This document shows, piece by piece, positions 1-64,000 of a stretch of 64,000 nt of DNA. The stretch covers positions 10,340 through 74,339 of the forward strand of contig JAJEHX010000032.1 of assembly GCA_022823465.1 (NCBI GenBank), given 5' to 3'. The notes beneath the pieces are model-generated. The model did no database searches. It was not told the DNA's origin and was given only the letters and a program-made list of their open reading frames with translations. The number at the start of each line of letters is the position of its first letter. The first letter of the stretch is position 1. This DNA comes from Candidatus Latescibacterota bacterium. GTDB taxonomy: Bacteria; JAAXHH01. The position numbers were made by a program, and so were the translations under genes.

Positions 1-53
1 GCTGGGCCTCACGGCGAGAAAGCGATGACAGCTATCAACTGCCCGAGGTATCG

Positions 54-1484
54 TTGAATCTTCGCTTCATCCGTTCTTTCATACGGTGCTTCCTCTTCGC
101 GGGCGTCTTCTGCCAGGCCGGGGGGCCGGCCGCCGTTTCGGCGCAGGACCGGCTGGTCATCGTTTCCCCGCACTGGGAAGGCATCCGCTACGAGTTCACC
201 CGGGGGTTCGACGCCTTTTACCGGGCGGAGACCGGCCGCACGGCCGAGATCGAGTGGATGGACGTGGGCGGAACCTCCGAGATCATCCGCTTTATCAAGT
301 CGGAATACACCGGCAAGCCGGGAGGCATCGGCATCGACATGATGTTCGGCGGGGGAAGCGACCCGTTCATGGAACTGGCCCGCCTCGACCTGCTGGCGCC
401 GTACAGGCTTCCCGAAACCCTGCTTTCAAAGCTGCCCGCCGAGGTGGGCGGCTACCCGGTTTACGACGCGGAGTACCGCTGGTACGGCGCGACGATGGCG
501 GGATTCGGCATCGTGTACAACAAGCGGGTGGCGGAACTCGTGGAGCTGCCGCTGCCGGAGACCTGGGAAGACCTGACCGATCCGCGGCTATACTCCTGGG
601 TAGGCGGCGCCGATCCCAGGAAGAGCGGCAGCGCGCACGTGCCCTTCGAGATCATCCTGCAGGTCTACGGGTGGGAAAGGGGCTGGCAGATCATTACCGC
701 CCTGGGCGCCAATGCCCGGGGATTCGCCAATACCGGTAGCCAGGTGCCCAAGGACGTGACTTCCGGCGAAGTGGCCTACGGGATGGCCATCGATTTCTAC
801 GCCTGGGCCCAGATCAACGCCGTAGGGCCGGACATGATCGGCTACACCATGCCGGACAACCTCACGATCCTGAATCCCGACGGCATATCCATTCTGAAGG
901 GCGCGCCGAACATGGCCGTGGCTCAGTCGTTCCTGCGCTACATCCTGTCGGAGGCCGGACAGCGCCTGTGGATGCAGAAACCCGGCCCGCCGGGCGGGCC
1001 GGAGAAGTTCCAGCTGAACCGTTTCACCGTCCTGCCCCACCTGTACCAACGCATCGATCCGGCCCATACCTCGGTCACTTTCAATCCCTTTACCTGGGAA
1101 TCGTCCTTCGTGTACGACGCCGAGAAAGGCGCGGCGAGGCGCCATATCGTCGATGACATGATCGGCGTCTTTGTCATCGACGCCCACGCGGCCTTACAGC
1201 GCCGGTGGCGTCGCGCCATGGAGGAAGGGGACCTGGCGAGCGTTCTGCCCGCGCTTGGGTCCGTGCCCATTACGGAGGAGGAATCCCTGGCCCTGGGCGA
1301 CCAATGGCGGGACCAGGCCTTCAGAAACCGTACCCTGCTCGCGTGGAGCAGACTGGCGGCGGAGAAGTACGGATCGGGCGCGGCAGGATGGGCTGGCGCC
1401 AGGTACATGCTTTTCTCCGGAAGCGGGCTGGTGCTGGCGGGGATGGTGCTGTACCTCTGGAGGTTGAAGCGGAAAAGCGGATGA
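54..1484 (+). CDS. ABC transporter substrate-binding protein (family 1, Fe3+/polyamine type) with C-terminal TM anchor
   Basis: 476-aa ORF with a hydrophobic N-terminal signal-like segment (FLFAGVFCQAGGPAAVSA). Family-1 solute-binding look. First gene of an SBP-ATPase-permease set. C-terminal hydrophobic helix plus RLKRK tail. Confidence 0.8.
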   Translation: MNLRFIRSFIRCFLFAGVFCQAGGPAAVSAQDRLVIVSPHWEGIRYEFTRGFDAFYRAETGRTAEIEWMDVGGTSEIIRFIKSEYTGKPGGIGIDMMFGGGSDPFMELARLDLLAPYRLPETLLSKLPAEVGGYPVYDAEYRWYGATMAGFGIVYNKRVAELVELPLPETWEDLTDPRLYSWVGGADPRKSGSAHVPFEIILQVYGWERGWQIITALGANARGFANTGSQVPKDVTSGEVAYGMAIDFYAWAQINAVGPDMIGYTMPDNLTILNPDGISILKGAPNMAVAQSFLRYILSEAGQRLWMQKPGPPGGPEKFQLNRFTVLPHLYQRIDPAHTSVTFNPFTWESSFVYDAEKGAARRHIVDDMIGVFVIDAHAALQRRWRRAMEEGDLASVLPALGSVPITEEESLALGDQWRDQAFRNRTLLAWSRLAAEKYGSGAAGWAGARYMLFSGSGLVLAGMVLYLWRLKRKSG

Positions 1485-1596
1485 GGCCGGGGATTCGCCC
1501 CATCCAACGGTTCGATCGGTGCGCGGCGCGGACGGCGTAAAAAGATGCGTGGTTGTTTCATACCCTGAACGATTTTCACAACCTGGCAAACCGAGT

Positions 1597-2682
1597 ATGG
1601 TCAGTCTGACACTGCAGGGCATAACCCGGAAATTCGGTGATGTGACGGCGGTCGACGATGTCTCTCTGGAGATAACGAGGGGCGAACTGTTTTTCCTCCT
1701 GGGCCCTTCCGGCTGCGGCAAGACGACCCTCCTGCGACTGATCGCCGGGTTCTACGCGCCCGACAGGGGAAATATCCTGTTCGACGGCCAGGACGTGACC
1801 CGCACGCCTCCCCACAGGCGGAACACGGGCATGGTCTTCCAGAATTACGCCCTCTGGCCGCACATGTCCGTCTGGGAGAACGTGGCTTACGGACTCGGCC
1901 TGCGGAAGGTGCCGTCTTCGGAACAGAAGGACCGCGTCTCCGAGGCGCTCAGGATGGTTCGGATGGACGCCTACGGGGAGCGGTCGCCGAACCAGTTGTC
2001 CGGCGGCCAGCAGCAGCGCGTGGCCCTTGCCCGGGCCCTCGTGATCCAGCCCGACGTGGTGCTGCTCGACGAGCCCCTGTCCAACCTGGACGCCAGGCTA
2101 CGCCTGGAAATGCGTGATGAGATCCGGCGCATTCACGACGAGACCGGCACGACGATGATCTACGTGACACACGACCAGAAGGAGGCCCTTTCCATGGCGG
2201 ACCGTATGGCCGTGATGGACATGGGGGCCGTCGCCCAGACCGGGGACCCGCGTTCGATCTACGCCCGGCCCGTGAGTGCTTTCGTGGCCGATTTCATCGG
2301 GGAGACGAATTTCGTGGCCGGCAGGTTGACCAGCGCTGAAACGCCCCTGTCCGTAGAGACCGCTGTCGGCGTGCTCCATTCGACGGTCGAACCCGCCGAA
2401 GGCCTGTCGCCGGGAGACGAGGTGGTCTGCTCCGTGCGGCCCGAGGCCATCCGCGTTTCGGAGCCGGACGCTGCCGGCGGCGAGGAGGAAAACGTGCTGG
2501 ACGGGGTCGTCCGGCAGACCGTGTACCTCGGCGACCACGAGCAGTATTCGGTCCGGCTGGACGACGGCACGCTGGTCAAGCTGGTGGACCATCACCCCGG
2601 TCGTCGCCGTGCCGGTCCCGGTGCGCCCATCCGGTTGAAATGCGACGCGTCGCAGGTCGTCGTGCTCGGGAAACCCGGATAG
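1597..2682 (+). CDS. ABC transporter ATP-binding protein (PotA/FbpC type)
   Basis: Walker A GPSGCGKTT, signature LSGGQQQRVALARAL, Walker B VVLLDEPLS. An internal ATG at 1597 (MVSLTLQG...) was chosen over the longer ORF start at 1519. Confidence 0.9.
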   Translation: MVSLTLQGITRKFGDVTAVDDVSLEITRGELFFLLGPSGCGKTTLLRLIAGFYAPDRGNILFDGQDVTRTPPHRRNTGMVFQNYALWPHMSVWENVAYGLGLRKVPSSEQKDRVSEALRMVRMDAYGERSPNQLSGGQQQRVALARALVIQPDVVLLDEPLSNLDARLRLEMRDEIRRIHDETGTTMIYVTHDQKEALSMADRMAVMDMGAVAQTGDPRSIYARPVSAFVADFIGETNFVAGRLTSAETPLSVETAVGVLHSTVEPAEGLSPGDEVVCSVRPEAIRVSEPDAAGGEEENVLDGVVRQTVYLGDHEQYSVRLDDGTLVKLVDHHPGRRRAGPGAPIRLKCDASQVVVLGKPG

Positions 2683-2704
2683 CGATACCGCGGAGCATAT
2701 CCTC

Positions 2705-4405
2705 ATGCCCAGTTCCCGATTCGATCTCTCGGACCTCACCCCCGGCGTACTCGCCATCCTGGGCATTCTGGTCCTCTTCTTCGGCCTCTTCCTGTTCTAT
2801 CCGCTCCTGCACGTCCTGTTGAACGCCTTTTTCGCAGACGAACAGTTCTCCATCGAGTTCTTCGGACTGATGCTGCAGAGCCCGGTCCAGCAGCGCGCCC
2901 TGTTGAACAGCTTCGAACTGGGCATCGTCACCACCGCCCTGACGACCATCATCGCCCTGCCCATGGCCTACGCCCTGGTCCGGTACGATTTCATCGGCAA
3001 GGGCCTGCTGGGCGGACTCGCGCTGGTGCCCATGATCATGCCGCCCTTCGTAGGCGCCATCGGGATGAAGCAGATGTTCGCCCGGTTCGGCTCGATCAAC
3101 CTGTTCCTGCTGGAAACGGGACTCATCGACGCACCCATCGACTGGTTCGGAGGAGGCGGGTTCTGGGGCGTGGTGATCCTCGAAGCGCTGCACCTCTACC
3201 CCATCATGTACCTCAACATCGCCGCCGGACTGGCCAACGTGGACCCCAGCCTGGAGGAGTCGGCCCGCAACGTGGGCGCGGGGGGCTTCCGCCTGTTCCG
3301 CACCATCACGTTCCCGCTCATGCTGCCCGGATACTTCGCCGGCGCGATCATCGTCTTCATCTGGGCCTTCACGGACCTTGGCACGCCCCTGATCTTCGAA
3401 TTTCGCGAGGTGGTGGCCGTCCAGATCTTCAACATGGCCACCGACGTCCACGCGAATCCACTGGGATACGCCCTGGTCGTCTTCGTCGTCCTGGTCACGC
3501 TGGCGCTCTTCTACCTGTCCAAGAAGTTTTTCGGCGGCCGCCACTACGAGATGGTCGCCCGCGGACACGTGATGTCCGCCTCGCGGCGCGCTACGTCCCT
3601 CGAGACCGTGCTGATCTGGGGCATGCTCCTGTCCATCACGGGCATCGCGCTGATCCCCCATCTCAGCGTGGTCCTGACTTCCGTCACCGAGCGCTGGTTC
3701 ATGACCGTGCTGCCCTCCGACTACACTTTGGCCTACTACGGCCAGATCTTCGAGCATGACCTGACCCTGCTCTCCATCAAGAACAGCCTCTGGCTGAGCG
3801 TGATGAGCACCGTGATCGATATCGTCCTCGGCGTCGCCATCGCCTACCTGCTGACCCGGCGCCGCTTTCCCTTCAGGGACGCGCTGGACGCCGTGGCCAT
3901 GCTGCCCCTGGCCTTGCCCGGCCTGGTCCTCGCCTTCGGGTACATCTCCGGTTTTTCGGGAACCTTCCTGGACGTCCGCGTCTCCCCCGTTCCCCTGCTG
4001 ATCATCGCCTACGCCGTGCGCCGCCTGCCCTACATGGTCCGGGCGGCCTATGCCGGTTTCCAGCAGATGAGCGTGACCCTGGAGGAAGCCTCCATGAATA
4101 TGGGCGCCGGTCCCCTTCGGACGCTCTGGAAGATTACCATGCCGCTTGTACTCGCCAACGTGGCCGCCGGCGCCATCCTTTCCTTTTCCTTTGCCATGCT
4201 GGAAGTGAGCGACAGCCTTATCCTGGCGATCAAGGAACAGTACTATCCCATTACCAAGGCCATATACAGCCTCATGGGCCGCATCACCGACGGACCCTAC
4301 ATGGCCAGTGCCATGGGCATGCTGGGCATGATCCTCCTGGCATGCAGTTTGCTCTTTACAGGTAAAGTACTGGGGAAGAGAATGGGGCAGTTGTTCAAGG
4401 TGTAG
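2705..4405 (+). CDS. ABC transporter permease, duplicated two-domain (FbpB/iron(III)-type)
   Basis: 566-aa polytopic membrane ORF with two permease halves. Follows the ATPase by 22 nt. Confidence 0.85.
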   Translation: MPSSRFDLSDLTPGVLAILGILVLFFGLFLFYPLLHVLLNAFFADEQFSIEFFGLMLQSPVQQRALLNSFELGIVTTALTTIIALPMAYALVRYDFIGKGLLGGLALVPMIMPPFVGAIGMKQMFARFGSINLFLLETGLIDAPIDWFGGGGFWGVVILEALHLYPIMYLNIAAGLANVDPSLEESARNVGAGGFRLFRTITFPLMLPGYFAGAIIVFIWAFTDLGTPLIFEFREVVAVQIFNMATDVHANPLGYALVVFVVLVTLALFYLSKKFFGGRHYEMVARGHVMSASRRATSLETVLIWGMLLSITGIALIPHLSVVLTSVTERWFMTVLPSDYTLAYYGQIFEHDLTLLSIKNSLWLSVMSTVIDIVLGVAIAYLLTRRRFPFRDALDAVAMLPLALPGLVLAFGYISGFSGTFLDVRVSPVPLLIIAYAVRRLPYMVRAAYAGFQQMSVTLEEASMNMGAGPLRTLWKITMPLVLANVAAGAILSFSFAMLEVSDSLILAIKEQYYPITKAIYSLMGRITDGPYMASAMGMLGMILLACSLLFTGKVLGKRMGQLFKV

Positions 4406-4554
4406 AACCGACAAACCGGAAATCGCGTACTATATGGGAGAGCATGGAAGAGCTGAATCGGCCGGAATCGCGTCTCTGGCTGGCTGGATAGTCACGCAGT
4501 CACCGGGGAGCCACCGGCTACGACGGGTTAACCCTCAGCACGGCGGCGTGTATC

Positions 4555-5274
4555 ATGTCCACTTTCAATATGAATCCCAAACCCAGGCGTCAATCCGCGA
4601 TAGCCCGCATCCGCCAGAACATAAAGCGTACAATGGTGTCGGGCCTTATCGCGCTGGTACCCCTGACGGCCACCGTGGCCGTGCTGAGCTGGCTGCTGAC
4701 CTGGCTCGATTCCTTCGCGGCGCCGGTCATTCGCGGCCTGCTGGGCCTGGACACGCGCATACCCGGACTCGGGATCCTGCTTATGCTGGTCGTGATCTAC
4801 CTGGCCGGCTTCGTGGCATCCAACGTACTGGGCAGGAGGGTGATAGCCTGGTTCGAGGACCAGATCATGCGGCTGCCGGTCGCGCGGAGGGTATACCACA
4901 CGGTCAAGAAGCTGCTGGACACCTTCGCCATGGTGGGGGAGACGCGGGTCTGGAAGACGGTGCTGGTGGAGTATCCGCGGCGCGACGCATGGATGGTCGC
5001 TTTCATCGTCGGCGAATTCCCGAGTGAAGACAACGGGGAAGAACTGGCCAGCGTATTCGTGCCCAACACCCCTAATCCCGCGGCGGGACGTGTCGTAATC
5101 GTGCCGCGGCGGGACGTGATCCCCGTGGACCTGCCTGTCGAGGAGGCCCTGGAATTCGTCGTTTCGGGCGGGACGGCGCTCCGGAACGTACTTACCCTGC
5201 CATCGCTACGGCCCGGCGAGCGGACGGCACCCGCATCCGGGGATGAACAGACTGCACCTCCTTCCAGTGGCTGA
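4555..5274 (+). CDS. DUF502 family membrane protein
   Basis: 239-aa ORF. N-terminal basic stretch followed by TM helices (LIALVPLTATVAVLSWLL...), as recalled for DUF502 proteins. Confidence 0.7.
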   Translation: MSTFNMNPKPRRQSAIARIRQNIKRTMVSGLIALVPLTATVAVLSWLLTWLDSFAAPVIRGLLGLDTRIPGLGILLMLVVIYLAGFVASNVLGRRVIAWFEDQIMRLPVARRVYHTVKKLLDTFAMVGETRVWKTVLVEYPRRDAWMVAFIVGEFPSEDNGEELASVFVPNTPNPAAGRVVIVPRRDVIPVDLPVEEALEFVVSGGTALRNVLTLPSLRPGERTAPASGDEQTAPPSSG

Positions 5275-5467
5275 CGGCCGGCAACGCTTCCCTGAGCAAG
5301 CAGCCCGTTTGATGGAGGCCAGGGCCGAAATGGGCCGGTAATCGTTTTATTGGCAAAAGTTCCAATTGCGCTTATCTTTATACGACTGTGTTCCCGTCGA
5401 CATATGAATGAGCGCCCGTCGACACTGTTCCTGCATGGCGTAACCATCCATCAAGGGATCCCCTTCG

Positions 5468-7024
5468 ATGTTTGAACTGGTCAACCTGATCAACCTGCTG
5501 GATATATTCATCATAGCGGCCTTGATCTACAGCCTCTACATGTGGCTGAAGGGCACGCGGGCCTATCATATCCTGATCGGCCTGGGCGGCCTGGGACTCT
5601 TCTACGGCATCGCGAATTGGAGCGGACTGCTCCTGACCAGCCAGATACTGCAATACCTCCTCGGTGTTATCCTTCTCCTGATCATTGTCGTCTTCCAGCC
5701 GGAAATCAGGCAACTGCTGGAGCGGGTCAGCCCCCTGGTCATTTTCAGGCTTCAGTCCAGTCCCATATCCCGGCGCATTCTGAAGGAGATCACCGAAGCC
5801 TGTTTCGAACTGTCGGAGAAACGCATCGGCGGCCTGCTGGTCTTCCCCCGGGCGACCGGGATCTCCGGAGTCGTACAGCATGGGGTCAAGCTCGACAGCC
5901 TTGTGAGCCAGGAACTGATCGTCAGTATCTTTCATCCATCTTCGCCGATTCACGACGGCGCGATTATCGTGGAGAAGGACCGTGTGGTCGAAGCCGCCAC
6001 CTATCTGCCGCTTTCGACCAGGGACCATCTTCCCCCCCGGTACGGCACGCGGCATCGGGCGGCCCTGGGCGTGTCGGAACTCGGTGATACGTTCTGCGTA
6101 GTGGTTTCGGAGGAAAGCGGCGAGGTGTCCGTGGCTTCCGGCGGTGACATCACGGCCGTGGCCGACCGGGAGAAACTATGGCAGATTCTGGAAAAATCAT
6201 TGCTGCCGATCGAGATTCCCCGGATCAGGCCGTCGCTGCGGGAGGCGGTGGAAAAAATCGTCGCTCTTCGGCCAGGATACCGGTTCAACCGCCGCAATCT
6301 TACCGCTAAACTGGCGTCCATCGGGTTGTCCTGCCTGCTCTGGTTCACCCTAATCGGTCAGCAAAGCTCCGAAAGAGCGATCACCGACGCGCTGGAGTTT
6401 CAGAACATCCCGACGAACATCGAGTTGATCAGCTATTCGACCAACGAGGTGAACGTATGGGTGCGGGGTACTGAAGGCAGTATCGCCTCGCTTACGGCGG
6501 ATCAGGTACGCGTAATGGTCGATTTGGAAGATATCGAACCCGGGACCCATACCATTGAGCTCACGGAAGCGAACGTTGAATTGCCTTTCGGTATCAAGGC
6601 CATCTCGATCGATCCGACAAGCCTCACCATCATGTCCGATCGAATCGTGAGCAGACGAATCATGATCGATCACGAATTGACGGGCAAACTCCCGGAAGGC
6701 CTGGAAATCGCACGCGTCACCGTGGAACCGCCCTCGGTGCCGATAACAGGCCGTGAAATGGAAATCGACCAGATCGAGCGAGTGGTGACTTCGCCCACGA
6801 TCGAGCTTTCCGAACTTACCGCCAGCCGGATCTTCGATTGCCGGCTGAAGATCCTTCCGCAGGACCTGTCCTATACCTCCTTCAGCATCGAGGACCGTGA
6901 GGTCAGGGTCCATATCGATCTGCAACCCGTCGGAGCGGGTCGGTCGGCCGAGGAGGCGGACAGCCCGGCGCAGTACGTATCTTCCCTGCAGGCAAGCCCG
7001 GATAACCGGCTTGATTCACCTTGA
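5468..7024 (+). CDS. cdaA: Diadenylate cyclase CdaA fused to YbbR/CdaR-like repeat domains
   Basis: Three N-terminal TM helices. DAC motifs HDGAIIV and GTRHRAALGVSE. Then an extra TM (LASIGLSCLLWFTLIG) and YbbR-like beta repeats, all in one 518-aa ORF. Confidence 0.8.
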   Translation: MFELVNLINLLDIFIIAALIYSLYMWLKGTRAYHILIGLGGLGLFYGIANWSGLLLTSQILQYLLGVILLLIIVVFQPEIRQLLERVSPLVIFRLQSSPISRRILKEITEACFELSEKRIGGLLVFPRATGISGVVQHGVKLDSLVSQELIVSIFHPSSPIHDGAIIVEKDRVVEAATYLPLSTRDHLPPRYGTRHRAALGVSELGDTFCVVVSEESGEVSVASGGDITAVADREKLWQILEKSLLPIEIPRIRPSLREAVEKIVALRPGYRFNRRNLTAKLASIGLSCLLWFTLIGQQSSERAITDALEFQNIPTNIELISYSTNEVNVWVRGTEGSIASLTADQVRVMVDLEDIEPGTHTIELTEANVELPFGIKAISIDPTSLTIMSDRIVSRRIMIDHELTGKLPEGLEIARVTVEPPSVPITGREMEIDQIERVVTSPTIELSELTASRIFDCRLKILPQDLSYTSFSIEDREVRVHIDLQPVGAGRSAEEADSPAQYVSSLQASPDNRLDSP

Positions 7025-7058
7025 CTCAGAGATATCCCCCGGTCTATAATCCCAACTC

Positions 7059-8063
7059 ATGAGCAACGCCGTTTCGATCCGGTCATGGGCGGGGAGGATA
7101 TCTTGCGCCCTGGCCCTTTCAGCCGCTTCAGCATTCACGAACACGGGATCCACCTTCGGAATTACGCCGGAGGATGTACCGAACGGGACTGAAGTACCGG
7201 TCGAAGAGGCACATCCGGTTGCGTCGGCTGCCCGGGAAACCTCCTCCGACAGGGCCGAGGCGCCGTCCGCCGGATCAATCGCGCGTCGTGGGGAAATCCG
7301 GATACGCGCCCGTGCCGCGCTCGTGATCGATATCCAGAAGGGGGAGGTGATCTACCAGAAGAATGCCACGTCGCCGTTCCCGATCGCGAGTATCACGAAA
7401 CTGATGACCGCGGTGACCTACATGCGGATGAATCCGGATCTTGAAAAGAGCGTCCGTATCACCCGCCAGGACGTATACCGGGCGAACTGGACGAAACTCA
7501 GGTACCGGGAACAGGTCTCGGCGATGGATCTGCTATACGCCACCCTCGTCGCCTCGGACAACGCGGCGGCGCGCGCACTGGCACGCGCGTCGGGCCTGAC
7601 CATGAAAGCATTCGTGGGCCGCATGAATGAAACGGCGGCCTCCCTTGGCCTGTCGAACTCCCGTTTTACCGAGCCCACCGGACTGGACGCGGGCAATGTA
7701 TCCACGGCAGTGGATTGCGTAGCCCTACTCTGGACCGCCTTGCAGGATGAATTACTGTCGGAAATCCTGCTGGCCAGGGAGTATAAGTTCGGAACGAACA
7801 GGCGCACGCATACTATTCGGACTACCAACCGGCTGGTGCGCGATACGGTATCTGAAAGACAATGGGAAGGTGTCGGGAGCAAGACCGGCTATATCCGCCG
7901 GGCCGGATACTGTCTCGTCATGCGGGCGCTCGGCGATTCGGGCGATGATATCTACGCCGTTATTCTCGGCGGACCGACCAGCCGGACCCGGTTCACGGAC
8001 ATGCAGCGCCTGCTGGACTGGAGCATGAAGGACGGCGATCGGCCCGGGGGCGTCGACGGGTAG
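7059..8063 (+). CDS. D-alanyl-D-alanine carboxypeptidase (peptidase S11, PBP5/6-like)
   Basis: Signal peptide. SxxK (ASITKLM), SxN (ASDNAA) and KTG (SKTGY) motifs in the canonical order. Confidence 0.85.
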   Translation: MSNAVSIRSWAGRISCALALSAASAFTNTGSTFGITPEDVPNGTEVPVEEAHPVASAARETSSDRAEAPSAGSIARRGEIRIRARAALVIDIQKGEVIYQKNATSPFPIASITKLMTAVTYMRMNPDLEKSVRITRQDVYRANWTKLRYREQVSAMDLLYATLVASDNAAARALARASGLTMKAFVGRMNETAASLGLSNSRFTEPTGLDAGNVSTAVDCVALLWTALQDELLSEILLAREYKFGTNRRTHTIRTTNRLVRDTVSERQWEGVGSKTGYIRRAGYCLVMRALGDSGDDIYAVILGGPTSRTRFTDMQRLLDWSMKDGDRPGGVDG

Positions 8064-8133
8064 GGGTATTGCAACGAAAACGCATGAACCGCATCCGACG
8101 GGACGCGGTTTCAGCAGCACGCAAGGAGAAAGT

Positions 8134-8301
8134 ATGCTGGCGACGATTGGTTTCAGCGTGATTGGTACGATCATCCTGGGTCTTGTCGCGATCGGCCTGG
8201 TATACCTCATGGCCCTCGCGGGAGGCGGCCAGCGGGTACGCGCGTCCGGGCGCCGCGCAGGCGGCGGAGGGCGGCCCGGACGGCCCGGTGGTCGCAGATG
8301 A
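8134..8301 (+). CDS. Small hydrophobic protein (55 aa), absent from the ORF track
   Basis: SD-like AAGGAGAA lies 4 nt upstream of the ATG. One TM helix (MLATIGFSVIGTIILGLVAIGLVYLMAL) plus a Gly/Arg-rich tail. The stop overlaps the next gene start as ATGA. Confidence 0.5.
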   Translation: MLATIGFSVIGTIILGLVAIGLVYLMALAGGGQRVRASGRRAGGGGRPGRPGGRR

Positions 8302-9008
8302 TTGGGGGTTTGCCTAAGGTGACCTCCTTTCGAAGATGCGTGACCGGCCTCCTGCTCTGCGGCCTCGCCTCCGGGTGGACGCATGGCGAAGGGGAAGCCG
8401 CCGAAAGCGAAAACGGCAGGCTGACCATTGCGCGGATGAAGTACGACGGAGGAGGCGACTGGTACAACGATCCCGAGGCGATTCCCAACCTGGCCCGGGA
8501 ACTGCAACTGCGCGCGGGCATCGAGACGAATCTGGATCAGCGTGTCGTTACCCTGACCGACGACCAGTTGTTCTCTTCACCCGTCCTATTCATGACCGGC
8601 CACGGCGAGGTGAAGTGGACCGAGCCGGAAGTCCGGAACCTGCGCAAGTACCTGACACACGGCGGATTCCTTTACGCCGATGACGACTACGGCATGGACA
8701 GGGCATTCCGCAGGGAAATGAAAAGAGTCTTTCCCGGCCAGGAATTCGTCGAATTGCCGTTCACCCACCCGATCTACCACATCATCTACGATTTCCCGTC
8801 CGGCCCGCCCAAGCATCACGAGCACGACGGCAAGCCGCCCCAGGGGTTCGGACTCTTCCACGACGGACGCCTGGTGGTGTATTACACGTACGAAAGCAAC
8901 GTCAGCGACGGCTGGGCCGACGAAAAGACCCACAATGATCCGCCGGCGAAACGAGAAACCGCCTTTAGAATGGGGATCAACATCATCGCCTACGCGCTCT
9001 ATCATTGA
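8298..9008 (+). CDS. DUF4159 domain-containing protein
   Basis: 236-aa ORF with a signal-like N-terminus. Segment ARMKYDGGGDWYNDPEAIPNL, as recalled for DUF4159. Confidence 0.65.
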   Translation: MIGGLPKVTSFRRCVTGLLLCGLASGWTHGEGEAAESENGRLTIARMKYDGGGDWYNDPEAIPNLARELQLRAGIETNLDQRVVTLTDDQLFSSPVLFMTGHGEVKWTEPEVRNLRKYLTHGGFLYADDDYGMDRAFRREMKRVFPGQEFVELPFTHPIYHIIYDFPSGPPKHHEHDGKPPQGFGLFHDGRLVVYYTYESNVSDGWADEKTHNDPPAKRETAFRMGINIIAYALYH

Positions 9009-9136
9009 CGCGATAACCCCATGGGGATATACTGAAACCCGGAAGACGAATCGAACGTCTAAACCGTCAGAAGGCCTTTCGTCCGGCGTAACCGCAGATC
9101 AAAGATCCTCGAAGGATCCAGAAAAGGAGTACCATC

Positions 9137-9475
9137 ATGAACCTCTGGCAAACGATTAAGTCTGAATTGGACGGACCGATCGAAACCGTCCGGAAAAGTC
9201 TGTCCGGCGCGCTGGACATGGCAGAAGATCTCACGCGGAAAGGGCGGATCAAGCTGGAGATCCAGTCGGCCCGGGCCGATATCCGCAACCAGCTGACCGA
9301 ACTGGGCGGCCGCGTCCACCAGATCGTGGTCGAGGACGGCATCACCGACGTGTCGGGAGATACCGAGGTGACGGGCATCCTGGACCGCATCAAGGAGCTG
9401 CAGGGGAACATAGCGGACCGCGAAGAAGAACTGCGCCGCGAGAATGCGGAAGGCACCGAGAAGAAAGCCTCCTGA
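9137..9475 (+). CDS. Hypothetical coiled-coil protein
   Basis: 112-aa charged helical ORF. SD-like AAAGGAG upstream. A terminator hairpin lies downstream. Confidence 0.6.
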   Translation: MNLWQTIKSELDGPIETVRKSLSGALDMAEDLTRKGRIKLEIQSARADIRNQLTELGGRVHQIVVEDGITDVSGDTEVTGILDRIKELQGNIADREEELRRENAEGTEKKAS

Positions 9476-9545
9476 CACGGCGTTTTTCTGGCGCGGCGGT
9501 CCCCCGGCGCGGAGGTACCGCGCAGTCCGACCACAAGTCCACCGG

Positions 9546-9584
9546 CCCCGGCATGTCGCAGACACATGTCGGGGCTTTCTTTTA
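9546..9584 (+). terminator. Rho-independent terminator candidate
   Basis: 11-bp stem CCCCGGCATGT / ACATGTCGGGG (one G-U pair), 7-nt loop, followed by CTTTCTTTTA. Confidence 0.55.
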
Positions 9585-9723
9585 TGACGACCCGATGGAA
9601 TATCCAGGCGTCTCCCCATGCCGTTCGGAAGGGGCCCTGCCATTCCGCCAGTCCCCACGTTTTCCTTGATTTAGACCAGCGGTCCCGTACTATTTCAGGA
9701 CACCCAGTCCACCAGCGACTATC

Positions 9724-10773
9724 ATGCAAACGCCGGGAACACCGACCCTGCCCATGCTTCGTATCCTGCTCGGCTCCCAGCAAACGGGACTGATCCTCGT
9801 CATCCTGCTGCTCGGTGTGGTTCTCTCCGTTTTCGCGGGGTACCACGTGGACCGCGCGACAGGCGATCTCGTCAACAACTTCCTGAATTCACGCACCCTG
9901 ATGCAGACGGCCACCGACGCCAGTTTCTTCGTGATCATGGCGGTCGGAGCAACCATGGTCATCATATCCGGGGGAATCGATCTTTCGGTCGGTTCGATCT
10001 ACGCCCTTTCCGGTGTAATGACCGCCATGGTGTTGCGGTCCGTCGCGCCGGACAGTCCCGTCGCGGTGGTCCTGCTGGCCGTTCTGGTCTGCGTGAGTCT
10101 CGGCCTGTTGTGCGGCCTGCTGAACGGCGTCATGGTGGTCGGACTTCGCGTCCATCCCTTCATCGTCACCCTGGGTACGATGTGGGTTTTCCGGGGCACT
10201 GCCTTCGTGATCAGCGAAGCGGAGAGCATACTCGTGCCGCAGTCCCTGACCGACGCGATCAAGCTGTCCTTCGGTTCCGACGCGCTCTATCCCATGCCCA
10301 TGATCATCATGCTCCTGATCACCGCCGCCGGCGCCGTGTACCTGTCCCGAACGGTCATGGGCCGCCACATATTCGCCGTGGGCGGCAACCTGGAAGCCAG
10401 CCGGTATGCCGGTCTGAGAATCGACCGTATCCTGGTAGGCGTGTACGTGGTTTCAGGACTCACCGCGGGTATCGCCGCGCTGGTCGGCAGCAGCTACTAC
10501 GGTTCGGCCTCCTGTGCCGACGCCACGGGATACGAACTTTACGTCATCGCCTCGGCGGTTGTCGGCGGCGCCAGCCTGCGCGGCGGCCGGGGAAGCGCGG
10601 TCAACGCCATGCTCGGGGCCATGCTGATCGTCCTGATCAGACAATCCATACGCACCCTGCACCTTGACCAGAACTACGAATGGGTCGTGATCGGTTGCGC
10701 GATCATCATCGCCGTGGTCCTCGACCAGGTGAACCGCCGGCTCACGGCGCGCAAACTGGCCGGTGCGGGTTAG
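9724..10773 (+). CDS. Sugar ABC transporter permease (RbsC-type)
   Basis: 349-aa polytopic ORF of the ribose/branched-chain permease type. Adjacent to a matching SBP and a double-ATPase. Confidence 0.85.
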   Translation: MQTPGTPTLPMLRILLGSQQTGLILVILLLGVVLSVFAGYHVDRATGDLVNNFLNSRTLMQTATDASFFVIMAVGATMVIISGGIDLSVGSIYALSGVMTAMVLRSVAPDSPVAVVLLAVLVCVSLGLLCGLLNGVMVVGLRVHPFIVTLGTMWVFRGTAFVISEAESILVPQSLTDAIKLSFGSDALYPMPMIIMLLITAAGAVYLSRTVMGRHIFAVGGNLEASRYAGLRIDRILVGVYVVSGLTAGIAALVGSSYYGSASCADATGYELYVIASAVVGGASLRGGRGSAVNAMLGAMLIVLIRQSIRTLHLDQNYEWVVIGCAIIIAVVLDQVNRRLTARKLAGAG

Positions 10774-10838
10774 ATCCACGACGCGTCAGGCCGCTTCAGA
10801 TATGACGCGTCAGACCACTTCAGAAAGGAACGAAATCG

Positions 10839-11885
10839 ATGATGGCATGTAAAAGACGTCTGGAAACCCTGGTCCTGTCGGTCCTGGGCGCGTTCGTTTT
10901 CGGTTCGGGTTGCGGAGAAGCCGCGCCTCCCGACGACAACCGGCTCGTGATCTCCATGATCGCCAAGAGCACGACGAACCCTGTGTTCCTTTCCTCCCGT
11001 ACCGGGGCGGAGGCCGCGGCCGGCGAGTTGTCGGCCCGGCACGGCATCGACATCGTGATCGACTGGCGTACGCCGCCGACGGAGGACGGCCAGGTTCAGG
11101 CGCAGCGTATCGCCCAGGCCGTGAACGAAGGGGCCGACGTGGTCCTGATCTCCTGTTCGGACGCCGCCAAGGTAACTGGCGCCATCAATGACGCGGTGGA
11201 CCGGGGCGTTCCGGTCATGACCTTCGACAGCGACGCCCCCGATTCCAGGCGATTCGCCTTCTTCGGGGTGGACGACATCAAGACCGGTGGGCTGATCATG
11301 GGAGAGTTGGCCAGGGCGATGAACGGCAAGGGCCGCGTGGCCATCCTCGCGGGAAACCAGAACGCGCCGAACCTGCGCAAACGCGTGGAAGGCGTCCTGC
11401 AGAAGGCCGCCGAGTACCCGGATATCTCGATCGTGGGGACCTTCTATCACATAGAAACCCCCCAGGACGCCGCCGCCGAGGTGGTGCGGGTAAACAATGC
11501 CTACCCGGATATCGACGGATGGGCCATGGTGGGCGGATGGGCGCTGTTCACCCAGTCCCTGCTGACCGACCTGGACCCCGAGCGCATGAAGATCATCTCT
11601 GTGGACGCGCTGCCGCCCCAGCTGACCTACATCGAGCAGGGCATCGTACCCGTGCTCTGGGGCCAGCCCACCTACCTGTGGGGGTACGAATCGGTCCGCC
11701 TGATCGTCGAGAAGATCCACCTGAAGCAAGACGTCCCCGTCATCAATCCCCTCGAACTGGTCCACGTATCGCAGAATAACCTCGGCGAATGGGCGAAGAT
11801 GCTCCAGGGATGGGGATTCACGGACGTGCCTGAGCGGTACCTGCGGGCGGATGATTCGGAGGACCCGCCGGCCTCGGATGAGTGA
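10839..11885 (+). CDS. Sugar ABC transporter substrate-binding lipoprotein (RbsB-type periplasmic binding protein)
   Basis: Lipobox-like FGSGC. Type-I periplasmic binding protein look. Confidence 0.8.
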   Translation: MMACKRRLETLVLSVLGAFVFGSGCGEAAPPDDNRLVISMIAKSTTNPVFLSSRTGAEAAAGELSARHGIDIVIDWRTPPTEDGQVQAQRIAQAVNEGADVVLISCSDAAKVTGAINDAVDRGVPVMTFDSDAPDSRRFAFFGVDDIKTGGLIMGELARAMNGKGRVAILAGNQNAPNLRKRVEGVLQKAAEYPDISIVGTFYHIETPQDAAAEVVRVNNAYPDIDGWAMVGGWALFTQSLLTDLDPERMKIISVDALPPQLTYIEQGIVPVLWGQPTYLWGYESVRLIVEKIHLKQDVPVINPLELVHVSQNNLGEWAKMLQGWGFTDVPERYLRADDSEDPPASDE

Positions 11886-11971
11886 CCGATCCGGACGCAC
11901 CGGGCCTTTTGACCTCGAGAACCTGATCAGGTAGCGTCGCTCGGATCGCGCCGGAAACCACGGATAACCTC

Positions 11972-13471
11972 ATGGACCACAATACGCCTGATGCATATAT
12001 AGCCTTCGACCGGGTCACCAAGCGGTTCCCTGGTGTGACGGCCCTTGACGAGGTGACCTTCGGGATCGAAGCGGGTACCTGTCACGCCGTGGTCGGCGAA
12101 AACGGCGCCGGTAAAAGTACACTTGGGCGGATACTGACCGGTATCTACGGAATGGACGGCGGCCGGATACGCGTGGACGGCCAGCCCGTGCAGTTCTACG
12201 AACCGCGGGACGCCCTTGATCTGGGGATCGGCATGGTCCACCAGGAACTCGCGTTCTGCGAGAACCTGTCCGTCGCCGAAAACCTCTGCCTCGGCGCCCT
12301 GCCCGGCGGGGGAGGGTTCGTCTCCGATCGACGGATGGAAGCCCGGGCCCGGCAAATGCTGGAGGCGGTTGAAGCCGATCTGGACGTGGGAACGCCCATT
12401 GGCGATCTGCCCGTCGCCCAGCAACAACTCGTGCAGATCGCTGCGGCCCTTGGCAGCGGCGCCCGCGTGATCGTCTTCGACGAACCGGCCAGCAGCCTGT
12501 CCCACGTGGAAGCGGAACGGTTGCGAGCGCATATCCGGCGCCTCAAGGCGAAGGGCGTGACGTCGATCTACATTTCCCACGACCTGGACGAGATCTTCCG
12601 CCTTTGCGACGCCGTGACGGTGCTTCGCGACGGCCGGCACGTGGCTACCCGCCCGGTCGCCGACCTCGACCGGGCCACGCTGATCAACCTGATGATCGGG
12701 CGTACTTTCGAAGCCTACTTCCCGTCTCACGTGGAGACCGAACCCGGTGACGAGATGCTTTCCGTGGACCGGCTCGCCAGTCCGGGGAAATTCGACAACG
12801 TGTCTTTCTCCGTGCGGTCCGGGGAAGTACTCGCCCTGGCCGGCCTGGTGGGCGCGGGACGGACCGAAGTGCTGCAGGCCGTGTTCGGGCTGGACCCCAT
12901 AGCCGCGGGGCAAATACGTGTCCAGGGCCGGCCGGTGAGCATCCGGCATCCGATCGACGCGATGCGAAGGGGCATCGGGCTCGTGCCCGAAGACCGCAAG
13001 CGATTCGGTCTCGTCCTTTCGCTTCGCGTGGAACAGAACATAGGGCTGCCCACCCTGGACCGCCGCTCCGGCTTCGGGTGGATCCGCGGAAAAAGGGAAG
13101 AAGACCTGGCGCGGGAATATGTCAAACGGCTATCGGTGCGGCCGGACGACGTCCGGTATGAAACGGCGGGCCTGTCGGGCGGGAACCAGCAGAAGGTGGT
13201 CCTGGCCAAGTGGCTGGCCGCCCGATGCCCGGTCCTCCTGATCGACGAACCCACCCGGGGCGTGGACGTGGGCGCCAAGTCGGAGATGCACGCCCTGATC
13301 GACCAGCTGGCTCATGAGGGCACGGCCATCGTGCTCGTGTCGAGCGAATTGCCGGAGGTGCTCAACCTGTCGACGCGGATCCTTGTGCTTCGATCCGGGC
13401 GTATCGCGGGGGAACTGTCCCGCGAAGAAGCGGACCAGGGCGCGGTGATGCGAATGATGGCGGGGGTGTGA
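11972..13471 (+). CDS. Sugar ABC transporter ATP-binding protein, two fused ABC domains (RbsA-type)
   Basis: Walker A GENGAGKST and GLVGAGRTE. Signature LSGGNQQKVVLAKWL. Confidence 0.9.
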   Translation: MDHNTPDAYIAFDRVTKRFPGVTALDEVTFGIEAGTCHAVVGENGAGKSTLGRILTGIYGMDGGRIRVDGQPVQFYEPRDALDLGIGMVHQELAFCENLSVAENLCLGALPGGGGFVSDRRMEARARQMLEAVEADLDVGTPIGDLPVAQQQLVQIAAALGSGARVIVFDEPASSLSHVEAERLRAHIRRLKAKGVTSIYISHDLDEIFRLCDAVTVLRDGRHVATRPVADLDRATLINLMIGRTFEAYFPSHVETEPGDEMLSVDRLASPGKFDNVSFSVRSGEVLALAGLVGAGRTEVLQAVFGLDPIAAGQIRVQGRPVSIRHPIDAMRRGIGLVPEDRKRFGLVLSLRVEQNIGLPTLDRRSGFGWIRGKREEDLAREYVKRLSVRPDDVRYETAGLSGGNQQKVVLAKWLAARCPVLLIDEPTRGVDVGAKSEMHALIDQLAHEGTAIVLVSSELPEVLNLSTRILVLRSGRIAGELSREEADQGAVMRMMAGV

Positions 13472-13531
13472 TTAAGAAAGAGAAAAACCGCCAACCAGTA
13501 CAAATCTCAGTAAGTTTAAGCGCAGGTGCAA

Positions 13532-14281
13532 TTAGTCATGAGGGACCAAAAGTTGGTAATCATTACTACTCATTGGTTCATGTTTACCCCAATCGCCCCG
13601 CATTTCGATCAAAACACGTTGTTTCAGAAATGCGGTGTTGGAATTCATGCGTGCTACTTCTGCTTCGAACATGCCATGTGAGTTAGCCATAGCCTTGGTC
13701 AAGTCATGTACCAAATATCGAGGCGCCCATCCAATCATGTGATAGTCTGTCGTTTGAATCTGAACCGCTAACTGAGTTGCAGGATTGGTCAGTTCTAACG
13801 TAACATACAACTCTTCTTCTTCACTTAGTCTATTCAACCGAGTTTTTGCTTCTTCATTGATGTATCGCCAACCGTGTAAGAAAAACCTGCAGGTAAATCT
13901 CCCGTCTGCGTGCTTTGTGATTTTTGGAAAAACTTCGTAGGTATCTGTAACCCGGGAGCCACCATTTCTGGCCAGGATCTCGATGGGATTTGCCTTCTCT
14001 GGTAAATCCAGACTTTTCAGATAGTCAGAAAAATCCGGCCTTGCGGGATTCATCACTCTGTTTTTAAAAAGTGGAAATAACTCCGAAGAACGATAGTCTC
14101 CTTTTAAATCAGGAAAATCCAGTAAAGGAGTAAATCCTTCTTTCTTTGCTTTTTTGGCGCCTTTGATATAGCGAAATCGATACAATGATTGTTCGACATT
14201 CGCATCGAGCTGGCCCACCGGAAACCATGCGCGGCTAGGATTTCTGTCTTGCCAAGCCAGAAACAAAGTTTTCTCACTCAT
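13532..14281 (-). CDS. HipS-like (HipA N-subdomain-like) / HIRAN-like fusion protein, putative antitoxin partner of the upstream kinase
   Basis: The N-terminal half resembles the HipA N-terminal subdomain (LFLAWQD..WFPVGQL..YRFRY ... LFPLFKNRV ... ILARNGGSRVTD). The C-terminal half is HIRAN-like (LELTNPATQLAVQI...HMIGWAPRYL). AGGAG lies 9 nt upstream of the ATG. The start overlaps the upstream reading frame as ATGA. AT-rich. Confidence 0.65.
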   Translation of the reverse strand: MSEKTLFLAWQDRNPSRAWFPVGQLDANVEQSLYRFRYIKGAKKAKKEGFTPLLDFPDLKGDYRSSELFPLFKNRVMNPARPDFSDYLKSLDLPEKANPIEILARNGGSRVTDTYEVFPKITKHADGRFTCRFFLHGWRYINEEAKTRLNRLSEEEELYVTLELTNPATQLAVQIQTTDYHMIGWAPRYLVHDLTKAMANSHGMFEAEVARMNSNTAFLKQRVLIEMRGDWGKHEPMSSNDYQLLVPHD

Positions 14282-14484
14282 GCTGATAACTCCTGTAACA
14301 TGCTGATGCTATAGTCCAACTGATCGGTCATAAATTTTCGACCTAAACTAGATATCCAATCGTCGGGTAATTGTTTAGGTAGGTTGAGAATTGACCCCTT
14401 GTCCAATTCCTTGATTCGTTGAAGTGCAGGGCGAAAAAACTCGGGATATGCATCAACCTGACCGTCTGACCAATTCGATAGGGC
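14278..14484 (-). other. Out-of-frame C-terminal continuation of the kinase (+1 frame)
   Basis: The open frame reads ..SDGQVDAYPEFFRPALQRIKELDKGSILNLPKQLPDDWISSLGRKFMTDQLDYSISMLQELSA and has no start codon of its own. Its TGA overlaps the ATG of the downstream gene. Confidence 0.6.
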
Positions 14485-15181
14485 TCATGCCACGTGTGTC
14501 AGATTCAGACCAGTATATGGCTCCAGGCGCTCTTTCAACGTACGGACCAATTTGGTTGTTGGCGAATAGCCTTTCACGCTTTGTGTCACTTAGTTCTCGA
14601 CCTAATGACGAGGCATGGTCATACGTGGGAGCTAAATCCACAACAACTTTACCATCAGACAATTGTAATAGCAATCCCCAGTTCTCGTGGTGCCTATCAG
14701 TATTGCCTATGATTGCATCAAGAATCAAGTAGTCCGCAAATCGACATTTTGTTGATTTCGCTTTTGCTGAATCATGTAGTGCTGATAGTACTGAGTCTAA
14801 AGCTTTCCAGATATTCTCCAGGGTATGGCTGGATTGACCGAACTTCTTGTTTGGATCATAACTTCGCACCGCCGACTCAAGTAACTGATTCCCATGGATC
14901 AAAACCGTGCCAATGCCGACATTTGTAAACGATCTTGTTGTGGATCCCTTTCTTCCTTCAAAGACCGCTAACTCTACTATGGCATGTTCAATGCCAAGAA
15001 TCTCCGCAACTTCGGCTGCTATCTTTTCTGCCCAATGTTCCCCGGAGTCTCCTCGTGGATACTTGAACAACAAATTACCAGAGTCCGGATTGTTATACCA
15101 GAACTTGCGTTTGCTACCCATGTCTTCGGACTCACGCTCCCATTCACTCTTCACTTCCACAACAGTGAATTCCCCAGACAT
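14453..15181 (-). CDS. HipA-family Ser/Thr kinase core (no N-subdomain 1); reading frame broken near the 3' end
   Basis: Catalytic-loop motif DAIIGNTDRHHENWG and Mg-binding LAPTYDH. ATG at 15181 with AGGTGG 8 nt upstream; the ORF track gives an alternative GTG at 15193. The ORF stops at 14453 but coding clearly continues in another frame. Confidence 0.75.
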   Translation of the reverse strand: MSGEFTVVEVKSEWERESEDMGSKRKFWYNNPDSGNLLFKYPRGDSGEHWAEKIAAEVAEILGIEHAIVELAVFEGRKGSTTRSFTNVGIGTVLIHGNQLLESAVRSYDPNKKFGQSSHTLENIWKALDSVLSALHDSAKAKSTKCRFADYLILDAIIGNTDRHHENWGLLLQLSDGKVVVDLAPTYDHASSLGRELSDTKRERLFANNQIGPYVERAPGAIYWSESDTRGMSPIELVRRSG

Positions 15182-15273
15182 TGGAGTTACCACCTATACT
15201 GGCGCTAAGAAAACCATGGAATCTGGAGCGTCTACGAAAACAGGTGTAAAAAAGTTGCGACATTGTCCGTTGT

Positions 15274-15302
15274 ATTATACGAAAAACAGGCATCTAAGTC
15301 CA
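15274..15302 (-). promoter_or_regulatory. Sigma70-like promoter candidate for the kinase operon
   Basis: On the minus strand: TGGACT, 17 nt, TATAAT. It lies about 90 nt upstream of the kinase start, in an AT-rich spacer. Confidence 0.25.
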
Positions 15303-15373
15303 TACCATGTTCTAAACTTAGATTCCATTAGGACATCAAGTACAGAAACATGGTTAATGTTGAATTTATCAGC

Positions 15374-16189
15374 TCAACCCCGCCTCCCCGGCGCGGCCGC
15401 CACGCCTTCCATGCCGCCGCTCACCCGCAGCACTTCTCCGGTGATCCAGCCCGCAGCGGGGCTGCACAGGAACGCCACCCCGTTGGCGATGTCCTCCGGC
15501 TCGCCCCACCTGCCGAGCGGAATGGCGCCTCGAATCCGTTCGATCATCTCTTCTTCGGTAAGTCCCAGGGTCTTGCTGCGCTGCGCCATGTTCGACCGGT
15601 TGAACTCGGTGTAGACGGGGCCGGGGCAGACGGCGTTCACACGTATCCCGTACGCCGCAAGTTCCAGTGCCAGGGTTCGTGTGAGACTGATGACGCCTTC
15701 CTTGGCTACGTTGTAGGCCGCCACCAGGGCCGCCGGATTCTGTCCGTTGATGGATGAGATGTTCACGATGGCGCCCGATTCCTGCCCCTCCATGATCCCG
15801 CCCGCGGCCCGGCAGCAGTAGAAGGTCCCGGTCAGCGTGACCCGGATGACACGGTCCCACTCTCCGTCGTCCAGTTCGACCACCGGCGCTACCTTCTGGC
15901 CGACCCCGGCGTTGTTGACCAGGATGTCGATTCTTCCGTGCGCTTCGGCGACTTCACCGAAGAAGGCGTTTACCGAGGCGCTGTCCGAAACGTCCAGGTA
16001 CCCGGGAACCGCCGCCAATCCCAGCTCACGGAGTCTCCCGGCCTCCTCCTCGGCCTTCTCGCGCTGCAGATCCGCCATCACCACGGTCGCGCCGTTGCGC
16101 GCCAGCCGCTCCGCTATACCCAGGCCGAGCCCCTGGGCCGCGCCGGTCACGACGGCTACGGCCCCGTCTATACGATGTGGGTCGTCCAT
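15374..16189 (-). CDS. SDR family oxidoreductase (FabG-like)
   Basis: TGxxxGxG (VTGAAQGLGLG), NNAG, and YxxxK (YNVAK). Confidence 0.9.
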   Translation of the reverse strand: MDDPHRIDGAVAVVTGAAQGLGLGIAERLARNGATVVMADLQREKAEEEAGRLRELGLAAVPGYLDVSDSASVNAFFGEVAEAHGRIDILVNNAGVGQKVAPVVELDDGEWDRVIRVTLTGTFYCCRAAGGIMEGQESGAIVNISSINGQNPAALVAAYNVAKEGVISLTRTLALELAAYGIRVNAVCPGPVYTEFNRSNMAQRSKTLGLTEEEMIERIRGAIPLGRWGEPEDIANGVAFLCSPAAGWITGEVLRVSGGMEGVAAAPGRRG

Positions 16190-16202
16190 GTCGCAGTTCC
16201 TT

Positions 16203-17954
16203 TCAACCGTCCATTCTCTCTTTGCCGATGTACATCTCGGTATACACGGTATTGTTTTCCCAGAAGGGATAGAATCCCGCGCGGTCCCGTTTCAGTCCCT
16301 TGAGCCAGGGCTTGCGGAGCTGGAACCGGTGGTCGTGCCACAGAAACGCTCCGCCGACGTCAGAAACAAGCATCCATTCCGCCTCTTCGTAGAGCCGCAT
16401 CCGCCTGCCGCGATCAGGTTCCCCCCGGGCCCGGTCGATCAGGCCGTTGAAACGCGCCTCGTTCCAGTCGTGCCGGGTGAATCCCCTGGGCTGCGAGCGC
16501 CATGGAACGCCGAGCAGGCTCTGCGGATCGGAGAAGTCGGCGCCGTAACCGACCATGCCGACCGGTATCTTCCATTCGTACATCAACTGGTTGAAGGCGT
16601 TCGCCTGCATGTTTCGGATTTCGAGCCGGATACCGAGGATTTCGAGCAGTTGTTCCTGGATCATCTGCGCGGCCTGGCCGCTCTGCGAGGAAGGGGGCGC
16701 GTCGCGTAACCAGATCTCGATGGCGGGGAATCCCTTGCCGCCGGGATATCCGGCGTCGGCCATCAACTGGCGCGCCGTCTCCGGATCGAACGCCTGGAGG
16801 GGTTTCAGGCCTTCGCCGGCATATCCGGGGAAATTGGGGGGACGCATGCCGTAGGCCGGCCGAACGGCCCCCTTGAACAGCACGTCGGCGATGGTCTGCT
16901 TGTCGATGGCCCTGGCGATGGCCTGACGAACGCGGACATCGTTAAAAGGCGGCTCCCGGGTCCGGAAGAACAGGTACACGGTGGACACGCCGTTGAATTT
17001 CCAGAGCTGGCCGCTCAGTTTCGGGTCGTTTCTGATGCGGTCGAGATCGGCCGGGCTGCCCACGCCGACCAGATCCACCTCGTCGTTCTCATACGGCAGC
17101 AGGCCCACGCCGCCGGACGCGCTACCGGTCCCCGCCGTTCCCGAGAAGAAGCGGACGATCTTCCTGAAATGCCCCGGATTGTTTCCTTTGTAATGCGGAT
17201 TTAGCCGGAAGGTCATGTACTTGCCCTGGACCCATTCATCCAGCCGGAAGGCGGAGTTGCTCACGCACCGTCCGGCTTCCGTCCACCGCCTGCCGTATTT
17301 CTCCACCTGCCATCGCGGTACCGGCGAAGAGGCCGTGTACGAAGTCACGTACGGCAGGTAGGCGCAGGGTTCTTCGGTTTCGATTTCGAAGGTCAGGTCG
17401 TCAGTCGCCCTTACGCCGAGCAGGTCCGGGTCGCTGATCTCTCGCTGGTTGTATGCCCTCGCGCCCTTGATGTCATAGTAGAAGAAGGCGTACACGTTGC
17501 CGCTGTCCGGGTGGAGCAGGCGCTTGTACGTATATACGAAGTCGTGGGCTGTGACGGGCGTGCCATCGCTCCACCGCGCACCGGGATGGAGGTGGAACGT
17601 CCATGTTCTTCCGTCGGGCGATTGCTCCCACCGGTCCGCCGCGCCTGGAATGAGCGCTTCGTTCTCGTCGACCATGCAGAGGCGTTCGAAGAGGAACGCG
17701 CTGCCCAGGGATTCGTACAGGGCGACGCTGACGTCCAGGCTGGAGGGTTCGTTGGAGAAGTAGCGGTACACCTGGCGTTCGGGCGGCGCCGCATCCGCCG
17801 GGAGCGGCTGGGCTGCCGCTTCTTCCCCGGGGATGGTCTCTACGAATGGATGTCCGGGAAGATCGGACGGACCGTTACTGCAGGACGAAGCCAACAACAG
17901 GGCGAAGAGCGTGCCCAGGGCGAACAGCCGACTTGATCTCGTTTGTGAGCCCAT
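16203..17954 (-). CDS. ABC transporter substrate-binding protein, family 5 (peptide/nickel type)
   Basis: Large SBP5-like ORF. An internal ATG at 17954 gives a signal/lipobox-like N-terminus (LFALLLASSC) and avoids overlap with the SulP gene. Confidence 0.8.
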   Translation of the reverse strand: MGSQTRSSRLFALGTLFALLLASSCSNGPSDLPGHPFVETIPGEEAAAQPLPADAAPPERQVYRYFSNEPSSLDVSVALYESLGSAFLFERLCMVDENEALIPGAADRWEQSPDGRTWTFHLHPGARWSDGTPVTAHDFVYTYKRLLHPDSGNVYAFFYYDIKGARAYNQREISDPDLLGVRATDDLTFEIETEEPCAYLPYVTSYTASSPVPRWQVEKYGRRWTEAGRCVSNSAFRLDEWVQGKYMTFRLNPHYKGNNPGHFRKIVRFFSGTAGTGSASGGVGLLPYENDEVDLVGVGSPADLDRIRNDPKLSGQLWKFNGVSTVYLFFRTREPPFNDVRVRQAIARAIDKQTIADVLFKGAVRPAYGMRPPNFPGYAGEGLKPLQAFDPETARQLMADAGYPGGKGFPAIEIWLRDAPPSSQSGQAAQMIQEQLLEILGIRLEIRNMQANAFNQLMYEWKIPVGMVGYGADFSDPQSLLGVPWRSQPRGFTRHDWNEARFNGLIDRARGEPDRGRRMRLYEEAEWMLVSDVGGAFLWHDHRFQLRKPWLKGLKRDRAGFYPFWENNTVYTEMYIGKERMDG

Positions 17955-17988
17955 GAAAACCCGTCCTGCCCTGTCCAGTCGATCAGGA

Positions 17989-19605
17989 TTACATCCCGAG
18001 CATTTTCCTGGCGATTTCACGCGCTTCATCCAGCGTGTTCACGATGTGTGCTTCCGGCACGCGCTGGATGATGCCGAGGGCTGAAAGGGTTTCCTCGACG
18101 GATCCGGAGAGCGACAGGACGATGAACTCCGTGTCTTCGCTCGTGGCGACGTCCATGAGTTGCTCGACGACCATGGCCGCGCTGTCGTCAATGTAGGTGG
18201 CGCCGGAGAAATCGAAGATGACGACGTCATGATCCTTGATGTCCTCGCTGATTACCCCCACCAGTTTCTTGGACGAAGCGACGGTGAAACTTCCTCTGAG
18301 CGCCACCAGGCCGACCCGGGCCATAAACTGGTCCATGCTGGCGGTGTCGTCCTCCTGGGTGAAAAACTGCTGGTCGAGCAGCGGTACGGACACCACGCTG
18401 TCGAGTTCCAGGTTTTCCAGTTTCCTCGCGTGGGCCATGCCCGCGACGATCAGTCCTATCGCCACCGCGGTGATCAGGTCGACGAACACGGTCAGCCCCA
18501 GGGTGAGCAGCAGGATGAAAAGGTGTTCCCGGTGCAGGCGGTGGACCCGCGTCAGGATCCGCCAGTCGACGATATCCCAGCCGACTTTCATCAATATGCC
18601 CGCCAGCACGGCGTGGGGGATCGGCTCGACGACCCAGCCCAGGCCCATGAGAAGTACCAGCAGGATCAGGGACCGCAATGCGCCGGACAGACGCGTGGTA
18701 CCGCCGGCCCGTATGTTGGTCACCGTGCCCATGGTGGCGCCGGCGCCGGGAAGTCCGCCAATCAGCCCGGCCACTACGTTTCCTACTCCCTGTCCCACCA
18801 GTTCCTGGTCCGCGTTGTGCCGCGTACCCGTCAGGGAGTCGGCGATCAGGGAGGTGAGCAGGCTGTCCACGGAACCAAGCAGCGCGAGGATGAGCGCGGC
18901 TTCGAAGGCATGGAGAACGAAGGCGGCCGTGGGCGGTACCAGGACGATCTCCGGCAGGCCGCTGGGTATGGTCCCGATGACCGGCACGTCGGACAGCCAG
19001 AACACGCTGAGCATCGTACCGGCGACGAGCGCCACCAGGGTGCCGGGCAGCAGCCTTGAAAGCCGCCTGGGCCAGAGCACGCCGACGGCGAGGGTAGTGA
19101 AGGCGATGGCGAAGGCGCTGTAGTTTACGTCGCCGAGGGCCTCCGACAGCGCCTGAATGGTCCCCACGGCACCTCCGGGCGCGGCAGGCGCGCCAATGAA
19201 GGGCAGCGCCTGGATCAGCATGACGATGAGGCCGATGCCGGACATGAACCCCGAGATCACCACGTGGGGCGTGTAAGCCACGAATCGTCCGAACCGCAAC
19301 GTGCCCAGCAGGACCTGCAGCAGGCCGCCCATGATCACGACGGTCAGGGCATCGGCGATCGAACCCGAGTGTTCCGCGATGACGACCGCCATGACCACGG
19401 TCATGGGCGCCGTGGGGCCGGATATCTGGGATCGCGTGCCCCCGAACACGGCGGCGAAGAAGCCGACCCCGATCGCACCGTACAGACCGGCCGCCGCGCC
19501 CATGCCCGACGCGACGCCGAAGGCGAGCGCAACCGGCAGACCCACTATCGCGGAAGTGATGCCGCCGAACAGATCACCGCGGAAGGTGTCCAGGCTGTAG
19601 TTCAA
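17989..19605 (-). CDS. SulP family inorganic anion transporter with C-terminal STAS domain
   Basis: 538-aa polytopic ORF with the typical SulP N-terminus (DLFGGITSAIVGLPVALAFG) and a soluble STAS-like C-terminus. Confidence 0.9.
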   Translation of the reverse strand: MNYSLDTFRGDLFGGITSAIVGLPVALAFGVASGMGAAAGLYGAIGVGFFAAVFGGTRSQISGPTAPMTVVMAVVIAEHSGSIADALTVVIMGGLLQVLLGTLRFGRFVAYTPHVVISGFMSGIGLIVMLIQALPFIGAPAAPGGAVGTIQALSEALGDVNYSAFAIAFTTLAVGVLWPRRLSRLLPGTLVALVAGTMLSVFWLSDVPVIGTIPSGLPEIVLVPPTAAFVLHAFEAALILALLGSVDSLLTSLIADSLTGTRHNADQELVGQGVGNVVAGLIGGLPGAGATMGTVTNIRAGGTTRLSGALRSLILLVLLMGLGWVVEPIPHAVLAGILMKVGWDIVDWRILTRVHRLHREHLFILLLTLGLTVFVDLITAVAIGLIVAGMAHARKLENLELDSVVSVPLLDQQFFTQEDDTASMDQFMARVGLVALRGSFTVASSKKLVGVISEDIKDHDVVIFDFSGATYIDDSAAMVVEQLMDVATSEDTEFIVLSLSGSVEETLSALGIIQRVPEAHIVNTLDEAREIARKMLGM

Positions 19606-19772
19606 GTGCGATTCTCCTTCACACGCACGTGATTGGGCTTGCTTCGCATGTCAAACGTCATATCTTCGCTGTGTAAATGATATATGTCAGTAAGGCATGG
19701 TCAAGTATTCCGTACGCGTGGTTTACATTCCCCGCAACATCGGATAAAGCACGTTTAAACCGAAAGCCAGTC

Positions 19773-20459
19773 ATGTGCGGACGCCTCTTCCAAAGCCTGG
19801 CCCGGCAACAGATATTCACGTTGTATACCTTGCCTGATTCGATTCAACGCCTCGATCCGCAGCCGAGGTACAACGGCGCTCCCACCCAGGAGTTCGTCCT
19901 GTGCCGCCTGGATGAGAACGGGGAAAGATCCCTGGCCCTGCTCCGCTGGGGGTTGATTCCGTCCTGGGCCAAGGACGCCAGGATCGGCGCGCGGCTCATC
20001 AATGCGAGAGCGGAGACCGTAAGGGACAAACCCGTCTTTCGATCGGCGTTCAGGGCGCGACGGTGCCTCATCCCGGCCAACGGATGGTTTGAATGGAAGC
20101 GGTCCGGGGCCACCAGACAACCCTATTTCCTGGCGCTTGCAGACGGTTCCCCGGCTTCCTTCGCCGCGCTGTGGGAGCAGTGGAGCCGGGACGGCCGACA
20201 CCTCGAAACATTCACGATCATAACGACCGAAGCCTCGCCCGCACTTTCGGAAATACACGATCGCCAGCCCGCGGTGGTCGATCCCGACGACTTCACCGAC
20301 TGGCTTGATCCCGCAACGCCCCTGGATACACTCCAGGAAATCATCGGACCGCCCCACGAAGGACCATACGAAATCCGTCCTGTCAGCGAAAAGGTAAACC
20401 GGGTATCCAACGACACCCCGGATATCCTCGAACCCCCGGTGAGGAATACGTTGTTCTGA
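19773..20459 (+). CDS. SOS response-associated peptidase (SRAP/YedK family)
   Basis: The start was chosen at MCGR (catalytic Cys2). SRAP-like core (RYNGAPTQ..., NARAET...). Confidence 0.85.
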   Translation: MCGRLFQSLARQQIFTLYTLPDSIQRLDPQPRYNGAPTQEFVLCRLDENGERSLALLRWGLIPSWAKDARIGARLINARAETVRDKPVFRSAFRARRCLIPANGWFEWKRSGATRQPYFLALADGSPASFAALWEQWSRDGRHLETFTIITTEASPALSEIHDRQPAVVDPDDFTDWLDPATPLDTLQEIIGPPHEGPYEIRPVSEKVNRVSNDTPDILEPPVRNTLF

Positions 20460-20486
20460 TTTTGCATCGTCCGGGAGGAGCATGCC

Positions 20487-20969
20487 ATGGCTCAATCAGC
20501 CCAGGAGACTCAGCGAGAAAATGCCGCCATGCTTCGCCGGCTCGTCCTGGCGATCGTGACGTTCGGTATCCTGGGAACCGGTTTCGAACTCATCCTCCTG
20601 GATCACATGGAGGACAACTGGCAATGGGTTCCGATCGTACTGCTCGCGGTGGGGCTTCCGGCTTCGATCTGGCTGTTGCTTTCGCCCGGGTTCGCGATCA
20701 TACGGGCATACCAGGTCCTGATGGGACTGTTCGTCCTGTCGGGGTTCGTCGGACAATGGTTGCACTTCAGCGGTAACGTGGAATTCGAACTCGAGATGTA
20801 TCCATCGCGGGAAGGGCTGGAACTGGTCTGGGAGGCGTTGGGCGGCGCTTATCCTTCTCTTGCGCCGGGCACCATGACGCTGCTCGGCCTGCTGGGAATG
20901 GCCGCATGTCTTCGTCATCCGGCCCTGGATTCAAGAAACGTATCACCCCAAAATATGGAGAAATCATGA
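20487..20969 (+). CDS. Hypothetical membrane protein
   Basis: 160-aa ORF with about 4 hydrophobic helices. Its stop overlaps the next start (ATGA). Confidence 0.55.
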   Translation: MAQSAQETQRENAAMLRRLVLAIVTFGILGTGFELILLDHMEDNWQWVPIVLLAVGLPASIWLLLSPGFAIIRAYQVLMGLFVLSGFVGQWLHFSGNVEFELEMYPSREGLELVWEALGGAYPSLAPGTMTLLGLLGMAACLRHPALDSRNVSPQNMEKS

Positions 20970-21670
20970 ACACATTCAAGCAACCAGGGTCCGCCCTGCT
21001 GATATCGCTCGTCGCCTTCCTCTTCGCGATTGGTGGATGCGGCGGTTCTGAAACAGCCGAACAGACCGACCCTGCCGAGGCTGAACCGCAGATCGAATCA
21101 GCGCCGGAAGCGGTCGTCAATCCCAACCTCGCCGGTAGTGATGATCTTGCCATACTGCCGGGCATGACCGCCGAGCTCGCGGACATGGTGGTGGAAACGC
21201 GACCCTTTCCGGACATGATCGAACTGAATGGGCTCATTTCGGCGCACATGGACCCGGAGGATGCGGCCGCGCTCTATGCCCGGATGTTCATTCCGCTGAA
21301 CCTGAACACGGCCACGGACGAGGAGATCCGTCTCGTACCCGGCGTGGGCGACCGCATGGTCCACGAGTTCAAGGAATACCGCCCCTACCTCGCCATCGCC
21401 CAGTGGCGCCGGGAGATGGGCAAGTACGTGGACGATACGGAGGTCGCGCGCATGGAGCAGTACGTTTTCGTCCCCATCGATCTGAACACGGCCACGGACG
21501 AAGAGATCCTGGCGGTCCCGGGTGTAGGCGAACGCATGGCCCACGAATTCAAGGAATACCGGCCCTACACCAGCATGGAGCAGTTTCGTCGCGAGATCGG
21601 CAAGTACGTGGACGACGGCGAGGTGGACCGCCTGGAACGATACGTGGAAATCAGAAGCCAGGATCCGTAG
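20966..21670 (+). CDS. Lipoprotein with tandem helix-hairpin-helix (ComEA-like) repeats
   Basis: Lipobox FAIGGC. Two near-identical 60-aa units (LNTATDEEI..VPGVG.RM.HEFKEYRPY...) plus a degenerate third. GGAG lies upstream of the ATG at 20966. Confidence 0.75.
   Translation: MNTFKQPGSALLISLVAFLFAIGGCGGSETAEQTDPAEAEPQIESAPEAVVNPNLAGSDDLAILPGMTAELADMVVETRPFPDMIELNGLISAHMDPEDAAALYARMFIPLNLNTATDEEIRLVPGVGDRMVHEFKEYRPYLAIAQWRREMGKYVDDTEVARMEQYVFVPIDLNTATDEEILAVPGVGERMAHEFKEYRPYTSMEQFRREIGKYVDDGEVDRLERYVEIRSQDP
21293..21652 (+). repeat. Intragenic tandem duplication, 2 x 180 nt
   Basis: Units 21293-21472 and 21473-21652 encode PLNLNTATDEEIRLVPGVGDRMVHEFKEYRPY... and PIDLNTATDEEILAVPGVGERMAHEFKEYRPY... 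Confidence 0.85.
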
Positions 21671-21799
21671 GATGGAGGCGTGCCGGCCGAGGAGCGCGCC
21701 AGCCGAGATTGGCGCCGGCTGAAATGGGCGCCGACTGAAATGGGCGCCGACCGAGGAGCGCGCCAGCGGAATACGTGCAGCGTACCGGGGAAATGGTAA

Positions 21800-21874
21800 T
21801 CGGGGTGGGGGGATTTGAACCCCCGGCCCCCTGCTCCCAAAGCAGGTGCGCTGACCGGACTGCGCTACACCCCG
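21800..21874 (-). tRNA. tRNA-Pro (anticodon UGG)
   Basis: Full cloverleaf read by hand. Acceptor CGGGGTG/CACCCCG, D stem GCGC/GCGC, anticodon stem CCTGC/GCAGG with loop TTTGGGA, T arm GGGGG-TTCAAAT-CCCCC. CCA is not encoded. Confidence 0.95.
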
Positions 21875-21980
21875 TAAACCTTGGGTAATTATACGGTTCA
21901 ACGGCGTTCCTGTCAAGGTAAACCCGGGGCGCACCGCCCTTTGAACGGGCCCGAAAACGGCCGATCGCGGAGGTCCAGCC

Positions 21981-22985
21981 ATGAAGCTTGCGGTCAACGG
22001 CAGGATGGACGCCGAACACCTTGCGTTCGCCCGGCAACTGGGCGTGACCGACATGGTCAACGGTCTGCCGGACTGCGACCTCGCAAGGGGTTATTATAGT
22101 TTCCATGACCTGTCGCTCCAGAAGGCGCGCATCGAAGACGCCGGTCTGACCTGGTCGGTGCTCGAGGGCGTGCCGCCCGAGTGGTGCGACAAGATCAAGC
22201 TGGGCCTGCCGGGCCGCGACGAGCAGATCGAAAACTGGTGCAGGACGCTCGAAAACATGGGCGCCGTGGGTATTCCCGTTCTGGGGTATTTCTTCAGTCT
22301 GCGCAACGTGGGCGGCAACTACGGACTACGCACGTCGAAATCGGCCCGGAGCCGGGGCGGCGCGGTCGTCACCAGTTTCGACTACGAGCGGATCAAGGGG
22401 GCGCGGCAGGATTACTGGCGCCCACCTATTCCCAGGGACCTGGAACTGTCCGACGAGGACATGTGGAGCAACACCGCCTATTTCCTGAAGGCGGTCATAC
22501 CGGTGGCCGAAAAAGCCGGGGTGCGCATGAGCCTGCATCCCGACGACCCGCCCATCTCGCCCATCGGCGGGATCGCCCGGGTCTTCCGCAGTCACGAGGC
22601 GCTGAAACGGCTCGTCGAAATCGTCCCCAGCCCATGCAACGGACTGGGCTTCTGCCAGGGCACGGTGTCGGAAATGCCGGGCGACGCGCTTGACGCCATC
22701 CGGTATTTCGGAAAGCGTGACAAAATCAACTACGTCCATTTCCGGTTCGTTTCGAATCCCGTCCCCGCGTTCTCGGAAACCTTCATCGACCAGGGCCGCG
22801 TCGATCCCATGGAAGCCCTGCTGGCCTACGAGGAAGCCGGGGTGGACTGTCCCATGATCGACGATCACGTGCCGCGGCTGGCCATCGACCCCGATGGCCG
22901 TCACAGTACTTCCAGGGCCTACGCGCTGGGCTACATGAAAGCGCTCCTGGATAACGTGGAGCGATGCCGGGGAGGTGCGGCGTGA
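21981..22985 (+). CDS. uxuA: Mannonate dehydratase family protein (UxuA-like)
   Basis: FLKAVIPVAEKAGVRMSLHPDDPP and IEDAGLTWSVLE closely mirror the recalled E. coli UxuA segments. Confidence 0.8.
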   Translation: MKLAVNGRMDAEHLAFARQLGVTDMVNGLPDCDLARGYYSFHDLSLQKARIEDAGLTWSVLEGVPPEWCDKIKLGLPGRDEQIENWCRTLENMGAVGIPVLGYFFSLRNVGGNYGLRTSKSARSRGGAVVTSFDYERIKGARQDYWRPPIPRDLELSDEDMWSNTAYFLKAVIPVAEKAGVRMSLHPDDPPISPIGGIARVFRSHEALKRLVEIVPSPCNGLGFCQGTVSEMPGDALDAIRYFGKRDKINYVHFRFVSNPVPAFSETFIDQGRVDPMEALLAYEEAGVDCPMIDDHVPRLAIDPDGRHSTSRAYALGYMKALLDNVERCRGGAA

Positions 22986-24229
22986 TTCGTGTCGACCGGG
23001 ACCGGTTCCTGGAAGAGGGTTACCTGATCCTGCGAGGCATGATCCCGCCACGGGACCTGGAGATCCTGCGCCGCAGCTACGAAACCCTGGTGGACCGCCA
23101 GCGCGGGATCTGGAAGGAAGAAGCGGCCCGGGGCGCGGCGCCGGCCGACGTGTGGCGGGCCTCGGCGCAACCGCGGCTGAACCTCACGAGGCCGCCGTAC
23201 CTTGGCGATCGGGAAACGGCCCCTGCGTTCGAGTTCTGGCTCCACGAGAACGTCCAGGGGGTGAGCAGCGTGCTCCTCGCCGAAGACGACGCGCCGCCGA
23301 CGGAAATGATGCTCATGTGCAACCCCGTGAGAGACCACGGTCCCGCCCGGTGGCACCGTGATTTCTACCCGCCCCTGAACTGTCCCCTCCTGGCCTACGC
23401 GGAGGACATCCTGGAATGCGGTCCCCGGTACGTCCAGTGGAACGTGCCGCTTTATGACGACAGCGTGCTGTGGGTAATTCCGGGCAGCCACGTCCGCCGC
23501 AACACACCGGAGGAGAACGCGTCCATGTCAAGGGATCCCCGGTCGCCGGTCCCGGGCGGCGTGCAGACCCATCTCCGCGCGGGAGACGGGGTCGTCTACA
23601 TTCTTCCCATCCTCCACTGGGGGAGCAACTATACCACGAAGCGGCGCCGCACCATTCACGGGGGTTTCGCGCGCCTCACGCACTGGCATACGATCGGCTG
23701 GATCGAAGACCTGTCGCCCGGGGCCCGCGACACCTGCCTGCGATGGAACGCGCGGGCCGCCGGTTACATGAACCACGGCGAAGCGGCACTGCGCGCGGTC
23801 CTGGCCGCGGACGACGACGCCTATAGACACGCCCTGGACGTCCTCCATCCCGGGAGGGGCGAAAAGGGCGTTGTCAAGTCGACCATCTGCCTGAGCAAAA
23901 CGGCCCGGCACATATACAATCAACACTGCAGGGACGAGGCCAGCCTTACCGCGCCGGAAGCCCAGGGTATTGAAACGGTCCATCCCATGACCCTGCAATG
24001 GGGCAGGCCGCTGGGGGACCGCTTTACCCCGGAAGAGGCGGAAGTCCTGTGGGCGCGGTTCAAGCCCGTCGACGAAATCATGCAATCCGACGACAGCCGG
24101 CTCCTGCCGGGTTTCCAGGGCGGCGAGACCCGTTATCACTTCGAAGAAGTCCCGTCGGCGCTCACCCCGGATAACTGGTACGCTTCCTGGGATACCGGCC
24201 GAATCGGCAACGGAAGAGCCCATTCATGA
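22982..24229 (+). CDS. Phytanoyl-CoA dioxygenase (PhyH) family Fe(II)/2OG oxygenase-like protein
   Basis: PhyH-like N-terminus ([18 protein letters not shown]). GTG start with GGAGG 6 nt upstream; GTGA overlap with the uxuA-like stop. Confidence 0.65.
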
Positions 24230-26292
24230 AACCTCCATCCCTGCTGTCCTTCGAAGCCGTCGTCGGCCACTCCGATCCCGGCATTTACGACATCCAGTCC
24301 AGTGCGCCGGGTCCGGAAGGCAGCCTGCCGCTCACCGACGACATGCTGAGGGAAAGCCCCAGCGGCGACCTCTTCGCCCTGTCCCAGAACGTAGGCATGG
24401 GCTGGAGTCCCAACGCACTGAACCGCCGGCAATACCTGATCCTCAGCACCCAGGGAGGCATCCGCGCATCCGACGGAACGCCCGTAGCCCTGGGATACCA
24501 TACCGGCCACTGGGAGGTCGGCCTGCTCATGCAGGCGGCCGCCGAGGAACTGACGGTCCTGGGCGGCATCCCCTTCGGAGGCTACTGCACCGATCCCTGC
24601 GACGGCCGCACGCAGGGCACGCCCGGCATGATGGACAGTCTCCCTTACCGGAACGACGCGGCCATGGTCTTCCGGCGGTTGATCCGGTCGCTGCCGACGC
24701 GCCGCGGCGTGATCGGCGTGGCAACGTGCGACAAGGGACTGCCCGCCATGATGATCGCATTGGCGGCAACCCACGACCTGCCCTGCGTGCTGGTTCCGGG
24801 CGGCGTCACGCTGCCGGCGGAAGAGGGCGAGGACGCGGGCAAGATCCAGTCCATCGGCGCCAGGTACGCCCACGGGGAAATTTCGCTGGAATACGCCGCG
24901 GACATGGGCTGCCGCACCTGCGCGTCGCCGGGCGGCGGTTGCCAGTTCCTGGGCACGGCGGCTACTTCGCAGGTCGTGGGGGAAGCCTTCGGCCTCGCGT
25001 TGCCCCACAGCGCGCTGGCGCCGTCCGGCCAGCCTATATGGACCGACATGGCCCGGCGTTCGGCCCGGGCGCTGATGCGGCTTGAAGCAGAAGGGCTGAC
25101 CGTCCGGAAGATCCTGACCGAAGAGGCCCTCGAAAACGCCATGACGGTCCACGCCGCCTTCGGGGGCTCGACCAACCTGCTGCTGCACATCCCCGCGGTC
25201 GCCCATGCCTCCGGGTTGCGCCGTCCCACGATTGAGGACTGGGTCAGGATAAACCGCCGGACGCCCCGGCTGGTGGACGTCCTGCCGAATGGTCCCACGG
25301 GCTACCCCACGGTGACGGCATTCCTCGCGGGCGGCGTACCGGAAGTGATGCTGCACCTGCGGGAGGCGGGCCTGCTGCACGAATCGGCGCTCACCGCGGC
25401 GGGTTCGTCCCTGGGACAGGCCCTGGACTGGTGGCGGACGTCCGAAAGACGGCGGCGGGTCCGCGAGCGGCTGAAGGAGGTGGACGGGATCGACCCGGAC
25501 GACGTCATCATGTCCCCTGAACGGGCGCGAAACCGGGGACTGACGAGCACGGTAACGTTCCCCAGGGGCAATCTCGCGCCCGAAGGCGCGGTGATCAAGA
25601 GCACGGCCATCGACCCGACCGTGGTCGATCCAGACGGGGTATACCGAAAAACGGGACCCGCGCGGGTATTCACCCGGGAACGGGACGCCATCGCCGCCAT
25701 CAAGAGCCGGGGCGAGGACCGGATCAAGCCCGGAGACGTGCTGATCCTCATTTGCCGCGGCCCCATGGGCGCCGGGATGGAGGAGACTTACCAGATCACC
25801 GCCGCGTTGAGACACCTGTCCTTCGGCAAGCACGTCGCCGTGGTGACCGACGCCCGTTTTTCCGGCATTTCAACGGGTGCCTGCATAGGCCACGTCGGGC
25901 CCGAGGCCCTGGCGGGCGGGCCCATCGGCAAGGTCCTCGATGGTGATCGGATCGAGATCATCATAGACCGGAACGCCCTGACGGGATCCATCGACCTGGT
26001 CGGAAACGAGGAGGGCGCCTTCGGCGTCGAGGAGGGTACCAGGCAACTCGCCGGGCGGCCGCCGCGGCCCGACCTGGCCGTCGACCCGAATCTTCCCGAC
26101 GATACCCGTCTCTGGGCCGCCCTGCAGCAGGCCGGCGGCGGCGCATGGGGCGGATGTGTCTACGACGTGGATGAGATCGTCCACCGTATGCGGCACGGTG
26201 GACAGACCGGGGTCCGGGAACCGACACAGCAGGCGGCAACGCCCCATAAGCCACCAAAGACAAAGACGAAGGCAGGAAAAAATGGCAAATAG
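24226..26292 (+). CDS. IlvD/Edd family dehydratase, YjhG/YagF (D-xylonate dehydratase)-like
   Basis: 688 aa. Long N-terminal region and CDKGLPAMM segment typical of the YjhG/YagF branch. ATGA overlap with the upstream gene. Lys-rich C-terminal tail. Confidence 0.8.
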
Positions 26293-27091
26293 CCCGTCCG
26301 TACTCGATTTGAAAGTTAGATACTTCCAGGACAGCACTCCGGCCGATGTCCCCTGCAGGGAGGAAAACTTCATCCGGCGGGAAATCCGTATGAAACTGCC
26401 GGTCGAACAGACGGCGCTTGTGCTGGTGGACCTGTGGAGCGCCCATTTCATCGACAGTTGGATCGAGCGGGCCGCCCGGGTCACCCGGGAGGCGATCGTT
26501 CCGGCCATCGAAATGAGCCGGAAGGCCGGCCTGACCGTAATACACGCCCCGTCGCCCGAGGTGGCGCGGCAGTTCCCCCAGTCAAAGCGTAATCCAACGG
26601 CGCCCGACCCGCCGGGCTGGGGCGCGGACTGGCCGCCCCAGGCTTTCCGGAGCAGGGAAGGCGAATACCTCGCCTATCACGGTCCCCGGAGCCAGCCCCC
26701 GGGCATCGGCCTGCACTGGGATCCCATCGCAGACGACCTGACCATCTCGCCGGACGTGGAGGTACGCGACGAGGACGTGGTGATCACCAGTGGTCCCGAA
26801 CTGCACGAAGTGCTGGCCGAACGGAAAGTACTTCACCTGATCTATGCCGGTTTTGCCACCAACTGGTGCGTCCTGGGGAGAGACTACGGCATCCGCTCCA
26901 TGTCCCGGTACGGATACAACATCGTGTTCCTGCGCGACTGCACGGCGGGCGTCGAGTTTCCCGATACGCTGGACGAGCTCTTCGTGACGGAAGTCGCGAT
27001 CCGGGAAATCGAGCAGCAGTTCGGTTTTTCGGCGTCCAACGAGGACTATTTCGAGAGTTGCCAGAAGATCCCGGAAAGGAACGCATCGTGA
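26282..27091 (+). CDS. Isochorismatase/cysteine hydrolase-like protein
   Basis: An internal ATG at 26282 overlaps the dehydratase 3' end by 11 nt. LVLVDLW... and [12 protein letters not shown] segments. A paralog lies at 29376-30206. Confidence 0.6.
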
Positions 27092-27921
27092 TCGTCGATA
27101 CCCATACCCATTTCTACGATCCCACCCGGCCGCAGGGCGTGCCATGGCCCAACCCAGACGACGAGTTTCTCTACCGGCGTGTCATGCCGGAGGATTTCAA
27201 GCGCGAAGCGCTGTCCGAGGGCGTTTCGGGCACGGTCGTGGTGGAAGCCAGCGCCTGGGTGGAGGACAATCGGTGGATCCTGGATCTGGCCGAGGACGAT
27301 CCCTTCCTGCTGGGCCTGGTGGGACACTTGGAGCCTCCGGACCCGGGTTTCGAATCCGATCTGGACCGTTTCTCGGCGCACGATCTCTTCTACGGCATCC
27401 GGTTGGGCAAGGCGCCTGTTGACGATCCGGTGTATCTCAGGGCCATGGAGCAACTCGCCGCCCACGACCTCACGCTGGACCTGCTCGTGGGCAAGGAGTG
27501 GCTGCCCGCCGTGGCCGACTGCGCCGCCCGTTTCCCCGATCTCAGGATCGTGCTGAACCACCTGGCCCACGTGCCGGTAACCGGCGGCCCGCCGGACGAG
27601 GAATGGGTTGCCGGCATCACCTCCGCCGCGGCCCATCCCAACGTATTCTGCAAGATATCGGGCATGGTGGAACTGGCGCAGGTCTCCCCGCCGCCGGAGG
27701 ACCCGGCTTACTACACGCCGGTCCTCGACGTGCTCTGGAACGCCTTTGGCGAGAACAGGCTGCTGTATGCCAGCAACTGGCCGGTATCCTGGAGATACGC
27801 TTCCTACCGCCAGGTGCAATCGCTGGCCGTGGCATGCTTCGAGCCGCGGGGACCGGAAGCCCTGGAGAAAATCATGGGGGAGAACAGCAGGGACGCCTAC
27901 AGGTGGGTACAGCGAAGTTAG
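27088..27921 (+). CDS. Amidohydrolase-2 family protein (sugar lactonase-like)
   Basis: GTG start overlaps the upstream stop (GTGA). N-terminal metal motif VDTHTHF. Confidence 0.7.
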   Translation: MIVDTHTHFYDPTRPQGVPWPNPDDEFLYRRVMPEDFKREALSEGVSGTVVVEASAWVEDNRWILDLAEDDPFLLGLVGHLEPPDPGFESDLDRFSAHDLFYGIRLGKAPVDDPVYLRAMEQLAAHDLTLDLLVGKEWLPAVADCAARFPDLRIVLNHLAHVPVTGGPPDEEWVAGITSAAAHPNVFCKISGMVELAQVSPPPEDPAYYTPVLDVLWNAFGENRLLYASNWPVSWRYASYRQVQSLAVACFEPRGPEALEKIMGENSRDAYRWVQRS

Positions 27922-27959
27922 TTCAAGATCCACTGACGTACTATCGTGCCACCGCCTTA

Positions 27960-29261
27960 TTACCGATCTTCTATCGGTACGTAGTGGCAGACGTCGTCAC
28001 CGGAATAAATCTGGCGGGGACGCGCGATTTTCTGGTCCGGGTCGTCCAGCATTTCCGCCCACTGTGCCAGCCAGCCTACGGTGCGGGGGATCGCGAACAG
28101 CACAGGGAACATTTCAAGCGGAAAGCCCATGGCCTGGTAGATGAGGCCCGAGTAGAAATCGACATTGGGGTAGAGTTTCCGATTGACGAAATAGTCGTCT
28201 TCGAGGGCGATGCGCTCCAGTTCCACGGCGACGTCGAGCAGGGTGTTCTTGCCGGTCACGCCCAGCACCCGGTGGGTCATCTCCTTGAGGATCCTGGCCC
28301 GCGGGTCGTAGTTCTTGTATACTCTGTGGCCGAATCCCATGAGCCGGATATCGCCCTGCTTGACCTTCTTGATGTAGTCGGGCACGCGGCTGATGTGTCC
28401 GATCTCCTGCAGCATGTGCAGCACCTGCTCGTTGGCACCGCCGTGCAGGGGGCCGTACAGCCCGGCCGCCGCGGCGGCGACGGACACATAGGGATCGGGC
28501 AGGGAACTGCCGACGCTTCGCATCGCGTTGGCACTGCAGTTCTGTTCGTGGTCCACGTGCAGGATGAACACGACGTCCAGGGCCTTTTCCAGTACGGGAT
28601 CGGGGGTGTATTGTTCCGTCATCTTGTACATCATGGACAGGAAGTTGCCGCAGTAACCCAGGCCGTTGTCCGGATAAGTGTAGGGAAAGCCCTGGCTGTG
28701 CCGGTACGCGAAGGCTGCGATGGTCGGTATCTTGGCAATGAGCCGGTGGATCTGCTCGTTTCGTATGGCGACGTCGCGTATCTTCTTGGCTTCCGGGTAG
28801 AAAGTGGACAACGCGGCGACCGTGCTGATCAGGATACCCATGGGATGGGCGTCGTACCTGAATCCGTCCATGAACTTCTTGATGTTCTCGTGGACGATCG
28901 CGTGGTGCGTGATGTCGTAGGACCATTCATCGAGCTCGGCCCTGGTCGGCAGCATGCCGTGGACGATCAGGAAGGCCACTTCGAGGAAGGAACTCTTGAC
29001 CGCCAGGTCCTCGATGGGATAGCCCCGGTATCGAAGAATGCCCTTCTCGCCGTCGATGTGGGTGATGCTGCTCCGGCAGGAGGCGGTGTTGTTGAAGGCC
29101 GGATCGTATCCAAGCAGACCGAAATCGTCCTCGGACACCTTGATCTGACGAAAGTCCGTGGTGGGGATCGCGGCGCCGTACCCGGGATAGGTCCCGTATA
29201 TGATCGGGATCTCGTACTGTTTGCCAGTCCGGTTGTCAATAACAGTCAACGTGTCAGGCAT
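27960..29261 (-). CDS. gltA: Citrate synthase
   Basis: 433 aa. Signature GFGHRVYKNYDPRA and overall GltA-like sequence. Confidence 0.95.
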   Translation of the reverse strand: MPDTLTVIDNRTGKQYEIPIIYGTYPGYGAAIPTTDFRQIKVSEDDFGLLGYDPAFNNTASCRSSITHIDGEKGILRYRGYPIEDLAVKSSFLEVAFLIVHGMLPTRAELDEWSYDITHHAIVHENIKKFMDGFRYDAHPMGILISTVAALSTFYPEAKKIRDVAIRNEQIHRLIAKIPTIAAFAYRHSQGFPYTYPDNGLGYCGNFLSMMYKMTEQYTPDPVLEKALDVVFILHVDHEQNCSANAMRSVGSSLPDPYVSVAAAAAGLYGPLHGGANEQVLHMLQEIGHISRVPDYIKKVKQGDIRLMGFGHRVYKNYDPRARILKEMTHRVLGVTGKNTLLDVAVELERIALEDDYFVNRKLYPNVDFYSGLIYQAMGFPLEMFPVLFAIPRTVGWLAQWAEMLDDPDQKIARPRQIYSGDDVCHYVPIEDR

Positions 29262-29375
29262 TCAGTACAACCTCCTGAGACAGGACGGGAAAGGCTCGGA
29301 CACCGGAATTTGCGCACCGTGAAAGCAACAACATAAATATTCGCGTCAATTTGGTCAACCCAATAATCATTTCCA

Positions 29376-30206
29376 ATGGCTATAGTTTCGATACCCGCGG
29401 GGTATTACCAGCAATTCGATGCCGATTACTCGCTTGAGACTCCCGGGCAGGGATACGGGGGCTGGCAACGATCGAAAATAAAGATCGACACCCTGCATAC
29501 CGCCTTTGTCGTCATGCATGCCTGGGATACGGGAAACCGGGAGGAACACGCGGGATGGCACCGGGCCGTCGAGTATTTCCCCAGGGCGGAAGAGATATGC
29601 CGGGAGGTATTTCCCCCGTTGCTCCAGGCGATCCGGTCAGCCGACATGACGCTGTTCCACGTAGTGGGCGGAGGATCGTACCACAGGGATCACCCCGGAT
29701 ACAGGCGCGCGGCCTTACTGGCCGGCCCCGAACCCGACGCAGTGGAACGGGTCGACAGTGACCCGGTCTACGAGGAACTGAACAGGTTTCGTGTCGAGCA
29801 CGTTTTCCCCGGCGGACACAACACCGGCGATATCGATCGGGGATTTGCACGAGTCGATTTCGCTCCCCAGGCCAGGCCGGAGCCGGAGGAGGGCGTCGCC
29901 GAAAACGGCCGGCAACTGGCCGCCCTTTGCCGGGCCCACGGCGTCAACCACCTGATCTACATGGGGTTCGCCATCAACTGGTGCCTGCTCATGTCGCCGG
30001 GGGGCATGCTGGACATGCGTCGCTACGGAGTGATCTGTTCCGCTATCCGCCAGGCCGTGACCGCGGTGGAGAACCGGGAAACCGCAAGGACGGAAGCGGG
30101 AAAGGAACTCGCGTTATGGCGGGTCGCCCTGGCGTTCGGGTTCGTGTTCGAACTGGACGATATCCTGCGGATGCTTAAGCCGCGATGCGCCAGCGCCAAA
30201 GACTAG
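29376..30206 (+). CDS. Isochorismatase/cysteine hydrolase-like protein (paralog of 26282-27091)
   Basis: Shares [13 protein letters not shown] with [13 protein letters not shown], and the same overall layout. Confidence 0.55.
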
Positions 30207-31375
30207 GGGTCGACCCAGCGGCCGTCCGCCTTGATCAGGCCGACCAGTTCCTCGACGCCGTGTTCCTGCGGCACGCTCATCTTCACGCATTCACGCCCGC
30301 GGTAAAGCGATATGATCCCGTTCGCGCGGCCCACGTACCCGTAATCCGCATCGGCCATCTCTCCGGGGCCGTTGACGATGCATCCCATGACGGCGATGTC
30401 GAGGCCCGCGAGATGATCGGTGGCCGACTTGACCTCCGCCAGCACGTTTTCCAGGTTGAACTTGGTACGTCCGCAGGAGGGACAGGCGATAAATTCCACC
30501 TTGGTCCGGCGCAGGCCCAACGCCTGGAGGATATCGTAACATACAGGTATTTCGTTGGCCGGATCCTCCGCCAGGGATACTCGTATCGTGTCCCCCAGCC
30601 CCTCGGCCAGCAATGTGCCGATGCCCGAGGTCGACTTGACCCGGGCGTATTCGCCATCGCCGGCCTCGGTCACGCCCAGGTGCAGCGGGTAGTCCATGCC
30701 TTCTTCATCCATACGGCTGGCCATGAGCCGGTTGGCCTGTAGCATGACGGGCACGCGGGACGCCTTGAGCGACACGATCAGATTCCGGTAGTCCTGCGCC
30801 TCGCAGATGTTTATGAACTCCAGCGCGGATTCCACCATGCCCAGCGGCGTGTCCCCGTAAGTTACGGTCATGCGGTCCGACAGGGATCCGTGATTAACCC
30901 CTATACGCATCGCGATGTCCCGCTCCCGGCAGACCCTGATCACGGGCGCCAGGTCCTCCTCCACCTTCTGTCTTGCGGCTTCGAATTCCTCCGGCGTGTA
31001 CTCAATGGTATCGGACAGCCGCTGGAATACGAACAGGCCGGGGTTGATGCGCACCTTGTCGACCGACCGGGCGACTTCCTCGGCTATTCGGGTGCCCTGA
31101 TGATGCACGTCCGCAACCAGGGGCACGTCCACGCCCCTCAGAACCAGGGCATGTTTGATCTCTCGCAGGCTATGGGCGTCCGCCAACGTGGGCGTGGTCA
31201 CGCGAACGATTTCGCACCCCAGTTCGTACAATCGGATGATCGCGTCCACACAGGCTTCGACGTCCCGGGTGTTTTCCGTGATCATCGATTGCACGACGAT
31301 GGGATTCAGGCCACCGATCGTGATGTTCCCGACGCGGACTTCACGGGTTTTTCGCCGCGGATAGATCATCTCCAT
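30203..31375 (-). CDS. ispG: 4-hydroxy-3-methylbut-2-en-1-yl diphosphate synthase
   Basis: N-terminus [23 protein letters not shown] and the Fe-S motif CPSCGRT. Confidence 0.95.
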
Positions 31376-31601
31376 CTGGTTAATTCCTTCATGGTCGGCA
31401 CCAGGCCGGCATCATCGTACCAGGCTGTTTTACAATGAGGACGTTCCGGTGCCGGATGTTCGCGAATCCAGTCGTACGCTTTGCCTGGACATTTCGTAAC
31501 GTACTTGCGCCCTGCCGAATGTCAATACCTTAATGCCCGGATTCCCGGCCATCAAGGCCTGTCCAAGCCGGGCGGCGGTATGGTAACGGCGCCGGTTCCG
31601 C

Positions 31602-32288
31602 TCAACGCAACGGGACGAGTCCAAGCTCAACCCTGTCCAGATCACCGGGCGTGACGCGGGGCGGATGGTTGATCTGGAAATTGGGTCCCGATATCGTCCT
31701 GGTACCGCTCACCAGCACGCGCCGGTCAAACGTCAGCGCCCGAATATGCAGGGCATGCCATTGAAACGACCGGGGCATCCGGTTCATTCGGAAGTACATC
31801 CGGCGATGTCGGTCCTGCCGGATCTCTCCACACAACGCTCCATCCCCGCTGACGAAAAAGGGCGCGGGGGCTTTGCGGGTCGCAGCCGTAATCGCCGTAT
31901 CCGGGTGAACGGCCTGAGAGGTACGCGAGGCGGGCTTGCCTGAACTCCCTTCCGAGGCGGGGGACCTTGAGGATTCTACCGCGTTCGGATGGCGTACGCT
32001 AAGCACATACCAGATCACACGGATAAGGGAATCGGGATAGGACGAGGCCTCGGATTCTTCCAGCCATCGCAGTTTGTCCCCGCAATCGAGACAGATCTCC
32101 AGATGCCTGTTCAAGGTCTCTCTCTCGCAGATGGAAAGCTCCTTCGGGTCTTCATAGAAGATCACCAGCATTTCCGACGAAGGACAGGAAGACAGCAGCG
32201 GCTCGCTGAATCTGCGCAGGAGGTCAGCGATCTGAGTACGATCTGGCAACCTGCCGACGTTGCCGCGCTCCGCAACTCGCTGATGCAT
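31602..32288 (-). CDS. Anti-sigma factor candidate with ZAS (HxxxCxxC) motif
   Basis: HLEICLDC motif. Starts 2 nt after the sigma gene stop, with AAGGAG inside the sigma 3' end. No clear TM helix. Confidence 0.55.
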   Translation of the reverse strand: MHQRVAERGNVGRLPDRTQIADLLRRFSEPLLSSCPSSEMLVIFYEDPKELSICERETLNRHLEICLDCGDKLRWLEESEASSYPDSLIRVIWYVLSVRHPNAVESSRSPASEGSSGKPASRTSQAVHPDTAITAATRKAPAPFFVSGDGALCGEIRQDRHRRMYFRMNRMPRSFQWHALHIRALTFDRRVLVSGTRTISGPNFQINHPPRVTPGDLDRVELGLVPLR

Positions 32289-32290
32289 GA

Positions 32291-33076
32291 CTACTCCTTT
32301 TTATTGGTTTTGGGACGTCGAATACCTTCACAGACGCAGTTTGTAAAGTGTTCGTAATCCCTGAATCTGCTCTGCATTTTACGTCTGAGTCGATACATGC
32401 AGTCATAAATCATCTGTCCCATGCGTTGCACGGACACCCCAAACACCTCCGCGATGTCCTCCCTGCTCAGTTCTCCTTTCAGTTCCCTGACGTACATTTT
32501 CAGGACGTCCCGGCATCTCGGGCCCGTGTAGTATTTCAAGGCTGTATGCAACAGGAATACCTGCTCTTCTTCCTCCATCACCCTGAAAAACCGGTCCGGC
32601 CTGTTGTTGGGATCGGTGTCTTCAAGCTGCAGCCCCGACTCGCTGCTCGCCGCAAACCAGTCTATGTCGACGAATTTGATGCCCCTCCCCCGGGCGACGC
32701 CGAGGCGCGAAGGCATGGCGTCAAGACACTTGATCTTCGCAATACGGGTAATATAGGTGCTCAACGCACTGCGGAATTCGAATTGTGGAAGGCTCTGCAT
32801 GACTGCGATGTATATATCATTAAGGATATCTTCCTTTTCGCCTGCCGGAATCCAGTAAGCTTTCTGGTAGACCCAGAAGTGGACCGGCTTATCCGGTGTA
32901 AAATACAGATCGTAGAGTTGGCTCTGCGCATCCGATCGACCCTGCAGACAAGCGTGTATCAGATTTATGTCCCCTGCCCTTTTTGAGTGCGTGTTCATAG
33001 TCGCAACGAGAATACCTTTCCATTGAAAGCGCCTGAATCCAAAGGACTGCCCAGGCGCAACGGGTGCATCCGGCAT
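32291..33076 (-). CDS. Sigma-70 family (ECF-like) RNA polymerase sigma factor
   Basis: Region 2-like (DILNDIYIAVMQSL) and region 4 HTH (SREDIAEVFGVSVQRMGQMIYDCMYRLRRKM). The start is uncertain; an alternative ATG lies at 32998. Confidence 0.7.
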   Translation of the reverse strand: MPDAPVAPGQSFGFRRFQWKGILVATMNTHSKRAGDINLIHACLQGRSDAQSQLYDLYFTPDKPVHFWVYQKAYWIPAGEKEDILNDIYIAVMQSLPQFEFRSALSTYITRIAKIKCLDAMPSRLGVARGRGIKFVDIDWFAASSESGLQLEDTDPNNRPDRFFRVMEEEEQVFLLHTALKYYTGPRCRDVLKMYVRELKGELSREDIAEVFGVSVQRMGQMIYDCMYRLRRKMQSRFRDYEHFTNCVCEGIRRPKTNKKE

Positions 33077-33705
33077 AGCGGGACCTCCGGGCTCGGAGTG
33101 TCCGGTAACGAAGGTTCCACCGCCCTATCGCGGTAATCGGACCGTCAGGTCAAAGCCCTGCCGGTTCCAGGATAGGGTGCCGGTAATCGACTCGTCTAAT
33201 TGGAACACTGAAATCGAAGGCTGCTTCATCCACGGCCGATGCGGACGCAACAGCGTTCTGTCTTTACTTCCTGAGGCGGTAGATGGTACACGCCTGAATG
33301 CATCGAAGGGCAGACCGGAAACCCGGGTGCTGCGTGTTCTTCGTATTGCAAAACCGGTGACAGCCCCGTGGCGCCTCATCGTGGCGGACCGGTTTCAGAT
33401 TCAGTACGGCGTATCCCGGAACAGTGAGGTGAACTGCAGATCTTTTACCCTCTGGTCGCTTTGATCAGCCGTATGTTCTGATTTGAGAAATGCTCGTGTT
33501 GGGTTGCATACTCAACTGAAAATGTACACGTGTGCAGTAACGGCGAGCATAGTTGATTTCAATTGACTTAAAGGAACAGTCGAGAAAGTGAGCGTAAATC
33601 TCGTATAAAATCTAAAATATTGACATTACATCGTGGAATTTTACCTTATCCTCTAAATCAATAACTCGTTGCAACTACGAAAGATCGTTGAACTGAGAGA
33701 CAAAC

Positions 33706-34887
33706 TTGCCCAAAGTCCCATCGTCTTATGAAAAGGGTTATGAGCAGGCCAGGTCCCTGAATCCGCAATTCGCCGACAATTACATCAGGCACACCATGAT
33801 CGGCGACGAAGACCTGGATCCGGTGATGGAAGACATGTCGGGCATGCCCCCCGGCGAGATGCACAAGTATATCCACGCCGGCCTGCACCAGGAAGAGGAC
33901 GCATTTAAAAAGGCGCCCGAATCCCTGCAACGCTACTTCCGCGAAGTCGATACGATCATTCCGGAATGGGTCGAGTTCGAAGCCTTTCGGCCCGCCGTGG
34001 TCGGATTCCACAAGAACATGCCGGAGATTCTCGTAGCCTTCGTGACCGCGGCCCTGCTGGAAGGATTCACGACGCTCATCAGCAAGTCCTTCTACCTGAC
34101 GGGGCGGGTCCATTCCGACCAGGCTACCCGTCGATTCAAGCAGAACAACCGTCACCTGCTGGAGATATTCCTGCCCGGCGGCCTCCGGCGGGAAGGGGAC
34201 GGCTACCGGCTCTCCGCCCGTATCCGGTTCGTGCACGCCATGGTGCGCCACTTGTTGAAGGACTCCGATATCTGGGATACCCAGGCATGGGGCACGCCCT
34301 TGAGCGCTGCCCATATAGCCCTGGCGGTCAGTATTTTCTCCGCGCAGATCCTGAAGCATTCGATCTCGCTGGGCGCTGTCTACACGCCGGAGGAACGAGA
34401 GAGCTTCGTAAAGGTCTTCCGCTACACCGGATATATCATGGGCGTACCGGAGAGCATTCTCATGAAGGACGAGGATGAAGCCCGGACGACCGTAGATATG
34501 GGCTTCATGTGCGAACCCCCTCCCGACGAACACTCGATCGCGAACGCGAACGCCCTGATCAAGGCCGGCCCATCCCTGTTGAATATCACGGATCCGGGCG
34601 AAGTGGCCGCCGCCCTCAAGACCCTGTACAATATCTCCCGTGCGCTGCTGGGGCACGAACTGGCCGACGCGCTGCACTACCCGAAGAGCAGGACCTTCGG
34701 AGTCCTGTTTGCCCATCGCATGAAGAACCGGATCAGCCGGGTAAAAAACCAGTTGTTGAGAACGCGGGGCCGTCAGACGAAGCTGGACAATTTCTCGCAG
34801 ATGCTCCAGCTTTCGGCTTACGACGAAGTCGGCATGAGCTACCGGATGCCCGATCGTGTCAAGGCTTCCGAATCCAGCAAATGGTAG
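33706..34887 (+). CDS. MpaB/DUF2236 family oxygenase-like protein
   Basis: 393-aa ORF with RIRFVHAMVRHLL, as recalled for DUF2236. TTG start, uncertain. Confidence 0.6.
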   Translation: MPKVPSSYEKGYEQARSLNPQFADNYIRHTMIGDEDLDPVMEDMSGMPPGEMHKYIHAGLHQEEDAFKKAPESLQRYFREVDTIIPEWVEFEAFRPAVVGFHKNMPEILVAFVTAALLEGFTTLISKSFYLTGRVHSDQATRRFKQNNRHLLEIFLPGGLRREGDGYRLSARIRFVHAMVRHLLKDSDIWDTQAWGTPLSAAHIALAVSIFSAQILKHSISLGAVYTPEERESFVKVFRYTGYIMGVPESILMKDEDEARTTVDMGFMCEPPPDEHSIANANALIKAGPSLLNITDPGEVAAALKTLYNISRALLGHELADALHYPKSRTFGVLFAHRMKNRISRVKNQLLRTRGRQTKLDNFSQMLQLSAYDEVGMSYRMPDRVKASESSKW

Positions 34888-34934
34888 CCGGGTCGATTTC
34901 CGATCAGGATTGAAAACACAGGGACTCGGACTCC

Positions 34935-37220
34935 GTGAAACTGGATCGCTACATCAACGCAATCCTGCGCCATCGCTGGCTGGTGATCTCGCTCACCTCG
35001 CTGTTCATGCTCGCCATGGCGGCCGGCGGCCGATTCATCGCCGTCTCCAATGAGCACCGCGTCATGTTCGGCGAGGGCAATCCGCAACTCGCCGCCTTCG
35101 ATGCGCTGGAGGATACATACGCCGCCTCCAATACCGCCCTGGTCGCCATCGCGCCCCGGACCGGTTCCGTCTTCACCCGCGATGGGCTGGGCGTCGTCGA
35201 AGCCCTCACAGAAGCCGCCTGGCTCGCTCCTTACTCCACCCGGGTAAACTCCCTCACGAATTACTTCCACAGCGAAGCGATGGAAGACGATCTCATCGTC
35301 GGCCCGCTCGTCGAATACGCCTCGTCGCTGGGCGATGACGACCTGGTCCGCATCGAGTCGATCGCGCTGGGTTCCCCGGAAGTGGTCGGACGGCTCGTTT
35401 CTCCCGACGGACGCGTGGCCGGACTGGCGATCAACTTCGTGATGGGCGACAATCCGGACCTGGCGGTCAAAGAGCTCACCGATTATCTGGACACGATGCT
35501 TGAGGATGCACGGGCGGAGAACCCGGAGGTGGATTTCTACCTGACCGGCGACGTGGTCATGAACCGGGCCTTCGCCGATGCCACGGAAGACGACCTTGAA
35601 ACCCTGCTGCCCATCGTTTTCGTCCTCATCGTGATCACCTCGACCATACTCATGAGGTCTATTCTGGGAACAGGCGTCATCGTCGTCATGATAGGCTTCG
35701 TGATCGCGACGACCATGGGGTTCGCAGGCTGGTTCCATACGGTTTTCAGCCCGGTGAATTCAGGGGTACCCATTATCGTCATGGCGATTTCCGTGGCCCA
35801 GGCGGTTCACATCATCACCCACGCGCTATCGGGGATAAGAGGCGGGGCGGACCGGAACGTGGCGGTGGCGGAGTCCATAAAAACCAATGCCTACCCGGTG
35901 TTCCTGGCGTCGATCACCACCGCGATCGGTTTTCTCAGCCTGAACTTCTCGGATTCGCCGCCGTTTCACATTCTCGGCAACTTCGTGGCTTTCGGGGTGA
36001 TCATCACGTTCTTCTACGCCATGACGCTCCTGCCCGCGCTGCTTTCGGTCCTTCCGCTGCGGGCCCGCGCCAGCGGTTCCCGGCAACCGGTCTTCTTCGA
36101 TCGCCTGGGCGATTTCGTCGTTTCCCGCAGGAAGCCGCTGCTCTGGTGCATCGGGTTGGTGACGGTCGTCCTGATCACCGGCGTGCCCAGGAACGTTCTG
36201 ACCGACAGCTGGCCCGACTACTTCGACGAGCGCTACGAGTTCCGGCGGGATACCGATTTCGTCATGGACAACCTGACCGGATTGCTGTCCCTGGAGTACA
36301 CGCTGGCCGCGGAGGAGGAGGGCGGGATCACCGACCCGGATTACCTTCGGCAGGTGGAGGCTTTCGCGGAATGGAACCGGAATCAGCCTGAAGTGGGCCA
36401 CGTGCAGGCCTTCTCTGACATCATGAAGCGGCTGAACAAGAACATGCACGGCGACGATCCGGCCTTTTTCCGGATTCCCGACGCCCAGGATCTTGCATCG
36501 CAGTACCTGCTGCTCTACGAATTGTCTCTGCCCTTCGGTAGCGACCTGAACGACCGGATCGACGTCTCCAAGTCCGCGACGCGCATGACGGTCGTGATTC
36601 GCGGCCGGTCGAGCCAGGACCTGCAGGACCTGGCCGGGCGGGGTGAAGCCTGGCTGCGCGAGAACGCCCCGGCCCTTGCGACCGAAGCCACGGGGCTTAG
36701 CGTGGTCTTCGCCCATATCTCCCAACGCAACATCGAATCGATGCTGCGCGGAACGGTGATCGCCATGGCGCTCATTTCGGTCATCCTGGTCCTGGTCTTC
36801 AAGAGTCTTCGCTTCGGCCTCATCAGCCTGTTGCCGAATTTCGTACCCGCGGCCATGAGCTTCGGGCTCTGGGGACACCTGGTCGGCGAAGTGGGCATCG
36901 CCGCTTCGGTGGTCATCGTCGTCGCCTTCGGCATCGTCGTGGACGATACGATCCACTTTCTCAGCAGGTACCTCAGGGCGCGCAAGGAGGACGGGCTTTC
37001 GGCGGAGGAAGCGGTGCGCGTAACCTTCCGGTCGGTGGGCAAGGCGTTGTGGACCACGACGCTGGTCCTTTCCGCGGGGTTCCTGGCCTTCGCGGGTTCC
37101 GGTTTCCAGGTGTCGTGGGCCCTCGGGCTGCTGGTCACCATCACCATCGCTTTCGCCATCATTGCCGATTTCCTGTTGCTCCCTCCCCTGCTTATGGCAC
37201 TAGACAGGAGAAAATCATGA
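34935..37220 (+). CDS. RND superfamily exporter, MMPL/HpnN-like
   Basis: 761 aa. Two 6-TM bundles, each preceded by a large soluble loop. GTG start. Confidence 0.85.
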   Translation: MKLDRYINAILRHRWLVISLTSLFMLAMAAGGRFIAVSNEHRVMFGEGNPQLAAFDALEDTYAASNTALVAIAPRTGSVFTRDGLGVVEALTEAAWLAPYSTRVNSLTNYFHSEAMEDDLIVGPLVEYASSLGDDDLVRIESIALGSPEVVGRLVSPDGRVAGLAINFVMGDNPDLAVKELTDYLDTMLEDARAENPEVDFYLTGDVVMNRAFADATEDDLETLLPIVFVLIVITSTILMRSILGTGVIVVMIGFVIATTMGFAGWFHTVFSPVNSGVPIIVMAISVAQAVHIITHALSGIRGGADRNVAVAESIKTNAYPVFLASITTAIGFLSLNFSDSPPFHILGNFVAFGVIITFFYAMTLLPALLSVLPLRARASGSRQPVFFDRLGDFVVSRRKPLLWCIGLVTVVLITGVPRNVLTDSWPDYFDERYEFRRDTDFVMDNLTGLLSLEYTLAAEEEGGITDPDYLRQVEAFAEWNRNQPEVGHVQAFSDIMKRLNKNMHGDDPAFFRIPDAQDLASQYLLLYELSLPFGSDLNDRIDVSKSATRMTVVIRGRSSQDLQDLAGRGEAWLRENAPALATEATGLSVVFAHISQRNIESMLRGTVIAMALISVILVLVFKSLRFGLISLLPNFVPAAMSFGLWGHLVGEVGIAASVVIVVAFGIVVDDTIHFLSRYLRARKEDGLSAEEAVRVTFRSVGKALWTTTLVLSAGFLAFAGSGFQVSWALGLLVTITIAFAIIADFLLLPPLLMALDRRKS

Positions 37221-38053
37221 CATTCAATATACCGGCGCGACCGGTGCGCGGACTGCGGACCGCCTGGTTCTGCCTCCTGGCGATGCTCGTTTTACCGGTT
37301 ATGCCGCCAAACGAGGCCTCGGCGGCCAATACCGAGGAAGAAAAGGGGCTGCAGATCGCCCGCGACGCCCGGCAGCAGGACGCGGGTTTCGGAAATTTCG
37401 CGGCCGGCATGACCATGGTCCTGCGCAACAAGAAGGGGCAGGAAAGCGTCCGCGAAGTACGCGTGAAGGTGCTCGAGGCGGAAAACGACGGCAATAAGAG
37501 TCTTTTCGTGTTCGACCAGCCCCGCGACGCCCGGGGCACCGCGTTGCTCATACACGGCCACAAGGACCGGCCGGATGATCAGTGGCTTTACCTGCCGGCC
37601 CTGAAGCGCGTCAAGCGCATCAGTTCCTCCAACCGTTCCGGTTCCTTCATGGGCAGCGAATTCACCTACGAGGACATGACCGTCCAGGAAGTGGAGAAAT
37701 ACACCTACCGGTACCTGCGCGACGAACCCTGCGGCGACGGCCTGGACTGCGTGGTAACCGAGCGTATCCCGTCGGAAAAGGGATCGGTCTACCGCCGCCA
37801 GTTGGTCTGGCGCGACAAGGAGGAGCTCCGCGTCTGGAAGGTGGAGTACTTCGACCGAAAGGACGCCCTTCTCAAGACGCTTACCCTGGGTGAGTACCAG
37901 CAGTATCTCGACCGCTACTGGCGGGCCGGGAGGATGGACATGGTGAACCACCTCACGGGCAAGAGCACCGACCTGGTCTGGACGGACTACCGGTTCAGGA
38001 CCGACATCGACGACCGCGACTTCACCCGGACCGGGCTGAGGCGGGTGCGTTGA
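37217..38053 (+). CDS. Outer-membrane lipoprotein-sorting (LolA-like) protein
   Basis: ATGA overlap with the RND stop, with GGAG upstream. Signal peptide ending in EASA. LolA-like accessory typical of MMPL/RND clusters. Confidence 0.65.
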   Translation: MTFNIPARPVRGLRTAWFCLLAMLVLPVMPPNEASAANTEEEKGLQIARDARQQDAGFGNFAAGMTMVLRNKKGQESVREVRVKVLEAENDGNKSLFVFDQPRDARGTALLIHGHKDRPDDQWLYLPALKRVKRISSSNRSGSFMGSEFTYEDMTVQEVEKYTYRYLRDEPCGDGLDCVVTERIPSEKGSVYRRQLVWRDKEELRVWKVEYFDRKDALLKTLTLGEYQQYLDRYWRAGRMDMVNHLTGKSTDLVWTDYRFRTDIDDRDFTRTGLRRVR

Positions 38054-39384
38054 TGCCCTCTCGGGCCCTGCTTCGATTCCTGTGGTTCGGCGTCTGCATG
38101 TTCGGGACCGGCGTTACCGTCACGATGTACCCGGCTTCCTCGCACGGCCAGGCCGGTATCGCCGAAATCGACTTCACGGGCCGGGTGACCGCGGAAAGCC
38201 GGTGGTTCCCCAGGTCCGCCCTTTTCCCGGGCCAGGGCACCCACGCCAGTGGATTCGTAGCGGAACCCAACCTCTACCTGGAAGATGAAGCCGGCCGCGT
38301 GCTCAACGTGACGCCCTTCTTCCGCTACGACAGCGCGGACGGCCGGCGAACCCATTTCGATCTGCGGGAAGCGTATTTACTGCTTTCCGGCGCGCTGGGC
38401 GACGGGGAATGGGAACTGCGCCTCGGCATAGACCGGGTTTTCTGGGGCGTGGTCGAGTCCCGCCACCTGGTGGATATCGTCAACCAGATCGACCTGGTCG
38501 AACATCCCGACGAAAAGACCAGGATGGGGCAGCCCATGGCCTACGTGACCTGGTCTTCGGACTGGGGCGTGGTGGAACTGCTAGGCATGCCCTATCACCG
38601 CAAGCGCACCTTTCCAGGCAGCAAGGGAAGACTGCGCGCATCGCTCGTCATCGACAGTGACCGGGTGGAATACGAGCATGAATTCGGGAAATGGCACCCG
38701 GATTTCGCCGCCCGGTACAGCCATACGGTCGGACTGCTCGATTTCGGCGCCAGTATCTTCGACGGCACGGCGAGGGAACCCGCCCTGGGCCTGTGTCTGG
38801 ATTGCGGTAGTCCGCCCGGCCCGGCTGGTCAGGCTGGTCTGGCCGGCTCGCCCGGCCCGCCTGGTCTGACGAGCACGCCGGTGCTCTATCCGATTTACGA
38901 TCAGATCCGTCAGTACGGACTGGACGCGCAGTGGACCACAGGCTCCCTGCTGCTGAAGCTCGAGGCCATTCGAAGGTCCGGCGCACGTAACCTTGCGGGC
39001 CTGGAAGAGGCCTTTAACGCCTTCGTGCTGGGCGGCGAGTACACGTTTTTTTCCTTGTGGGAATCGGAAGCCGACCTTACCCTTTTCGCCGAATGGGACC
39101 GTGACGGCCGCGGCCGCCGCGCGACCAATTTCTATGAAAACGACCTCTTCGCCGCCCTGCGGCTCATGCTGAACGACGTCCAGGGTACGGAGATGACGGT
39201 GAGCGTCCTGCACGATCTGGACAAAAATCAACGTATCTACGGCCTTGAATTGGCGCGCCGCTTGACGGATACGTTGTCCCTGGACCTGGGCGCGGTCGCG
39301 ATTACCAACATCGACCCGGACGATCTGTATTATGATCTCCGCCGGGACAGTTTCGTTCAACTCGGTATTAGCTACCATTTCTGA
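38053..39384 (+). CDS. Putative outer-membrane beta-barrel protein with a Gly-X-Y insert
   Basis: TGATG overlap with the upstream gene. Signal peptide. Alternating beta-strand pattern. Ends in aromatic ...GISYHF. Confidence 0.55.
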   Translation: MPSRALLRFLWFGVCMFGTGVTVTMYPASSHGQAGIAEIDFTGRVTAESRWFPRSALFPGQGTHASGFVAEPNLYLEDEAGRVLNVTPFFRYDSADGRRTHFDLREAYLLLSGALGDGEWELRLGIDRVFWGVVESRHLVDIVNQIDLVEHPDEKTRMGQPMAYVTWSSDWGVVELLGMPYHRKRTFPGSKGRLRASLVIDSDRVEYEHEFGKWHPDFAARYSHTVGLLDFGASIFDGTAREPALGLCLDCGSPPGPAGQAGLAGSPGPPGLTSTPVLYPIYDQIRQYGLDAQWTTGSLLLKLEAIRRSGARNLAGLEEAFNAFVLGGEYTFFSLWESEADLTLFAEWDRDGRGRRATNFYENDLFAALRLMLNDVQGTEMTVSVLHDLDKNQRIYGLELARRLTDTLSLDLGAVAITNIDPDDLYYDLRRDSFVQLGISYHF

Positions 39385-39407
39385 CACCGAAGACGATTTC
39401 CGGTACC

Positions 39408-40301
39408 ATGTCCAAACTGGTCCAAGGCATCTGGCCGGCGCTCTGTACGCCCTTCGATGAAGGACTTGAGCTGTCGCCCGGCCGGGTGGCGCTCCTGGTA
39501 CGGCACCTGGTGGACGCCGGAGGCGACGGCTTTTTCATCACCGGCGGCACGGGCGAGGGCCGGCAGATGTCGGTGGCGGAACGCCGGCAGATGTGCGAGA
39601 CCGTGACCCGCGACGTCGCGGGCGAGGTCCCCGTGATCTTTCACGTGGGGGGCACGACCACGGAGGACGCCGTCGTCCTCGCGTCGGAAGCGGGGTCGCT
39701 TGGCGCGGACGCGGTGGCATCCGTCGCGCCCGCGGATCAGCCCAACGACCTGGCGGCGGCCGTCCGTCACTACGCCGCCATCGGCGGGGCGTCCGAGGTC
39801 CCCTTCTACGTCTACTGGCTCGCGCGCGACGTCGACGGGCAGGTCACGCCCGCGCAGTTCCTGGAAGCCATGGACGCGGTGCCCAACTTCGCGGGCATCA
39901 AGTTCACGGACCCGAACTTCTTCGTCTTCCAGCAGCTCGTCGACCTGTCCGGGGGCGGGCTGAACGCCATCACCGGGCCGGACGAGATGTGCGTGGCGGG
40001 ATTCGTGATGGGCAGCGACGGGGCCATCGGTTCCACCTACAACGTCATGCCCCGGATGTTCCGGCGCATGTACGAAGCCTTTCGCGGCGGCCGCATACAG
40101 GAAGCCATGGAACTTCAGGTCCAGGCCAACCGGGTCATCGCGCTGTTGATTTCGGTGGGAGTCCTGGCCGGGATCAAGAAGATGCTCGACTGGCGCGGCA
40201 TTCCCGTCGGACCGCCGCGCCCGCCGACCGCCCGGCTCACCGCGGAAGGCGAAGACCGGCTACGTTCCGGCCTGGAGGCACTGGATTTCGAAGTAGTTTA
40301 G
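39408..40301 (+). CDS. Dihydrodipicolinate synthase/N-acetylneuraminate lyase family protein
   Basis: ALCTPF... and FITGGTGEG motifs of the DHDPS class I aldolase family. Confidence 0.8.
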   Translation: MSKLVQGIWPALCTPFDEGLELSPGRVALLVRHLVDAGGDGFFITGGTGEGRQMSVAERRQMCETVTRDVAGEVPVIFHVGGTTTEDAVVLASEAGSLGADAVASVAPADQPNDLAAAVRHYAAIGGASEVPFYVYWLARDVDGQVTPAQFLEAMDAVPNFAGIKFTDPNFFVFQQLVDLSGGGLNAITGPDEMCVAGFVMGSDGAIGSTYNVMPRMFRRMYEAFRGGRIQEAMELQVQANRVIALLISVGVLAGIKKMLDWRGIPVGPPRPPTARLTAEGEDRLRSGLEALDFEVV

Positions 40302-40385
40302 AAGTAGTATGGTAAAGGAATAGGGAAAGTTGGTGGGCGGACGCCTTTCTATACGCGAAAGCCCTGTCAGGAGCATTAAGTCCCC

Positions 40386-41936
40386 ATGTCCATGACCGAC
40401 AAAATAAAGCACCTGGACGCGTTGCGGAAGCAGGCGGAAGCAAGCGGCGGCGAAAAGCGCATCGCCCGGCAGCACGAGGCGGGGAAATGGACCGCGCGGG
40501 AACGGGTGGCCTTTCTCCTGGACGAAGGCAGCTTCGAGGAGATCGGCGCGTTCGTGACCCACGACTGCCGTGACTTCGGCATGGCGGGCAAGGAAGTACT
40601 CGGGGACGGCGTAATCACGGGCTACGGCACGATAGACGGCCGAAGCGTTTACGTCGTATCGGAGGATTTCACGGTATTCGGCGGTTCGCTGGGCGAGGCC
40701 TACGGGGAGAAGATCTGCAAGATCATGGACCTGGCGATGAAGAACGGGGCGCCGGTCATCAGTCTCAAGGATTCGGGTGGCGCGCGCATCCAGGAAGGCG
40801 TGGTCAGCCTCGCGGGATACGCCGACATCTTCCTGCGCAACGTGCTGGCCTCCGGTGTGATCCCGCAGATTTCGGTGATCATGGGCCCCTGCGCCGGCGG
40901 CGCGGTCTATTCACCGGCTATGACCGACTTCGTTTTCATGGTGGAAGATACCAGCTACATGTTCATCACCGGCCCGGACGTCATCCGCGCGGTTACCCAT
41001 GAAGAGGTGACCTTCGACGAGCTGGGCGGCGCGCACGTCCACAATTCCGTGACGGGCGTGGCCCACTTTTCCGCGGCCGACGAACCCGCGTGCCTGACCA
41101 TGGTGAAGGAACTCCTGGCTTTCCTGCCCTCGAACAACATGGAGGACCCGCTCCGGGTGGCTCCCACGGACGACCCCGACCGCATGGACGAGGAACTCGC
41201 GAGTATCGTGCCGGACGACGCCAACAAACCCTACGACATCAAGGATGTGATCCACCGGGTGGTGGATCACGGCGACTTCTTCGAAGTACATGGCGAATAC
41301 GCGGATAATATCGTCGTGGGATTCGCCCGGTTCAACGGGCGGACCGCCGGGATAGTCGCCAATCAGCCCGCTTCGCTCGCCGGCGTGCTGGACATCGACG
41401 CGTCCGTGAAAGGCGCGCGGTTCGTGCGCTTCTGCGACGCCTTCAACATCCCGCTGGTGGTGTTCGAGGACGTGCCCGGGTTTCTGCCCGGCGTCAGCCA
41501 GGAGCATGGCGGCATCATCAAGGAAGGCGCCAAGCTGCTCTACGCGTTCTGCGAAAGCACGGTGCCGCGGCTGACCGTAGTCACGCGCAAGGCCTACGGC
41601 GGCGCCTACTGCGTGATGAACAGCAAGCAGATCCGCGCCGACATCAATTACGCCTGGCCGTCCGGGCAGTTCGCGGTCATGGGTCCGGAGGCCTCGGTGA
41701 ACGTGCTATACCGCCGGGAGCTGGCCGAGGCGGACGATCCCGACGCCTTGAGAAAGGAACTGACCGCGGAATTCCGGGAGAAGTTCGACAATCCCTACGT
41801 CGCGGCGAAAATAGGGTATATCGACGAAGTGATCCAGCCCCAGGAGACCCGTCCCCGCATCATATCCGCGCTGGAGATGCTGAGGAACAAGCGAGACACG
41901 AATCCGCCCAAGAAACACGGGAATATCCCACTGTAA
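40386..41936 (+). CDS. Acyl-CoA carboxylase carboxyltransferase (beta) subunit, propionyl/methylmalonyl-CoA type
   Basis: 516-aa ORF with PccB-like sequence throughout. Confidence 0.9.
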   Translation: MSMTDKIKHLDALRKQAEASGGEKRIARQHEAGKWTARERVAFLLDEGSFEEIGAFVTHDCRDFGMAGKEVLGDGVITGYGTIDGRSVYVVSEDFTVFGGSLGEAYGEKICKIMDLAMKNGAPVISLKDSGGARIQEGVVSLAGYADIFLRNVLASGVIPQISVIMGPCAGGAVYSPAMTDFVFMVEDTSYMFITGPDVIRAVTHEEVTFDELGGAHVHNSVTGVAHFSAADEPACLTMVKELLAFLPSNNMEDPLRVAPTDDPDRMDEELASIVPDDANKPYDIKDVIHRVVDHGDFFEVHGEYADNIVVGFARFNGRTAGIVANQPASLAGVLDIDASVKGARFVRFCDAFNIPLVVFEDVPGFLPGVSQEHGGIIKEGAKLLYAFCESTVPRLTVVTRKAYGGAYCVMNSKQIRADINYAWPSGQFAVMGPEASVNVLYRRELAEADDPDALRKELTAEFREKFDNPYVAAKIGYIDEVIQPQETRPRIISALEMLRNKRDTNPPKKHGNIPL

Positions 41937-41944
41937 GAGGGTAC

Positions 41945-43459
41945 ATGATCCGGAAGATCCTGATTGCAAACCGGGGTGAGATCGCCGTCCGGGTGATCCG
42001 CACTTGCCGGGAGATGGGCATCGTAACGACGGCCGTATTCTCGGAAGCGGACCGTACCGCCCTCCACGTCCAGATTGCCGACGAGGCGTATTGCATCGGC
42101 GACGCGCCGTCCTCGGACAGCTATCTCAACGGGGACCGGATCATCGAGACGGCGCGGAAAGCCGGGGCCGACGCGATACACCCGGGTTACGGGTTTCTTT
42201 CTGAAAACGGAGCATTCGCCGACCGGTGCGACGAGGCGGGGATTACGTTCATCGGTCCTTCCGGCGAGGCCATGCGGTCCATGGGAAGCAAGACCGCGGC
42301 GCGAAAGACCATGAGCAGGGCCGGGGTGCCGGTCGTACCGGGAACGGAAGAAGGGATCGACAGCGACGAGGAAGGCCTCGGCGTGGCGGAATCCATCGGA
42401 TACCCGGTCCTCGTCAAGGCGGCCATGGGCGGCGGCGGCAAGGGCATGCGCGTCGTGGATTCCCCGGACGACCTGGCCGCCGCGCTCCGTACCGCGCGGT
42501 CCGAGGCCCAGTCCGCCTTCGGCGACGCCACGGTCTACCTGGAAAAGTACCTGGTGGAGCCGCGTCACGTGGAGTTCCAGGTGCTCGCCGACCGCCACGG
42601 GCACGTGGTGCACCTGGGCGAGCGGGAGTGTTCGATACAGCGCCGCCATCAGAAACTCATAGAGGAATCTCCTTCCTGCATACTCGACGATGCCATGCGA
42701 AACGCCATGGGCGAAGCGGCCGTCCGGGCCGCCGAGGCCGTCGGATACACCAACGCCGGCACCGTGGAGTTCATCGTGGACCAGGACCGGCAGTTCTATT
42801 TCCTCGAGATGAACACCCGCCTTCAGGTCGAGCATCCGGTCACGGAGTTGAGAACGGGACAGGACCTGGTGCGGAGGCAGATAGAAATCGCCGCCGGCAT
42901 GCCCCTGCCCTTTGAACAGAAAGACGTGCGGCTGTTCGGCGCGGCCCTGGAATGCCGCATCTCCGCCGAAGACCCCAATGCGCAATTCATGCCCTCGGTC
43001 GGCGTGGTTACGCGCCTGAGCGAGCCCGGGGGGCCCGGCGTCCGGCTGGACAGCGGCTTCTGCGCGGGGTACGAAGTACCGATTTACTATGATCCCATGA
43101 TCGCCAAGCTGATCGTATGGGCCGAGAAGCGGGAGGAGGCTATCGCCCGTATGAAAAGAGCCCTGGGGGAATACGATATCGGCGGGATCAAGACCACCAT
43201 TCCCTTTCACATCCGGGCCCTGTCGGACCCCAGGTTCACCTCCGGCAACTATTCGACGGCCTTCGTGGAGACCATGGGGCCGGACGAGGATGCCGGGGCC
43301 GATGAGCGTCATATCGCCGCCGCTTTTGCCGCGATCATGAAACACCGGGAAGCGAGAAGGGCCATGCCGGCCGGGGCCGGCGGGGATGGACCCGACGGGG
43401 CCAGGGAGAGTCCATGGAAGCTGACCGGCCGGCGAGACGCCATGCGAAGAGAACGCTGA
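41945..43459 (+). CDS. Biotin carboxylase subunit (ATP-grasp)
   Basis: MIRKILIANRGEIAVRVIRTC N-terminus and the GGGGKGMRVV loop. No BCCP domain at the C-terminus. Confidence 0.9.
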   Translation: MIRKILIANRGEIAVRVIRTCREMGIVTTAVFSEADRTALHVQIADEAYCIGDAPSSDSYLNGDRIIETARKAGADAIHPGYGFLSENGAFADRCDEAGITFIGPSGEAMRSMGSKTAARKTMSRAGVPVVPGTEEGIDSDEEGLGVAESIGYPVLVKAAMGGGGKGMRVVDSPDDLAAALRTARSEAQSAFGDATVYLEKYLVEPRHVEFQVLADRHGHVVHLGERECSIQRRHQKLIEESPSCILDDAMRNAMGEAAVRAAEAVGYTNAGTVEFIVDQDRQFYFLEMNTRLQVEHPVTELRTGQDLVRRQIEIAAGMPLPFEQKDVRLFGAALECRISAEDPNAQFMPSVGVVTRLSEPGGPGVRLDSGFCAGYEVPIYYDPMIAKLIVWAEKREEAIARMKRALGEYDIGGIKTTIPFHIRALSDPRFTSGNYSTAFVETMGPDEDAGADERHIAAAFAAIMKHREARRAMPAGAGGDGPDGARESPWKLTGRRDAMRRER

Positions 43460-43576
43460 CCGGCCGGCGAGACGCCGCATGCCGTACAGGCTTACACATG
43501 CCGTAAGAGCCGTCGCGTGCCGTGCGGTTTATGTAGCCGCATATGATCCCACACAAGAGACAGAGAAAGGTGGATA

Positions 43577-44083
43577 TTGAGCTATCTCGTCACGATTCAG
43601 GGTACGACGTACACAGTCAGCCTGGATGACCAGGAAGACCAGGTCGTGTTGCATGTCGATGGCAGGCCGTTGGAAATCGACATGGTCTCGATCCACGGGG
43701 ACCATTCCTACTCCCTGCTCATAGGTGGCAGGTCATACACGGCGGTGGCGGCGAACCAGGGCGAGCACCGGGAGGTCAAGGTCAACGGCGTTTCGTCCGC
43801 GGTGGCCGTGGAGGACGAGCAACTGGCCCGGTTGCGCGGCCAGGTCAAGTCCCGGCGCCGCGCCGGAGGGGAACAGATCAAGGCGCCCATGCCGGGCCGC
43901 ATCGTGTCGATATCCGCGGCCGTGGGCGACTCGGTGGAGACCGGCCAGGGCGTGGTCGTCATCGAAGCCATGAAGATGGAAAACGAATTGCGCGCTCATT
44001 CGGGCGGCACGGTCAGGGAGATCCGGGTCGGCGAAGGGGATACGGTCGACAAGAATGCCGTGCTGGTGATCATCGGGGACTGA
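43577..44083 (+). CDS. Biotin carboxyl carrier (biotin/lipoyl attachment) protein
   Basis: EAMKMEN biotinylation motif near the C-terminus. TTG start 5 nt after AAGGTGG. Confidence 0.8.
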   Translation: MSYLVTIQGTTYTVSLDDQEDQVVLHVDGRPLEIDMVSIHGDHSYSLLIGGRSYTAVAANQGEHREVKVNGVSSAVAVEDEQLARLRGQVKSRRRAGGEQIKAPMPGRIVSISAAVGDSVETGQGVVVIEAMKMENELRAHSGGTVREIRVGEGDTVDKNAVLVIIGD

Positions 44084-44173
44084 ACATGCGCCGGGTTTGA
44101 TCCATAGTGGTGTTCCTGGCGCGCACGAGTTTGAGATCGATCGAATTCAGGCAGGTACAGAAAGGGCATTTCC

Positions 44174-45037
44174 ATGCGTCTGGGCGTTGTGGGATACGCG
44201 CCGGGAGATCCCCGGGCCGTCACGGAAGAGGTGCTGAGAAAGGGCCTGGAGCTGGGTGTCACGTCCGTCTGCTATCACGGACCCGGCGAGATACTGGACG
44301 AGCTGACGACTTCGGACTGCAACCGGGCCAACGATCTCTATGATCGCCTGGGACTGGAACTGGCCCAGTTCGGCATCGGGTACCGCGAATGCCTCTTCGA
44401 CCCGGACGAGGCGGTCCGCGACCGGGTGGTAAGGACGATCCACCGGGGTCTGGAGGTGGGACGCGCCCTCAACGCGCACAACGTATTGATCCGGACCGGC
44501 AGCCTGAACCCCTCGGGCTCCTACGACCCCGCGCCCGAGAACCACGAACCCGGGCGAATGGAGGTACTGGTCAATACCCTGTCACGAGTCGCGAAGAAGG
44601 CAGAGGAAGAGGGAATGACCGTTGTGGTCGAGACCCACGCGCTCACGATCATGGGGTCTCCCGAAATCAACCGGCAGGCAATCGACGCGATCGGTTCCGA
44701 CCGCCTGCGTGTGGTCATGGACTTCGTCAATCACTTCCAGTCCCTGGCGCAGGTATACAACAGCACAGATCGCCTGAACCACATCTACGACGTCATGGGG
44801 CCGATCTCCACCGTCTCCCATATCAAGGACATCAGCGTCGAACCCGGGTTCGTCATCCACATGAACGAAGAAGTGCCCGGCGCCGGCGAACTCGACCTCG
44901 TCACGGCCGTGCGGCGCTGGGAAGCGCTCCATCCCGACGGCTACATGCTTGTCGAACATCTGCCCGAAGAAAAGATCCCGATAGCAGTTGCTAACGTCCG
45001 GCGGATCGCGGCGGAGGCAGGGGTGGAGATCGTGTGA
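44174..45037 (+). CDS. Sugar phosphate isomerase/epimerase (xylose isomerase-like TIM barrel)
   Basis: 287-aa ORF with AP-endonuclease-2/TIM barrel-like features. Confidence 0.65.
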   Translation: MRLGVVGYAPGDPRAVTEEVLRKGLELGVTSVCYHGPGEILDELTTSDCNRANDLYDRLGLELAQFGIGYRECLFDPDEAVRDRVVRTIHRGLEVGRALNAHNVLIRTGSLNPSGSYDPAPENHEPGRMEVLVNTLSRVAKKAEEEGMTVVVETHALTIMGSPEINRQAIDAIGSDRLRVVMDFVNHFQSLAQVYNSTDRLNHIYDVMGPISTVSHIKDISVEPGFVIHMNEEVPGAGELDLVTAVRRWEALHPDGYMLVEHLPEEKIPIAVANVRRIAAEAGVEIV

Positions 45038-45064
45038 CCTACACTGGGAATAGCCCCCAGCGTG

Positions 45065-46804
<1,740 letters not shown>

Positions 46805-46989
46805 GGAAGGATCGTAACCCTGGATCGGTATGACGTGATTTCGATGACTGAGCCGGACTTTCCGGCGGAGCATAAACGGTTGCTTTGGCACCGTCCGACG
46901 ATATATTCAAGAAAGGAATTGAAAACGATCAAGACAAGCGTAAACACAGCCTGGTCGATAAGAACGGCCAGATTAAAAACGATCGCCAA

Positions 46990-48852
46990 ATGAATCGCAT
47001 ACCCGTCGCGTACGGTTACTGGAAAAGCGCCATTTCAGCGAAGACCATGGGCGTCCGGACGCCGCTCTACGATGTGCAGTGGAACGGCGACGGCGACAGC
47101 CTGGTCTGGCTGGAACAGCGTTCGGACATCGGCGTACTCGTCTGCCGCAAGGGCAACGAGGCGCCTTACGACCTGACGGACGGGCATCCGGTCCGGGGCG
47201 GCGTGGGTTACGGCGGCGGCGATTTCACCGTGGCGGACGACTTCGTCGTCTTCGCCGAAAAGGACGGCCGGCTGTACCGCCAGTCCCTGACCCCGGGACC
47301 GGCCAGACCAATCACGCCCGCCTTTGGCGCGTCGGCTTCTCCGGCCGTATCGCGAAACGGCGCGTGGGTGCTCTACGTCCATACCTGTGAATCCGTCGAC
47401 GTCATCGCCCTGGTCGACGGCGAGGGCAGCGGCTGGCCGGTCAACCTGGTGCGCGGCGCCGATTTCTACATGCAGCCGGCCTGGCACCCGGACGGCGAAC
47501 GGATCGCGTGGATCGAATGGGACCAGCCCCAGATGCCCTGGGACGGGACGAGGCTGAAGACCGGCCGGATCGATACCGGCCGCCGTTCCCTGGCAGAAGA
47601 GCAGTTGATCGCGGGAGACACGGACACACCGGTCTTCCAACCCGCCTTTTCTCCAAATGGAAAGTGGCTGGCCTACATCGTTACGGAAGGAGAGTGGGAC
47701 GCCCTGGTCGTGGTGGACCTGGATACGGGAGAACGGCGCGTACTGGTGGAGGGCACCACCCTGGCCGATCCCGCCTGGGTGCAGGGCGTGCGTGTCTACG
47801 GCTGGGGGCTCGACGGCGATTCCCTGTACTACCGCGGCAACGATAGGGGATTCGCGTCGTTGTGGAAAGTCTCCCTGGCCACGGGCCGGAGTACGAAACT
47901 GGACACGCCCCTATATACCTGGATGATGCAGGTCGCCGTCTCGCCGGCGAGAAACACCGTTGCGTGCATCGCTTCTTCGTCTACCGTCCCCGAGCGCGTG
48001 GTCACCCTGGATGAAAGCGCCCATACGGTACATCGCCGCAGCCAGTCGGAGATGATTCCCGAGGCGGACCTGTCCATTCCCGAATCGATATCCTGGACGA
48101 ACCCGGGCGGCGGCGAGGTGCACGGACTCTACTATCCACCCGCCAGCAGCCGGTTCACTGGTTCGGGCAAGCCCCCGGTCATCGTCAGTATCCACGGGGG
48201 GCCGACGGGCCAGTCCAGGGCCGACTACGCGGCCGAGATCCCCTTCTTCACCAACCGGGGCTATGCCTGCCTGTACGTAAACTACCGCGGAAGTACGGGT
48301 TACGGGCGCTCCTACATGACCGCCCTGCGCGAACACTGGGGCGAGTACGATACGGAGGACGCCGTCAGCGGCGCGCTTGCCCTCGTCGAACGGGGACTCG
48401 CCGATCCGGACCGTATCGTCATCAAGGGCGGCAGCGCAGGCGGATTTACCGTGCTGAACGTTCTCATCCATCATCCCGGGGTCTTTCGGGCCGGCCTTTG
48501 CCTGTACGGCGTGACCAATCTGTTCGGCCTGGCCACGGACACCCACAAGTTCGAGGCGAAGTACCTGGACCTGATGGTCGGGACGCTGCCCGAGCACAGC
48601 GACCGGTACCAGGCCTGGTCGCCGCTCTTCCACGCGGACCGGATCAGAGACCCGGTCGCCATATTCCAGGGCAGCGAGGACAAGGTGGTCCCGCAGGACC
48701 AGGCCGAATCCATCGTCGAGGTCCTGAAGCAGAACAAGGTGCCCCACATCTATCGGCTGTACGAAGGCGAGGGGCACGGCTGGCGCAAAGTAGAAACGAT
48801 CGTCGCCTACTACGACGACGTGGAACGTTTCCTGAAGCGGCATGTGCTGTAA
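46990..48852 (+). CDS. S9 family serine peptidase (prolyl oligopeptidase/acylaminoacyl peptidase type)
   Basis: N-terminal beta-propeller region followed by a hydrolase domain with nucleophile motif GGSAGG. An internal ATG at 46990 was chosen. Confidence 0.85.
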   Translation: MNRIPVAYGYWKSAISAKTMGVRTPLYDVQWNGDGDSLVWLEQRSDIGVLVCRKGNEAPYDLTDGHPVRGGVGYGGGDFTVADDFVVFAEKDGRLYRQSLTPGPARPITPAFGASASPAVSRNGAWVLYVHTCESVDVIALVDGEGSGWPVNLVRGADFYMQPAWHPDGERIAWIEWDQPQMPWDGTRLKTGRIDTGRRSLAEEQLIAGDTDTPVFQPAFSPNGKWLAYIVTEGEWDALVVVDLDTGERRVLVEGTTLADPAWVQGVRVYGWGLDGDSLYYRGNDRGFASLWKVSLATGRSTKLDTPLYTWMMQVAVSPARNTVACIASSSTVPERVVTLDESAHTVHRRSQSEMIPEADLSIPESISWTNPGGGEVHGLYYPPASSRFTGSGKPPVIVSIHGGPTGQSRADYAAEIPFFTNRGYACLYVNYRGSTGYGRSYMTALREHWGEYDTEDAVSGALALVERGLADPDRIVIKGGSAGGFTVLNVLIHHPGVFRAGLCLYGVTNLFGLATDTHKFEAKYLDLMVGTLPEHSDRYQAWSPLFHADRIRDPVAIFQGSEDKVVPQDQAESIVEVLKQNKVPHIYRLYEGEGHGWRKVETIVAYYDDVERFLKRHVL

Positions 48853-48921
48853 CGCACGCAGTTCGCCGGACGATTCACGTGTTCGTCCGGTGGGCCGTTT
48901 CCCGAGGCGGTGCGTACGCTG

Positions 48922-49350
48922 ATGCAATGGATTCAGAAGCAGATCACCCTTACGCCCAGGCCCCGGGGCTTTCACCTGGTGACGGATGAAATCACGAACC
49001 AGGTCCCCGAACTGGCCGGCATCGAGGTCGGCATCGCCCACGTCTTCATCTGTCATACTTCCGCATCCCTCACCATCAATGAGAACGCGGCACCCGACGT
49101 ACGCGGCGACTTCGAGCGCCATTTGAACGTCCTTGTTCCCGAGAACCAGCCGCATTACCGCCATGACGAGGAGGGGCCGGACGACATGCCGGCCCATATC
49201 AAGGCTTCGATGATGGGGAGCAGCGTGTCCATACCCATCACGGCCGGCCGGCTGAATCTGGGCATCTGGCAGGGCATCTTTCTCTGCGAACACCGGGACC
49301 GCGGCGGCGCGCGGCGGCTCGTGGTCACCATCTACGGCAATCCAGCCTGA
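48922..49350 (+). CDS. yjbQ: YjbQ/UPF0047 family protein (secondary thiamine-phosphate synthase)
   Basis: About 140 aa. ITNQV...HTSASLTINENA..DV..D segments typical of YjbQ. Confidence 0.8.
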   Translation: MQWIQKQITLTPRPRGFHLVTDEITNQVPELAGIEVGIAHVFICHTSASLTINENAAPDVRGDFERHLNVLVPENQPHYRHDEEGPDDMPAHIKASMMGSSVSIPITAGRLNLGIWQGIFLCEHRDRGGARRLVVTIYGNPA

Positions 49351-49360
49351 AGGGAACCCA

Positions 49361-51130
49361 GTGGGAACGCTGGCGGATAAACTTACCATCGTTTTTGCAG
49401 GCGCCTTTGATTCGGCCGGCTATGATCGAAGCTATGGCGAAGTGCGGGTTTCCGATCGGCCGGACCTGTGCCAGTTCCAGTGCAACGGGGCGCTCGCGGC
49501 GGCCAAACAGTACCGGACCAACCCGAGGCAGATCGCGCAGAACGTGGTGGAATCCGTCTCTGCGCCTGAAGTGTTCGATGGCCTGTCCCTCGCCGGACCG
49601 GGATTCATCAATATCCAGCTTAAAGACGAATTCATCGCCGCCCATGTACAGGAAGTACACGGGGACGAACGGCTGGGTTGTGAAACCGTCGGGACTCCAG
49701 GCAGGATCATCGTCGATTACGGTGGTCCCAACGTGGCCAAACCGCTCCACGTCGGCCACCTCCGCGCCGCGATAATCGGAGAGAGCATCGTGCGGATCTG
49801 CCGCTTCGTCGGTCACGAAGTGATCGGCGACGTGCACCTGGGCGACTGGGGACTGCAGATGGGACTCATCATCGAGGGACTTCGGGGCCGCCAGCCGGAC
49901 CTTCCGTATTTCGATGCGGGAGAATCCGGGCCCTATCCCGAAGAGCCTCCCGTGGACATCGCCGATCTGGAAGAATTGTATCCACAGGCCAGCGAAAGAG
50001 AGAAAAACGACCCGGATTTCGCCGAGGCCGCACGGCAGGCCACGGTGGAACTCCAGGCCGGACGTCCGGGTTACCGGGCCCTGTGGAAGCACTTCCGGGA
50101 CGTGTCCGTCGATGACCTCCGGCAGAGCTACGAACAGTTGAACATCCGCTTCGACCTGTGGCTCGGCGAGAGTGACACGCAGGACCGCGTGCGCGGTCTG
50201 ATCGCACAGCTGAAGGAGGAAGGCTACGCCCGGGAAAGCCGGGGCGCCCTGGTCGTGGAAGTGGAAGAACCCGGAGACCGGGAATCGATCCCGCCGCTGA
50301 TGCTGGAAAAAACCGACGGCGCGGTGCTGTACGGCACGACCGACCTGGCGACCATCGACCAGCGCGTGGAGGATTATCGGCCGGATTACATGCTTTACGT
50401 GGTCGACAACCGGCAGCAGCAGCACTTCAGGCAGGTCTTCAAGGCCGCCTGGAAGACGGGTGTGGCGCCGGAGTCGACGCGCCTGGAGCACAACGGCTTC
50501 GGGACCATGAACGGGAAGGACGGGAAGCCCTTCAAGACCCGCGAGGGCGGGATCATGAAGCTGAAGGACCTGATCGAACTGGTGACCGGACACGCCAGGA
50601 CGCGGATCGAGACCATAGAATCGATCCGGGAATACGATGACGACGAGAAAGAGACCATCTCCCGTATCGTGGGCGTGGCCGCCCTGAAATACGCCGACCT
50701 GATGAACCATCGCACAAAGGATTACGTGTTCGACCTGGAGCGCTTTTCGTCCTTCGAGGGCCGCACGGGACCTTACATCCTCTATGCCGCGGTGCGGATC
50801 AAGTCGGTATTGCGGAGGGCCGGCGACCGCGGCCTTCAAGCCGGACGGGTCATGGCCCCCAAGAGTGAATCGGAACGCGACCTGGACCTCAAACTGTCCG
50901 AGCTGCCGGCGGTGATCGGCCTAGCCTTCGAGACCCGCGCGCCGAACCACCTGTGCGAGTACGCCTTCCAACTGGCCACGGCCTACAACCGGTTCTACCA
51001 CACTCATCACATCCTGAGCGAGGAAGACGGCGACCGCCGCGCCTCGTGGCTTGCTGTTTCAGGGGTCACGCTGCGGGCGCTCGAACGGGTGCTGGACCTG
51101 CTCGGCATCGAAGTGCCCAGGCGCATGTAG
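49361..51130 (+). CDS. argS: Arginine--tRNA ligase
   Basis: HIGH motif (PLHVGHLR) and a DALR-type anticodon-binding C-terminus ending in ...RM. GTG start. Confidence 0.95.
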   Translation: MGTLADKLTIVFAGAFDSAGYDRSYGEVRVSDRPDLCQFQCNGALAAAKQYRTNPRQIAQNVVESVSAPEVFDGLSLAGPGFINIQLKDEFIAAHVQEVHGDERLGCETVGTPGRIIVDYGGPNVAKPLHVGHLRAAIIGESIVRICRFVGHEVIGDVHLGDWGLQMGLIIEGLRGRQPDLPYFDAGESGPYPEEPPVDIADLEELYPQASEREKNDPDFAEAARQATVELQAGRPGYRALWKHFRDVSVDDLRQSYEQLNIRFDLWLGESDTQDRVRGLIAQLKEEGYARESRGALVVEVEEPGDRESIPPLMLEKTDGAVLYGTTDLATIDQRVEDYRPDYMLYVVDNRQQQHFRQVFKAAWKTGVAPESTRLEHNGFGTMNGKDGKPFKTREGGIMKLKDLIELVTGHARTRIETIESIREYDDDEKETISRIVGVAALKYADLMNHRTKDYVFDLERFSSFEGRTGPYILYAAVRIKSVLRRAGDRGLQAGRVMAPKSESERDLDLKLSELPAVIGLAFETRAPNHLCEYAFQLATAYNRFYHTHHILSEEDGDRRASWLAVSGVTLRALERVLDLLGIEVPRRM

Positions 51131-51156
51131 CACGGCGGTTGTCCCGCGCCCCATAG

Positions 51157-51201
51157 CCTTTTGAACGTGGAACGCCCCAGAACCTTTTGAACGCGGAACG
51201 C
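51157..51201 (+). promoter_or_regulatory. Two 19-nt direct repeats immediately upstream of the sulfatase gene
   Basis: CCTTTTGAACGTGGAACGC (51157-51175) and CCTTTTGAACGCGGAACGC (51183-51201). 26-nt period, one mismatch. Confidence 0.4.
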
Positions 51202-51207
51202 ACCGAT

Positions 51208-52524
51208 ATGAATATCGTCTACCTCCATTCCCACGACACCGGCCGGTATATCCAGCCCTACGGCCACGCCATCCCGACACCCGCCCTGCAACATCTGGCG
51301 GAGGAAGGGGTGCTGTTTCGGTCCGCCTACTGCGCGAACCCCACCTGCTCCCCGAGCCGGGCGGCCCTGCTTACCGGGCAGTGGGCTCACAGTTGCGGCA
51401 TGTTCGGCCTGGTCAACCGGGGATGGTCGATCCACCACCCCGCAAGGCTCATCATGCATACCCTGCGAAGGGCGGGGTACGACACGGTGATGGCCGGGTT
51501 CCAGCACGTCGTCAAGGATCTCGACGACGCCGGCTGGTCCCGCGTCATGCCGCGAGAAGCCGGTAACGAAAAAGCGCCCGCCGAGGAACTGGCCGCGTCT
51601 TTCCTGTCGGAATCCCATGACCGGCCCTTCTTCCTGGATGTGGGATTCGGTGAAACCCATCGCAGAGGCGCGGGCTTCGCGCCGCAACCGGACGGAGAAA
51701 GGCCAAGCGATCCCCGTTACGTGCGTCCGCCGGCGCCTTTCCCGGATTCTGCCGATTTCCGCCGCGACATGGGCCTCTTTATCGATGCCGCCCGTACGCT
51801 GGATCAGAAGATGGGACGCGTGCTGGAGGCGATAGACCGGTACGGGTGGCGGGACGACACCCTGGTCATCTGCACCACCGACCATGGCATCGCCTTCCCC
51901 ATGATGAAGTGCCACCTCACCGACCACGGCATGGGCGTCATGCTCATCCTGCGCGGTCCCTCGGGATACGGCGGCGGCAAGGTCGTCGACGGCATGGTGA
52001 GCCAGATCGACGTATTTCCGACCGTGTGCGATCTGGCCGGGATCGGCCGCCCGGGCTGGCTGCAGGGCGTTTCCCTGGATCCCCTGGTGCGGGGCGACGC
52101 CGAAGAGGTGCGGGATGAAGTCTTCGCCGAGGTCAATTACCACGCGGCTTACGAGCCCCAGCGGGCCGTAAGGTCCCGCCGGTGGAAGTACATCCGGCGA
52201 TACGGCGACCGCGACCTGCCCGTCATGACGAACTGCGATGCGTCGATCACGAAATCATCCCTGATCGAAGAGGGCTGGCGTGAACGCACCGTCCCCCGGG
52301 AACGGCTTTACGACACCCTGTTCGATCCATCCGAGACCAACAACCTGGCTGACCGGCCCGAAGCCGCCGAAACTTTGCATGAAATGCGCGCCAGCCTGGA
52401 CCGCTGGATGGCTTCAACGGGCGATCCCCTGGTCGATCACGAAGTCGTTCCACCGGATCCCGGCGGCGTGCTGAACCGCCCAGGCGACCTCTCCGCGGCC
52501 GACGATCCCCAGTTTCCCGTCTGA
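51208..52524 (+). CDS. Sulfatase family protein
   Basis: The formylglycine motif CSPSRAALLTGQ follows N-terminal NIVYLHSHD. Confidence 0.9.
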   Translation: MNIVYLHSHDTGRYIQPYGHAIPTPALQHLAEEGVLFRSAYCANPTCSPSRAALLTGQWAHSCGMFGLVNRGWSIHHPARLIMHTLRRAGYDTVMAGFQHVVKDLDDAGWSRVMPREAGNEKAPAEELAASFLSESHDRPFFLDVGFGETHRRGAGFAPQPDGERPSDPRYVRPPAPFPDSADFRRDMGLFIDAARTLDQKMGRVLEAIDRYGWRDDTLVICTTDHGIAFPMMKCHLTDHGMGVMLILRGPSGYGGGKVVDGMVSQIDVFPTVCDLAGIGRPGWLQGVSLDPLVRGDAEEVRDEVFAEVNYHAAYEPQRAVRSRRWKYIRRYGDRDLPVMTNCDASITKSSLIEEGWRERTVPRERLYDTLFDPSETNNLADRPEAAETLHEMRASLDRWMASTGDPLVDHEVVPPDPGGVLNRPGDLSAADDPQFPV

Positions 52525-52527
52525 GCC

Positions 52528-53493
52528 ATGCATCCCGTCTACCTGAACCACTTGCTCGTCTTCGTCGACCGGGACACCTACCGCGCCCTGTCCGCGTCCG
52601 GGTTTCTGAACGAACACTTCGCCTGTTCTGAGGAGCGGACGACCCACGACCAGGCCACGGGCATGTCCTGGACCGGCCGATACTACTACGGCCGCCAGAC
52701 CTATTTCGAGTTCATGAATCCGGACAAGACCTCCTGGTCGCCCCGGGACGGCCTGGCATTCAGCATTGAGTCGGAGGGCGGGGCGGAAGAGCTGGCGCGC
52801 CGGCTGAAACAGGGCACGGATCGGGAAGTGAGGCGTTACAAGCGCAACAGAAGGTACCAGGACCAGGACATTCCGTGGTTCTGGTCTGTCGAGATCCCGC
52901 GCCGGGACGACGCTCGGTTGATCTCCTGGGTAATGGAGTACGATCCTGGTTTCCTGAATCAGTGGGCGCCCGACCTGCCCCCGCGCCAGACAGTTTCGGA
53001 TCAGGCAGAAATTACGCGTAGCGGTTTCCTCACGCGCTATCGCTCGGCCATCGGGGACGATCTTGACAACCGGCTTTTCCGGGATGTCACCTCGGTGACC
53101 GTAGCCCTGCCGCCCAACGAGGCCGATCTGCTCGAAGCGGAACTGGGGTTTTACGGATACCTCAAGTTGGGACCGGCTGGTTCCGCGCGTGCTAAGACAG
53201 GCGATGCGGATCTCAGGAAGACCGCCGAAACCGCGGACGGGCCGGCTGCTTCCCCTGAACGGACGAAGTTCCGCGGACCCGATCTCGATATCGTGGTGGA
53301 GCGGATTCCTCCGGACGAAGACCGCGATGGACCAAGGCAGGTTGGAGCGAACGGCGGAATCGCCGGCATCACGGCCTTCACCATGGAAACCCAACCGGTC
53401 TCCGTGACTACGACCCACACCTTTGGCCCTGCGTGCAGCCTTACTGTGGACAGGACAGGTAAGGCGGCCTGGTTCTTTCAGTCACGGCTTTGA
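52528..53493 (+). CDS. Hypothetical protein
   Basis: 321-aa ORF with high-GC codon usage like its neighbours, starting 3 nt after the sulfatase stop. No motif recognised with confidence. Confidence 0.6.
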   Translation: MHPVYLNHLLVFVDRDTYRALSASGFLNEHFACSEERTTHDQATGMSWTGRYYYGRQTYFEFMNPDKTSWSPRDGLAFSIESEGGAEELARRLKQGTDREVRRYKRNRRYQDQDIPWFWSVEIPRRDDARLISWVMEYDPGFLNQWAPDLPPRQTVSDQAEITRSGFLTRYRSAIGDDLDNRLFRDVTSVTVALPPNEADLLEAELGFYGYLKLGPAGSARAKTGDADLRKTAETADGPAASPERTKFRGPDLDIVVERIPPDEDRDGPRQVGANGGIAGITAFTMETQPVSVTTTHTFGPACSLTVDRTGKAAWFFQSRL

Positions 53494-53608
53494 ACAAAGC
53501 TTAGGTTGGGAGTTACAAGTAGGTAAAATCAGAAATACACAATTGCTGTTCAGGCAGTACGAATTCGTAATGATCAGATGGTTCCATAGAGAAAAACCAC
53601 ATCGAGTT

Positions 53609-53977
53609 CTAGTTATTGAGCCGATCCTGATTGTCTGTTAGTACCTGTTCGAGTAACTCCAGATCCTCGCAGACAGCGTTCCACCCAGTACGCCAGCGAG
53701 AATCAAGTGACTCACTCGGCTGAAACAATGAACGCGATTTTGATAAGACCGATGTGCAGATCTGTAGGATTTCTGAGGCTATAGGATCCTCAGACTGCAT
53801 GCGTGTGATGTCTTCCGGCATCAAAGGCTCGGAGACACCCGCCCGCGCCGCCGCCAATTGACCTACACTTAGAACAGACCGCTTCAGTCTTGCTCGTGAT
53901 GCATAAGCAGAATCAATGTCCTCTACTGAACCTTTTGTAAACGCGATCAGACGAAGGCAATCGTTCAGGTCTGGCAT
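53609..53977 (-). CDS. Small acidic hypothetical protein (cassette gene C)
   Basis: 122 aa. GGAGGG lies 9 nt upstream of the ATG. The start overlaps the tail of the NTase ORF by 65 nt. AT-rich. No His residue, so no HEPN RX4-6H motif. Confidence 0.6.
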   Translation of the reverse strand: MPDLNDCLRLIAFTKGSVEDIDSAYASRARLKRSVLSVGQLAAARAGVSEPLMPEDITRMQSEDPIASEILQICTSVLSKSRSLFQPSESLDSRWRTGWNAVCEDLELLEQVLTDNQDRLNN

Positions 53978-54653
53978 AAACCAATCCCTCCAGTTTACTG
54001 AGCATTTTACTCATAATATCAATCACGTGCTCTACGTCGTTTCTTGAAACCTGATCTAGCACGCCACATTTTCTCTCCTCAAACAAGCGGAATGAGTGTG
54101 CTAGTTGTAGTTTGCTCAAAACCTCGGGCATCTCAAGAAACACCGCTGCCCGGGTGATACAATCCCTGCCAAAAGTTGGAACCCCTACCAAATAGCAAGC
54201 GAGAACTGAGGCATGTCTCGCAACGCCTCCAAGCACTGCAAGCTCAAAACACGGCGGCAGTCCAGCAGCTAAGCCAGATTGGACATCATTTATAATAGAT
54301 CTGAATCCCTTTAAATCACGACCAGCCAACTGATATGGCGGAAGCGAACCTAGTAATTTGGACATGCGTGCGTGAGCATCCCCTTCGTAGAGCAATGTTG
54401 ATGCCTCATTTGCTATGTGGTGAAGAAATAGGGATCCATATCTACTCATGGACTCTATTTCCTCCCAAGTATAGTGACTGATCTGTAGCAGATCCTTAGG
54501 CAATTCAGGAACCAAAGCGGCGATTTCGTCCACATTCGGCATATCGTGAGCAACCGTTAGTACATCGATATCACTGAAACGGTCGGCATCACCTCGGGCG
54601 CGAGAACCGTAGAGTATAATGGCACGACATTGAGTCATCGTTTGAACATCCAT
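53913..54653 (-). CDS. Pol-beta/MNT-type nucleotidyltransferase with helical C-terminal domain (cassette gene B)
   Basis: LYGSRARGDADRFSDIDVL (GSxxRG...SDxD). About 150 aa of helical C-domain, like the KNTase_C/HEPN-like layout. An alternative ATG at 54638 forms ATGA with the upstream stop. Confidence 0.75.
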   Translation of the reverse strand: MDVQTMTQCRAIILYGSRARGDADRFSDIDVLTVAHDMPNVDEIAALVPELPKDLLQISHYTWEEIESMSRYGSLFLHHIANEASTLLYEGDAHARMSKLLGSLPPYQLAGRDLKGFRSIINDVQSGLAAGLPPCFELAVLGGVARHASVLACYLVGVPTFGRDCITRAAVFLEMPEVLSKLQLAHSFRLFEERKCGVLDQVSRNDVEHVIDIMSKMLSKLEGLVYARPERLPSSDRVYKRFSRGH

Positions 54654-55558
54654 CGCACCAGCAGTGTAATCAATAAACCGAACGATACGAATCCCAAAAA
54701 TGCTTCAATCGTTAGTATGATGCGTGCAAGTGTACCAGTTGCACTTACGACATTAACCGAATCTACGGATATAAACGTCGCCACGCTCAACCAAATGACA
54801 TCACTAATACCTAATGGTTCTGACGACTGATTCAACGAATCATGAACAAACCAGAGTAAGAGAGGGAATACGAGAAACGCCAGGATAACTATATTTCGGA
54901 TAAGGATTATTGGCTTTTCACCATGCCCCCAAACTATATCATAGAAGTAGCTTGTGATGAGTTGAGCAAATGCAGAGAGCCTGCGTAAACCGGAGTAATG
55001 GCGTCGATACCATTCGCTCTTGCTTACAATAGCCGCTTTTAGGTGTTCTTTCTTAGCTTGTATAGCTGCTAGACGGTATTTGCGCCTGTCATTCTGAAGT
55101 CCAATGGCGTCCGAAGCGATCGCCAATCTGTCCGCCAATTCTTCGCGGAGATTTGGCTCTCGAGGTAATGAATGTTCCATTTCATCAAATGGTAACACAC
55201 AGTTTTCGAATCGAGAATACCTAAAATCGCATGACTGTACTATCACCTTTGGAAAATCGCAACTTAGGAACTTGCAACCAACAAACGTGCTTCCAGTCAG
55301 TTCCGATTTTCTAAAGTAACAACTCAAAAACGCACAGTTTATGAAACGACAGTTTCTGATATCTGCTTCCTTAAAACTCACATTGGCAAACGTACAATGT
55401 TGAAATTCAAGATTCTCAAGTGTACTGCAATCTTTGCGATCGGCAGCAAAGATCAGATCATGAGCCGGCGTTGTTGCTACTGGCCAGTCTCCAGTTTTTC
55501 TACCTACGATATACTCATCTGATCCAATCATATTTCCAACTCTTCCGATGCAGAGCAA
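54635..55558 (-). CDS. Pentapeptide-repeat protein fused to a 2TM ion-channel-like pore domain (cassette gene A)
   Basis: 16 consecutive pentads with a hydrophobic residue (mostly Phe) at every fifth position. C-terminal TM1, pore-helix and TM2 layout with ISVDS in place of a K+ filter. The ORF track gives a TTG start; an alternative ATG lies at 55531. Confidence 0.75.
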   Translation of the reverse strand: MLCIGRVGNMIGSDEYIVGRKTGDWPVATTPAHDLIFAADRKDCSTLENLEFQHCTFANVSFKEADIRNCRFINCAFLSCYFRKSELTGSTFVGCKFLSCDFPKVIVQSCDFRYSRFENCVLPFDEMEHSLPREPNLREELADRLAIASDAIGLQNDRRKYRLAAIQAKKEHLKAAIVSKSEWYRRHYSGLRRLSAFAQLITSYFYDIVWGHGEKPIILIRNIVILAFLVFPLLLWFVHDSLNQSSEPLGISDVIWLSVATFISVDSVNVVSATGTLARIILTIEAFLGFVSFGLLITLLVRWMFKR

Positions 55559-55726
55559 AATGCTAAGCTACTTGCTGGACTCCTCGGAACTTTATACGAA
55601 TCGAACATTTGCATACCCGTCAAGATGAAATCGACACTCTACCTCGTGAGTCTCAGGAATAATCAAGTACAATTTGTTTGCTTAGTCAACCGTCAGCTTA
55701 ATTGTAAGAAATATCGCAATATCAAG

Positions 55727-55894
55727 GCAGAACGCTCCATCGGAACCCTCAAATACGAGGAGGTCTACCTCCACGAGTATGAGCCATTGGAATATGTCCA
55801 TTCACATACCGATTAATCCATCGACAAACTCTACAATCGTAATCGCTTGGACTCGTCCTTTGACTACAAACCACCTGCCGAGTACGAGCAAATT
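55727..55894 (+). pseudogene. IS3-type transposase C-terminal remnant
   Basis: AERSIGTLKYEEVYLHEYE...(TAA)...IDKLYNRNRLDSSFDYKPPAEYE resembles the end of rve-type IS3 transposases. In-frame stop at 55814-55816. No upstream catalytic part. Confidence 0.6.
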
Positions 55895-56348
55895 ATGACA
55901 TCATTATATATCTGTAATTCTACTAGTTTCACATGTATGGATGTAATACACAATACATAGACCAAATCAATCATTATCAGTGTTTTAGCACACAGCCGTA
56001 TAGGCGAAAACTTCGTCGGGTCGCCAATCTATTTACGCTGAATTTCCTGTCGATTCAAACTAGCGCCAATACAACGCTGACATTAGTAGTTAGAAACGCA
56101 TTTTACTTTGTGTCAATTGCAGAAATCAGTTAATATCCTAAACGATGGATTTAAGATATGAGTCTAGTCTACACACGATTCTTATCAAGTAACCGGGGTA
56201 TTGCATAATTGTGAGTCAGCATTGGTTGAAATGGTTTAGGTTTGGCCAATTCAGAACACTTCATGTCTGTATGAGGCCTAAGTCTATCACACGTAAGTTA
56301 TTGAAACCAACACGTCAGTAGTAGAACGGGTAAACTGTCACCAAATTG

Positions 56349-57386
56349 ATGGTATTTCTGGATACAGATCAGATGAATAAAACGGTGCCTCTCACCACGT
56401 TCGTACCAGAACCATTCCGAAACCTGAAAGATCCCTCGCGCGACTTACCACGGATCGCAAAAGACTCGCTCGGTATGTCTATGATCTCGGCTGCCGTGGA
56501 ACAGATTCCTACCCATCATCAGCTGTTGCTCGGAGATGCCCGTCGTGCCGTACTATCCGATGAATCAGTCCACCTTGTACTTACGTCGCCACCGTATTGG
56601 ACCCTTAAGCAATACCGGCGTTCTAAAGGGCAGTTAGGCTGGATCACACACTTCGATGAGTTCCTCGAACAGCTTGATGCAGTGTGGAGTGTATGCCATC
56701 GCGTACTTGTACCTGGAGGACGGCTCATTTGCGTGGTTGGTGACGTCTGTCTTTCGCGACGCAAAAACGATGGCCGCCATACTGTAGTACCCCTGCACGC
56801 TGCCATTCAGGATAGATGTAGAAAAATCGGGTTTGACAATCTTGCGCCTATTATATGGCACAAGATTGCAAACGTAGCACATGAAGTGGAGCGTGGAACA
56901 GGCGGTTTCTTGGGCAAACCGTACGAACCCAATGCCGTGATTAAAAACGACATAGAGTTCATTTTGATGCAACGTAAGCCTGGTGGTTATCGAAAACCAA
57001 GCGTCGCCGCGAGGACGCTGAGTCTTTTGTCCGAGGAGAGTTTTAAAACACAATTTCGTCAGATATGGACCGATATAGCTGGTGCATCGACCCGCGACCA
57101 TCCTGCCCCTTTTCCAGTCGCCTTGGCAGATCGTTTAGTCCGGATGTTCAGCTTTGTAGGAGACACGGTACTTGATCCTTTTACGGGAACTGCTTCGACC
57201 CAGATTGCAGCGGCCAAGTGTGGCCGTAACAGCATCGGTATTGAAGTCGACCCTGTCTACTACGGGAAGGCTGTAGATCGGTTAACAAATAAAACCACTA
57301 GCCTACTAAGAAAAGTTGAAATACGTACCGGGGAGATCGAAACGAAAAGGGAATTACCTGTAGCTGGAAGGGAGGTAAGTGCTTGA
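56349..57386 (+). CDS. DNA methyltransferase, beta class (N4-C or N6-A; N6_N4_Mtase type)
   Basis: Motif IV SPPY (LVLTSPPYW) precedes motif I (DPFTGTAST), which is the beta-class order. Confidence 0.85.
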   Translation: MVFLDTDQMNKTVPLTTFVPEPFRNLKDPSRDLPRIAKDSLGMSMISAAVEQIPTHHQLLLGDARRAVLSDESVHLVLTSPPYWTLKQYRRSKGQLGWITHFDEFLEQLDAVWSVCHRVLVPGGRLICVVGDVCLSRRKNDGRHTVVPLHAAIQDRCRKIGFDNLAPIIWHKIANVAHEVERGTGGFLGKPYEPNAVIKNDIEFILMQRKPGGYRKPSVAARTLSLLSEESFKTQFRQIWTDIAGASTRDHPAPFPVALADRLVRMFSFVGDTVLDPFTGTASTQIAAAKCGRNSIGIEVDPVYYGKAVDRLTNKTTSLLRKVEIRTGEIETKRELPVAGREVSA

Positions 57387-57985
57387 TATCTGCCCAGGAG
57401 GCTGTAGACGATCTTTACCGAATCGCTGTCGCAGAAGAAAAGGCAACTTCGACCGCACGACTTGACGTATTGGCAGATTTCTGCGTGCAGGAGGTTAATC
57501 GGCGAGGTCTTAATGACGTCGAGAAAGAAGCCACTATTCCTGGTGCAGGACGTGAAAAAAAATGGGACGTGGCCTGGTGCTATGACGGCAAGTATCGGCT
57601 CGGGGTCTCGCTGAAGTCAATCCTGAAAAACCTCGGTGGTACTGTTCCCAATCGCATAGATGATATGATCGGCGAAGTCACAAATGCTCAGCTTTACTCG
57701 CCGGAGATTGCGATTGGTTATATCATGGTCTTCAATGTTGCCGAGGACAACTATTCTACTAAGCACGGTTCTACGTGGTGCGATCTCTTTCGAAATCGAA
57801 TTCGCTCTCTGTCGGGCCGACGACCTCCATCCTGGACTACTGGGACAGTAGAAGATTTCGTGTTGGTAGAAGTGGATTTCAATACGGGTCCATCTATTCT
57901 ACGTACATCGCAGCCTTTCAATGAATTCTTCGACACTATAGTTGATCAGGTCAGTTTAAGGAATCCCCAAGCCATTTCCCCTTGA
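57383..57985 (+). CDS. Putative type II restriction endonuclease (PD-(D/E)xK-like)
   Basis: TTG start overlaps the MTase stop (TTGA), with GGGAGG 7 nt upstream. Possible catalytic D...SxK (KKWDVAW...LGVSLKS). Assignment rests mostly on position. Confidence 0.5.
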   Translation: MISAQEAVDDLYRIAVAEEKATSTARLDVLADFCVQEVNRRGLNDVEKEATIPGAGREKKWDVAWCYDGKYRLGVSLKSILKNLGGTVPNRIDDMIGEVTNAQLYSPEIAIGYIMVFNVAEDNYSTKHGSTWCDLFRNRIRSLSGRRPPSWTTGTVEDFVLVEVDFNTGPSILRTSQPFNEFFDTIVDQVSLRNPQAISP

Positions 57986-58409
57986 GAAGCCCAAGACTGC
58001 AGAATGCCGCGCGGATTGAAAAGCCTTTACCAAGTAAGTCGCGTAACGTTTCCCTCAGTAGCTTCGTCTCTCCAAAGTATCATCGTATTCTTGCCTATGA
58101 GAGCCAGCCGGACAGCTTGAGCTTGAACAGGGCGATGACCGGATATACCCAGAGCCGCGGCAAAGTGAGTAATGCCATAATCATTTGCATCCATGCCGAG
58201 GCAGTGGGAGAGCAACGCAACCAGGTCCATCTGGGAAATACTCTAGACGATTCAGCCCCCTGGATCTCTGGCCCGAAGTTCGATTCGGAAGACCGTGTCG
58301 ATGCGATGAAGTCTAAGATGCCTGTCCGCATTCCGCCCCGGGGCACGCCCTGCAAAGGTGCCTGTTCAGAAGGTGGGTTGCCGCGAGCAGGACGCCCCCC
58401 GGAACCGGC

Positions 58410-59858
58410 TCATCCAGCGCCACGCACCCTTCCAAGACCGATCCAGGCTCCCGCGCTCACCAACCCGACCAGTACGGTCAGCGTGGAAAGCGGTACCGCG
58501 GCGCGCCGGCTCACGTCGCTCAATGACTCGTCTGCGAACTGAAATTCCGGTACCATGGAAAGCGCGTCCGCCGACATCTTCTCTCCGGCCAGAATCGCCG
58601 GCACAAAGAAGGAACGCCACTGATCTGCGAATTCGCGCACCTGAGTCTGAAACCGGGCGAACCGCGCATCACCCGTTCCCGCCGCGTCGATAAGCAGTTC
58701 CTGGACCAGGAGCGCCGGGGAAAGGAACCTGTATCGACGGACCAGTTCACTTTGCTCCTCGCGCCGTATCTGGTGTTGCGCCGACACCTCCTCCAGGCGC
58801 CGGTTGACTGCTTCCGTGGCGGCCCAGGCGAGGGCCGCCCGATTGGATTCATCCGCAACCGCGCCGGCGGCGAGTTCCGGGTGGTCCTCGAGGTAGCGGG
58901 CAAGCAGCTCGCTGCGGCGGCTTACCGCATCGTTCGAGGCTTCGCGCTGGGCAGTGATCATCTCCACACGGGAGGGCAGCGGGTGAAAGAGGCCCGCGGC
59001 AATGTTGATTGCGGCCGGCAGCACCACCACCAGCACGAGCCAGGCACCCACCAGCACCGTGGCGTTCCATGCGGAAGACCTTCCCAAACTGTTTACCCAT
59101 GCGGTAAGCGAGAACCAGAACAGCGCGTATACCGTCAGTGCCGCACACCACAGCAGCACCCGGCCGGAGGGTTCTGACGATCCGAAGCTCCCGGCGATCA
59201 GTATGCCGAGTACCGACACCCCGATGGCCACGGCCATGACCAGCAGTGCCCGGAAGGCGAGTTTCGTGGCCACGATGCGGCGCGCCGACACGGGTTGGGA
59301 AAGCGTCAGCGCCAGGGTGCCTTGCTCTCGCTCCCCCGATAACACGTTGAAACTCAGGGCCAGCACGAGAAGAGGCAGCAGGTAGATCGCCACGAAGGCC
59401 AGATCGAATCGCCCGACCATGAGGTTGAGGGGATTCTCCACCTCGCCGTTCTGAAGGAAGGTGGATTCGTTGGTATTGATGCTGATATCGTAGTAGTACG
59501 GCAGGAGATCGCTTTGCCCCACCGCCAGGGCGGTCAGGGGACCGGGTTCCAGCACGACGGATCGGGCGCCCCGTGCTCCACCCATCACGTTGGCGGCGCG
59601 GGGGTCGCGGAACGGAGAGGACGGACGGCTTCCGTTTTCAATGGCGGCCAGTTCGCGTTTCAATCCGTCGGTCCGTTCGACATTCCCGTCGCGCACGACC
59701 TGCACCGTGCGTTCCTGGAAACGGACCCAGGCCATGCCGTTGGCCAGCGCATAGGCGAAGAGGACGACAAAGAGCGGAAGAACAACCCGCAGGATTCGGC
59801 CTGCGGCGAGAAGCCGCCACTCATTTACCAGGATGGTCTTCGTAGTCATGGTCCCCAT
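58410..59858 (-). CDS. ABC-2 type transporter permease (DUF3526-like)
   Basis: N-terminal TM, a large loop, then a C-terminal cluster of TM helices. Start ATG at 59858, 2 nt after the upstream stop. Confidence 0.7.
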   Translation of the reverse strand: MGTMTTKTILVNEWRLLAAGRILRVVLPLFVVLFAYALANGMAWVRFQERTVQVVRDGNVERTDGLKRELAAIENGSRPSSPFRDPRAANVMGGARGARSVVLEPGPLTALAVGQSDLLPYYYDISINTNESTFLQNGEVENPLNLMVGRFDLAFVAIYLLPLLVLALSFNVLSGEREQGTLALTLSQPVSARRIVATKLAFRALLVMAVAIGVSVLGILIAGSFGSSEPSGRVLLWCAALTVYALFWFSLTAWVNSLGRSSAWNATVLVGAWLVLVVVLPAAINIAAGLFHPLPSRVEMITAQREASNDAVSRRSELLARYLEDHPELAAGAVADESNRAALAWAATEAVNRRLEEVSAQHQIRREEQSELVRRYRFLSPALLVQELLIDAAGTGDARFARFQTQVREFADQWRSFFVPAILAGEKMSADALSMVPEFQFADESLSDVSRRAAVPLSTLTVLVGLVSAGAWIGLGRVRGAG

Positions 59859-59860
59859 GA

Positions 59861-61270
59861 TCAGGCCACCTCCGCGCGACGAACGGCGACTGTAACGGCA
59901 ACAAACGCACCGGCCAGCCACAGCCCCATCAACAGGAGCGACAGGGCCCGGTTCCGCAGGACCCATCCCACCGTCGGGGCGTCATATCGAAAGGGCGGCA
60001 TCTGCGACCAGAGATCGGCCGCGGCGAGGTAAACTTCACCGGTACGGGAGTTCTCGGTCATGTCAACATTCAAGCGCTGCACCAGTTCCCGGCGGTATTG
60101 CTCCGCGGCGGCGGCGAAGTGCCGGTGCTGTTCGACATCGGTACCGGCCAGGCCCATGGAAAGCGTCCGAACCGCCAGCAGAGGCGCCGTGACCGCAAGC
60201 GCCTCGTGTACGTATCCCTGGCGCTCGAAGGCGTTCCACAGGGCACCGTAATTCCGGTCGAAGATCTGGTTGCCGAACTCCTCGCTCTTTTGCAGAAAGA
60301 CGCCAATGGCGTTGATCGGAAGGTCTTCGACGTTTTCCAGGTTGTACTCATCCAGGAGCTCCTGCGTTGACTCGGCACGGTCGGGACGCACGATGCCGCC
60401 CACCCCGTCGGCCATCTCCTTGCCAAGGGTCTGAGCGAACTCCACCGCCGAGGGCGTGGGGTACAGCCACTTCGACAGATCCACCGCCACACGCGGGGCC
60501 ACGAGGCCGTTAACCACCCAGATGGCCAGCAGGACCACCAGTGCGGTCCGCGCCGAAGGCGCCCTCGCCGAGACGGCGAGAGACAGCCCGATAAACGTCG
60601 CGAAATAAACCAGGTAGACACCGGCCAGCACAGCGCCCCGGATCACCGGGGATGCCGCCGGTCCGGGGCTTCCCATGACGATGGCGGCCGCCCCGACAAG
60701 CGCCGCGGGTATCAGAAGCAGCGCCAGGGCTGCGGCTACGCCGAGGGCCTTGCCCAGTGCGAGCTCGAGGCGTCCGACGCCCGTAGCCAGCAACTGCCGC
60801 AGCGTGCCTCGTTCCCGCTCCCCGGCGAGGGCGCCGAAGGTCAGAAGGATGATGAGCAGCGGCACCAGGTGCTGAAGGACCTGCGCCGCCGTCAAGGCGC
60901 CGATGCGTTGCGCGGGTGTCGCGTCCTGCGCCGGTCGCAACAGGAAATCGTTCTGTCTGTGGGCTTCCAGCAGTACCGACGTCCCCGTATAGGAATCCAC
61001 GCCCTCATCGACAAAGGACAGCGCCAGCCGGGGCTTGAAGGCGTAGACGCCGTAGTGGGCCGCGGAATGGGGGTTCTTCTCGCCCTGCTATTCCCAGTGA
61101 TCACGGGCGGTGGCCTGTGCGGCGGTCAGTTCCTTCTGCGCATTGCGCGCCTGGACCCATCCGGTTCCCAGCGAGACCAGGAGCAGGACGCCTACCAGCG
61201 CGGCGCACCATCGGAAGCGTCCATCCCGCACCATGTCCATAAACTCTTTGCGGATTATATGCCTTATCAT
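59861..61270 (-). pseudogene. ABC-2 type transporter permease interrupted by one in-frame TAG
   Basis: ORFs 61270-61088 and 61087-59861 are in the same frame. They read ...ATARDHWE(TAG)QGEKNPHSAAHYGVYAFKP... continuously. AGGAG upstream of the ATG at 61270. Confidence 0.65.
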
Positions 61271-61279
61271 GGTCGGCTC

Positions 61280-62086
61280 CTATTCGTGCATGTGATCCAG
61301 GTAGATGCGTTCGAGATCGGCATGGCCGATTTCATCGGTCGTCATCTCCACCACGAGTCTGCCATGCTGCATGATTCCGATCCGCGTCCCGGACTCCTTC
61401 GCGCGAAACAGATCGTGGGTCGCCATCAGCACCGCGACGCCCCGTTCCTTGAGTCGTTCCAGCAATTCGGAGAATTCATTCGACGCCTGGGGATCGAGGC
61501 CCGACGTCGGTTCGTCGAGGAGCAGGGCGTCTGCATCCTTGGCGATGGCGATCGCAATGCCGACTTTCTGCCGCATACCCTTGGAGTATTCGGAGACGCG
61601 TGAATGTACCGCTTCCGTCTGCAGGCCCGCTTCGACGAGGATTTCGGTGAGGCGATCGGGCGACAGGGACTCCTTCCCGCCCAGCGCCGCGAAGTAAGCC
61701 AGGTTTTCCAGGCCGCTCAGGTTGCGATAGAGCATGACCTGCTCGGGAATATAGGCCAGGTGGTTTTTAGACTTCAAAGGCTCGTCGGCGACGTCCAGAC
61801 CCATCACGTGCACGCTTCCGGACGTCGGTTCCAGAAACCCCAGGAAAAGATGGATCGTAGTCGTCTTGCCGGCGCCGTTGGGGCCAAGCAGGCAGTAGAT
61901 TTCCGATGGCTCCACACGAAGATCCAGGCCTGCAACAGCCTCCAGCTCGCCGTAACGCTTGGACAGCGACCGTGCCTCGAGCACGGGTGTCGAAGTCCCA
62001 TCGGCTGCTGCGGCCTGCTTTTGAGGCGCATCGACCGTCGCTACTTCGCTTTCATGTTTCATCCGGGATACCGGACCGGTTTCCAT
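61280..62086 (-). CDS. ABC transporter ATP-binding protein (ABC-2 exporter type)
   Basis: Walker A GPNGAGKTT, signature YSKGMRQKV, Walker B ALLLDEPTSGLD. Confidence 0.9.
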   Translation of the reverse strand: METGPVSRMKHESEVATVDAPQKQAAAADGTSTPVLEARSLSKRYGELEAVAGLDLRVEPSEIYCLLGPNGAGKTTTIHLFLGFLEPTSGSVHVMGLDVADEPLKSKNHLAYIPEQVMLYRNLSGLENLAYFAALGGKESLSPDRLTEILVEAGLQTEAVHSRVSEYSKGMRQKVGIAIAIAKDADALLLDEPTSGLDPQASNEFSELLERLKERGVAVLMATHDLFRAKESGTRIGIMQHGRLVVEMTTDEIGHADLERIYLDHMHE

Positions 62087-62263
62087 GGACTCACCCTCCG
62101 GGAAATGAGATAAATGAGATATACGGAATCGCGGCCGCGCCGTTGGCGCGTCTGCGAGTTCCTAAATACGGGAAAACGATCGCCAATGCGCCGGGTCTTC
62201 ATTGATCGACCGGTAACGGCGCAGGGCATCGGCAATCAGCCTGCTATGGGATTGGAGGGGTAT

Positions 62264-62545
62264 TCAGGCGGGTGGCGCCCGGGAGTCCTTGCTGTGGATC
62301 TCGGCATTGCAGGGGTGGTTCAGAGCATATACGAAGGAGATTCGGCGTACCGATGCATCGGGGGTTTCGTGCACGCCGGAGCGGTCGTCGGAATCGATCA
62401 GCGGAAGGCCCTGGACGTGGCAGGGCACGCAGGTGCCGTCGACGCATTCGGCGACGTCGTGGTTGTGTGACGTCGTCGAGAGTACGAACAGGGCGAGCGC
62501 GATCAGCGCGCTCCAACGCAGGATAGTCAACCGGTCTGGTCGCAT
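62264..62545 (-). CDS. Small secreted/anchored Cys- and His-containing hypothetical protein
   Basis: An internal ATG gives MRPDRLTILRWSALIALALFVLS (signal-like), followed by HNHDVAECVDGTCVPCH. Upstream of, and co-oriented with, the ABC-2 operon. Confidence 0.35.
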   Translation of the reverse strand: MRPDRLTILRWSALIALALFVLSTTSHNHDVAECVDGTCVPCHVQGLPLIDSDDRSGVHETPDASVRRISFVYALNHPCNAEIHSKDSRAPPA

Positions 62546-62654
62546 GTCGGCGAACTTAGCACATCGTGAAAATCGTGTCAAGCGGCTTCCTGGATGTTGG
62601 GGTTTCCTGTGCATCTACTTTGTATATACGTGGAACTACCCGAATCTCTTGAAA

Positions 62655-63667
62655 CTATTTAATCGCTGTACCGGCCGCGACGCCGAGATTAAATAGTGTG
62701 CGTATAGGAGTCTCCACGTCGATGTCCGCAAGGCTGCGTGGGCGAAATGGCGCCTTCCAGATCAACCCGCCCACATCTTTCTCGATCTCATCGCCTCCCC
62801 ACAACAGCCGGACCTGTTTCCCCCTCGGGCCCCAGACGGCCGGGTCCGTGGGGCCAAAAAGAGCTATGACGGGCGTGCCCGCAGCCGCGGCCAGGTGGGT
62901 CATGCCCGAGTCATTGCCAATCATCGCCTGATACCGGGCGTAGAGGACGGCCATGTCAACGAGCGGGCGGTCATCCACGACAAGCACCTCAAGGGCCTCT
63001 ATCCGAGGCAGAATGTGGCGGCGAACCGTGTCGTCCGCCGGACCGAAGGTTACTACCGGCCTGTAGCCCCTGTCGACCAGGCATTCGATCAAAGACACGT
63101 ACCGCTCCGCCGGCCAGCATTCGCCATCCCGCCACTACCTGGATGGACGGCTATCACAGGTTTGTCCGAAGATTCCCGACGCGAATCTGCTTCCGCGATG
63201 TGTAAAGGCAGCCGCAATTCAGGCGCTTCCGCCACGGGGTCCACGCCCAGGGAGATGAGGACCTTCATCAACACGTGCGTCATGTGCATCCGCCGTGCCG
63301 CATCGTCCCCATCGGGATGCGCCAGGCCCGAGAGAACGGGACCCGCCGCGATCCGGCGCAGGTTCTCCGCAAACACGCCGTCGGAGTCAGGGAGGTAGGA
63401 TATAATCGCGTCGTATGACTGGAGATTACGCAGCGCGAGCCCGTCCGCCAGCGACGCGTGCCTCACGAACAGCGGGGTGAAGTCCCGGTCGTCGATCGAC
63501 AGCACCTTGTCCACGTATCCACACTGTTTCAGCAGCGCAAGGCGGACCGGGTCGCCCATCATGTCGATGGAAATGCCGTCGTAGCGTTTCTTCAGCGCGG
63601 CGAGTACGGGGAGGGTAAGAATCAGGTCGCCGACCGCGCCGGACCGGATGATCAGAACGCGCTTCAT
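62655..63667 (-). pseudogene. Glycosyltransferase family 9 (heptosyltransferase) with a frameshift
   Basis: The N-terminal part (MKRVLIIRSGAVGDLILTLPVL...HPGSGG) and C-terminal part (...ECWPAERYVSLIECL...GNDSGMTHLAAAAGTPVIALFGPTDP) lie in different frames. They join near 63122-63133. Confidence 0.7.
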
Positions 63668-64000
63668 GCTTCCAGTTCGAAGGTGGCGCCCACCCGGGCA
63701 GCTTCCGCCCGCTCATAGGCCAGCCGGGCGGTGACCGCGTCCTCCATGGCGTAACCCACGGATTTGAACACCGTGACTTCCTCGACACTGGTGCGTCCGG
63801 CCTTCCTGCCCGTGACCAGTTCGGTCAATTCCGCCCGGACGTGATCCCTCGCGATGTCGCCGGATCGCAGAGGAATCAAAATATCGCCCGCTTCCTCGAA
63901 GGCGCCTTCGTACGTATCCACGTAGACGCGGGCCTGCTGGATCAACGCGGTGTCCAGCTCCTGTGAATTGGCTGTAAAGACGCCCACGGCGTTTACGTGC
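63664..64000 (-). CDS. Ornithine cyclodeaminase/mu-crystallin family protein (3' part; gene runs off the window)
   Basis: The C-terminal segment ...TVFKSVGYAMEDAVTARLAY is typical of the family. Its stop overlaps the GT9 start (ATGA). Confidence 0.7.
   Translation of the reverse strand, partial: HVNAVGVFTANSQELDTALIQQARVYVDTYEGAFEEAGDILIPLRSGDIARDHVRAELTELVTGRKAGRTSVEEVTVFKSVGYAMEDAVTARLAYERAEAARVGATFELEA

Follow-up and report, generated by a model that had tools for sequence, protein, structure and literature searches.

Between two convergent core genes of the window (the whole 64,000-nt stretch of Candidatus Latescibacterota DNA analysed here) lies a low-GC cassette which, assigned by its domains and genetic context, is a partly decayed member of the hipIN architecture already predicted by Gerdes, Baerentsen and Brodersen in 2021 (PMC8262856). 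We consider it probable, at roughly 60%, that the cassette is a horizontally acquired toxin–antitoxin (TA) or abortive-infection module of the hipIN (PDC-M03) type, carried as hotspot cargo, in which a HipS-like domain inhibits the kinase and a HIRAN domain senses nucleic acid, the kinase being dead in this copy. Published hipIN modules have likewise been proposed to act in TA or abortive infection. That a DNA-end sensor might control the kinase is the hypothesis put forward in that study for abortive infection, and it is not visible in the sequence as such.

Extent and gene content of the cassette

The borders of the cassette are the stop codons of the two convergent core genes, an ABC ATPase gene (11972–13471, plus strand) and an SDR gene (15374–16189, minus strand). 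It stands out by its GC content, both overall (43% vs. 65%) and locally (0.42–0.47 vs. 0.60–0.67 in the flanks), as well as at third codon positions (GC3 of 0.42–0.44 vs. 0.78–0.85 in the flanks). Within the cassette, the kinase gene comes first and the gene for the HipS–HIRAN protein, here called hipN, second (Table 1).

An earlier note, made from the DNA letters alone, had described such a gene pair and had stated that no helix-turn-helix (HTH) antitoxin gene accompanies it. Indeed, the cassette extends beyond the pair by just 192 nt on the upstream and 60 nt on the downstream side, which leaves no room for a third gene within 13472–15373, and neither of the two proteins showed an HTH. An Rfam scan of the cassette returned no matches, and no terminator-like site was found in it. 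The comparative-genomic prediction of Hip-kinase operons with HipS–HIRAN partners, which the note had mentioned, could be identified as hipIN (PMC8262856). The note knew of no experimental characterisation; likewise, we found none for hipIN or PDC-M03 in literature searches, which yielded only the 2021 phylogeny, mentions in annotations and an association with a diDNase in Actinobacteria. In PADLOC, PDC-M03 (HipA plus a HIRAN-domain protein) is listed as an unvalidated phage-defence candidate, and the two adjacent genes of the cassette match its models A and B.

Table 1. Positions of cassette features in the window.
Feature	Position	Strand	Description
Cargo cassette	13472..15373	.	1902 bp, low GC, two minus-strand genes
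hipN-type gene, putative antitoxin/sensor, intact	13532..14281	-	249 aa; start overlaps kinase stop (ATGA)
HIRAN domain, HipN residues ~125–235	13577..13909	-	Pfam HIRAN; profile and Foldseek matches to 3k2y and HLTF
HipS-like domain (= HipA N-subdomain 1), HipN residues ~1–122	13916..14281	-	Couple_hipA in relatives, Foldseek, hhalign
hipI-type HipA-core kinase gene, disrupted	14278..15181	-	300 aa after removal of one G; Pfam HipA_C, PDC-M03A, frame analysis
1-nt insertion site	14457..14458	-	Coding strand GG vs. one G in relatives (CC on the plus strand)
Sigma-70-like promoter candidate upstream of the kinase	15274..15302	-	TGGACT, 17-nt spacer, TATAAT; 10/12 in consensus scan
Inverted repeat	15289..15326	.	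GGAATCTAAGT, 16 nt, ACTTAGATGCC; overlaps the –35 element of the promoter candidate

A HipA-core kinase without N-subdomain 1

The kinase ORF (14453..15193, minus strand) carries the motifs GNTDRHHENWG and LAPTYDH and starts at ATG 15181, with AGGTGG just before it. As it stands, the gene encodes 242 aa and ends at a stop codon at 14453–14455, its final 58 codons being out of frame. Pfam HipA_C matched the ORF with an E-value of 1.1e-10, and the PADLOC model PDC-M03A with 8.7e-74; coverage of the latter is confined to profile positions 2–243 of 302 because the kinase is frameshifted. An hhalign comparison with E. coli HipA paired D162, N167 and D188 of the kinase with D309, N314 and D332, respectively, the first two being catalytic and the third Mg-binding. 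Since the Gly-rich loop (EDMGSKRKFW) already lies at residues 19–28, the kinase is without N-subdomain 1, as the earlier note had claimed. Serines (S19 and S23) stand beside this loop.

A short core kinase of this kind, with Ser beside the Gly-rich loop and no HTH antitoxin, is what the cassette has in common with published hipIN. Hip families are defined by genetic context, and HipI proteins range from 279 to 321 aa (PMC8262856); the cassette shows the context that defines hipIN, and its kinase, with catalytic and Mg-binding motifs in place, falls within that range once repaired. Unlike published hipIN, the window kinase is frameshifted, with residues 243–300 lost from what would otherwise be an intact, expressible gene; the HIRAN motif reads NPAT and not NPxD; and the host phylum, from metagenome-assembled genomes (MAGs) labelled Latescibacterota or Gemmatimonadota, lies outside the four given for HipI (Actinobacteria, Firmicutes, Proteobacteria and Cyanobacteria; PMC8262856). 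The window copy is a decayed hipIN and not a separate family.

An intact allele from a sister sample (protein P0271 at locus L091) is 300 aa long and 99% identical to the window kinase. The top fold matches of its AF2 model (pLDDT 88.7) were to CtkA (TM 0.77–0.82), followed by HipA and HipT. CtkA of Helicobacter pylori (JHP0940; 3akj/3akk/3akl) was the best match in sequence (phmmer E 4.5e-7) as well as in structure (Foldseek E 5e-14), the latter spanning the entire protein, with the C-terminal helices that the window copy has lost. Judged on this model, the window kinase would be structurally nearer to CtkA than to HipT. In contrast to the present kinase, CtkA has no HipS–HIRAN partner and is described as proinflammatory and secreted, and its identity to the kinase is only 16–19%.

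A recent one-nucleotide insertion disrupts the kinase gene

The frameshift implied by the earlier note could be traced to a single extra G in the window, absent from every relative. In DNA alignments, it is missing from 10 of 10 related loci, including L001, L003, L004, L005 and L091, and apart from it the window and the intact L091 allele differ at just seven positions, four of which are kinase substitutions. The insertion is recent. It also occurs at L009 and L010, in assemblies identical to the window (ENA scaffold and Logan) that possibly derive from the same reads. About 58 terminal residues are cut off, and with them the C-terminal helices; as the kinase is truncated after residue 242 and lacks these helices, the toxin is most likely dead in this genome, with hipN left as an orphan partner.

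It is quite unlikely that the module still functions and yields a full-length kinase, be it because sequencing or assembly introduced the extra base in error or because ribosomes bypass it by +1 frameshifting at GGU UGA. Such readings can point to the size of the lesion, a single nucleotide within a GG dinucleotide, to the otherwise undamaged state of hipN and of the out-of-frame kinase tail, with no more than the four kinase substitutions relative to L091, and to the fact that skipping one base after GGT restores the kinase frame at the cost of a single V-to-G change. However, the same extra base is present in two different assemblies, whose concordance led us to judge an assembler artefact unlikely, their possible origin from the same reads notwithstanding. 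As to bypass, the base is missing from ten related loci, so this is not a conserved recoding site; GGU_UGA has no potential to re-pair in the +1 frame; nor did inspection of the upstream sequence reveal a Shine-Dalgarno-like stimulator. With the extra base in no relative and a slippery or stimulatory context absent, programmed frameshifting was rejected.

The intact and frameshifted alleles form a matched pair, with the seven other differences, that can be used for experiments. Among the relatives, both genes are under purifying selection, with dN/dS values of 0.22–0.28 for the kinase and 0.10–0.18 for hipN. The window frameshift, together with an orphan hipN at locus L007, is evidence that the toxin gene is the first to be lost.

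The downstream protein joins a HipS-like domain to a HIRAN domain

HipN matched PADLOC model PDC-M03B over its full length (E 2.3e-82), and its AF2 model was of high confidence (pLDDT 95, pTM 0.91). The ATGA through which, according to the earlier note, the two genes are coupled lies at 14278–14281 and exists as a 4-nt overlap only in the repaired kinase frame.

For the N-terminal half, the note's proposal of a HipS-like start held at the level of fold and family, but not for the window protein on its own: Pfam Couple_hipA gave no match to window HipN at E ≤ 1, and when HipN was compared with PDB sequences, as a single sequence and as a profile, HIRAN alone came back, with no match to HipS or HipA. 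The HipS-like assignment therefore draws on the fold search and on Pfam matches in relatives. Couple_hipA matched 32 of the 88 aligned members of the HipN family (best E-value 3.5e-7), always at residues ~20–108, and the HipN model resembled Legionella HipS (7vkb_B; Foldseek E 1.3e-3, target-normalised TM 0.75). In addition, the family profile was collinear with HipA residues 5–106, if weakly (hhalign E 0.056). By fold and family, then, the downstream protein has the HipS-like domain that belongs to the hipIN architecture.

The HIRAN-like end, by comparison, was recognised in the protein itself. Pfam HIRAN matched residues 130–221 (E 8e-8, 32.4 bits vs. a cutoff of 24.7), in the C-terminal position typical of hipIN. 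Foldseek linked the model to Lactobacillus lp_0118 (3k2y) and to the HIRAN domain of HLTF with E-values of 8e-5 to 1e-3, a probability of 1.0 and target-normalised TM values of 0.57–0.79 (0.72–0.79 for 3k2y); a profile search made the same two connections. Shared with HLTF/Rad5 HIRAN and lp_0118 are the fold and the N-P, G-x-x-P-R-Y and Arg-Tyr/His elements, Y140 of HipN being the Tyr of the R-Y motif.

In HLTF HIRAN, D94 binds the 3′-OH, and Y72 and Y93 clamp the terminal bases (PMC5773155). A sequence-profile alignment, the sole basis for this comparison, sets NPAT of window HipN opposite NPYD of HLTF, such that Ala168 and Thr169 take the places of Tyr93 and Asp94; on that alignment, the residue set for binding 3′ ends in the manner of HLTF (D94, Y72 and Y93) is incomplete in the window domain. 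The Asp aligned with HLTF Asp94 is kept in 44 of the 88 family sequences. Also unlike HLTF, the HIRAN domain here has no helicase or RING context. Because of the two replacements, a strict reading of the window HIRAN as a 3′-end sensor is weakened, and the HIRAN domain of the window's clade may do without HLTF-like recognition of 3′-OH ends.

Comparison with split HipA systems and a proposed mechanism

HipBST, known from E. coli O127:H6 and Legionella pneumophila, is likewise a split HipA, in which a stand-alone homologue of N-subdomain 1, HipS, neutralises the core kinase HipT by blocking its Gly-rich loop and ATP site (PMC9325769, PMC10627512). It differs from the window pair in having three genes, hipB-hipS-hipT, with an HTH protein HipB; in the window, the order is reversed, HipB is missing and the HipS-like domain is fused to HIRAN. 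The hallmarks of HipBST and HipBA, an HTH HipB in the operon and antitoxin genes upstream of the kinase, are therefore both lacking from the cassette. Closer in layout is HipL, with kinase, HipS-like and HIRAN parts in the same N-to-C order; hipI and hipN would be separated from such an arrangement only by their 4-nt overlap in the repaired frame. HipL, however, is a single polypeptide from a monocistronic operon, whereas the window encodes two proteins.

By analogy with HipA and HipT, intact HipI would be a toxic effector that phosphorylates an essential translation factor, for instance an aminoacyl-tRNA synthetase. Translationally coupled HipN could keep it inactive via its HipS-like domain, which would take the place of the missing HipA N-subdomain 1 and, as HipS does on HipT, block the Gly-rich loop and ATP site. 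The fused HIRAN domain would bind nucleic acid and might sense DNA structures arising from phage infection or DNA damage, thereby freeing the kinase; alternatively, it may tether or autoregulate the operon instead of HipB.

hipIN / PDC-M03 is widespread and represents the simplest case of a HipS-type inhibitor physically fused to a nucleic-acid-binding domain, and could therefore reveal how a DNA signal is linked to a toxin of the HipA family. To that question the window copy itself adds little, as its kinase is broken.

The cassette occupies a variable hotspot

Searches at E ≤ 0.001 collected ~2,500 HipN-like and ~2,900 kinase relatives, forming ~1,370 clusters at 50% identity. The kinase–hipN pair with its 4-nt overlap is kept at L006, L008 and L011 despite kinase identities of only ~50%. 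At L006 and L008, hipIN has genes for type I restriction-modification, AAA_15/DUF3226 and VapBC as neighbours. HipN relatives were not found in viral contigs in a search with two peptide patterns, which is of limited sensitivity.

In the window's clade, the site between the SDR and ABC genes is empty in some MAGs and in others carries different cargo, likewise of low GC: a PDC-M41 fusion, DUF6338, a three-gene cassette or a divergent hipIN allele. PDC-M41 is itself another defence candidate. The nearest MAGs carry the labels Latescibacterota or Gemmatimonadota. L011, closest to the window by its flanks (SDR 97%, ABC 95%), has a hipIN allele that is only 50% and 68% identical, whereas L018, more distant in its flanks, has one that is 94–96% identical. 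Between the window and L091, there are 8 differences in the 1.9-kb cassette vs. 59 in the 1.5-kb ABC gene. Vertical inheritance, suggested by the similar dS of cassette and flanks, was rejected on account of the L011/L018 mismatch, the empty sites and the greater closeness of the window and L091 in their cassettes than in their flanks. The cassette was acquired horizontally and lies, flanked by the two convergent core genes, in a hotspot of varying content in an uncultured high-GC bacterium; no att-like repeats or recombinase shared across the cargo types were seen at its borders. This context of interchangeable cargo is a new addition to the known hipIN class, and the well-defined site, found empty or with other cargo in relatives, speaks for an accessory role as a conflict system.

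The same distribution bears on the very improbable notion that the pair serves DNA-damage signalling, the HIRAN protein recruiting a non-toxic regulatory kinase to damaged DNA, and is neither TA nor defence. Eukaryotic DNA repair proteins are known to contain HIRAN domains; CtkA, the nearest kinase of solved structure, is no classical TA toxin; and in Actinobacteria HipA–HIRAN clusters adjoin a gene for a deoxydinucleotide nuclease (PMC11706625). Yet the cassette is patchily distributed at its hotspot, with close relatives keeping it, lacking it or having other cargo instead; its low GC, the orphan hipN and the ready loss of the kinase are traits of accessory conflict systems and not of housekeeping repair; and the HipS-like fold has its specific match in a protein known to inhibit a kinase.

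A conserved promoter candidate and inverted repeat upstream of the kinase

Across six alleles, conservation in the intergenic region upstream of the kinase peaks at the sigma-70-like promoter candidate. The inverted repeat over its –35 element is kept in hipIN-A and A2 alleles although adjacent bases diverge, which makes it a possible operator; it was not found upstream of the divergent hipIN alleles L006 and L011.

This arrangement invites a different, though unlikely, account, in which HipN's HIRAN domain is a DNA-binding operon autoregulator replacing HipB instead of a sensor of phage or DNA ends, and the pair a conventional addiction-type, type II TA system that maintains the cassette. No HTH protein is present to fill that role, the palindrome, where conservation of the upstream region is highest, overlaps the –35 element of the only promoter candidate, the window clade has Thr where HLTF has its 3′-OH-binding Asp, and the cassettes of the window and L091 have diverged less than the sequences beside them, as would suit a selfish recombining element. 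On the other hand, HIRAN domains studied to date bind DNA ends or structures and not specific duplex sequences (PMC5773155, PMC8262856), the divergent alleles lack the palindrome, and defence-type genes occur among the alternative cargo and among the neighbours elsewhere.

A more far-reaching version is unlikely: that the clade's HIRAN domain has lost an HLTF-type 3′-OH pocket (NPAT for NPYD) and binds the operon's own –35 palindrome, with specificity for sequence or structure, in place of HipB and, separately, that at a recombinase-free hotspot at least five low-GC cargoes, this cassette among them, replace one another. If true, the swapping of cargoes there would provide a compact natural system for defence-cassette turnover by flanking homology.

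Elsewhere in the window, the ORFs at 53913–54653 and 54635–55558, suspected from their sizes to be a second hipIN copy, proved to encode a nucleotidyltransferase and a pentapeptide-repeat protein.

A hipIN pair in a sharply bounded cassette

Two genes on the minus strand occupy a low-GC cassette that exactly fills the stop-to-stop space between the convergent genes for an ABC-transporter ATPase and a short-chain dehydrogenase (SDR). The upstream gene, hipI, encodes a HipA-family kinase core that matched Pfam HipA_C (E 1.1e-10) and the PADLOC model PDC-M03A (E 8.7e-74), and the motifs GNTDRHHENWG and LAPTYDH were confirmed. By profile comparison, D162 and N167 correspond to the catalytic D309 and N314 of E. 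coli HipA, and D188 to its Mg-binding D332. The Gly-rich loop (E19–W28, including Ser19 and Ser23) lies at the extreme N-terminus, so HipA N-subdomain 1 is missing, as the earlier note had read from the sequence. An AF2 model of P0271, the intact 300-aa kinase allele of the related locus L091 (pLDDT 88.7), aligned over its full length with CtkA (TM 0.77–0.82) and more poorly with HipA and HipT. Outside the two genes, the cassette leaves just 192 nt upstream and 60 nt downstream, too little to fit an HTH gene and in agreement with the reported lack of an HTH antitoxin; an Rfam scan of the cassette gave no family match.

The window pair is of the hipIN organization described by Gerdes, Baerentsen and Brodersen (mBio 2021; PMC8262856), who defined Hip families by genetic context: a short HipI (279–321 aa) without N-subdomain 1 precedes HipN, in which a HipS-like domain is joined to HIRAN. 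The window pair has this genetic context, and hipIN accounts for the predicted Hip-kinase operons with HipS-HIRAN partners that the earlier note had mentioned. The architecture is already catalogued—as hipIN and as phage-defense candidate PDC-M03—and the window copy is a decayed member; new here is hipIN in a phylum absent from the HipI list of the 2021 survey. What remains of value is the pairing of an intact with a frameshifted allele, an NPAT HIRAN variant together with a conserved palindrome, and a clearly delimited hotspot.

Features of the hipIN cassette, its flanks and related loci (window coordinates unless a locus in a related genome, L001–L091, is named)
Feature	Position	Strand	Remarks
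ABC-transporter ATPase gene	11972–13471	+	High GC; stop codon forms left cassette border
Low-GC cassette	13472–15373		Two (−) strand genes; GC 0.42–0.47 vs 0.60–0.67 in both flanks; borders sharp
hipN, 249 aa	13532–14281	−	PADLOC PDC-M03B over full length, E 2.3e-82
hipI, HipA-family kinase core	start ATG 15181	−	AGGTGG precedes start
1-nt insertion, extra G on coding strand	14457–14458		CC on + strand; from DNA alignment with syntenic relatives
Sigma-70-like promoter candidate	15302–15274	−	TGGACT / 17-nt spacer / TATAAT; sole candidate found upstream of kinase
Inverted repeat GGAATCTAAGT, 16 nt, ACTTAGATGCC	15289–15299 / 15316–15326		Overlaps −35 of promoter candidate; also at L001 4953–4992, L019 6868–6897, L091 3856–3893
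SDR gene	15374–16189	−	High GC; stop codon forms right cassette border
Empty site, 43–65 bp	L013, L015, L021, L022		
108-bp gap	L016		Fragment resembling left end of DUF6338 cassette
One DUF6338 gene, ~1 kb	L012, L017, L023, L024		
DUF5131 fusion, 2 kb	L014		Matches PADLOC PDC-M41B and PDC-M41A
Three genes, one DUF7689, 2.3–2.4 kb	L020, L025		
hipIN alleles near the window's	L018, L019; other collections: L001, L003, L004, L091		
Divergent hipIN allele	L011 3577–5226		Kinase 50%, HipN 68% identity to window's
Orphan hipN homolog, 65% identical	L007 8001–8744		Between TPR-protein genes; near-host GC, 0.60 vs 0.625

A recent frameshift in the kinase gene

In the window, the kinase ORF ends after 242 codons at a stop codon (14453–14455), and its last 58 codons, in a different frame, run into an ATGA overlap with hipN, the coupling that the earlier note had read. 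Deleting the extra G yields a 300-aa kinase, and this single base, absent from relatives, bears out the frameshift implied in the earlier note. The kinase was intact in 10 of the 10 other hipIN loci examined, and only seven substitutions besides the extra base separate the window cassette from the intact allele in L091, which comes from a sister sample. Since the insertion is confined to the window sequence, a near-identical allele is intact and the truncation deletes C-terminal helices of the kinase fold (246–299 in the intact-allele model), we regard the kinase in this genome as a recent pseudogene with a probability of roughly 85%; lacking these helices, it is probably inactive. The remainder is shared between an assembly error and bypass of the extra G by recoding. 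The extra base recurs in two assemblies that match the window at every other position (an ENA metagenome scaffold; the Logan assembly of SRR16351695); against these alternatives, no slippery sequence or stimulator was seen at the frameshift and the insertion was found in no relative.

A HipS-like half and a HIRAN half in HipN

For window HipN alone, Pfam Couple_hipA (the HipA N-terminal domain) gave no match, and sequence searches against PDB chains returned HIRAN matches only, none to HipS or HipA. Across an alignment of 88 full-length HipN family members (identity down to 32%), Couple_hipA matched 32 (best E 3.5e-7), always at residues ~20–108 and collinear with the profile. An AF2 model of HipN (pLDDT 95, pTM 0.91) matched 7VKB chain B, which is HipS in its complex with HipT from Legionella (PMC9325769), at E 1.3e-3 and TM 0.75 normalized to the 102-residue target, the match being placed on the N-terminal half by Pfam and hhalign, as the fold-match output carries no aligned residues. 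With hhalign, family-profile residues 8–120 aligned weakly (E 0.056) to E. coli HipA 5–106, covering the LFPLFxNR / FNFFDNLLP segment. Three independent lines—Pfam matches of relatives, fold and profile comparison—therefore support the HipS-like start that the earlier note had ascribed to HipN; of the domains proposed for a profile check, HipA_C and HIRAN were found directly and Couple_hipA in relatives, but not in window HipN.

The predicted HIRAN-like end was likewise recovered, by Pfam HIRAN at residues 130–221 (E 8e-8) and by resemblance of the C-terminal half to the bacterial HIRAN structure 3k2y (TM 0.72–0.79) and several HIRAN entries of HLTF. In HLTF, Asp94 binds the 3′-OH, and a clamp of Tyr72 and Tyr93 grips the terminal bases (PMC5773155). 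A profile alignment places the N-P-x-D motif of the HipN family opposite HLTF N-P-Y-D, with the Asp retained in 44 of 88 members and replaced by Thr in 24; window HipN and its close relatives read N-P-A-T (Ala168, Thr169). This qualifies the notion of a DNA-end sensor: as other HIRAN elements are retained (R139-Y140, G184, P187-R188-Y189), nucleic-acid binding is still plausible, but there is no support in this clade for 3′-OH recognition of the HLTF kind.

Upstream of the kinase, the palindrome and the –10 element form the best-conserved block in six alleles with otherwise diverging upstream regions; the palindrome is missing upstream of the divergent hipIN alleles in L006 and L011. It looks like a possible operator and, as the operon encodes no HTH protein, the obvious, if speculative, candidate binder would be HIRAN or a complex of HipI with HipN.

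Cargo exchange at the SDR/ABC hotspot

A scan of relatives of the adjacent SDR, with one genome per species, yielded 15 syntenic loci (L011–L025; SDR identity 87–97%) in MAGs labeled Latescibacterota, Gemmatimonadota or plain 'bacterium', with chromosomes of 3.7–3.9 Mb. The SDR-to-ABC stop-codon gap (about 6810–9200 in each) differs among them. All cargoes have a GC content of 0.41–0.45 vs. 0.61–0.66; none encodes a recombinase, and no common terminal repeats were seen across loci. At least three hipIN alleles occur at the hotspot, and the window-like lineage, hipIN-A, is under purifying selection (dN/dS 0.22–0.28 for the kinase, 0.10–0.18 for hipN).

L011 is the closest relative by its flanks (SDR 97%, ABC 95% identity), yet its hipIN is divergent, which implies cassette replacement rather than descent. 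In L018, flanks are 86–90% and the cassette 94–96% identical. Between the window (11972–16189) and L091, we counted 8 differences in the 1.9-kb cassette (about 99.6% identity) vs. 59 in the 1.5-kb ABC ATPase gene (about 96%), a contrast suggesting that the cassette has recently spread or recombined between strains. This discordance between cassette and flanks indicates that cargo is exchanged at the hotspot; homologous recombination within the core genes on either side would be the simplest route.

A probable conflict system resembling HipBST

Distant hipIN pairs in L006 and L008 adjoin type I restriction-modification, AAA_15/DUF3226 and VapBC genes, and no kinase gene or remnant was found within 8 kb of the orphan hipN in L007. 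Hotspot turnover, these defense-type neighbors and the orphan fit an accessory conflict system from which the toxin gene is lost first. Domain identities, the order of kinase before partner with translational coupling, the conservation of the two as a pair, the hotspot and defense-island setting and the recent frameshift are shown, and the earlier note's reading as a toxin-antitoxin or abortive-infection module is supported. Gerdes and colleagues proposed that the HipS-like domain neutralizes the kinase and that HIRAN may detect invading phage DNA ends, leading to abortive infection (PMC8262856). In line with the earlier note, which knew of no experimental characterization, a literature search turned up no experimental work on hipIN, HipL or PDC-M03.

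The nearest characterized analog is HipBST, where HipS sits on HipT in the place of HipA N-subdomain 1 and keeps ATP from binding by locking the Gly-rich loop (PMC10627512; PMC9325769)—through Trp65 in E. coli (PMC10627512) and a loop-to-helix switch in Legionella (PMC9325769). By analogy, HipI would be a growth-arresting Ser/Thr kinase, its target probably the translation apparatus; HipN's HipS-like domain would sit at the N-subdomain-1 site, blocking the Gly-rich loop, and the fused HIRAN might make this block depend on a nucleic-acid cue or on binding of the operator. Actinobacterial HipA-HIRAN clusters adjoin a deoxydinucleotide nuclease gene, a link described in 2025 as still to be investigated (PMC11706625); the window cassette has no such third gene.

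Other features of the window

A second low-GC island (53600–58550, GC 0.42–0.49) lies about 1.3 kb from a tRNA-Arg(CCT) gene (59876–59973, ARAGORN), which at 98 nt is unusually long for a bacterial tRNA. The island holds an ORF with a nucleotidyltransferase domain and weak PDC-S09 and PDC-M05A matches (53913–54653), a pentapeptide-repeat/ion-channel-like ORF (54635–55558) and a type II DNA methyltransferase gene (56346–57386), followed by two unassigned ORFs (57383–58542), candidates for its restriction partner. At 32000–34000, a shallower dip in GC (0.52) coincides with two minus-strand ORFs, one of 228 aa without family assignment (31602–32288) and one of 261 aa with a sub-threshold Sigma70_r2 match (32291–33076).

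Follow-up and report, generated by a model that had tools for sequence, protein, structure and literature searches.

A three-gene variant of the Hailong pair from Candidatus Latescibacterota, with a conserved small protein beside a channel-like effector and its nucleotidyltransferase

The window analysed here, a stretch of 64,000 nucleotides from contig JAJEHX010000032.1 of a Candidatus Latescibacterota bacterium, carries three translationally coupled minus-strand genes (A, B and C) inside an AT-rich island, as deduced from its open reading frames and their junctions. The GC fraction of the island is 0.40-0.50 over about 53500-58000, as compared to 0.61-0.68 in the flanks. Both the overlapping junctions and the AT-rich setting had been described in an earlier sequence-only reading of the locus, and both hold. 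The features of the cassette and its neighbours are given below, with the evidence for each in brackets.

53609..53977, minus strand: gene C, 122 aa, family not matched (conserved downstream of B)
53913..54638, minus strand: gene B, HalB-like nucleotidyltransferase, 241 aa (NCBIfam, PDB profile, Foldseek)
53986..53991, minus strand: GGAGGG ribosome-binding site of C, within the end of B, 8 nt before the ATG of C (direct sequence reading)
54635..55531, minus strand: gene A, HalA-like effector, 298 aa (homologue lengths, AlphaFold, Foldseek)
54644..54913, minus strand: A residues 207-296, TM1/pore helix/TM2 channel domain of K-channel/Kir type (Pfam, profile, model)
54920..55189, minus strand: A residues 115-204, long helical linker from beta-helix to membrane domain (model helices, motifs)
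55193..55456, minus strand: A residues ~26-113, pentapeptide-repeat beta-helix of 16 pentads, about 4 coils (Pfam, HalA alignment, model)
55712..55876, plus strand: remnant of the C-terminal part of an IS transposase (rve integrase core) with a stop inside it, neighbour outside the system (Pfam rve_3)
56346-57386, plus strand: N6/N4 DNA methyltransferase, neighbour outside the system (Pfam N6_N4_Mtase, PADLOC MTase_II)
57383-57985, plus strand: putative restriction enzyme, 200 aa, overlapping the methyltransferase, neighbour outside the system (weak XhoI, REase_II)

The mechanically called frame of A starts from a TTG at 55558 (54635-55558, minus strand); since homologues of A (n=125) are mostly 298 aa long, the ATG at 55531 is the real start. 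The stop codon of A (TGA, 54637-54635) and the start codon of B (ATG, 54638-54636) overlap in a common ATGA, exactly as read earlier. The overlap of 65 nt between B, which ends at 53913, and C, which starts at 53977, is also real, but it is the extreme of a conserved feature: in other intact loci the B/C overlap is 4-47 nt and the A/B junction is usually ATGA. Similarly, the GGAGGG ahead of C is present (53991-53986), with a spacing of 8 nt and not the 9 nt given before.

An R-M pair and an IS remnant do lie beside the cassette, as had been noted, and both are within its AT-rich island. The remnant, with its stop bridged, matches Pfam rve_3 at an E-value of 2.2e-5 and 24.5 bits, against a cut-off of 26.5 bits. 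The methyltransferase is matched by Pfam N6_N4_Mtase (E 6e-33) and PADLOC MTase_II (E 3e-55), and the matches of the putative restriction enzyme are both weak (XhoI, E 0.08; REase_II, E 0.019). The R-M genes were considered as a component of the cassette and rejected, because neither has a match in the other 22 loci; the two enzymes therefore stand outside the system. Across 53000-58600 no Rfam family was found, the island boundaries show no convincing flanking direct repeats, and scans for promoters and terminators stayed at chance level.

Occurrence of the three genes together in other genomes had been proposed as a check, and it gave a clear answer. The order A-B-C recurs in 21 of 22 genome loci from about seven phyla, including Nitrospirota, Proteobacteria, Acidobacteriota, Chloroflexota, Gemmatimonadota, Actinomycetota and others, and the cassette was also found on further contigs; tblastn E-values across the genome loci go down to 1e-121 for A, 1e-79 for B and 1e-42 for C. 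This co-occurrence is far beyond chance. The distribution is patchy across many phyla, without conservation of the flanks, and IS elements have disrupted some copies (L003, L005 and L023). The neighbours vary as well; R-M, Lamassu, TA and IS genes are frequent among them, for example type I R-M genes (L029), GmrSD with an IS (L023), an integrase with AlpA and YoeB/YefM (L028), and Lamassu-like genes with a PIN/MazE TA pair and an IS (L033). N6_N4 methylases occur near the cassette in the window, L034 and L035, and plain housekeeping genes are also seen among the neighbours. A search of 2.9 million viral contigs yielded neither a relative of A nor a copy of the cassette.

A further check concerned assignment to an already characterised system. 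PADLOC gave no system-level call for the cassette, and B matched only its NTase-domain candidates PDC-S09 and PDC-M05A. The cassette differs from CBASS, which pairs a cGAS/DncV-like CD-NTase with an effector that senses cyclic nucleotides, in that no CBASS model was matched in PADLOC and no CD-NTase occurs among the Foldseek matches of B. DefenseFinder and PADLOC are reported not to detect Hailong at all (2026 paper, PMC13586616).

Protein A is made up of three parts. The 16 uninterrupted pentads quoted in the sequence-only reading are all present, with Pfam Pentapeptide_4 and Pentapeptide_3 above their cut-offs, and in the AlphaFold model (pLDDT 87.8) a beta-strand recurs every 5 residues from 37 to 109. 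The linker consists of helices 115-121, 126-143, 146-169, 173-178 and 181-204, and includes two motifs conserved in the A family, PREPNLREEL and R.YRL. The TM1/pore-helix/TM2 block read after the linker is borne out by the helices of the model (TM1 207-228, pore helix 242-254 and TM2 267-296) and by a weak Pfam match to Ion_trans_2 (E 0.0021, aa 229-305); additionally, the family profile matches KirBac3.1 over 208-296 (E 0.003). The pore is without a GYG filter, and the family consensus reads ..T..PVD... The beta-helix matches Qnr, MfpA and AlbG, and shares with them the right-handed quadrilateral fold. These proteins, however, dimerise, are soluble and mimic DNA, with a length of about 200 aa and gyrase as their target, whereas the beta-helix of A is limited to about 4 coils and is joined to a channel, and Qnr models score about 29-32 bits on A against family cut-offs of 240-500.

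Hailong has been described as a two-gene system in which a tyrosine of HalB primes DNA synthesis, and oligodeoxyadenylate from this nucleotidyltransferase binds and closes the DNA-gated channel HalA, which opens upon the action of a phage exonuclease (PMC13434031). HalA itself joins a pentapeptide-repeat cytosolic domain to a K-channel-type transmembrane pore (PMC13586616). The references used for comparison were PDB entries 9nyi (HalA) and 9dbh-j (HalB) and the NCBIfam models NF051894/NF051895; as positive controls, HalA of L027 scored 266.6 bits (cut-off 250), and HalB of L025 and L027 scored 220.8 and 185.1 bits (cut-off 190). A Hailong-like nature had been suspected from the letters of the window, and the structural comparison of A agrees with it. 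In a Foldseek search of PDB, HalA 9nyi_A was the top match of the A model and the only full-length one (E 1.6e-9, probability 1.00), in an alignment of 331 columns running end to end over a target of 333 residues. By sequence, aa 55-156 of 9nyi_A align to the beta-helix of A (E 1e-6), and the NCBIfam HalA model is matched by 26 of 26 A-family members, with 25.5-25.8 bits for A over the beta-helix only, far from the cut-off of 250. The pentapeptide sensor had been put forward as a feature setting the variant apart; this does not stand, as the solved HalA aligns to that very region and the validated HalA of L027 also matches Qnr/MfpA models. The beta-helix of A would be the counterpart of the DNA-binding 'crown' of HalA.

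B is a Pol-beta nucleotidyltransferase with a GS...DxD motif, for which Pfam NTP_transf_2 and Polbeta both pass. It comprises an NTase core (aa 1-100), a helical domain (105-222) and a non-conserved disordered tail (223-241), in keeping with the pol-beta/MNT signature and helical C-domain recognised earlier. G11, S12, D23 and D25 (D23xD25) are invariant in the family, and Y10 and Y56 nearly so. HalB was the best match of B in three independent comparisons, lending further weight to the kinship with Hailong. Among NCBIfam families HalB ranks first for B (E 8e-14, 51.7-51.8 bits, over the N-terminal 80 residues only and below the NF051895 cut-off of 190 bits) and for 27 of 27 B-family members (best E 2.6e-15); the family profile against PDB has 9dbj as its best match (E 3.7e-9); and Foldseek ranks 1-11 are all HalB chains (TM 0.50-0.59). 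A motif beyond the NTase core, GSLFLHHIa.E or more generally G[SD]LF..H...E, is common to the B family and HalB. Profile-profile alignment with hhalign reached only the beta-helix of A and the NTase core of B, and the full-length similarity of both to HalA and HalB therefore needed structure. On the other hand, ANT(4')/KNTase and AadA structures fit B nearly as well as HalB (E 4e-5, TM about 0.53), so the fold by itself does not set HalB apart. Clustering of B with ANT(4') enzymes had been raised as a possibility against the defence reading; at the sequence level there is none, since B scores 15 bits against a cut-off of 350; the ANT models matched gave 11-16 bits, with NCBIfam cut-offs of 193-505.

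Most B homologues have 225 aa, as compared to 241 aa in the window; the additional 16-aa tail with its tyrosines recurs only in the nearest relatives, and its model confidence is low (pLDDT <50). The priming tyrosine of HalB is reported to be the C-terminal one (Tan et al., Nature 2025), for which the present analysis has support from sequences only, and the tyrosine-containing tail of B had been singled out with this in mind. On examination of the family, however, none of 65 B-family proteins ends in tyrosine (only 3 of 65 have one within the last three residues) and the tail tyrosines of the window are not conserved, hence they cannot be taken as the priming residue. By contrast, all five HalB-type proteins of the comparison set (L025, L026, L027, L031 and L032) have a tyrosine at or beside the C-terminus, with the endings ..GFSY, ..TFDY, ..SDGY, ..SINY and ..TPYG (four Y, one YG). 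Y56 of B aligns with a tyrosine in two of the three HalB-type proteins of a joint alignment, and is thus probably structural.

A and B are distantly related to the Hailong pair, and the cassette is a new three-gene variant of Hailong. Both effectors consist of a pentapeptide-repeat cytosolic domain, a helical linker and a K-channel-type 2TM pore, and both enzymes of a Pol-beta NTase and a helical domain. The gene order agrees too, with the effector first and the nucleotidyltransferase second in overlapping genes, as at the validated Hailong locus L027, where HalA is followed by an overlapping HalB; and both systems occur in mobile or defence settings. The differences are nevertheless considerable. 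A and B are only 14-17 % identical to the solved proteins (TM-scores of only 0.43-0.59) and score far under the family cut-offs, and their function may therefore have diverged. At 298 aa, A falls short of HalA by about 40-70 aa (338-position model, 371-aa protein), and its pore signature is ..PVD.. where L027 has ..FGYTN... The coupled third gene is absent near all five HalB-type loci and from the two-gene description (PMC13434031). What is new in the cassette is thus an A/B pair far below the HalA/HalB cut-offs, a nucleotidyltransferase without the terminal tyrosine, and a C protein with an invariant Tyr25.

The third gene had been proposed as an addition to the pair, and it is real and conserved: it follows B in 21 of 22 loci and is missing from no intact cassette. 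The C family comprises 155 clusters at 50 % identity among 1.84 billion representatives, nearly all of them stand-alone proteins of 100-135 aa from many phyla. Tyr25 (codon 53905-53903) is invariant in 116 of 116 sequences, other invariant residues being R28, R30, R33, S88 and W95, and the motifs AYxxRxRLxR and QPSExLDxRWxxGW are characteristic of the family. Three conserved arginines flank Tyr25, which apparently lies at the start of a predicted helix and not on a free tail. The impression that C resembles no recognised family was right, as no match was found in Pfam, NCBIfam, PADLOC or PHROGs, and its profile gave nothing among PDB sequences other than a coiled-coil peptide (E 1.5). Alignment of C with HalA and HalB by hhalign also found nothing, and C is therefore not a piece split off from either. 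Three apparent B-C fusions are regarded as frameshift or assembly artefacts and were not accepted as Rosetta-stone evidence: P0292 and P0353 have out-of-frame-looking linkers, and P0279 resembles read-through into a neighbouring gene.

We favour, with a probability of about 0.7, a Hailong-like guard module in which the third gene is required. The cassette would be a self-contained, horizontally mobile toxin-guard module of the same stock as Hailong anti-phage defence, with A as its membrane effector, presumably tetrameric, having a K-channel-type pore under the cytosolic pentapeptide-repeat/helical domain. If unrestrained, A would open its pore and depolarise the cell. B would constitutively make an inhibitory nucleic-acid ligand, by analogy perhaps a short single-stranded oligodeoxyadenylate, which would bind the cytosolic domain of A and hold the channel shut; loss of this ligand to a phage nuclease or some other insult would release A and cause growth arrest before the phage is completed. 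C would be a component needed by this clade and not by canonical Hailong. Our preferred reading is that it takes over a step which HalB performs by itself, the nucleotide chain possibly being accepted or primed on Tyr25, or the ligand carried to A. Going by the conserved residues, C may be a tyrosine acceptor in trans. The more specific proposal, that Hailong priming is split onto a separate protein, with B building the oligonucleotide on Tyr25 of C or handing it over and a C-DNA conjugate locking A, is possible but rather doubtful. If true, C would serve as a 'terminal protein' dedicated to an immune DNA signal that a Pol-beta nucleotidyltransferase makes.

In type VII TA systems, MntA poly-AMPylates a tyrosine of HepT. 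In a module of this type, B would (oligo)AMPylate Tyr25 of C, or A, without polymerising DNA, and the modified protein would quiet the channel toxin. The likeness lies in a Pol-beta/MNT-type nucleotidyltransferase that would neutralise a toxic partner by transfer of nucleotide to a tyrosine hydroxyl, and in weak MntA matches: the NCBIfam MntA model is matched by 27 of 27 B-family members (best E 2.5e-8) and the MNT antitoxin structures 7bxo, 7ae9 and 8xeo are among the fold matches of B. Moreover B is without the HalB terminal tyrosine, and C has an invariant one beside conserved arginines. In all comparisons, however, B is closer to HalB (51.8 bits) than to MntA (26.6 bits), and MntA NF047752 gives B only 26.6-27.3 bits with a cut-off of 60. 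B is a two-domain, HalB/KNTase-like protein of about 225 aa, about twice the size of a minimal MNT (about 100-140 aa). The HEPN toxin is missing, as neither A nor C matches a HEPN family in Pfam and NCBIfam, and C has neither a conserved His nor an Rx4-6H motif; the toxin here would be a membrane channel, for whose relative HalA gating by DNA is established (PMC13434031). We regard such a module as distinctly unlikely.

Alternatively the system may be of Hailong type with C outside signal synthesis, as a trigger sensor or adaptor (for a phage protein or nucleic acid) or an operon regulator, in which case synthesis by B would start from another residue or need no protein primer. Throughout its 155 clusters C is a small stand-alone protein with an apparently helical build, its conserved Arg and Trp may suit binding of nucleic acid or protein, its sole weak PDB match is the coiled-coil peptide, and the near-invariant Y10 and Y56 remain in B. 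Strict co-occurrence and translational coupling of C with B nevertheless point to a fixed stoichiometry rather than regulation, and neither a helix-turn-helix nor another DNA-binding family was detected on C in Pfam or NCBIfam. Since Y56 is probably structural, and the complementary loss of the terminal tyrosine would be left unexplained, a role of this kind for C appears unlikely. Highly improbable is a non-immune role, be it a housekeeping or stress channel with a nucleotidyltransferase regulator, or an ANT-type enzyme that by chance lies beside a Qnr-like pentapeptide protein, even though B has fold matches to LinB, AadA and ANT(4') at TM about 0.5, the beta-helix of A resembles Qnr, MfpA and AlbG, and some neighbours are housekeeping genes. 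The ANT and Qnr models stay at 15 and about 31 bits against cut-offs of 350 and 240, the modelled A is a membrane channel and not a soluble Qnr dimer, and the patchy multi-phylum distribution, unconserved flanks, IS-broken copies, AT-rich island and adjoining R-M, Lamassu and TA genes all speak against it.

Constitutive synthesis of a nucleic acid that serves as an inhibitory "guard" ligand is known from very few immune systems, Hailong being one of them. The present cassette extends the range of Hailong well beyond the curated NCBIfam HalA/HalB cut-offs, and represents a widespread environmental clade that no longer has the self-priming residue and has gained a strictly conserved protein, one tyrosine of which is invariant. 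How such a DNA signal is begun, and how it reaches the channel, can be studied here in a natural experiment. Protein-primed DNA synthesis in defence has been described for the reverse transcriptases AbiK, DRT9 and DRT1 (PMC13275509). Were Tyr25 of C the primer, the cassette would share with them template-independent synthesis of homopolymer or random DNA on a protein hydroxyl, yielding a regulatory adduct. AbiK, DRT9, DRT1 and HalB, however, prime on themselves and most are reverse transcriptases, whereas in the cassette a Pol-beta NTase would act on another protein, with the 122-aa C as the putative acceptor. Annotation of the system has a gap as well: public gene callers missed C in 5 of 6 checked loci, although it is present in L028, L029 and L033-35.

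The cassette formed by genes A, B and C is a three-gene variant, not previously described, of the Hailong anti-phage defence system, whose two known components are the ion-channel effector HalA and the nucleotidyltransferase (NTase) HalB. On re-reading the sequence, three minus-strand ORFs with overlapping junctions were confirmed, as had been noted from the sequence alone, and the features relevant to the cassette and its surroundings in the window are as follows:

53609-55558, minus strand: A-B-C cassette, three ORFs, read from the window sequence
55531, minus strand: ATG start of A, from homologue lengths; a TTG-read ORF runs up to 55558
55712-55876, plus strand: IS transposase remnant (rve_3, 24.5 bits), C-terminal end only, degenerate and interrupted by a stop
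56346-57985, plus strand: N6/N4 DNA methyltransferase of 346 aa, then a 200-aa ORF, with a 4-nt overlap
58410-59966 and 59861-61000: two long ABC-2 permease ORFs

Since nearly all of the 125 database homologues of A are 298 aa long (query coverage 95-97%), the ATG at 55531 is taken as its true start. A and B are joined through an ATGA (TGA of A at 54637-54635, ATG of B at 54638-54636), and B overlaps C by 65 nt (C start 53977, B end 53913). The GGAGGG reported 5' of the ATG of C is present, however at 8 nt and not the 9 nt given by the sequence-only reading. GC content is 0.40-0.50 across ~53500-58000, cassette included, compared to 0.61-0.68 in the surrounding DNA, and the same AT-rich stretch contains the rve_3 remnant and the methyltransferase with its overlapping putative restriction enzyme.

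Gene A is HalA-like. Its pentapeptide repeats score above the Pfam threshold, the Ion_trans_2 match at its C-terminus is weak, and the family profile matches KirBac3.1 across residues 208-296. In the AlphaFold model (26 homologues as input, pLDDT 87.8), strands recur every five residues to form a beta-helix, and a stretch of long helices spanning ~90 residues leads from it into TM1, a pore helix and TM2. Only one PDB match to this model is full-length, and it also ranks first: the Hailong effector HalA (9nyi_A; E 1.6e-9, 331 aligned columns on a 333-residue target, TM 0.43-0.47, identity 14%). The remaining significant matches are confined to the beta-helix. Residues 55-156 of the solved HalA align in sequence with the repeats of A (residues 24-126, E 1e-6), and the validated HalA of a Sulfitobacter plasmid (NF051894, 266.6 bits, cut-off 250) itself matches Qnr/MfpA models; therefore HalA ordinarily combines its channel with a pentapeptide beta-helix, and the earlier idea that such a 'sensor' departs from Hailong does not hold.

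Gene B is HalB-like, yet not a HalB equivalog. Among NCBIfam families HalB ranks first for it (E 8e-14, 51.7 bits, cut-off 190), scoring above MntA and far above ANT enzymes, and the same family ranks best in 27/27 members of the B family. The B profile finds HalB as its best PDB sequence match (9dbj, 9dbh; E about 4e-9) in an alignment extending beyond the NTase core, with the motif G[SD]LF..H...E common to both. In the AlphaFold model (pLDDT 90.0; below 50 for the final 10 residues), an NTase domain (1-100) precedes a helical domain (105-222), and PDB matches 1-11 are all HalB chains (E 1.2e-6 to 1.9e-5, TM 0.50-0.59); because ANT(4')/KNTase and AadA score close behind, the fold alone is not HalB-specific. 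Together with the full-length match of A to 9nyi_A, this bears out the Hailong-like, NTase-controlled channel module proposed initially. The distance from Hailong is nevertheless considerable, with A at ~25-26 bits against the 250-bit HalA cut-off and B at ~52 bits against 190 for HalB, and none of the 26 A and 27 B members compared with these NCBIfam models comes near the cut-offs.

The A-B-C triad is a conserved unit. A genome scan by pattern, with one genome per species, gave 22 loci, and homologues of all three genes occur in the same order and on the same strand in 21 of them, in hosts including Nitrospira, Rhodanobacter, Kineobactrum, Desulfobacter, Terriglobia, Dehalococcoidales, Alphaproteobacteria, Gemmatimonadota/Longimicrobiales, Gaiellaceae, Solirubrobacterales and Mycolicibacterium/Mycobacterium. 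The A/B overlap is mostly 4 nt and the B/C overlap 4-47 nt in intact loci; the 65 nt of the window arise because its B has a 16-aa extension, common only to nearest relatives. In five further loci an HMM found C 3' of B (E 1e-34 to 1e-39), at these positions:

L028, ~11534-11914
L029, ~11552
L033, ~9552
L034, ~9549
L035, ~9525

Public gene calls omit C in all five and include it in L030; it is probably hidden from gene callers by its overlap with B. The added third gene anticipated from the sequence is thus present in these loci as well as in 21/22 scanned ones. Independent insertions break three cassettes (L003, 6760-8460; L005, 7514-8532; L023/L024, 11244-14118, where the inserts are DDE_3 transposases), interrupting A, splitting B from C or replacing B, which suggests that the cassette is sometimes inactivated. 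In L023 the HMM places C past the IS insertions.

No relative of C was detected among known families (Pfam, NCBIfam, PADLOC, PHROGs) or PDB sequences, and hhalign found no similarity to HalA or HalB. C forms 155 clusters among 1.84 billion representative proteins, nearly all stand-alone and of 100-135 aa; a few longer matches were rejected as true fusions, as they seem to be frameshift-derived joins to B or read-through products. A comparison of 117 diverse members shows Tyr25 in 116/116 aligned sequences and conservation of at least 96% for R28, R30, R33, S88 and W95; these residues belong to the motifs AYxxRxRLxR and QPSExLDxRWxxGW.

The priming tyrosine of HalB is reportedly the C-terminal one. 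Five HalB-type proteins used for comparison end in GFSY, TFDY, SDGY, SINY and TPYG; the three scored with the HalB model reach 146.6, 185.1 and 220.8 bits, only the last above the 190-bit cut-off, and the remaining two were identified by tblastn. Whereas these proteins have a tyrosine at or next to the C-terminus, 0/65 full-length B-family proteins end in one, and their fifth position from the end is by turns Tyr, His or another residue. Both tail tyrosines of the window B vary even in its closest relatives, so the tyrosine-containing tail emphasised earlier is a local accident.

Three plasmid HalB-type NTases (L025, 3044-4675; L032, 2044-3675; L031, 1318-3660), each with its tyrosine at or beside the C-terminus, have no adjacent HalA; the one scored, from Rhizobium, reaches 220.8 bits, above the cut-off. 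Those of Rhizobium and strain NT-25 come after a 'WYL domain-containing protein' gene, and that of Klebsiella after a DUF1883 protein gene with a WYL gene close by. HalB-like enzymes may serve partners other than HalA.

The homologies, operon, coupling and context observed for A-B-C are best accounted for by a Hailong-type guard, with ligand, gating and trigger modelled on published Hailong: A would be a channel toxin kept shut by a nucleic-acid ligand, B would make this ligand continuously, and on infection the ligand would be lost and the channel would open. That the channel has no immune role, or that B is an antibiotic NTase, is poorly supported, considering that B scores 11-16 bits with ANT models (cut-offs 193-505), A carries a membrane pore and the distribution of the cassette is patchy and mobile.

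According to a review (PMC13434031), the tyrosine on which HalB starts oligo-dA synthesis is one of its own. Hailong was published as a two-gene system without C (PMC13434031, PMC13586616), no third Hailong gene or pentapeptide-related variant was found in the literature searched, and the C HMM finds no C in five of five HalB-type loci, whereas the cassette clade carries it. The pattern is complementary: HalB-type enzymes have the terminal tyrosine and no C, and the cassette clade lacks that tyrosine and always has C with its invariant one. C may therefore supply in trans the hydroxyl that HalB itself carries, or otherwise handle the ligand, a correlative and doubtful suggestion; Tyr25 apparently lies at a helix start rather than in a free tail, which counts against the trans-hydroxyl reading. 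That C is instead a trigger sensor, adaptor or regulator unconnected with priming seems rather unlikely, and AMPylation of C or A in the manner of MntA, with no DNA made, quite improbable. The cassette widens an immune mechanism that was discovered only recently, and it singles out a question within reach of experiment: which protein provides the primer.

The flanks of the cassette vary between loci, and those of the compared contigs include:

L023: GmrSD and IS elements
L028: integrase and AlpA upstream; YoeB/YefM downstream
L029: type I R-M system immediately 5' of the cassette
L033: PIN/MazE pair and IS upstream; at 10555-14261, ~1 kb downstream, a Lamassu-like three-gene set (Pfam CTD7, MC3, LmuB_C)
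L034, L035: N6_N4 methyltransferases flanking the cassette

The surroundings in L033 are clearly a defence island. The bulk scan of 131 neighbour ORFs from 20 loci gave type I and type II R-M components, MkoA-like helicases, integrases and transposases, along with ordinary metabolic genes. Such neighbourhoods are in keeping with a self-contained, mobile module that has often inserted near defence genes; no copies were found in IMG/VR viral contigs.

In the window, the methyltransferase and the 200-aa ORF, which has only weak XhoI and REase_II similarity, are probably a type II R-M pair within the AT-rich island; no counterparts were found in the 22 scanned loci (methyltransferase by tblastn). 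The rve_3 remnant lies between the cassette and these genes; neither terminal repeats nor an intact transposase could be seen. No tRNA marks the island boundary: a 98-nt tRNA-Arg(CCT) called by ARAGORN at 59876-59973 (minus strand), over the junction of the two permease ORFs, is probably a false positive. The right edge is marked by a 186-aa ORF (57982-58542, plus strand) without a family match, which spans the transition from AT-rich to GC-rich DNA, overlaps the end of the opposite-strand ABC-2 permease gene and is likely not a gene.
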